Shown here piece after piece: positions 1-32,000 of a stretch of 32,000 bases of DNA (positions are counted from its first letter, which is position 1; every line of letters starts with the position of its first letter). Source of the stretch: Nitrosomonas europaea. GTDB lineage: Bacteria > Pseudomonadota > Gammaproteobacteria > Burkholderiales > Nitrosomonadaceae. Location of the stretch: NCBI RefSeq assembly GCF_900167395.1, contig NZ_FUWK01000004.1, forward strand, positions 103,435 through 135,434, in the 5' to 3' direction. Made by a program: the position numbers and the translations under genes. The notes under the pieces were generated by a model. That model ran no database searches. It was given only the letters and a program-made list of their open reading frames with translations, and was not told where the DNA came from.

Positions 1-1364
<1,364 letters not shown>

Positions 1365-1381
1365 GGAAAAGGAGGTGTTCG

Positions 1382-1747
1382 ATGAACGCCTACACGGTGT
1401 CCCGACTGGCTGACGATGCCGGCGTGAGTGTGCATGTCGTGCGCGACTACATCGTGCGTGGATTGTTGCGGCCGGTCGCATGCACCACGGGCGGCTACGG
1501 CCTGTTCGACGCGGCAGCCTTGCAACGCCTGTGCTTCGTGCGGGCCGCCTTTGACGCGGGCATCGGCCTGGGCGCGCTGGCGCGGCTGTGTCGGGCACTG
1601 GATGCTGCGGACGGCGACGGCGCGGCTGCGCAGCTTGCCGTGCTGCATCAACTCGTAGAACGGCGGCGCGAGGCCCTGGCCAGCCTCGAAATGCAGTTGG
1701 CCGCCATGCCAATCGAGTCGGCACGGCAAACGGAGAGTTTGCCATGA
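1382..1747 (+). CDS. merD: MerD, MerR-family co-regulator of the mer operon
   Basis: The protein starts [31 protein letters not shown], which is the MerD HTH. An AAGGAGG RBS lies upstream of the ATG at 1382. The position after merA is as expected. The ORF-track start at 1361 is an upstream alternative. Confidence 0.9.
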
Positions 1748-1980
1748 ACAGCCCCGAGCGCTTGCCAGCCGAGACGCGCAAGCCGGTCACCGGCTACCTG
1801 TGGGGCGCGCTGGCCGTGCTGACCTGCCCCTGCCATCTGCCGATTCTCGCCGCTGTGCTGGCCGGTACGACCGCCGGCGCTTTCATTGGGGAGCATTGGG
1901 GTGTTGCTGCCCTCGCGCTGACCGGGTTATTTGTCCTGTCCGTGGCGCGGCTGCTTCGAGCGTTCAAGGGAAGATCATGA
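1744..1980 (+). CDS. merE: MerE, small membrane mercury transporter
   Basis: The 78-aa product [35 protein letters not shown] carries the CPC motif and two hydrophobic helices. Its ATG overlaps the merD stop (ATGA). Confidence 0.85.
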
Positions 1981-2963
1981 CCGCTTCCCGACCGGTTGTA
2001 TGGACGGCGACACAATTGGCGCAGGCGGTTGTGCTCGGACAGCTTGAGCTGCATTACCAGCCGATTGTCGATCTGCGCAGTGACCAGATTGCCGGCGCGG
2101 AAGCACTGTTACGCTGGCGGCACCCGAGTCTCGGCTTGTTACCGCCGGGCCAGTTCCTACCCGTGGCGGAATCGTCCGGCCTGATGCCGGAGATCGGTGC
2201 ATGGGTGCTGCGCGAAGCCTGCCAGCAGATGCACGAGTGGCTACCGGTGCAATGGCGGCCGTTCCGCCTGGCCGTCAATGTATCCGCACGCCAGGTCGGG
2301 CCAGGTTTCGATGACCAGGTGCAACAGGCATTGGCGGCGGCAGGCTTGCTCGCCGAGTATCTGGAAATCGAGCTGACCGAATCGGCCGCCTTCGGCGATC
2401 CGGCAATTTTTCCTCTCCTGGATGCGTTGCGCGCCATCGGCGTGCGCTTCGCTGCCGACGATTTCGGGACGGGCTATTCCTGCCTGCAACACCTGAAATG
2501 CTGCCCGATCACCACGCTCAAGATCGACCAATCGTTCGTCGCGGGAATCGTGGATGACACACGCGACCAGACCATCGTCCGGGCGGTGATCCAACTCGCG
2601 CACGGCCTTGGCATGGAAGTGGTAGCCGAGGGAGTGGAAACGCCGGCCAGTCTCACGCAGTTGCGGCTAGCGGACTGCGACGCAGTGCAGGGCTTCCTGT
2701 TCGCCAAGCCGATGCCGGCGGCGGCATTCGCCGCCTTCGTTAAGCGATGGAGGGGTGTCACCATGAACGTCAACGAACCGACCACCAGTTGTTGCGTGTG
2801 CTGCAAGGAAATTCCGCTCGATGCTGCCTTCACCCCGGAAGGCTCGGAATACGTCGAACACTTTTGTGGACTCGATTGTTATGAACGTTTTCAGGCCCGA
2901 GCTAAAGCCGTAGCCGAACCAGTTACTACACCTGCCGCTGGCGGCCCAACGCCGTCAGGTTGA
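1977..2963 (+). CDS. urf2: Urf2, an EAL-domain protein with a Cys-rich TnpM-like C-terminus, uninterrupted
   Basis: EAL-domain motifs present: [40 protein letters not shown]. The C-terminal CCVCC...HFCGLDC segment matches the part known as TnpM in Tn21. The ATG overlaps the merE stop. Confidence 0.85.
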
Positions 2964-3092
2964 AGCATACCCTATCCTGATGTCAGGAGAAGCCACCCAG
3001 CAACGTCAGAATAGAGCCAATTTTTGTATTTCTTGACACCTGCGGCGAAAGGTCATAAATTTCTTCCTGACACTTTCGTGTTTAGAGGCACC
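2950..3092. promoter_or_regulatory. res resolution site region and tnpR promoter region
   Basis: This is the non-coding gap between urf2 and tnpR, where Tn21-group res lies. It holds several GTCAG/CTGAC-type half-sites: 2953-2959, 2981-2987, 3004-3010, 3033-3039 and 3067-3073. Exact subsite borders were not determined. Confidence 0.55.
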
Positions 3093-3653
3093 ATGCAGGG
3101 TCAACGCATCGGCTATGTCCGGGTCAGCAGCTTCGACCAGAACCCGGAACGGCAACTGGAGCATGTCGAAGTCGGCAGGGTATTCACCGACAAGGCGTCG
3201 GGAAAAGACACCCAGCGGCCTGAACTCGATTCGTTGCTGGCCTTCGTGCGCGAAGGCGACACGGTGGTGGTGCACAGCATGGATCGCCTGGCGCGCAACC
3301 TCGATGATTTGCGCCGCCTGGTACAAAAGCTGACCAAACGCGGCGTGCGCATCGAGTTCGTCAAGGAGAGTTTGACCTTCACCGGCGAGGATTCGCCGAT
3401 GGCGAACCTGATGCTGTCGGTGATGGGTGCGTTCGCCGAATTCGAGCGGGCCTTGATCCGCGAGCGGCAGCGCGAAGGCATCGCGCTCGCCAAGCAGCGC
3501 GGAGTCTACCGGGGCCGTAAGAAAGCACTGTCGCCCGAACAGGTCGCCGAACTGCGGCAGCGTGCCGCAGCCGGCGAACAGAAAGCGAAGCTGGCACGTG
3601 AATTCGGTGTCAGCCGGGAGACCCTGTATCAATACTTGAGATTGGATCAATAG
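3093..3653 (+). CDS. tnpR: Serine resolvase TnpR
   Basis: The 186-aa product starts [21 protein letters not shown], which includes the catalytic Ser motif, and has a C-terminal HTH. The ORF-track start at 3024 is an upstream extension. Confidence 0.95.
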
Positions 3654-3655
3654 CG

Positions 3656-6625
3656 ATGCCTCGTCGTTCCATACTGTCCGCCGCCGAGCGGGAAAGCCTG
3701 CTGGCGTTGCCGGACACCAAGGACGACCTGATTCGACATTACACGTTCAGCGATACTGACCTTGCCATCATCCGGCAGCGGCGCGGGCCTGCCAACCGGC
3801 TGGGCTTCGCCGTGCAGCTTTGCTACCTGCGCTTTCCCGGCATTATCCTTGGCGTCGATCAGCCGCCGTTCCCGCCCTTACTGAAACTGGTCGCCAACCA
3901 ACTCAAGGTCGGCATCGAAAGCTGGGACGACTACGGGCAGCGAGAGCAGACCCGGCGCGAGCACCTGGTCGAGCTGCAAAACGCGTTCGGCTTCCAGCCC
4001 TTCACGATGAGCCACTATCGGCAGGCTGTGCATACGCTGACTGAGCGAGCCATGCAGACCGACAAGGGCATCGTGCTGGCCGATGCCTTGATCGAACATT
4101 TGCGGCGACAGTCCATCATTCTGCCCGCGCTCAATGCCATCGAGCGCGCCAGCTCCGAGGCCATCACCCGCGCCAACCGACGAATCTACGAAGCCCTGTC
4201 CGAGCCGTTGTCGAACGGGCACCGGCATGGCCTCGACGATCTTCTAAAACGCCGCGACAACAGCAAGACGACTTGGCTGGCCTGGCTGCGGCAGTCGCCC
4301 GCCAAGCCCAATTCTCGGCACATGCTCGAACACATCGAGCGTCTCAAAGCCTGGCAGGCGCTCGACCTGCCGCCCGGCATCGAGCGGCTGGTTCACCAGA
4401 ATCGGTTGCTCAAGATCGCCCGCGAGGGCGGCCAGATGACGCCCGCCGACCTGGCCAAGTTCGAGCCGCAACGGCGCTACGCCACCCTGGTGGCGCTGGC
4501 CATCGAAGGCATGGCCACCGTCACTGACGAAATCATCGACCTGCACGACCGTATCCTCGGGAAGCTGTTCAACGCAGCCAAAAACAAGCATCAGCAGCAG
4601 TTCCAGGCGTCCGGCAAAGCCATCAACGCCAAGGTGCGCCTGTACGGCCGCATCGGCCAGGTGCTGATCGACGCCAAGCAATCGGGCGGCGACCCGTTCG
4701 CCGCCATCGAGGCCGTCATGTCCTGGGACGCCTTCGCCGAAAGCGTCACCGAGGCGCAAAAGCTCGCGCAGCCCGATGACTTCGATTTCCTGCACCGTAT
4801 CGGCGAGAGCTACGCCACCTTGCGCCGCTACGCGCCGGAATTTTTGGATGTGCTCAAGCTGCGGGCAGCGCCCGCCGCCAAGGACGTGCTCGATGCCATC
4901 GAGGTGCTGCGCGGCATGAACACCGACAACGCCCGCAAGGTGCCCGCTGATGCTCCGACCGATTTCATCAAGCCGCGCTGGCAGAAGTTGGTGATGACCG
5001 ACGCCGGCATCGACCGGCGCTACTACGAGCTGTGCGCACTGTCGGAACTCAAGAACTCGCTGCGCTCGGGCGACATCTGGGTGCAGGGATCACGCCAGTT
5101 CAAGGACTTCGAGGACTACCTGGTGCCGCCCGCGAAGTTCGCCAGCCTCAAGCAGTCCAGCGAACTGCCGCTGGCCGTGGCCACCGACTGTGACCAGTAC
5201 CTAGACGACCGGCTAACGCTGCTGGAGGCGCAACTTGCCACGGTCAATCGCATGGCAGCGGCGAACGACCTGCCGGATGCGATCATCACCGAGTCGGGCC
5301 TGAAGATTATGCCGCTGGATGCAGCCGTGCCCGAGACTGCGCAGGCGCTGATCGACCAGACCGCGATGATCCTGCCACACGTCAAGATCACCGAACTGCT
5401 GCTGGAGGTAGATGAATGGACGGGCTTCACTCGTCACTTCGCGCACCTGAAATCGGGCGATCTGGCCAAGGATAAGAACCTGCTGCTGACGACGATCCTG
5501 GCCGACGCGATTAACCTCGGCCTGACCAAGATGGCCGAATCCTGCCCCGGCACGACCTACGCCAAGCTGGCTTGGCTACAAGCCTGGCATATCCGCGACG
5601 AAACCTACTCGACGGCGCTGGCCGAGCTGGTCAATGCACAGTTTCGGCACCCGTTCGCCGAGCACTGGGGCGATGGCACCACGTCATCGTCGGACGGCCA
5701 GAACTTCCGCACTGGCAGCAAGGCCGAGAGTACGGGCCACATCAACCCGAAATACGGCAGCAGCCCAGGGCGGACGTTCTACACCTACATCTCCGACCAG
5801 TACGCGCCGTTCCACACTAAGGTCGTGAACGTCGGCGTGCGCGACTCGACCTACGTGCTCGATGGCCTGCTGTACCACGAGTCCGACCTGCGCATCGAGG
5901 AGCACTACACCGACACGGCAGGCTTCACCGATCATGTCTTCGCCTTAATGCACCTGCTGGGCTTCCGCTTTGCGCCGCGCATCCGCGACCTGGGTGATAC
6001 CAAGCTGTTCGTCCCAAAGGGTGAAGCCAGTTACGACGCGCTCAAACCGATGATTAGCAGCGACAAGCTGAACATCAAGGCGATTCGTGCCCACTGGGAC
6101 GAAATCCTGCGGCTGGCCACCTCAATCAAGCAGGGTACGGTGACAGCCTCGCTGATGCTCAGGAAGCTCGGCAGTTACCCACGTCAGAACGGCCTGGCCG
6201 TGGCCCTGCGCGAGTTGGGCCGCATCGAGCGCACGCTGTTCATTCTGGACTGGCTGCAAAGCGTGGAACTGCGCCGACGTGTCCACGCCGGACTCAATAA
6301 GGGCGAAGCGCGCAATGCGCTGGCCCGCGCCGTGTTTTTCAACCGGCTGGGTGAAATCCGCGACCGCAGTTTCGAGCAGCAGCGCTACCGGGCCAGCGGC
6401 CTCAACCTGGTGACAGCGGCTGTCGTGCTGTGGAACACGGTCTATCTGGAACGGGCGGCGCATGCGCTACGTGGCAACGGTCATGCCGTCGATGACGCGC
6501 TGTTGCAGTACCTGTCACCGCTGGGCTGGGAGCACATCAACCTGACCGGTGATTACCTGTGGCGCAGCAGCGCCAAGATCGGAGAGGGCAAGTTCAGGCC
6601 GCTACGACCGCTACAACCGGCTTAG
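3656..6625 (+). CDS. tnpA: Tn3-family transposase TnpA (Tn21 subgroup)
   Basis: The 989-aa product starts [31 protein letters not shown]. It has a DUF4158-type N-terminus and a DDE Tn3 core. The TAG stop lies inside the terminal IR, as in Tn21. Confidence 0.97.
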
Positions 6626-6658
6626 CGTGCTTTATTTTCCGTTTTCTGAGATGACCCC
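6621..6658 (-). repeat. 38-bp terminal inverted repeat (tnpA-proximal IR) of the Tn21-group transposon
   Basis: The reverse complement reads GGGGTCATCTCAGAAAACGGAAAATAAAGCACGCTAAG. This has the GGGG...ACGCTAAG architecture of Tn21-group IRs as I recall them. Confidence 0.9.
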
Positions 6659-8664
6659 TTAATGAGCTGGAATTTGTCCGCGGCAGTGCGGAAGCTGAAC
6701 TCGGCACGGCGAGCTTCGACCCGGTTGTGCATGTCCAGCAGGCCGATGATGTTTTCTTCATCTAAGCTGTTTAGACTGGCGTAGTAGTGACGAAAGTAGG
6801 CTTCGAAACGCTCACGCGTGAGTGGATCGCCTTCGGTCAGCCGCATGATTTCCTGCCCACTCTGTTGAGCTTTGCGCAGTAGTCCAGGGACAGCTGGCTT
6901 GGGCGGCACGAACACGACAACCTTGCCCATACCCGGCAGCATACCTTCGCGGTTACAACGCCCGGCAGCCTGCGCCACGGCATCCAGTCCAGCCAGTGCA
7001 CGATAAACCACTGGAAAATCTATATCTACTCCGGCTTCTACCAGCTGAGTACTGATAACACGAGTGGGGATGCCATCTTTCAAACGTTGTTTGATGTCCG
7101 CGATTACCTCACTGCGATGCTGGCCGCACATCAGGGCGGAAAGATGGATGGTGTCCCTGGGCATCAACGCATGCAGCGCGCGGCAATCAGTACGGGAATT
7201 CACTATGCACAACACGGAATCATATTGCTGCAATTCTTCAGCAATGGATTCCCAAGTACGAGGTGCGTTGAAATCCCGTGGCAGTTCGGCTTCGACACGT
7301 TTCAAATCGGCATACAACCCATCCGGGTCGTCCATCAGCTCTTGCACACCCCTGAGACCGGAAAACTTAGGGCGCGGCGAGAAGGCGGGTTGCGTCGCGG
7401 TAGAAAGTACGAAACTCACTTTATAGTTTTGCGACAAATCTTGCATGACATGCAGGATAGGGGCGAGGAACTCCGGCGGCAGCAGTTGCGCTTCGTCCAG
7501 AACGACTACGCTGTTCACGATGTTGTGCAGCTTGCGGCAGCGGCTGGTACGGGCAGCAAACAGTGATTCGAAGAACTGTACGTTGGTGGTGACGATGATG
7601 GGGGCATCCCAGTTTTCCGTGGCGAGCCGCGAGCGTGAATCTTCCTTGTCGGGATCGAGATTGCTGTGGTGTTCAATGACATTTTCATCCCCGAAAATCT
7701 TGCGGAAAATTTCCGCCGTCTGTTCGAGGATGCTGGTGTAGGGGATGACATAAATCACGCGCTGTTTGCCATGATGCATGGCGTGATTCAGTGCAAAAGC
7801 CGTGCTGGAAAGGGTTTTGCCGCCACCGGTGGGCACGGTGAGCGAGAACAGGCCGGGCGGCAACGTGGCTTTCTCACAGCATTGGCGTAGCACTTCAGTA
7901 CGGATACGGTTGACCGGAGAATCTGTTGCATTTGCTGTTTTGTCATTCATGTACTGGTCGAATGCGGACAGCAATTCATTCAACGCCGGATAACCCGCGC
8001 GCAAATCTTTCCTGCGCTCGTCCATAAAGGCTTCCGTATCCAGAAAATCAGCATCCACCAGACAGGAAAACAACATCCTGATCCAGAGCGCGAACGAACC
8101 ATCTTGCGGTGGAGATGAAGTGGGACATGGTTGGTTGAACAGTCCGGTTGTCGGTGCATTCTGCAACGCTTCTTGCCGATAGCCTTTTTGCTTACCATCT
8201 TCTATCCGCTGAAACAATGAAGCGGGTTCGCCATTCCAGTCTGGCAACCCAGCGTGATGCCCGGCAATCAGATAGGCGATGATGCGTCCCGGCGGGCCCA
8301 GTTCTTCAATGGCATGGATGGCGCCTGCAGTGGAATGATCCACCCGACCAGGCGCACCTTCGATGTGTGCTTCGGCATCGTAGCCGCTGACGGACTTGAT
8401 ATATTTCTGGAATTTCTCGCGGAATTTGCCGATGTCGTGCCACAATCCGGACAAGCGTGCCCAGTCCTGACTATTAAAAACAGACGCAAATTCAGCCGCC
8501 AATACAGCAACAGCGAGCAAATGCTCTTCCAGAAAATGCTCGATCCATCTCCCATTCGGCAGCTGCCGCACATGCGCCAGATAAGTGGTATTGTTTTCAG
8601 CATTCACTTTCTCAGATCTCCGGGGTTGTTTCCTAGAAACAAGCTTTCCGATATTTTGCCGCAC
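6622..8664 (-). CDS. cas3: CRISPR-associated HD nuclease/helicase Cas3, 3'-truncated by the transposon and probably non-functional (pseudogene-like)
   Basis: HD-domain motifs: [25 protein letters not shown]. Helicase motifs: [40 protein letters not shown]. The last 11 codons plus the stop ([10 protein letters not shown]) are encoded by the IR. The native part spans 6659 to about 8607 (GTG with a GGAGA RBS) or 8664 (GTG). Confidence 0.85.
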
Positions 8665-8828
8665 CCGCTACCCAACCTGATCAGGAAATAAGAGGAGAAT
8701 TACTGGCTTTCTATGATGAATAGCTTTTTTGAATGTGGCCAGCTGGTGGAAACCGAAGCAAAACTCATTGCTTCGTCAGTTGCATTCTGCTGCAATCCGG
8801 TATTTCAATGGGAAGCAACGTTATTCGG

Positions 8829-11800
8829 TCACTCCCGCACGCTTTCCCACAGTTTTTGCAGACGTTTCACTGAAACAGGCGCCGGGGTTTTCAGTTCCTG
8901 GCTGAACAGGGAAATGCGCAATTCCTCGATCTGCCAGCGGAATATTTCCATATTCGGATCTATTACTCCGGCCTGGCGGTGCTTGTTCAGGCGCTGAATG
9001 TACTGATTCCACAATGTACTGATGATTTCTGTCTGTTCCTGATCACGTGCCGGATTCTTGTTGTACTTATCGAGGCGCAGGATCATGCCTTTGAGATAAC
9101 GGGGAAGGTGTTGCAGATATTGCCAGCGGGTCGTACTTAGAAATCCCGGATAAATCAGGTGGTGGAGTTGCTCCTCCATATCCTTTTTCAGGAAAACGGC
9201 TGATTTGTCCAGAACGGATAGTCGTTTTTTCAGTTCCTGGCAGGGTTGGGCGATGGTATGGATCAGCCCGGCTATCTCCTGTGAAACGGATCCCAGGCGT
9301 GTTCGGGCACGTGACGTCTGTGAATTGAATTCATCCTCGTTACGCGGTAAGGGATCATCACCGATCAGCGCCAGATCGATGATGGCCGAACGAATATCTT
9401 CCTTCAGTCTGTCCATTTCGATCAGGCTGCTCATGAGCAGAATCGCTTGTCGATCGACCGGCAGATTTTTCTCCAGTTGTTTGATCCGGTCCTTGAGTGC
9501 CAGACACAATAAACGCAGCACCCCTCCACGCATACTGCGCTGCGCGCCTTCCTGCGTATCAAATATACGAACGGCAACGCTTTGTTCCTGATCAACCAGC
9601 GCCGGATAACCGGTCAGCAACTTGCCGGCTCGGCTGAAACGGGTTTCCACTGGTAATTCTCCGAAATCCCATCGGGTAATGTCATCACGTTCAATGGAAT
9701 CAGGCTCTGCGCCGGCGCCACGTGCAAACAACTGCTGTGCTGTCTGACCAAATTGTGCCTTCAGCTCGATCAGATCATGCCCCATGCCCAGCGTCATCCC
9801 GGCATCATCGATCACTTTCACATTCATCTGCAAATGTACCGGCAGCAACCTGCTATCCCAGGTATCCAGCGGTACTTTGATTCCAGTTTCGCTGCGGATG
9901 AATGCAGTGAGAGACTCAGCAAGCAACATGGCCTGATCCGGGCAACTATCCAGCCATTCCAGAAACCGGGTAACGAATTGCGGTACCGGAATAGCGTGAC
10001 GGCGCACCTGCTTGGGCAGCATTTTCACGTACCAGCCGATCTTTTCCCGAATGAGCCCCGGCACCAGCCGGTCGAAGTGAAACGGCATGATCTGATTGAG
10101 CAGCGGTAGCGGTACCGTAACGGTCACCCCATCCAGTGGATGGCCAGGATCGAAACGGTAACTCAGGGGCAATACGTGGCCGGCTGCTGTCAGGGTCTCG
10201 GGAAACTGTTCGGCAGCCGTTCCGTCTACTGCCTGACGTATCAATACTTCCCGCGTCAGATACAGGAGCTCGGGTTCAGTCTGTTCCGCCTGCTTACGCC
10301 ATTTTTCAAACGCAGTGCCGCTATAGATACCCGCTGGAATACGTGCAGCATAGAATTCGAATATCTGCTGCTCATCGACCAGAATATCCTGCCGCCGCAC
10401 TTTGCTTTCCAGCTCGCGGATTTCATCAATCAGTTGCTGGTTGTGCTGCAGGAAAGGTGCAGTGCTTTCATACTCCCCTGCCACCAGCGCCTGACGTATG
10501 AAAATTTCGCGTGCATGTGCCGGGTCGATCGGGCCATAGGCAATGCGCCGTTTGGGGACGATGGTCAGGCCATACAAAGTGATCCGCTCAAACGCCATCG
10601 CCTGCGCACGTTGCTTTTCCCAGTGCGGATCAAAATAGTGTCTTTTGCACAATTTACCAGCGATTCTTTCCAGCCAGGCCGGGTCGATTGCTGCCGCACA
10701 ACGAGCATAAAGTTTGGTAGTTTCCGCCAGTTCAGCTGCCACCACCCATTTCGGTTGTTTTTTTCTCAGGGATGAACCAGGAAAAATCGAGAATTTGATG
10801 GCACGTGCCCCCTCATAAACCCCTTTCTCATCCGATTTGAAACCGATATTGCCTAGCAATCCGGATAACAGTGCCCGATGGATTTCATCATAGCCGGCAG
10901 AAACCTGATTGGGGCGCAACCCCATCTCACTGATCAGTATATGCAACTGGCCGTGGATCTCGCGCCACTCGCGCATTCTGCGATGGGAAATGAAATTTTT
11001 CTGGCATTGTTCGATCAGTTTTTTATTGGATTTTTTGTGTTTGAGCAGCTCATCATAGAAATCCCATAGTTTGAGATAGCCCATGAAGTCAGAGCGATCA
11101 TCACGGAACGGCTGGTGCGCCTGATCAGCCGCCTGCTGATGTTCGAACGGCCGATCACGCGGATCCTGCAGGCTGAGTGCAGCAGCGATGATCAGCACTT
11201 CGCTCAAACAATTTTCCTGTTTGGCCGCCATGATCATGCGGGCGATTCTCGGATCGGTTGGGAATCTTGCCAGTTGATGGCCGATTTGTGTCAGCCCCTT
11301 GCGCTCGTCAAGTGCGCCAAGCTCTGACAAAAGCTGATAACCATCCGCGATCATGCGCGGCGCAGGCGGCTGAATGAATGGAAATTGCTCGACATCCCCA
11401 ATCTTGAGCGATTTCATACGCAGAATGACAGCGGCCAGCGAGGAACGCAGAATCTCGGGATCGGTATATTCCGGGCGGGCATTGAAATCTTCTTCTGAAT
11501 ACAGCCTGAAACACACGCCGTTCATTACCCGTCCGCAACGCCCTGCGCGCTGGTTGGCCGATGCCTGGGAAATCTTCTCGACCAGAAGCTGCTCCACCTT
11601 GTTGCGGTAGCTGTAGCGGTTGATTCGCGCCAGCCCTGTATCGATCACATAACGGATACCGGGGACTGTAAGTGAGGTTTCGGCAACATTGGTTGCCAGC
11701 ACGATTCGCCGCTGCTGACCGGGAGCAAAAATACGCGCCTGTTCTGTATGAGATAACCGGGCAAACAGCGGCAGAATCTCTAAACCGGCCTTGCCACCCG

Positions 11801-12584
11801 GGCCGGAAAAAGCATATTTGCGCACTGTCTCGGCAGTTTCGCGTATTTCCCGCTCTCCAGGCAGAAATACCAGTGTGTCGCCCTCCCCCATGCGCATGGC
11901 TTCATCGATCGTGCTGAGAATGGCCCGGGGCAAATCGCGATCCTCTCCATCGATTGGATCATTGGGCCGGTAATGAATCTCTACCGGAAACAGCCTGCCG
12001 GATACCTCAATGATGGGAGCATCATTGAAATGAGAGGCAAACCGCTGAGCATCGATGGTAGCGGAGGTGATGATCAGCTTCAGATCCGGGCGGCGCGGCA
12101 GCAACTGCTTGAGATACCCGAGCAGGAAATCGATATTCAGACTGCGCTCGTGCGCCTCGTCGATGATAATGGTCTGATAGGCGCGCAACAATGGATCCTG
12201 CTGCGTTTCCGCCAGCAGGATGCCATCGGTCATCAGCTTGATGCGCGTATTGGGGTGAGTCTGATCAGAGAACCGTACTTTGTACCCAACCAGTTTTCCA
12301 AGCGGGCTGTTCAGTTCCGCGGCAATACGTGCGGCAACGGTTCTGGCGGCAATACGCCGGGGTTGGGTATGGCCGATCAGATGTCCGGTACCCTGTCTCC
12401 CGGCACCTTGCCCCAGCTCCAGGCAGATCTTCGGTAACTGCGTCGTTTTTCCGGAACCGGTCTCACCACAGATGATGATCGCTTGGTGTTGCTGGATCGC
12501 ATGCGCGATTTCTTCACGCCGTGCGACAACCGGCAGATCTTCCGGATAGGTAATACAGGCAGGTTGTTCGGGGAGATACGTCAA
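8829..12584 (-). CDS. hrpA: ATP-dependent DEAH-box RNA helicase HrpA
   Basis: The 1251-aa product has GETGSGKTTQLPK, DEAHERS, SATID and QRAGRCGR motifs, an HA2/OB region and a long HrpA-type C-terminal region. The apparent TTG start lies 6 nt after the upstream thioesterase stop. Confidence 0.93.
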   Translation of the reverse strand: MTYLPEQPACITYPEDLPVVARREEIAHAIQQHQAIIICGETGSGKTTQLPKICLELGQGAGRQGTGHLIGHTQPRRIAARTVAARIAAELNSPLGKLVGYKVRFSDQTHPNTRIKLMTDGILLAETQQDPLLRAYQTIIIDEAHERSLNIDFLLGYLKQLLPRRPDLKLIITSATIDAQRFASHFNDAPIIEVSGRLFPVEIHYRPNDPIDGEDRDLPRAILSTIDEAMRMGEGDTLVFLPGEREIRETAETVRKYAFSGPGGKAGLEILPLFARLSHTEQARIFAPGQQRRIVLATNVAETSLTVPGIRYVIDTGLARINRYSYRNKVEQLLVEKISQASANQRAGRCGRVMNGVCFRLYSEEDFNARPEYTDPEILRSSLAAVILRMKSLKIGDVEQFPFIQPPAPRMIADGYQLLSELGALDERKGLTQIGHQLARFPTDPRIARMIMAAKQENCLSEVLIIAAALSLQDPRDRPFEHQQAADQAHQPFRDDRSDFMGYLKLWDFYDELLKHKKSNKKLIEQCQKNFISHRRMREWREIHGQLHILISEMGLRPNQVSAGYDEIHRALLSGLLGNIGFKSDEKGVYEGARAIKFSIFPGSSLRKKQPKWVVAAELAETTKLYARCAAAIDPAWLERIAGKLCKRHYFDPHWEKQRAQAMAFERITLYGLTIVPKRRIAYGPIDPAHAREIFIRQALVAGEYESTAPFLQHNQQLIDEIRELESKVRRQDILVDEQQIFEFYAARIPAGIYSGTAFEKWRKQAEQTEPELLYLTREVLIRQAVDGTAAEQFPETLTAAGHVLPLSYRFDPGHPLDGVTVTVPLPLLNQIMPFHFDRLVPGLIREKIGWYVKMLPKQVRRHAIPVPQFVTRFLEWLDSCPDQAMLLAESLTAFIRSETGIKVPLDTWDSRLLPVHLQMNVKVIDDAGMTLGMGHDLIELKAQFGQTAQQLFARGAGAEPDSIERDDITRWDFGELPVETRFSRAGKLLTGYPALVDQEQSVAVRIFDTQEGAQRSMRGGVLRLLCLALKDRIKQLEKNLPVDRQAILLMSSLIEMDRLKEDIRSAIIDLALIGDDPLPRNEDEFNSQTSRARTRLGSVSQEIAGLIHTIAQPCQELKKRLSVLDKSAVFLKKDMEEQLHHLIYPGFLSTTRWQYLQHLPRYLKGMILRLDKYNKNPARDQEQTEIISTLWNQYIQRLNKHRQAGVIDPNMEIFRWQIEELRISLFSQELKTPAPVSVKRLQKLWESVRE

Positions 12585-12590
12585 CAGCGG

Positions 12591-13070
12591 TTACTTGCTT
12601 ACGATGACCTTTTCTTTCTGGGTGCTGAGCGTGCCCTGTTCGATGATGGCGACTGTCAGCCTGGAAACGGCGATACGCTTACCGGTTTCTTCTTCGGTAA
12701 TATCCGTCTGCCAGACCTGGGTGCGTCTGCCGACGTGCAGTGGCGTACATACTCCGATGACATTGCCTTGCGTTACTGCCCGGATATGGTTGGCATTGAT
12801 TTCGATACCAACAGCCCGATACTGCTCGGGATCGATCGTCATCCAGGCAGAGACGCTGCCCAGTGTTTCAGACAGCACGCAACTGGCTCCTCCGTGCAGG
12901 ATGCCAAAAGGCTGGGTGGTACGATGATCGACCGGCATGCTTGCCTTGAGAAAATCAGGGCCGACTTCCAGAAAGCGAATACCGATATATACACCCATAT
13001 TGGCATTGCGCAGCCCTTCCAGATAATCGAGAGTATAGTTTTTAAACCAGGTTGCTTGATTGGGATTCAT
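12591..13070 (-). CDS. Hotdog-fold acyl-CoA thioesterase (PaaI/YbdB/MenI-like)
   Basis: The 159-aa product has the PFGILHGGASCVLSETLGS motif typical of PaaI-type thioesterases. A GGAGA RBS precedes the ATG. Confidence 0.8.
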   Translation of the reverse strand: MNPNQATWFKNYTLDYLEGLRNANMGVYIGIRFLEVGPDFLKASMPVDHRTTQPFGILHGGASCVLSETLGSVSAWMTIDPEQYRAVGIEINANHIRAVTQGNVIGVCTPLHVGRRTQVWQTDITEEETGKRIAVSRLTVAIIEQGTLSTQKEKVIVSK

Positions 13071-13097
13071 ATTGGTCTCCGCGTACTTGACATATGC

Positions 13098-14276
13098 TCA
13101 GGAAAGCGCAGTGGAATGATCTGGAACCAGTATCGGGGTATTCTGCAAATTTCTTCGTTTTTCCACCGCTTCCGCCAGCTCGAACAGCACCTGCTGTGTC
13201 GTATCGAAATCGATACAGCCATCCGTGATGCTTTGCCCGTAAACCAGCTCTTCCCGCCGCTTACCTTCAACATTCTGCCTGCCGGCCACCAGGTGACTTT
13301 CAAGCATGATCCCGCTGATTGAGCAGTTTCCTTCCGCAATTTGCTGAGCCACATCGGCAGCCACTTCCGGCTGACGCCGGTAATCCTTGTGGCTGTTGGC
13401 GTGACTGCAATCGATCATCAGATAAGGAGGCAGCTTGGCTTTCCGCAGTGCTTCGACCGCAGAAGCAACACTCTCTGCATCGTAATTCGGTGATCTTCCG
13501 CCGCGCAGGATGATATGACAATCTTCATTTCCCCTGGTGGTGAAAGTAGCAACCCGGCCTTCTTTGGTGACTGACAGGAAATTATGCGGGTGGGATGCAG
13601 CACCAATCGCATCGATTGCGATATTCAGATTGCCGTAGGTACCATTCTTGAACCCCACTGGACACGAAACACCGGAGGCCAGTTCACGATGTCCCTGGCT
13701 TTCAGTCGTGCGTGCGCCGATGGCCGCCCAACTGATGAGGTCAGCCACATATTGCGGGCTGATCAGATCAAGAAATTCAGTTGCAGCCGGCATATTTATA
13801 TTACCCAGTTTCAGCAACAGGTCGCGGGCAAGCCGCAATCCCTTGTCAATGTTGAAACTGTTATCCAGGTCTGGGTCGTTGATCAGGCCTTTCCAGCCAA
13901 CTGTTGTGCGAGGTTTCTCGAAATAAACCCGCATGATGATATGTAACTGATCTTTCAGCTCCTGACGCAGATGACTCAGTCGGGAAGCATATTCCACTGC
14001 CGCATCCACATCATGAATCGAGCATGGGCCACATACCACCAGTAACCGGTCATCCTCTCCCCGCAAAATATCGTGGCACTCCTGTCTGGCAGTAACCACA
14101 GTTTCAGTCGCCTGTTCAGTCAGAGGATGATCATGAAGCAGTTTCACCGGCGTGATCAGCTCATCTCCTCTGATAATGCGCCGGTCGTCAGTTTTATGTT
14201 CCACAGATGATTCCTTGATGACTATTTCTTTTTGCACTTCCTTGCCACACTGGCAATACAGACTGCCCGACTTCAT
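13098..14276 (-). CDS. aroG: Class I (AroF/G/H-type) 3-deoxy-7-phosphoheptulonate (DAHP) synthase
   Basis: It aligns along its length to E. coli AroG as recalled (GPCSIHD, RVYFEKPRTTVGWKGLINDP, GARTTESQ.HRELASG, KNGT). The true start is more likely the GTG at 14204, which has an AAGGA RBS, than the ATG at 14276. Feedback specificity is unknown. Confidence 0.9.
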   Translation of the reverse strand: MKSGSLYCQCGKEVQKEIVIKESSVEHKTDDRRIIRGDELITPVKLLHDHPLTEQATETVVTARQECHDILRGEDDRLLVVCGPCSIHDVDAAVEYASRLSHLRQELKDQLHIIMRVYFEKPRTTVGWKGLINDPDLDNSFNIDKGLRLARDLLLKLGNINMPAATEFLDLISPQYVADLISWAAIGARTTESQGHRELASGVSCPVGFKNGTYGNLNIAIDAIGAASHPHNFLSVTKEGRVATFTTRGNEDCHIILRGGRSPNYDAESVASAVEALRKAKLPPYLMIDCSHANSHKDYRRQPEVAADVAQQIAEGNCSISGIMLESHLVAGRQNVEGKRREELVYGQSITDGCIDFDTTQQVLFELAEAVEKRRNLQNTPILVPDHSTALS

Positions 14277-14338
14277 GTTGTGTGACCCGGTTCTGTTTTT
14301 AGCGGCAGTATTTTACTGCGATGTTCCGGCAGCTGCCA

Positions 14339-15997
14339 TCATTCTTGCAATGAAGCCAGATGGCTGGCCACGTCTTCCTTGCTGAAACCAATGGCGCTTG
14401 CAATACGATCAGCATGGCTGATACGGGAAATCCCGGGTATCAGCCGGTGAGACGGTTTCTCAGAAACGAACTCGACCTGCAGATAGTTGCCTATGTTTTC
14501 CTGCTGCAAACGTTCACACAATTCATGGTTATGGGTCACCAGGATGGTAGTTGCACCCAGCTGATGAAATCCTTTCAGCACATATTCCGACAATGTCATT
14601 TTCTCTTCGAATGTGGTGCCTTCTGCCAGTTCATCAAGTACCACCAGCGAGCGAGGGGTGGAGTTGAAGAAAATTTCACGGGTTTGTTTCAATTCGTGTG
14701 CAAAACGTCCCATCCCTTCTTCCAATTGGCCGGGATCGGGTATCTGATAAAAAATATGCTCGGCAGGCACGGCTCGTGCCTGGACAGCAGGCACGTAGGC
14801 TCCAGCTTGTGCCAGTAACTGGATCTGGACGACCGTCTTGCAGTAGGCCGTCTTTCCGCCACTGTTCGGCCCTGTCACGATCAGCAGATGCTTGTCATTA
14901 TCCAGCACGATATCGTTGGATACATAATCCGGGCGAGTTCTCACCAGCAAGGGATTCCTGGCACCGGATACGACCAGCGTATGTCGTCCATCCATATCAA
15001 TCTCCGGCAGGACGGATTCCCCGGGAATCGAACGTGCATGGCGGTGTAACGCCAGCAACTCATCGATCATCCCCATGGCTTCAATGGTTCTGGCCAACTC
15101 CGGGCTTTGTCGGAACAGCCTCTGCAGCGGGTATATCACCGAATCCCGATCCGAAGCGCTGATGGCCTGCAGAATGATGGGAATGATCGGTACGACCAGA
15201 ATCAGCAGCCCGTAACCGACATAGCTGGCTACCAGTTCATTCAGCGTGTTCTGAAAGAAAAGCAGCAGGCCAGCCACGAAAGCCAGAAAAAAGCTGATAA
15301 ACGGCCACTTGAACATGGAAGGGCGAAAACGCTGAATAAGCAGATACCGTGGCTTTTCCTCCCGGGTCATGAATTTTCCTTGCGATACATAGATAGGCCC
15401 ATGCATCAGGGCATAAGTACGTGACCGGGCAAAATCCCGCAGAGTCTGTACCAGTGTCCGCAGGTAATCACTCTCAGGCATGGGTAATGCTTCCGCCTCT
15501 TCGACCAGATCGACGACGAAACCGGTCCCATCGATGAACTGACGATAACCATAGCCGCCGAATTCCAGCTTGTCTTTACCGGTTTTATCTCGGGGATCAT
15601 CCGTCGTCAGCCCTCCCGCAAATTCACCGTACAGCAGGTGATGCAGCGATGCCTCATCTATCGCTATCCGTTTGATGTATTGTTCGAGCACTTTCAACAG
15701 ATCCGGATTGGATTCCAGTTCACGCAGCGCTTCCTGTTTACTTTGCAGCAACGCGGCATCCGTCACGGGGCGGGCGAGCGAACGGTAGAGTATGGATTGG
15801 CCTGTCAGGGTTTGTGCCTGGTTGATCTCATCGAACAAAGCATCGACTTCCACGGCGGCAAAAGTCTTGGCGTCCAGCACGCCGTAATTATCCGCAGTCG
15901 GTCTGGTATCGCGTATTCCGGAAGGATTCTTGCCGGATGACAAAATGAAACTTTCGCGCCAGACAGAAGCCGCGGTATCTTGTGTTGTATCATTCAT
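14339..15997 (-). CDS. MutS-related ATPase (domain III/V only) with two predicted internal transmembrane helices and no mismatch-binding domain
   Basis: It has Walker A GPNSGGKT, Walker B LVVLDELAEGT and THNHEL, the MutS domain V signature. Hydrophobic segments are WPFISFFLAFVAGLLLFF and YVGYGLLILVVPIIPIILQAI. I chose the ATG at 15997 (MNDTTQ...). The 75-aa upstream extension to 16222 is Cys/His-rich and looks non-coding. Confidence 0.75.
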   Translation of the reverse strand: MNDTTQDTAASVWRESFILSSGKNPSGIRDTRPTADNYGVLDAKTFAAVEVDALFDEINQAQTLTGQSILYRSLARPVTDAALLQSKQEALRELESNPDLLKVLEQYIKRIAIDEASLHHLLYGEFAGGLTTDDPRDKTGKDKLEFGGYGYRQFIDGTGFVVDLVEEAEALPMPESDYLRTLVQTLRDFARSRTYALMHGPIYVSQGKFMTREEKPRYLLIQRFRPSMFKWPFISFFLAFVAGLLLFFQNTLNELVASYVGYGLLILVVPIIPIILQAISASDRDSVIYPLQRLFRQSPELARTIEAMGMIDELLALHRHARSIPGESVLPEIDMDGRHTLVVSGARNPLLVRTRPDYVSNDIVLDNDKHLLIVTGPNSGGKTAYCKTVVQIQLLAQAGAYVPAVQARAVPAEHIFYQIPDPGQLEEGMGRFAHELKQTREIFFNSTPRSLVVLDELAEGTTFEEKMTLSEYVLKGFHQLGATTILVTHNHELCERLQQENIGNYLQVEFVSEKPSHRLIPGISRISHADRIASAIGFSKEDVASHLASLQE

Positions 15998-16291
15998 GGT
16001 TCGGGTTGTAATGACATGCGTTGACTCAGTGTTTCCAACTTTAGCCGATTTTGCCACTTTATGCTGGATTGATGACAATAGAAACCATGATCGGGCTTTT
16101 TGGAATCTCTGATCGAGTCCTCCATGAGCCGCATGGCAGGCAAAATCGTGATGGTCACAAGAAGCGCGACGAAAGTCGCAGTTTTCTACGATGCAGAGGA
16201 GCACGACACAGCGTGCGGCCATGCGGGATTTAATCAGCGACTCCTTAATCCAATACAGGTAACAGATCTTTCAGATTGCAGCTTTACCGCG

Positions 16292-16855
16292 ATGCGTAAA
16301 TTATTTAAAAAATACCTGCCCTCCCATGAAAGCATCCGGCAAAACCGTTTTGTAAATTTTTTCGGCACGCTGCTGTATCATCACAACCTTTGGCATTTAC
16401 ACCGCCGCTCTGTTGCCGGAGGTGTGGCGGCAGGTCTGTTCGCCGGCCTGATTCCGGGCAGCAACCCGGTACAATTCTTTTTCGCCACCCTGTTTTCCGT
16501 GATATTCAAAGTCAATCTGCCCATCGCCGCTTTCGTGACGCTTTACTCCAACCCTTTTACTATCGTGCCACTTTATCTGGCGGCCTATACGCTGGGTGGC
16601 TGGGTGACGGGCGGTACGAGAAATTCAGGCAGTCTCCCCCCGCTGGAGCTAGGTCTGCTGGATAAAAATCTGTCGGAATGGATTCCCGTTCTGACGGATT
16701 ATCTGGTTACATTCGGGAAACCGCTGATAACCGGATTGTTTCTGCTCGCTTCTCTGCTATCCATCACCGGTTATTTCACAGTACGGATTCTCTGGCGCTA
16801 TTACGTCGTACATGCATGGCACAAACGGGCCAAACGCCACCACCCCGATAAATAA
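16292..16855 (+). CDS. DUF2062-family membrane protein
   Basis: MRKLFKKYLP...HRRSVAGGVAAGLFAGLIPG plus several hydrophobic helices match my recollection of DUF2062. The ORF-track start at 16100 is an upstream extension. Confidence 0.75.
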   Translation: MRKLFKKYLPSHESIRQNRFVNFFGTLLYHHNLWHLHRRSVAGGVAAGLFAGLIPGSNPVQFFFATLFSVIFKVNLPIAAFVTLYSNPFTIVPLYLAAYTLGGWVTGGTRNSGSLPPLELGLLDKNLSEWIPVLTDYLVTFGKPLITGLFLLASLLSITGYFTVRILWRYYVVHAWHKRAKRHHPDK

Positions 16856-16875
16856 TTTTTTGTTTTTTCACCCTC

Positions 16876-18030
16876 ATGCCCAAATCACGACGGCTACTTC
16901 GCATAGCAGGCATTGCACTGGTGATTGCTGCAACAGGCTCTACCACCTGGTATCTGACTCGAAGCGCCCCTCAGGAAGTCGAACTGGTCACCGTCAGTCG
17001 CGGTACCGTCGAAGCCACCGTGGTCAATACCCGCGCCGGTACCATCAAAGCATGCCGACGTGCCAAATTATCGCCGGCAGCCGGCGGCCAGGTCATCCAC
17101 CTGCAAATCAGGGAAGGCGATCGGGTCAAAGAAGGCCAGATTCTGCTCGAATTGTGGAATGCCGATTTGCAGGCACAGTACGATCTCTCCCGGCAGCAGC
17201 TTGCCACTGCTGAAAGCCGGCAGCGTGAAACCTGTATTCTGGCCGGGAATGCACAGCGTGAATCTGTTCGCACTCAGCAGCTGGTAGAAAAAGGATTCGT
17301 CAGCTCACAACGTGCCGATGAGGCTGATGCCACGGCCAAAGCTCAGCAGGCCGCCTGCACTGCCGCAGCAGCCGAAGTCAAACGGGCTCATGCACAGATT
17401 GCCGTCAGCCAGGCCAATCTCGAACGCACCCGGCTCATTGCACCCTTTTCCGGCGTCGTTGCGCAGATTACCGGGGAACTGGGTGAATACGTTACCCCTT
17501 CTCCTCCGGGAATTCCCACTCCTCCGGCAGTCGATCTGATCGATGATTCCTGTTTGTATGTGAGTGCCCCGATGGATGAAGTCGATGCTCCTAAAATCCG
17601 CATAGGACAAACTGCACGTATTACGCTGGATGCCCTACCCGACCAGGTTTTTGACGGAAAAATACGCCGGATTGCTCCCTATGTGACTGAAATCGAGAAA
17701 CAGGCACGCACGGTGGATGTGGAAGCAGAATTTGTCAATCCCACTCAGGCTGTTCTGCTGGTAGGCTATAGCGCTGATATCGAAGCCATCATCGATCAGC
17801 GTGAAAACGTGCTGCGTATTCCCACCCAGGTCATCCGTCAGGACAACAAAGTATGGGTGCTGGGCCAGGATGACACGCTCGAGGAACGCACTTTGAAAAC
17901 AGGGTTGGCCAATTGGGCCTATTCCGAAGTGCTCGAAGGACTGTCAGAAGGAGATCAGGTGCTGCTGTCCAGCGATAATGGAAAAATCACAGCCGGCACC
18001 CGCGTCATTCCCAAACCACCGCAGCCATGA
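16876..18030 (+). CDS. HlyD/MacA-family periplasmic adaptor of an ABC efflux system
   Basis: It has an N-terminal membrane anchor, a coiled-coil hairpin (LQAQYDL...AKAQQAA...AQIAVSQANLERT), and lipoyl and beta-barrel regions. Its stop overlaps the next start (ATGA). Confidence 0.9.
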   Translation: MPKSRRLLRIAGIALVIAATGSTTWYLTRSAPQEVELVTVSRGTVEATVVNTRAGTIKACRRAKLSPAAGGQVIHLQIREGDRVKEGQILLELWNADLQAQYDLSRQQLATAESRQRETCILAGNAQRESVRTQQLVEKGFVSSQRADEADATAKAQQAACTAAAAEVKRAHAQIAVSQANLERTRLIAPFSGVVAQITGELGEYVTPSPPGIPTPPAVDLIDDSCLYVSAPMDEVDAPKIRIGQTARITLDALPDQVFDGKIRRIAPYVTEIEKQARTVDVEAEFVNPTQAVLLVGYSADIEAIIDQRENVLRIPTQVIRQDNKVWVLGQDDTLEERTLKTGLANWAYSEVLEGLSEGDQVLLSSDNGKITAGTRVIPKPPQP

Positions 18031-18698
18031 TACAGCTCTCCGGCATCACCCGTATTTTCCACATGGGTGATCAGGCCATCCATGCGCTCGATCATATCGA
18101 CCTGACGATCGAATCTGGCGAATACGTTTCCATCATGGGGCCTTCCGGATCAGGTAAATCAACCTTACTGAATGTCATCGGACTGCTGGACCGGCCTGAC
18201 AGCGGGCATTATCTGCTCGACGGCAGGAATGTCACTGATCTGTCGGAAACCGAACAGGCACAGGTACGCAGGGAGAAAATCGGTTTCGTTTTTCAATCCT
18301 TTCATCTGATCCCCCGGCTGACCGCAGCAGAAAACATCGAGCTCCCCCTGATACTGACCGGCATGCCGCCTGCAGATCGCAAGATACGTATCATGGAAAC
18401 CCTGCAGGCATTCAATCTGAGTGATCGCGCACATCATCGTCCGGCTGAACTGTCCGGCGGGCAACGCCAGCGCGTCGCCATTGCACGGGCCACCATTCTG
18501 CGTCCCACTGCGCTGCTGGCGGATGAACCGACCGGTAACCTGGATCATCGTATCGGCTCGGAAGTCGCGGCATTACTGGAAGCATTGAATCAGACGGGAA
18601 CCACTCTCATCGTGGTGACGCATGACCGGGAGTTGGGATCGCGTGCCCGGCGCCGGATTGCCATGCGGGATGGACAGATCGACGTCGACGAACGATGA
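18027..18698 (+). CDS. ABC transporter ATP-binding protein (MacB/LolD type)
   Basis: It has Walker A GPSGSGKST, the LSGGQRQRVAIARA signature, Walker B LLADEPTGNLD and the H-loop VVTHD. Confidence 0.95.
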   Translation: MIQLSGITRIFHMGDQAIHALDHIDLTIESGEYVSIMGPSGSGKSTLLNVIGLLDRPDSGHYLLDGRNVTDLSETEQAQVRREKIGFVFQSFHLIPRLTAAENIELPLILTGMPPADRKIRIMETLQAFNLSDRAHHRPAELSGGQRQRVAIARATILRPTALLADEPTGNLDHRIGSEVAALLEALNQTGTTLIVVTHDRELGSRARRRIAMRDGQIDVDER

Positions 18699-19897
18699 AA
18701 TTACGGGATCTCCTGCATTTTTCTCTCAGAACCATCACCAGCTATCCTGCCCGCTCGTTCCTGATCATGCTGGCCATGGCGCTGGGTGTGGCTGCAGTCA
18801 TCATTCTGACTGCACTGGGTGATGGCGCACGCCAGTATGTCGTCAACGAATTTTCTTCGATCGGCACCAATCTGATCATTGTCCTGCCCGGTCGCGCCGA
18901 AACGGCAGGCAGCTTTCCCGGTGCGGTCATGGGGCAGACCCCGAGAGATCTGACATTGGAGGATGCTCATTGGGTGGGAAGACTGCCGCAAGTCAGACGT
19001 TATGCTCCTCTGAATGTCGGCGTGGCCGAGCTTTCCGCCACAGGCAAATTGCGTGAGGTTACCCTGATGGGAACCACGGCTGAAATTTTTCCGATTCGCC
19101 ACATGAAACTCGCACAGGGAAGATTTCTTTCACACTCGGGTGAAAACAGTGCACAAATCGTGCTGGGTGCAAAGATTGCACAGGAATTCTTCCCGGATGG
19201 CAATGCACTGGGGCAGCGTGTCCGCCTGGGTGACCGGCGTTTTCTGGTCACCGGAATCATGGCCGTTCAAGGTGAATCCATGGGGTTCAATTCGGATGAA
19301 CTGGTCATTATCCCGATCCAGCATGCCCAGACGCTGCTCAATACCACTTCGCTGTTCCGGCTGCTGATCGAAACCCGTCATCACAACGAGATCGAAAATG
19401 CCAAAGAGGCCATTCATCAAGCCCTCATCCGCCGTCACGACGGTGAAGATGATGTGACCGTGATCGCCCATGATGCCGTGCTGGCTACGTTTGATCGCAT
19501 CCTGCGCGCACTGACACTGGGGGTTGCCGGAATTGCCGTCATCAGCCTCGCCGTTGCCGGCATTCTGGTCATGAATGTCATGCTGGTTTCAGTCAGTCAG
19601 CGCACAGCGGAAATTGGTCTGCTCAAGGCAATCGGTACCCCGGCGTCAGCCATTCGTCATATTTTTATGGCCGAGGCAGTCTGGTTATCGGTCACGGGTG
19701 CATTCGCCGGATTCGTTCTGGGGCAGGCGGGAAGCTGGCTGTTGCGCCTGGCCTACCCGCTGCTGCCCGCCTGGCCACCACTCTGGGCCAATTTTGCCGG
19801 GATTGCCGTCGCCGTATTGGCTGGTGTTCTTGCCGGATTATTACCGGCGATCCGTGCAGCAAAGCTGGATCCGGTCATGGCACTCAGTAAACGGTAG
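18695..19897 (+). CDS. ABC transporter permease, FtsX/MacB-type with a periplasmic domain (paralog 1)
   Basis: The 400-aa product has an N-terminal TM helix, a large periplasmic domain, and three C-terminal TM helices with the FtsX-type motif (QRTAEIGLLKAIG). Its ATG overlaps the ATPase stop. Confidence 0.9.
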   Translation: MKLRDLLHFSLRTITSYPARSFLIMLAMALGVAAVIILTALGDGARQYVVNEFSSIGTNLIIVLPGRAETAGSFPGAVMGQTPRDLTLEDAHWVGRLPQVRRYAPLNVGVAELSATGKLREVTLMGTTAEIFPIRHMKLAQGRFLSHSGENSAQIVLGAKIAQEFFPDGNALGQRVRLGDRRFLVTGIMAVQGESMGFNSDELVIIPIQHAQTLLNTTSLFRLLIETRHHNEIENAKEAIHQALIRRHDGEDDVTVIAHDAVLATFDRILRALTLGVAGIAVISLAVAGILVMNVMLVSVSQRTAEIGLLKAIGTPASAIRHIFMAEAVWLSVTGAFAGFVLGQAGSWLLRLAYPLLPAWPPLWANFAGIAVAVLAGVLAGLLPAIRAAKLDPVMALSKR

Positions 19898-19905
19898 ATT
19901 TTGCG

Positions 19906-21105
19906 ATGAGCTTCCTCGATGCACTGCGATTTGCACTGCGAGCGCTGACCGCTCACCGGATGCGTACGTTTCTGTCCGCATCCGGTATCGCCATCGGGAT
20001 TGCTGCCGTGATTCTGCTGACTTCGATCGGTTCAGGCATCCAGCATTTCGTTTTATCCGAATTCACTCAATTCGGAACCAATATTCTGAACATCACTCCT
20101 GGCAAAATTCGCACGCGCGGTGCTTCGACCGGCTCGATCGGCAGTGTGCGCCTGCTGACGATCGAAGATTCACTTGCTCTTAAATCATCCCGTCATGCGA
20201 TTTATACCAATGCAACCGTGACGGGTAACGCCGAAGTACGCGGTGGCGGCCGCAGCCGGCGTGTCACTGTGTATGGTCAGGGGCCGGATTTCGACCGGGC
20301 ATTCAACATGCATACCGCCATCGGGCAGTTCCTGCCAGCGGATGATCCGCGCAATCCACGCGCGTTTGCCGTGCTCGGTGCAAAAGTACACAAGGAACTG
20401 TTTGGTGATGCCAATCCGCTGGGTTCAGTGCTGCAGGTAGGTGGTTCACGTTTCCGCATCATCGGTGTCATGGCATCGAAAGGCCAGGTGCTGGGGTTTG
20501 ATCTGGATGATACGGTCTATATTCCCACTGCCCGGGCGCTGGAGATTTTCAACCGGGAAGGCGTGATGGAAGTGCAGGTGGTCTATCCACCGACTACACC
20601 ACTGGATGAAGTCATGGAAGATATCAAACGCATCATGGTCGAACGGCACGGGCGCGAGGATTTCACGATCACACCGCAGCAGCAGATGCTCAGCACGCTG
20701 TCTACCGTACTCGATGTGCTGACTTTCGCCGTCGCGGTGCTCGGAGGTATTTCACTACTGGTCGGTGCAGTGGGAATGATTACGCTGATGCATATTACAG
20801 TCAATGAACGAATGGCCGAGATCGGTCTGCTCAACGCACTGGGCGCAACTCCTATGCGCATCCGTATCCTGTTTCTGCTGGAATCGACGGCACTCTCGAC
20901 GCTGGGCGGTATGATCGGGTTGATGACAGGCTCGGGTATTGCGGGGCTGCTGAGCGTGTTATTCAGCGATTTACCTGTCAATATCCCGTGGCGCTATGTT
21001 CTGGCAGCGTTGATTCTGTCAGGTGTGATCGGGCTGGGAGCTGGTGTGGTTCCCGCCATGCGTGCAGCCCGACTCAACCCGGTAGATGCTTTACGCGCAG
21101 AATAA
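19906..21105 (+). CDS. ABC transporter permease, FtsX/MacB-type (paralog 2)
   Basis: The 399-aa product has the same architecture (ERMAEIGLLNALG), and its sequence is clearly diverged from paralog 1. Confidence 0.9.
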   Translation: MSFLDALRFALRALTAHRMRTFLSASGIAIGIAAVILLTSIGSGIQHFVLSEFTQFGTNILNITPGKIRTRGASTGSIGSVRLLTIEDSLALKSSRHAIYTNATVTGNAEVRGGGRSRRVTVYGQGPDFDRAFNMHTAIGQFLPADDPRNPRAFAVLGAKVHKELFGDANPLGSVLQVGGSRFRIIGVMASKGQVLGFDLDDTVYIPTARALEIFNREGVMEVQVVYPPTTPLDEVMEDIKRIMVERHGREDFTITPQQQMLSTLSTVLDVLTFAVAVLGGISLLVGAVGMITLMHITVNERMAEIGLLNALGATPMRIRILFLLESTALSTLGGMIGLMTGSGIAGLLSVLFSDLPVNIPWRYVLAALILSGVIGLGAGVVPAMRAARLNPVDALRAE

Positions 21106-21127
21106 CAACACTGATCCGGCTGTTTCT

Positions 21128-21652
21128 TCAGTGCGCTTTTACGTAATCCACCAGCTTCTGAAAGGAAAAGAGGTTGTCCTGCTTCTGCAGCGGATTATGA
21201 CATTGCGCACAAGTCAGATCGTTATCCTTGGCCTTGCCTTCCGGATCATATAACGCAAATCCCCAGTTACCGGAACGATCATCCGCTTTAAAGGCACTGC
21301 CCCAGTCATTTCTTTTTTCCATGACGGCAATGGCAGCCAGTTTATCGATGACAAACAACCCATCTTCACCGGACTGGATTTTGCCCTCGGCATCTTTTTT
21401 CGGTGCATAGATTTCCATGATTACGATCGAACCGGGAGCAGCTTCCTCACCTTTTTTGTAGCTCTCCGCTGCAATCTCGTTTGCATAGAATTTTGCCAGT
21501 TGTGTCTGATTGGCGCGGTTGGCTGTATCGTAGTGTGTAAAAATCTGTTCATACTTTTCCGGAAATTTGACGAATTCCGGGTTTCCACCCGCATACGCAT
21601 GCAACGACAGTGTCAAACCGACCAGTGCAGATAATCCGAAGCTTGATTTCAT
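21128..21652 (-). CDS. Cytochrome P460-superfamily haem protein, probably c'-beta (Met-type) rather than Lys-cross-linked P460
   Basis: It has a signal peptide and a single C-terminal CAQCH haem motif. It aligns by hand to N. europaea cytochrome P460 as recalled (GNWGFALY vs GNWAFYIF; DNLFSFQKL vs DMVFTQFYPVL). The GGAGAG RBS favours the ATG at 21652 over 21676. Confidence 0.8.
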   Translation of the reverse strand: MKSSFGLSALVGLTLSLHAYAGGNPEFVKFPEKYEQIFTHYDTANRANQTQLAKFYANEIAAESYKKGEEAAPGSIVIMEIYAPKKDAEGKIQSGEDGLFVIDKLAAIAVMEKRNDWGSAFKADDRSGNWGFALYDPEGKAKDNDLTCAQCHNPLQKQDNLFSFQKLVDYVKAH

Positions 21653-21721
21653 TTTCTCTCTCCTTTTGAAAATCACCCGGCAAACGAGCTGCCAGTAAAC
21701 ATGGATTGTTTTATTTTTCGA

Positions 21722-21761
21722 ATGAAAAACAGAATCTGCACGGAAAAAAGCGTGCAGATTC
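21722..21761 (-). terminator. Rho-independent terminator downstream of the TPR gene
   Basis: A perfect 11-bp stem (21732-21742 with 21751-21761) has an 8-nt loop. It is followed on the minus strand by TGTTTTTCATT. Confidence 0.6.
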
Positions 21762-21837
21762 CACTAACATTATAGACACTACCGTTCGAATCATGAAACC
21801 CGTGATCTGGTATGCAGCAAGATGAGCAAAGAAAGTC

Positions 21838-23583
21838 TCATCGCCCAAAACGCGATGCTGTCAGGGTTATATCAGCATGCTCCCAGGCTTTTTTGAAGCG
21901 TGCCTCTATAACTTTCGCCTCAGCTTCCTTTTTCTGAGCAATCAGAGCCTGCTGCAATCCAAAGAGCGCCCAACCATTGTCACGATTGCGCTTCAGATCT
22001 TCCCAGTAAACTGTTTCTGCTTCATCCGGACGCCCTGCTTTCAGCAGAATGGCACCCAATGCGAGCCGCGGTGGATAGTGCCATTCGGCCGGCTCCGTAT
22101 ACACCAGCGCATCTTCGTAGCGGACGGCCCGTTCAAGATGTGCAACCGCAGATTCATATCTCCCGCGAGCAGCGGCGATCTCGCCCGCCAGCACTTCAGG
22201 ACCGATCCTCAAAATATCGTATGCCGTATTTCTTGAAAGTAACGGATTATCAAGAGCAGCACGATTCTTTACGATTCTGCGCAACTGTTGCAGCTCTCTT
22301 TCGGCTCGCTGTGACTGCTTCGTCGCCACATAGGCCAACCCGCGTACATAATGCCAGCTTCCCTTGAGAAACGCGTTGAATGCAGGAGGTGCAGGCTCGG
22401 CAAGTATTGCCTGCCATTGCCCAAAGCGCGCAAGCGCCCAGTAAGGTACTACACGAAAGATGGCTGTAAACGGCATTTCACGCAGCAATGCATCATCTAC
22501 CTTGCTGGCGGCTTTCTGCGCACTTTCAAGTGCCAGTGCACGCTGGCCACTGGCAGTCGCAGCAAACCAGAGGAAATGAATGTTGTGCGGATAATACGCC
22601 ATCGGGTACAACCCCGGAGCATGAGACTGTCCCATGTAATGTTCATCCGCTGCAATCGCCAGCTGATTACTCTTCACGGAATCCGCATAGCGGCCGACCC
22701 GCTGAAAAATATGGGAAGACATGTGAACCATATGCCCGGCACCCGGCATCAGGGTCATCAGTGTATCGGCTGCATGCTCGGCACGTTCCGGTGTATTTGT
22801 GGGTTCCATCAGATGAATGTACATGTGCAGCGCACCGGGGTGAACCGGGTGGCGACGCAATACGTCTTCAGTCACTGCCACGATTTCATCTGTCCCCTCA
22901 TGAGGATGACCATCCCGCATCCAGTAATCCCACGGGCGAAGATCCATCATGGATTCCACATAGAGCACAGCGATATCCGCATCATCCGGAAAACTGCGAT
23001 ACACTTCTCGCATGGCATCAGCATAGGCTTTGTCATTTGCCTTGCGATCTTCATCTGCCCCTGAATAACGTTTCTTCAACGCCCGGATCAAGGCCTGCTC
23101 CCTGGGGGATGCAGATACCATGAGCGATTCTGCCTGTTTAACCAGTTCCAGAGCACGAGGCTCATCGGCAGGATCCATCAGTGCATTGACATTCGGACCG
23201 AGTACCAGTGCCTGTCCCCAGTAAGCCATCGCAAGCCCTGGATCCAGCTGCGCAGCTTCCTGAAAGGCGCGACCTGCTTCAGCATGGTTGAAGCCATAAG
23301 CAAGACTGAGGCCCTGATTGATGAACAACTGTGCCCATTCATGCTGCGTACTGACCGGAAATGAATGCGTTCCGAGATTCTGTAACCGGGAAGCAAGCTG
23401 GTCGCCGGACAGCGGCTGATCTGCGAGAGCCGACAGCTCACGAGATCGATGTTCTACCGTAGATACTTCATGTTTTTCGTGATGTCCGGCTGCATTTTCG
23501 TCAGACTGGATCGTTGAACAGGAAACACTGACAACCGCTGACAGCAGCCCCACCACAAGAGAATTAAAAGCACGGGTTTTCAT
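21838..23583 (-). CDS. Secreted, possibly lipoprotein, tetratricopeptide-repeat protein of unknown function
   Basis: The 581-aa product has an N-terminal signal sequence ending ...VSVSCS. TPR-like helical repeats occur throughout, for example the AxxYW/GQAL patterns. A strong AAGGAGAG RBS precedes the start. Confidence 0.8.
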   Translation of the reverse strand: MKTRAFNSLVVGLLSAVVSVSCSTIQSDENAAGHHEKHEVSTVEHRSRELSALADQPLSGDQLASRLQNLGTHSFPVSTQHEWAQLFINQGLSLAYGFNHAEAGRAFQEAAQLDPGLAMAYWGQALVLGPNVNALMDPADEPRALELVKQAESLMVSASPREQALIRALKKRYSGADEDRKANDKAYADAMREVYRSFPDDADIAVLYVESMMDLRPWDYWMRDGHPHEGTDEIVAVTEDVLRRHPVHPGALHMYIHLMEPTNTPERAEHAADTLMTLMPGAGHMVHMSSHIFQRVGRYADSVKSNQLAIAADEHYMGQSHAPGLYPMAYYPHNIHFLWFAATASGQRALALESAQKAASKVDDALLREMPFTAIFRVVPYWALARFGQWQAILAEPAPPAFNAFLKGSWHYVRGLAYVATKQSQRAERELQQLRRIVKNRAALDNPLLSRNTAYDILRIGPEVLAGEIAAARGRYESAVAHLERAVRYEDALVYTEPAEWHYPPRLALGAILLKAGRPDEAETVYWEDLKRNRDNGWALFGLQQALIAQKKEAEAKVIEARFKKAWEHADITLTASRFGR

Positions 23584-23714
23584 ATACCTCTCCTTGAAAA
23601 TATTTTTTACAGTTGCGCGGCGGTCTTCTCTATTGGTATTGATACATTTTGATTCTGGACCTTATGCCCGTGAATTTCAAATCAATGATACTTAAATTGT
23701 TTCATTTCACACAT

Positions 23715-23751
23715 TTTCTGTGTTAAAAATAACAGTATATAATTTTTAACA
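23715..23751 (+). promoter_or_regulatory. Candidate promoter and palindromic operator of the Xre/RES toxin-antitoxin operon
   Basis: A TATAAT -10 lies at 23738-23743 with a weak -35 around 23715-23721. A perfect 10-bp inverted repeat, TGTTAAAAAT (23721-23730) and ATTTTTAACA (23742-23751), brackets the -10. Confidence 0.4.
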
Positions 23752-23775
23752 TCAATTCAAAACGAGGAACAGGCC

Positions 23776-24171
23776 ATGACAGCCATTACCAGACGGGAGG
23801 AAAGTACATCCCGAGATCGTGGCGCACTCGCCAAGATGATCATGACATTGCTCGATCACTGGCAATTGAGCACGGAAGATCAGGCAGCCCTGTTGGGTAT
23901 CGCTGCCAGTAACCGGACTGCACTGGCACGCTATCGTAAAGGCGAAGCCATTGGCACCAGCCGGGATCAGTACGAGCGGGTCGGCCACCTGTTGGGAATC
24001 CATAAGAATCTGCGTTTGCTATTTCCGCAGAATCGAGATCTGGTATACCGCTGGATGACCACTCGTAACAAGGCATTCGACAACTTGACCCCAGTCGAGG
24101 TGATCAAGGAATGGGGTTTTGCCGGATTGCTGATGGTACGAGGTTACCTGGATCGTGCTCGTGGTATTTGA
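23776..24171 (+). CDS. Xre-like antitoxin with a MbcA/ParS-type (DUF2384) toxin-binding domain
   Basis: The 131-aa product has an N-terminal HTH-like region and the C-terminal [28 protein letters not shown] motif. It lies directly upstream of a RES-domain gene. Confidence 0.85.
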
Positions 24172-24172
24172 A

Positions 24173-24889
24173 ATGCGTTCTCTATTCGCTCAACTGACTT
24201 TGACCGATGTTCACCAGGATATCGCCAGAAACATTGTATCTCTGCGTCAGTCACAAAACCTGTTTGATGACCTGACGGATGATCCGGCCGGATGGCTTCT
24301 GGCACAGAAAGTAGAAGCCGAGATCAAGCCACCGCCATATCGATCATATACCCCCATCATTGATCGACCTTTCGAAGATGCCGAGTGGTTCAATGCCATA
24401 ATCTGGCCATTCAAGTATTGGCAATCCAGCCGGTTTTCAGATGGAACACACGGGATCTGGTACGGTTCAGAATCGGTTGAAACTACGGTCTACGAATCGG
24501 CATATCACTGGTATCGTGGCTTGTTGAGCGATGCGGGATATGAACATGAAGCTGTTGTCGCTGAGCGAAAAGTTTACTCGGTCGCTTGCAGCGCAGCCTT
24601 ACTGGATTTTCGAAAGATCACCGAAGAATACACCGATTTGTTACACCCTTCTGATTACACATTGACCCAGTCAGTAGGAGCCCGAATTCATCGAGAGGGG
24701 CACCCGGGACTGTTGATTCAATCTGTCCGCAGATCATCGGGTGAAAATATGGCCATATTCAATCCAGGCGTGTTATCCAATCCAAGACACAACTGCCAGC
24801 TGACTTATTGGCTCGAAGGTAATCAGATCAAGGTGGAAAAGCATCCGGGTACGGTATGGATCACCATGGATATAGCGACTTTTGGTTGA
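24173..24889 (+). CDS. RES-domain toxin (MbcT/ParT-like enzyme family)
   Basis: It has R...E...S signature residues (SRFSDG...[14 protein letters not shown]...LLIQSVR). It starts 1 nt after the antitoxin stop. An alternative GTG at 24155 overlaps the antitoxin. Confidence 0.85.
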
Positions 24890-24991
24890 CATTCTCTTTT
24901 CCCCTTCAAATTGAGGCTGTCAATGAGATATATCTGATATCTGCGCAAAATGGATGTTTTACGTTTTACATTTCTTTACAGGAGAAACATC

Positions 24992-26041
24992 ATGACAATC
25001 AAAGCCTATGGCGCCCGCGCGGGCGACCTTCCCCTCGAGCCAATGAACATCACCCGGCGCACGCCAAGTGCGCACGATGTGCAGATCGACATCACCCACT
25101 GCGGCGTGTGCCATTCGGATCTGCACCAGGTGCGCTCCGAGTGGGCGGGCACGCTTTACCCCTGTGTGCCGGGGCACGAGATCGTCGGCCGCATCACCGC
25201 CGTAGGCGCACAAGTATCGGGCTACAAGCCGGGTGATCTGGTCGGTGTCGGCTGCATCGTCGATAGCTGCCAGCACTGTGCCGATTGCAATGACGGGTTG
25301 GAAAACTACTGCGACCACATGGTCCTCACCTATAATGGCCCGACATCCGACGCACCCGGTCACACGCTGGGCGGTTACTCTCAACAGATCGTGGTACACG
25401 AGCGCTACGTGCTGCGCATCCGCCATTCTGAAGCGCAACTGGCCGCCGTCGCGCCGCTGCTGTGCGCAGGCATCACCACCTGGTCACCGCTGCGCCACTG
25501 GAAAGTGGGGCCGGGCCAAAAGGTCGGAGTAGTCGGTATCGGCGGCCTGGGCCACATGGGCATCAAGCTGGCACATGCGATGGGTGCATACGTGGTCGCG
25601 TTCACTACATCCGAATCCAAGCGCGAGGCAGCCAGAGCACTGGGCGCGCATGAGACGGTGGTCTCACGTAATCCCGATGAAATGGCCAGGCACGTTGGAA
25701 GCCTCGACTTCATCCTCAACACCGTAGCCGCATCACATGACCTCGATGCATTTTTTGCGCTGCTCAAACGCGACGGCACGATGGCGCTGGTGGGTGCCCC
25801 TGCCACGCCACACCCTTCGCCCAACGTGTTCAACCTGATCATGAAGCGCCGCAGCCTGGCAGGTTCACTGATCGGTGGTATCTCCGAAACACAGGAGATG
25901 CTGGATTTCTGCGCCAAACACAACATCGTCGCCGACGTCGAAATGATCCGCATCGATGAAATCAACGAAGCTTATGAGCGCATGCTCAAGGGTGATGTAA
26001 AGTACCGCTTCGTTATCGATTGCGCTTCGCTCACAGCCTAA
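24992..26041 (+). CDS. Zn-dependent NAD(P) alcohol dehydrogenase (cinnamyl-alcohol/YahK-like MDR)
   Basis: It has the GVCHSDLH catalytic-zinc motif, the structural-zinc Cys cluster CQHCADCNDGLENYC and the Rossmann motif GVVGIGGLGH. A GGAGA RBS precedes the ATG at 24992. Confidence 0.92.
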   Translation: MTIKAYGARAGDLPLEPMNITRRTPSAHDVQIDITHCGVCHSDLHQVRSEWAGTLYPCVPGHEIVGRITAVGAQVSGYKPGDLVGVGCIVDSCQHCADCNDGLENYCDHMVLTYNGPTSDAPGHTLGGYSQQIVVHERYVLRIRHSEAQLAAVAPLLCAGITTWSPLRHWKVGPGQKVGVVGIGGLGHMGIKLAHAMGAYVVAFTTSESKREAARALGAHETVVSRNPDEMARHVGSLDFILNTVAASHDLDAFFALLKRDGTMALVGAPATPHPSPNVFNLIMKRRSLAGSLIGGISETQEMLDFCAKHNIVADVEMIRIDEINEAYERMLKGDVKYRFVIDCASLTA

Positions 26042-26057
26042 ATGGAGAAACAGCTAA

Positions 26058-26198
26058 GGAACCTCTGAAAAACGTCAGCGAGGCAGTCAGTTCAAGGCAA
26101 AAATCGGCGAGAAAGCGGAGTTTATACATAATAAATGAGCATTTTGATGCCGACTTTTAACGCAGAAATGGCAACACAGGTAGTTTTTCAGAGGTTCC
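26058..26198. repeat. 141-bp intergenic element bounded by perfect 16-bp inverted repeats (MITE-like or long imperfect palindrome)
   Basis: GGAACCTCTGAAAAAC at 26058-26073 is the exact reverse complement of 26183-26198. An imperfect internal dyad is also present (AAAAATCGGC vs GCCGACTTTT). Confidence 0.6.
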
Positions 26199-26266
26199 CT
26201 AATAGTAAGAGGAAGGGCACAAAATCGATTTTCATACCTTAAGTACAGAAAAATTTCGGAGTGAAT

Positions 26267-26899
26267 ATGCCAACAGTTGATCAGAGTTTCCCAAGTTTTT
26301 TTAATGACGCTCCTACCGTAACACTGCAAGATCCACTGGCCCGGTTTCTCGGGGCAGCGCACGACGGGATCATGGAATATCAGTATGTCGATGCGGTGCG
26401 ACTGGCAGGACACTCCTGCCCCACCGTAGCGGGCACCTGGCTGATGACGGTGCATGGCCTGCGTGCGCTGTACGGTGACGCCTTACCGGTGCGCGGCGAG
26501 ATCGAGGTTTATATGGCCGATGCGCGTGATGCTGGCACCACGGGTGTCATGGCGACTGTGGCACAACTCGTCACCGGTGCAGCGCCGGAAACAGGTTTTC
26601 AAGGCATTGGTGGACGCTTCGGGCGTAACGACTTGCTGCATTTCGATCAGCCGATGCAAGGGTCGATAGGTCTGCGCCGTAAAGACACAGGTGCGGCGGT
26701 ACAGGTAGAGCTCGATGCCTCGGTCGTACCCTGGCCGGACGAAATGCGCGTACTTCTCCCCAAGGCAGTAAGCGGGCAGGCCAGCACGGCGGAACTGCAA
26801 CGTTTCGGCGAGCTGTGGCAGGAGCGCGTGTGCAAAATGCTGGTCGATCATGCTGACGATGTCAATCTGGTACGAGTGAGCAACTGGGCTGTGGATTGA
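26267..26899 (+). CDS. Conserved hypothetical protein with weak FmdE-like similarity
   Basis: The ORF is clean, with GC-rich codon usage and a GGAG RBS 5 nt before the ATG at 26267. The AGHSCPTVAG motif resembles the GHxCPG motif of FmdE-family proteins. The functional call is tentative. Confidence 0.55.
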   Translation: MPTVDQSFPSFFNDAPTVTLQDPLARFLGAAHDGIMEYQYVDAVRLAGHSCPTVAGTWLMTVHGLRALYGDALPVRGEIEVYMADARDAGTTGVMATVAQLVTGAAPETGFQGIGGRFGRNDLLHFDQPMQGSIGLRRKDTGAAVQVELDASVVPWPDEMRVLLPKAVSGQASTAELQRFGELWQERVCKMLVDHADDVNLVRVSNWAVD

Positions 26900-27079
26900 T
26901 TGGCTTCACGAGAGCAAGTCACACCACTCATCGCCGTCTTCGCAAATTACGGTCCATCTTCGCGAAGCTCTGCCAGCCATGACGATCCAATGCCTTCATC
27001 ACTGCCACTGCTGGATTGCTTCATACCTGACGGCATTCGCAAAGATGATAATGACGGCGCCAGTATTCGCGAAATTTGG

Positions 27080-27098
27080 CGTAATGATAACCATTTGC
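27080..27098. promoter_or_regulatory. Candidate Fur box upstream of the ECF sigma gene
   Basis: CGTAATGATAACCATTTGC matches 14 of 19 positions of GATAATGATAATCATTATC by manual alignment. It lies about 50 bp upstream of the sigma start. A partial GATGATAATGA element lies at about 27044-27054. Confidence 0.5.
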
Positions 27099-27147
27099 GA
27101 CAATAAAATCTTCACACCGTACACTTTTTACATAATCTCATTCCGCA

Positions 27148-27657
27148 ATGCCCCGTCACCGTATTTCCGGAATAAACTGGCTCGCTCATTACAATGAGCT
27201 GATCCGGTTCTGGACACGCAAAACAGGTTCTCGCGGTGATGTGGAAGATGCGACGCACGACGTCATCACCAAACTGCTGGAAAGCAACGTCTCCACTATT
27301 TCCAGCCCGCGCAGTTATCTGCACAGCAGTATCCGTAACCGACTGACCGATAGTTACCGGCAAAATAAAATACTGGATCTGGTACCGATTCATGATTTAC
27401 CGGAAGACAGTCATCCTCTCCAGCCGAACGATCCGGTAACGCACACCTGTACCATGCAGCTGTTAACTGCACTGAAGGAAGCCCTGCAGGAACTCCCCCT
27501 GAAATGTCGTCAGGTCTTCATCTGGCACCGGCTGGAAGGATATTCCCAGACAGAGATTGCTGAAAAACTGGATATCTCGGTCAATATGGTCGAAAAATAC
27601 ATGATCAGAGCCACCCGCCATCTGCGTGACCGGTTACAGGATCACATCCCGGACTGA
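27148..27657 (+). CDS. fecI: ECF sigma factor, FecI-type (iron-starvation group)
   Basis: The 169-aa product has a region 2 (DVEDATHDVITKLL, SYLHSSIRNRLTDSYR) and a region 4 HTH (GYSQTEIAEKLDISVNMVEKYM). A fecR-like gene follows. Confidence 0.9.
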   Translation: MPRHRISGINWLAHYNELIRFWTRKTGSRGDVEDATHDVITKLLESNVSTISSPRSYLHSSIRNRLTDSYRQNKILDLVPIHDLPEDSHPLQPNDPVTHTCTMQLLTALKEALQELPLKCRQVFIWHRLEGYSQTEIAEKLDISVNMVEKYMIRATRHLRDRLQDHIPD

Positions 27658-27752
27658 TTCAGGATTCTGATATTGCCAAACGTCTCACTTTATGAGGGAA
27701 TACCGGATATCCTTGGTTTCTTCCCTGCTGTTTCAGGTAAATCGGCCCGGTT

Positions 27753-28757
27753 ATGAACCGAAAACATTCAGATATTCCCGCCCATCCACGCGACGCAGCC
27801 GCCTATTGGTTCGCCCGCGTCCATTCAGGCAGTTTTACTCAGTCTGATCAGGAAGCTTTTGACAGCTGGCTGCAGGCAGACGATCTGAACAGGAAAGAAT
27901 ATCAGGCCCTCGATAAAATCTGGCAGGTAGCCGGCCAGATATCCGCCCATGAGCTGCGGGCCATGCTGGCCGAAGAACCCGAGCCCCCGCAACAGATTCA
28001 GAAACGGCTGAAACGCTGGCGCCTGACGATCAGTGCCGTTGCCGCAACGATCATTATCGTTATCGGGTTTGCCGGCCTGTTCATGCCATACGGCTGGCTG
28101 GGTGAACCGTTTTATACCGCTGAATATGTCACTGATCGTGGTGAACGCCGCACGGAAGTACTGCCTGACGGATCGATCTTGGAAATCAATACCCAGACCA
28201 CTGCCCTCGTCGAATACTTCGAGAATCGCCGTAATGTCCGGCTGGCCGGCGGAGAGATCATGTTCTCGGTGGAAACCGATGCTGCCCGTCCGTTTACCGT
28301 GGATGCGGGATCAGGAACAGTGCTGGTAACCGGCACGCGCTTCAACGTGCTGCGTGATCAGGACCAGGTACAGATTGCAGTCGAATCAGGTTCGGTCGAA
28401 ATCAGTTCAGGCCACTGGTGGAACCGGCGCACTGAACAACTGACAGATGGCCTGGGCGCGCAGATCGACCCGGACAGCATGACACCCGCCAGCCCGGCTG
28501 ATATTGACACGCTCACCGCATGGCGCCAGGGAAAAATAATCTTCAAGGATCAGCCGCTGGCAAGTGTCGTCAAAGAAATGAATCGTTATTTACCACAACC
28601 CATCACCATCACCGATCATCGTCTCGATCAGGTACGCATCGCTGGTGTGTTCAATACCGGTGATTCGGCTGCCTTCCTGCAGGCACTGCATAAAAGTATC
28701 CCGGTGCAAGTCATCCTGCATGCCGATGGCAGTACCGAACTATCCCTTCCCCGATAA
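27753..28757 (+). CDS. fecR: FecR-family transmembrane anti-sigma/sensor protein
   Basis: It has an N-terminal sigma-binding region (AAAYWFARVHSG...EAFDSWL), a single TM helix (LTISAVAATIIIVIGFAGLF), and a periplasmic FecR domain with a C-terminal STN-interacting region. Confidence 0.9.
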   Translation: MNRKHSDIPAHPRDAAAYWFARVHSGSFTQSDQEAFDSWLQADDLNRKEYQALDKIWQVAGQISAHELRAMLAEEPEPPQQIQKRLKRWRLTISAVAATIIIVIGFAGLFMPYGWLGEPFYTAEYVTDRGERRTEVLPDGSILEINTQTTALVEYFENRRNVRLAGGEIMFSVETDAARPFTVDAGSGTVLVTGTRFNVLRDQDQVQIAVESGSVEISSGHWWNRRTEQLTDGLGAQIDPDSMTPASPADIDTLTAWRQGKIIFKDQPLASVVKEMNRYLPQPITITDHRLDQVRIAGVFNTGDSAAFLQALHKSIPVQVILHADGSTELSLPR

Positions 28758-29028
28758 TTTCCCTCGCATAGATTTTCTGCCGGAATTAGCGCATCCCCCG
28801 CTACCCCGTCTTTACGAGCCACGCAGTGGCGCGGTAATCCAGAAAACATCGTCACAACAGGAATAATGGCAACTTCATATACCACCTGCCCAAATTCCAT
28901 TCAGGGTTTTATCACATTCATTCGTCTTAGCTGAAGAAGGGACAAATTTCTCTATACCGGTAGAAATCCCTTCCCGAAAAAAATCTCGGCAAAAAAGCCA
29001 ACCACCTATTTCAATCAGGGGAAACTTC

Positions 29029-31404
29029 GTGAGATATCCATTCAAACGGGCGCGATCTACTCGTATCGTGACCTCGTTCACAACAATACCATCTGTTGCG
29101 GTTATTTTTTTCGCATGTATTTTGGTGCTTGTCACGCCCATGCCTGTTCAGGCCCAAAATACCGTAGCGATCAACATCCCTTCACAACCGCTCAGTGATG
29201 CCCTGCTGCAACTGGGCCAGCAAACTTCACTGCAGATTCTGTATACCCCTGATCTGGTCAGGGAGTTGAACACCTCCGGCCTCCAGGGAAATTACACGCC
29301 GGAAAACGCCCTGCGCCAGTTACTGAAAGGCACCGGCATCGAATACGAGCGGCAAGGCAACACAGTGACCCTGAAGCGTATCAGTGCAGTCACCCTGCCA
29401 CCACTGACAGTCAGTACAGCTTCACTGAAACAAGGCACAGCGGAAGAAGGCTATCGGGTCAGTAATGTCAGCGGGGTTGGCTTATGGGATGAGCGTAGCC
29501 TGCGGGATACCCCCTATTCGATGAGTGTCGTAACCTCCGACCTGATCGAAAACATCAATGCCCAGAACATGGGACAAATCTTCAAAATGAACCCACTGAC
29601 TCAGGAACCGAACATCCAGAATCACAACGGTGTACCCATAGTCACTATACGTGGATTCCAATCAACCAACCCGATTTACGATGGCATACCCATGGCTGAT
29701 TCAAATGGTTCTGCTGTGTCTGTGATTGAGATCGATCGGGTTGAAATTCTCAGCGGAACCTCAGGTTTCCTCTATGGTGGAGGCAGAGTGGGTGGAGCCG
29801 TAAATTATGTCACCAAAAATTCTACCAATATCCCACTCAGGAGACTAACACTCGGTAATTACGGTGGAACCCAGTTTTATGGCCATGCCGACATTGGTGG
29901 AAAATTTGACGAACGAGGCCGCTTCGGTTACCGGGTCAATCTGCTCTATCAGGGTGGAGATACTGCTATCGGTGAACCGGTAAACCAGAAAGTCGCCAAC
30001 ATCGTTCTGGATGGCCATCTTACCGATACCCTCTATGCCGATGTCAAATACACCTATAATGATTACAGAAAAGAGGCGACACAACCTACATTTAATAATG
30101 TGAGGGAAAGAACTGGGATCGATACCAGTAAACGCTACGCTCCCAAATGGGCATCCAATGATATAGAAAGCCATAAGGCTTATACCAGCCTGCGTTGGGA
30201 TCCCAGTAAGTATTTTCCCCTCAGAAATGCCTTTTTCTATCAGAATACCCGTGCGAAAACCAATGAGATAACTTTAAATGAACAGGCGGACAGGACTTTT
30301 ATTCCCAGAATATCAAGCGGCAATCCTTGGCAAAAGTATGAAAATTATGGGGGGTATATCTACCTGGATACCCGTTTTTCAACTTTTTCTGTCGACCATA
30401 AGCTGACCGTGGGTTATTCTTCTACTGTTCTTAACCAAGTTTTTCTCGATGGTTCTCCTTCCTGGTCTGGTACAAATCTCCTGTTGAGTGAAATTAAAAA
30501 CATATCTAGGCCGGACTGGGAGGAACCTCCCCCCAGAAGCGCATCTATCTGGTATGACCGATATAATAATGTCCTGATTGGAGATGATATTACCTTCAAT
30601 GATCAATGGTCTGTGATGGTCGGGCTCAACTATGCTACTACGGCAAATAAAGCGACTGGTATTTATGGCGACAGGGATTATGAAAAGTCTGCACTTACCC
30701 CCACGGTCTCACTGCTGTATAAACCGATTGAAGCGGTAACCACCTATGTCTCCTACATGGAAGCGCTTGAAAAAGGTACGATAGTGGGTAGAACCTATAC
30801 CAATTACGGGGAAGTACTCCCGCCACTGGTTAGTAAACAGTATGAAGCAGGTTTGAAATATGATATCAACCCCAACCTGTTGCTGAGCACCGCACTGTTC
30901 CGGATTGAAAAAGCCAATCAGTTTTCAAATCTAGCCACGCCTGTTCCCACTTATGTTCGGGATGGTTTGCAGGTACATAACGGGGTGGAACTGGTCTTGA
31001 CCGGAAAAATAACAGACAATCTGACCATCATGGGTGGCGGCACCCTGATGGATCTCAGTGTGGAGAAATCCAATAATCCTGCGCTGGAAGGCAATAAACC
31101 GGCCAATGCTGCGTCAAGGATGGGCAAGATTTATGCGGAATATGCGCTTCCATGGATTCCAGGGTTGAGTCTGACCGGGGGTATTTACTATACTGGTGAA
31201 AGATACGCCAATGCGGCTAATACCGATAAGATTCCGAGTTATACCCTGTACGATATTGGGGCACGCTATAGTACCCGTGTACTGAATAAGGCGCTGACCG
31301 TGCGTCTGAATGTCATCAATCTGACGGGTAAAAATTACTGGCAGAATGCTACCTATTTAGGCGTACCTAGGACGGTAGCATTTTCCGTCAGCACGATGTT
31401 TTGA
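29029..31404 (+). CDS. TonB-dependent siderophore receptor/transducer with an N-terminal STN signalling domain (FecA-like)
   Basis: It has a signal peptide, an STN domain (INIPSQPLSDALLQLGQQTSLQILY), a plug, a 22-strand barrel region and a terminal ...AFSVSTMF. The GTG start at 29029 has an AGGGGA RBS. Confidence 0.92.
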   Translation: MRYPFKRARSTRIVTSFTTIPSVAVIFFACILVLVTPMPVQAQNTVAINIPSQPLSDALLQLGQQTSLQILYTPDLVRELNTSGLQGNYTPENALRQLLKGTGIEYERQGNTVTLKRISAVTLPPLTVSTASLKQGTAEEGYRVSNVSGVGLWDERSLRDTPYSMSVVTSDLIENINAQNMGQIFKMNPLTQEPNIQNHNGVPIVTIRGFQSTNPIYDGIPMADSNGSAVSVIEIDRVEILSGTSGFLYGGGRVGGAVNYVTKNSTNIPLRRLTLGNYGGTQFYGHADIGGKFDERGRFGYRVNLLYQGGDTAIGEPVNQKVANIVLDGHLTDTLYADVKYTYNDYRKEATQPTFNNVRERTGIDTSKRYAPKWASNDIESHKAYTSLRWDPSKYFPLRNAFFYQNTRAKTNEITLNEQADRTFIPRISSGNPWQKYENYGGYIYLDTRFSTFSVDHKLTVGYSSTVLNQVFLDGSPSWSGTNLLLSEIKNISRPDWEEPPPRSASIWYDRYNNVLIGDDITFNDQWSVMVGLNYATTANKATGIYGDRDYEKSALTPTVSLLYKPIEAVTTYVSYMEALEKGTIVGRTYTNYGEVLPPLVSKQYEAGLKYDINPNLLLSTALFRIEKANQFSNLATPVPTYVRDGLQVHNGVELVLTGKITDNLTIMGGGTLMDLSVEKSNNPALEGNKPANAASRMGKIYAEYALPWIPGLSLTGGIYYTGERYANAANTDKIPSYTLYDIGARYSTRVLNKALTVRLNVINLTGKNYWQNATYLGVPRTVAFSVSTMF

Positions 31405-31498
31405 TGCTGTTGTCTGAGCAAACGCTCAACAACCGCTACCGTTCATTGCGACTGCGAACGAAGTAAAAGCAGAAAGCAATCCACTGTTCGATGTAAAC

Positions 31499-31527
31499 AT
31501 CCGGGCTCAAAGAAAAAGAGCCCGGAT
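31499..31527. terminator. Hairpin between the convergent receptor gene and the 31507-31803 ORF; possible bidirectional terminator
   Basis: A 10-bp perfect stem, ATCCGGGCTC with GAGCCCGGAT, has a 9-nt A-rich loop. The flanking T-tracts are weak, and the hairpin overlaps the end of the minus-strand ORF. Confidence 0.4.
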
Positions 31528-31803
31528 AACCCCAACCATCCCCCGTGCCTGCAAACGACCGTGTTCAATATCGATGACAAAAGGTCGCTCCAGGGAGCGT
31601 ACGCCGGATACTGCCTGGATCAGAATTTCTCCTGCGATCAGTTGCAGACAACCACAGTGCTCAATACTCAAGCAAGATAAACGATCGGGTAAGGACATAA
31701 TTTTGAACCAGGTAAACAACGAACGATAACGATTCACAATTATTTGAATTTGACTATTTGGCGATAAATAATCATCGATCGAATCAATTACCCGGTCTGA
31801 CAA
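31507..31803 (-). CDS. Hypothetical protein or possible gene fragment
   Basis: This is the only ORF of 60 aa or more in the AT-richer tail. It has a TTG start and an internal ATG (MSLPDRL...). I recognise no motif. Confidence 0.3.
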   Translation of the reverse strand: MSDRVIDSIDDYLSPNSQIQIIVNRYRSLFTWFKIMSLPDRLSCLSIEHCGCLQLIAGEILIQAVSGVRSLERPFVIDIEHGRLQARGMVGVIRALFL

Positions 31804-32000
31804 AACAGTATGGCGACGAGGAAACCAGCTTCGGAATTTTCAACCAGAATGAAAAAGAATCATGACTGCCATATAAATGAAAAAATTTCACAACCAATTT
31901 ATATAAAGTGTAGTAGTTCAGATTTGATCTGACAGCAGGTCTTGCCAAGAGGTGGGATTACCCGGTTTGATAGAGGTGCGAATCTTTATCAACCAAACGC

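Follow-up and report, generated by a model that had tools for sequence, protein, structure and literature searches.

How did a mercury-resistance transposon come to lie against a cas3 gene in Nitrosomonas europaea, and what did it leave of the CRISPR-Cas system to which that gene belongs? A sequence-only reading of the window, by which we mean the whole stretch of 32,000 nucleotides analysed, had taken the arrangement for an insertion inside cas3. In the ATCC 19718 lineage, an 8,639-bp transposon (merRTPCADE-urf2-tnpR-tnpA) stands where the intact type I-C operon has 4,683 bp of its own. The window is identical in N. europaea ATCC 19718 and in GCA_054182965.1, and it is 100% identical to positions 18607-1 of an extended locus (L001), which is reversed relative to it. 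The features of the window that bear on the question are the following.

1-6658, plus strand: right-hand part (6,658 of 8,639 bp) of a mercury transposon of the Tn21 subgroup, Tn3 family, opening in merA
1-1364, plus strand: 3' part of merA, mercuric reductase, cut by the window edge (NCBIfam NF010311, 944 bits, model positions 110-560)
1382-1747, plus strand: merD (NCBIfam NF033783 MerD, 246 bits; gene call at L001 16861-17226)
1744-1980, plus strand: merE (Pfam MerE; gene call at L001 16628-16864)
1977-2963, plus strand: urf2-type EAL/DUF3330 gene of Tn21-family elements (Pfam EAL, 1.3e-70; DUF3330, 5e-41)
3093-3653, plus strand: tnpR, serine resolvase, 186 aa (Pfam Resolvase and HTH_7)
3656-6625, plus strand: tnpA, Tn3-family DDE transposase, 989 aa (NCBIfam NF033527, 1311 bits with a cut-off of 500; Pfam DDE_Tnp_Tn3, 2e-158, and DUF4158)
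6621-6658, no strand: terminal inverted repeat (IR) at the tnpA end, 38 bp, CTTAGCGTGCTTTATTTTCCGTTTTCTGAGATGACCCC
6622-8607, minus strand: chimeric open reading frame of 661 aa, from translation, made of cas3 codons 1-650, 11 IR-encoded codons and TAA
6659-6663, no strand: TTAAT flank, not duplicated; the opposite flank is CTTTA in window orientation
6659-8607, minus strand: native type I-C cas3 remnant with HD nuclease, RecA1, RecA2 and linker, without the C-terminal 97 residues (identical at 100% of nucleotides with L006, an intact locus, as far as the junction)
8608-8828, no strand: cas3-hrpA intergenic region, presumed from its position to hold the cas operon promoter
8829-12584, minus strand: hrpA, chromosomal neighbour upstream of cas3 (NCBIfam TIGR01967, 1625 bits)

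The whole element spans L001 11950-20588 with an IR at each end, the two repeats matching at 37 of 38 bases (11950-11987 and 20551-20588). MerA, MerD and MerE are encoded in the window; to its left, in L001, lie the 5' end of merA (561 aa when complete, by gene call), merC, merP, merT, merR and the mer-end IR. A DDE transposase of about 990 aa, 38-bp IRs at both ends, a tnpR just upstream of and co-directional with tnpA, and a mer operon as passenger place the element in the Tn21 subgroup. It shares with the Tn21/Tn501 subgroup, represented by integron-free Tn21-type backbones with TnAs3-type annotation, the 38-bp IRs ending GGGG...CTAAG, the order merR/merTPCADE-urf2(EAL)-tnpR-tnpA, a transposase of the DDE Tn3 type together with a serine resolvase, the stops of tnpA and merR within the IRs, and a 5-bp duplication where a simple insertion is seen (L018). 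Unlike these relatives it is chromosomal, in Nitrosomonas, shows no target duplication at the present locus, and reaches nucleotide identities of only 85.6% (IncP-1 plasmids of uncultured bacteria) and 83.7% (TnAs3/Tn21-type) with the closest plasmid-borne elements of a plasmid collection. An identical IR bounds each end of the element in L014-L019, and a single copy with this TnpA is recorded in ATCC 19718.

At the tnpA end the sequence-only reading holds up well. It had placed the end of a 38-bp Tn21-type IR at 6658 with cas3 running into it, and had derived the last 11 codons and the TAA of the fusion from that IR; the IR is indeed read at 6621-6658, and translation gives the same 11 codons and stop, the third base of the K650 codon being IR-encoded as well. 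The GC content changes abruptly at the junction as described, falling to about 0.53 from the 0.63 or so of the transposon, and hrpA lies upstream of cas3, where it is also found in the intact-operon loci L004, L006 and L010. The CTTAG of the IR is not the palindrome it was said to be; the stop of tnpA (TAG, 6623-6625, plus strand) and that of the cas3 chimera (TAA, 6624-6622, minus strand) merely overlap. The exact 661-aa protein occurs also in ATCC 19718, in GCA_054182965.1 and in more than 20 metagenome contigs. A scan of the cas3-hrpA intergenic region for consensus promoters gave nothing above chance.

The same reading had proposed that cas3 is cut at the IR without its C-terminal domain, and comparison with full-length homologs and profile models bears this out. 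The truncated protein, in which Pfam and NCBIfam recognise the HD domain and the SF2 helicase, has as its best match the PADLOC model Cas3c of type I-C (E=1.3e-211) and covers positions 9-539 of 612, whereas the intact allele reaches from 9 to 603; positions 540-603 of the model are thus missing. Intact alleles are 747 aa long, and over the native 650 residues the intact allele P0003 shows 100% identity, so that 97 C-terminal residues are gone. Of the three parts of a Cas3, the HD domain and the helicase are present and the C-terminal domain is absent. The missing part includes the conserved motif LQRYT of that domain, which aligns to K779/Q781 of Neisseria lactamica Cas3 and is required for type I-C Cas3 function in experiments (PMC7049708, PMC11417383). 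In Bacillus halodurans, a type I-C Cas3 deprived of this domain supports no interference (PMC7049708). The engineered protein, residues 1-709 of 800, lost 91 aa, compared with 97 aa here, and in both the lost part includes the conserved K/R-x-Q-x-Y motif; the engineered mutant abolishes interference in vivo (PMC7049708). The natural truncation differs in its 11-residue IR-encoded tail.

Near-identical N. europaea contigs free of the transposon show the operon as it stood before, in the order hrpA-cas3(747 aa)-cas5c-cas8c-cas7c-cas4-cas1(344 aa)-cas2. Every cas gene of this intact locus has its best match in a type I-C model, and PADLOC identifies Cas8c (E=3.9e-193), Cas5c (E=5.9e-71) and Cas7c (E=2.2e-127) in L006 and L010. 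With its array the intact allele is a canonical cas3-cas5c-cas8c-cas7c-cas4-cas1-cas2 system resembling the type I-C (Dvulg) systems of N. lactamica (PDB 8ZNS, 8G9U) and B. halodurans, and its Cas3 aligns to that of N. lactamica with E=1.7e-168. Unlike these systems, the genome of the window retains cas3 residues 1-650, cas1 residues 156-344, cas2 and the array, and the signature gene cas8c is absent. On the cas3 side, L001 1-11951 equals L004/L006 1-11951 (100% identity to L006), and on the other side L001 20588-21666 equals L004 16632-17710 (100%). By this alignment the 4,683 bp replaced by the transposon comprise cas3 codons 651-747, all of cas5c, cas8c, cas7c and cas4, and cas1 codons 1-155, the tnpA-end IR abutting cas3 codon 650 and the mer-end IR abutting cas1 codon 156.

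Beyond the transposon the earlier reading had expected the remaining CRISPR components, and this proves correct for the 3' half of cas1, cas2 and the array but not for the Cascade genes. Next to the mer-end IR in L001 stands TAAAGACC..., whose in-frame translation gives Cas1 residues 156-344; cas2, a leader and the repeats come after it. The cas1 remnant spans positions 156-339 of the 340 of the Cas1c model, cas2 is intact and cas4 is absent, so that the adaptation module cas4-cas1-cas2 is incomplete. The genes cas5c, cas8c, cas7c and cas4 are absent between the cas3 and cas1 remnants in L001, L014, L015 and L017, and with them the type I-C Cascade (the signature cas8c, cas5c and cas7c) at the transposon-bearing locus. 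The array has nine identical 37-nt repeats (GTAGCGCCCGGTCACCAGACCGGGCGAGGATTGAAAC) and eight spacers of 34-36 nt, as in type I-C; the repeat terminates in ATTGAAAC, and repeats ending ATTGAAAC are typical of type I-C.

The sequence-only reading had predicted a target duplication at TTAAT (6659-6663). The flank at the opposite end of the element reads CTTTA, the two lie 4,683 bp apart in the intact locus, and no 5-bp duplication is present here. At L018 the same element, with 7 differences in 8,639 bp, occupies another site between perfect 5-bp copies (AACTG/AACTG), and it therefore normally makes such a duplication; its lack here concerns the history of this insertion and not the family of the element. 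Since the missing stretch begins and ends precisely, with single-base accuracy, at intact ends of the transposon, the deletion would have been made by the transposition machinery. Neither a TTAAT copy nor a cas3 remainder lies beyond the mer-end IR, a finding named beforehand as the sign of a transposon-associated deletion. We thus propose that transposon-mediated replacement or deletion very probably removed the 4,683 bp of operon DNA, and to this explanation as a whole, including the structure, the deletion by transposition machinery and the functional loss, we give a probability of about 0.88.

Granted such a deletion, a single insertion followed by an intramolecular route is slightly favoured. 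One copy would have entered the operon, at the cas3 site or at the cas1 site, and would then have undergone intramolecular replicative 'cis' transposition onto a second target 4.7 kb away; the intervening DNA would be excised as a circle, leaving one copy with one old and one new 5-bp flank. Tn3-family elements produce deletions next to themselves by intramolecular transposition in cis, one target duplication being lost in the process (PMC5142620). The Tn1331 derivatives of Klebsiella pneumoniae plasmids (PMC5142620) are a parallel: there, as here, the missing DNA starts right at an intact end of the transposon, the original target duplication has lost one of its copies, and the IR marks the exact point at which the adjoining gene breaks off. 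The present case differs in being chromosomal, in having cost a defence operon 4.7 kb, and in being pieced together from end products. An exact-match scan of JGI metagenome contigs for both junctions predicted of an intermediate allele, with the transposon and its duplication in an otherwise intact operon, returned 0 matches. Tn3-family target immunity should work against any further hit close to a resident copy, be it by an intramolecular or an intermolecular event, and counts against the favoured explanation.

The final structure would be equally expected from recombination between two directly repeated copies. Two insertions in the same orientation, one in cas3 and one in cas1, could have arisen within a single cell or in separate strains brought together by later recombination, after which TnpR/res or RecA-dependent recombination would delete the 4.7 kb together with one copy. 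This course, which we hold possible though distinctly less probable, predicts the single copy, the unlike 5-bp flanks and the precise IR junctions that are observed; the element encodes an apparently intact resolvase, and directly repeated res sites, the natural substrate of Tn3-family resolvases, speak in its favour. It requires, however, two independent hits in the same orientation within 4.7 kb, whereas the intramolecular route needs one insertion and one local event; neither single-insertion junction is found in the scanned JGI metagenome contigs, and no second copy is recorded in ATCC 19718.

It is very unlikely that the deletion came first, for instance as an escape from self-targeting, and that the transposon later entered the deletion joint. 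Spontaneous deletions are known in CRISPR-Cas loci, and the TAA next to both IRs (...ATTAA / TAAAG...) can be read as a microhomology joint, but insertion at a ready-made joint would give an identical 5-bp duplication, as the element makes at L018, and the flanks agree at no more than 3 bp, roughly the chance expectation for AT-rich targets. Furthermore, among the cas3 homologues listed there is no transposon-free contig with this deletion, and the alleles listed at close to 100% identity have, wherever the transposon is absent, a length of 747 aa. The simple insertion of the sequence-only reading, with a TTAAT duplication and with the 3' end of cas3, the Cascade genes and the array intact downstream, is compatible with the cas3-side junction taken alone and is refuted by the far side, where TAAAG and cas1 codon 156 rather than the cas3 3' end follow the mer-end IR and where three assemblies show no TTAAT, cas3 remainder, cas5c, cas8c, cas7c or cas4. 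A repeat-induced misjoin across the transposon, of the kind that does occur in a metagenome scaffold (L016, in which the cas1 flank leads to another right flank and an N-gap is present), has a negligible chance of explaining an arrangement on which the finished ATCC 19718 chromosome (AL954747.1), a second chromosome-level assembly (CM135170.1) and a 128-kb JGI metagenome contig, all independent, agree base for base over 22,970 bp, the single copy recorded in ATCC 19718 leaving no second one to misjoin with.

Under the transposon-mediated deletion that we prefer, interference, crRNA processing and adaptation would all be lost from this operon, as judged from its gene content and from published type I-C biology in other species. 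Without Cascade there would be no target recognition, without Cas5c no crRNA processing, and without Cas4 and with a Cas1 deprived of its N-terminal half no adaptation. What is left beside the tail-less cas3 and the half cas1 are relics, cas2 and the array of nine repeats and eight spacers. The event is recent; the flanks are 100% identical to those of an intact-operon strain and the relics show no further decay. We consider it very improbable that the removal of the interference and adaptation genes was selected rather than neutral, be it that it allowed the lineage to keep incoming DNA (the vector of the mercury element or other mobile DNA) or that the retained 661-aa HD-helicase with its IR tail, still under its own promoter, serves a purpose that needs no Cascade. 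Two observations are hints that the species has lost this system more than once: the same element is on the move between Nitrosomonas species that occur together, and in another N. europaea lineage cas8c carries a nonsense mutation of independent origin.

Insertion sequences and transposons are known to inactivate cas genes in nature, where a mobile element abolishes the CRISPR immunity of a lineage while the array persists. The present locus is alike in both respects and differs in being a transposon-bounded multi-gene deletion instead of a single-gene insertion, by an element that brings a selectable mercury-resistance operon. It is a new example of ordinary transposon-mediated gene loss, and the general understanding of transposons or CRISPR is unchanged by it. 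Its value lies in a clean natural before-and-after pair, with intact and deleted alleles and flanks of 100% identity, in which one delimited event has let a resistance transposon wipe out the effector and adaptation module of a CRISPR-Cas system. Database entries for a 661-aa 'Cas3' and a 183-208-aa 'Cas1' are to be read with caution, as transposon-truncated fragments whose reading frames are each partly IR. The annotation of N. europaea ATCC 19718, a model ammonia oxidiser, lists a short 'Cas3' and a short 'Cas1' beside cas2 and an array, without any Cascade; the finding accounts for this set, and it is relevant to how the defence repertoire, the spacers and the transformability of this strain are read.

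The junction between a Tn21-type transposon and cas3 is formed by the following features of the window:

3656-6625, left of the inverted repeat (IR): Tn3-family transposase, tnpA (NCBIfam NF033527, 1311 bits)
left of the IR, beside the transposase: serine resolvase, urf2-type EAL/DUF3330 gene, merE, merD and the 3' part of merA
6621-6658: Tn21-type tnpA-end IR, 38 bp, CTTAGCGTGCTTTATTTTCCGTTTTCTGAGATGACCCC
8607-6622, minus strand: cas3-fusion ORF, GTG start at 8607, TAA stop at 6624-6622
upstream of cas3: hrpA, identified by a profile match

The sequence-only reading had described a cas3 frame that stays open into the IR, and both the IR sequence and the translation of the ORF confirm it, the IR encoding the final 11 residues and the stop as well as the third base of codon K650. 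The shift in GC content at the junction (from about 0.63 to about 0.53) and the position of hrpA upstream of cas3 were likewise borne out. The CTTAG in the repeat is not the palindrome it was taken for; the TAG of tnpA (6623-6625) and the TAA of the cas3 fusion (complement of 6622-6624) merely overlap. By Pfam (HD, Cas3_HD, DEAD) and NCBIfam (cas3_HD, cas3_core) the fusion protein combines an HD domain with an SF2 helicase core, and its top profile is the PADLOC type I-C Cas3c model (E=1.3e-211), which is covered at positions 9-539 of 612 only. Elsewhere in the window, a MutS-related paralogue adjoins aroG (14339-16222, minus strand, 552-627 aa). Of the MutS domains it shows only the domain V ATPase, with a weak match to domain III; its scores fall far short of the cut-offs for MutS1 and MutS2, and PADLOC gave no match.

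More than 20 metagenome contigs encode the exact 661-aa fusion protein, as do the N. europaea chromosomes of ATCC 19718 (AL954747.1) and GCA_054182965.1 (CM135170.1). The CM135170.1 locus (L001) matches the window at 100% identity, and the ATCC 19718 locus is 100% identical over 22,970 bp to L015, a further locus with the transposon at this site. In L001, where cas3 reads as a plus-strand gene, the element occupies 11950-20588 (8,639 bp), in the gene order merR / merT-merP-merC-merA-merD-merE-urf2-tnpR-tnpA. Its nearest relatives are 85.6% identical, on IncP-1 plasmids from uncultured bacteria, followed by TnAs3/Tn21-type copies at 83.7%; the element is a genuine though diverged member of the Tn21 subgroup. 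Directly past the mer-end IR we read TAAAGACCTTGATCAGGTG..., whose in-frame translation, KDLDQVRGIEGDAAKTYF..., is the C-terminal half of Cas1. After this remnant (cas1') come an intact cas2, about 180 bp of leader sequence and a CRISPR array. Beyond this IR in L001 there is neither a second TTAAT nor a cas3 3' end, both of which had been expected there, and cas1' is found instead.

The merR gene is transcribed outward, with its TAG stop inside the mer-end IR (L001 20551-20605; L014, a further transposon-bearing locus, 3797-4423). In the calls of some gene finders (199-208 aa) the 'Cas1' ORF reaches back across the IR and into the 3' end of merR, so that public 'Cas1' and 'Cas3' entries of this genome contain IR-derived residues. 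Transcription from merR may run on into cas1'-cas2. Around the merR-cas1' junction and upstream of cas3, scans for consensus promoters and terminators gave results at or below the level expected from shuffled sequence.

The extent of the loss is given by intact alleles. A homologue search returned many Cas3 proteins of 747 aa, among them P0003, which is 100% identical to the fusion over its native 650 residues. The loci carrying P0003 (L004-L009) and those with a 99% identical allele (L010-L013) share the order hrpA-cas3(747)-cas5c(221)-cas8c(570)-cas7c(292)-cas4(209)-cas1(344)-cas2(96)-leader-repeat, with a type I-C model as the best match for every cas gene. Two blastn blocks relate them to the transposon-bearing locus: L001 1-11951 corresponds to L004/L006 1-11951 (0 mismatches over 4,727 bp against L006), and L001 20588-21666 to L004 16632-17710 at 100% identity. 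The transposon therefore replaces L004 11950-16632, 4,683 bp, with endpoints ambiguous by 1-2 bp through chance identity with the IR ends. Deleted are cas3 codons 651-747, the whole of cas5c, cas8c, cas7c and cas4, and cas1 codons 1-155. In the window orientation the flanks read CTTTA/IR(mer end)...IR(tnpA end)/TTAAT, and the 5-bp target duplication is absent (CTTTA vs TTAAT). Hence the simple insertion into cas3 proposed from the window, with an intact operon downstream, gives way to a 4.7-kb transposon-bounded replacement without target duplication; the transposon-associated deletion that the same reading had named as its refuting alternative is exactly what the far end of the element shows.

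In another N. europaea lineage (L004, L005; Logan SRR23982699 and SRR23982700) the cas3 of 747 aa is intact. In both loci a single C-to-T change (L004 13208; corresponding base L006 5984) creates a stop at cas8c codon 97 and splits the gene into ORFs of 96 and 425 aa, while L006 and L010 keep the intact 570-aa gene; this nonsense change would have knocked out the type I-C system a second time, independently. We also considered locus L022 as a sign of an older insertion and rejected it, its mismatch cluster starting 900 bp inside cas3 and resembling a strain-mixing assembly switch.

An identical TnpA occurs at a second site, in L018 (JGI 3300014930; element 4365-13003) and L019 (ENA ERZ926313), where the element differs at 7 of 8,639 bases. 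Its neighbours there are a multicopper-oxidase-type gene on one side and a LysR/pirin pair on the other, and a perfect AACTG/AACTG duplication flanks it. The element thus makes 5-bp duplications at simple insertions, which renders their absence at the cas locus meaningful. With genomes of the Nitrosomonas eutropha group the pirin gene shares 82-89% identity, and on this ground we assign the second-site copy to another Nitrosomonas species; this suggests that co-occurring Nitrosomonas species have recently exchanged the element. The empty form of the second site was sought among GTDB species representatives, with 0 matches. The multicopper-oxidase-type ORF to the left of the element (L018 3379-4401) also enters the IR and stops there, like the cas3 fusion. 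Of the seven differences between the copies, which lie at L015 7672-7706 and 9179, six are packed in 35 bp at the merA 3' end, a patch that looks like short recombination or gene conversion and not scattered mutation. One metagenome scaffold (L016, JGI 3300014713) joins the N. europaea cas2-cas1' flank, the transposon and the LysR/pirin flank of the second site, and its CRISPR array is interrupted by an N-gap. We set this scaffold aside as evidence of recombination between copies, given the gap and a sample that contains both copies; it may be a real recombinant and is most likely a chimera assembled over the shared 8.6-kb repeat.

At each end the deletion stops precisely at an intact IR terminus, which points to the transposition machinery and not to an unrelated deletion. 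In the route that we prefer, a single insertion of the element in the operon would be followed by cis-mode intramolecular replicative transposition, with a target at a distance of 4.7 kb; the DNA in between would leave as a circle, and the one remaining copy would have an old pentanucleotide on one side and a new one on the other. Such cis transposition is documented in the Tn3 family, where one copy of the duplication was lost and a neighbouring gene truncated (PMC5142620). The identical product would result if the element had inserted twice in direct orientation and the copies had then recombined, through res/TnpR or by homology; the preference for the cis route is one of parsimony, since it takes one intermolecular and one local event and a single copy is on record in ATCC 19718. 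A single insertion would have had as junctions either the mer-end IR, ATTAA and the cas3 remainder (...GAGACGACCCC/ATTAAGGAAGAAGG) or the cas1 5' part, TAAAG and the tnpA-end IR (...CTTATTCTAAAG/GGGGTCATCTCAG); exact-match scans of JGI metagenome contigs gave 0 matches to both. The present junctions are CATTAA/GGGGTCATC and GACGACCCC/TAAAGACC. A deletion preceding the insertion is unlikely, for the later insertion should have left a 5-bp duplication, whereas the flanks share TAA only. An assembly artefact is excluded by the agreement of three assemblies. We judge the event to be recent, since the relics are undecayed and the flanks identical to those of an intact-operon strain.

The orphan array lies outside the window (L015 2710-3323) and holds 9 identical repeats of 37 nt and 8 spacers of 34-36 nt. 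Searches with these spacers against plasmid and phage collections and all collected loci, the transposon included, gave no match, so targeting of the incoming element by the array is unsupported. Logan contigs of intact-operon strains show a single repeat only, followed by a NERD-domain gene, probably because the array collapsed in assembly.

The mer region of ATCC 19718 has been listed as a compositional genomic island (PMC3195076). Our literature search, with the 2003 genome paper outside it, found no description of the cas3/cas1 truncation. The inactivation of cas genes by mobile elements is a known phenomenon. As adjacent deletions by the Tn3 family are known too, the replacement is a well-resolved new example of known phenomena and not a new kind.

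The functional consequences follow from gene content and published work. The AlphaFold2 model of intact Cas3 (P0003, 23-sequence alignment) was poor (mean pLDDT 52; C-terminal third <50), and the C-terminal domain was therefore mapped by HMM coverage and HMMER alignment to PDB 8ZNS. The missing residues 651-747 include R-L-Q-R-Y-T (687-693), nearly invariant among 22 homologues and aligned to K779-L-Q781-R-Y-T of N. lactamica Cas3, with counterparts K743/Q745 in B. halodurans Cas3 (PMC11417383). In the latter protein, removal of the C-terminal domain (residues 1-709 of 800 retained) abolishes interference, as does each of K743A, Q745A and Y747A (PMC7049708). The Cascade genes for Cas5c, Cas8c and Cas7c are absent from the transposon-bearing locus, and crRNA processing would be lost along with Cas5c, the type I-C processing enzyme (PMC7049708). 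In the adaptation module Cas4 is gone and the Cas1 remnant covers Cas1c model positions 156-339 of 340 only. The earlier proposal that a transposon disables a CRISPR effector thus stands as to the truncation of cas3, though not as to a simple insertion; we infer that CRISPR immunity is disabled in these strains, in which the array and cas2 persist as relics.
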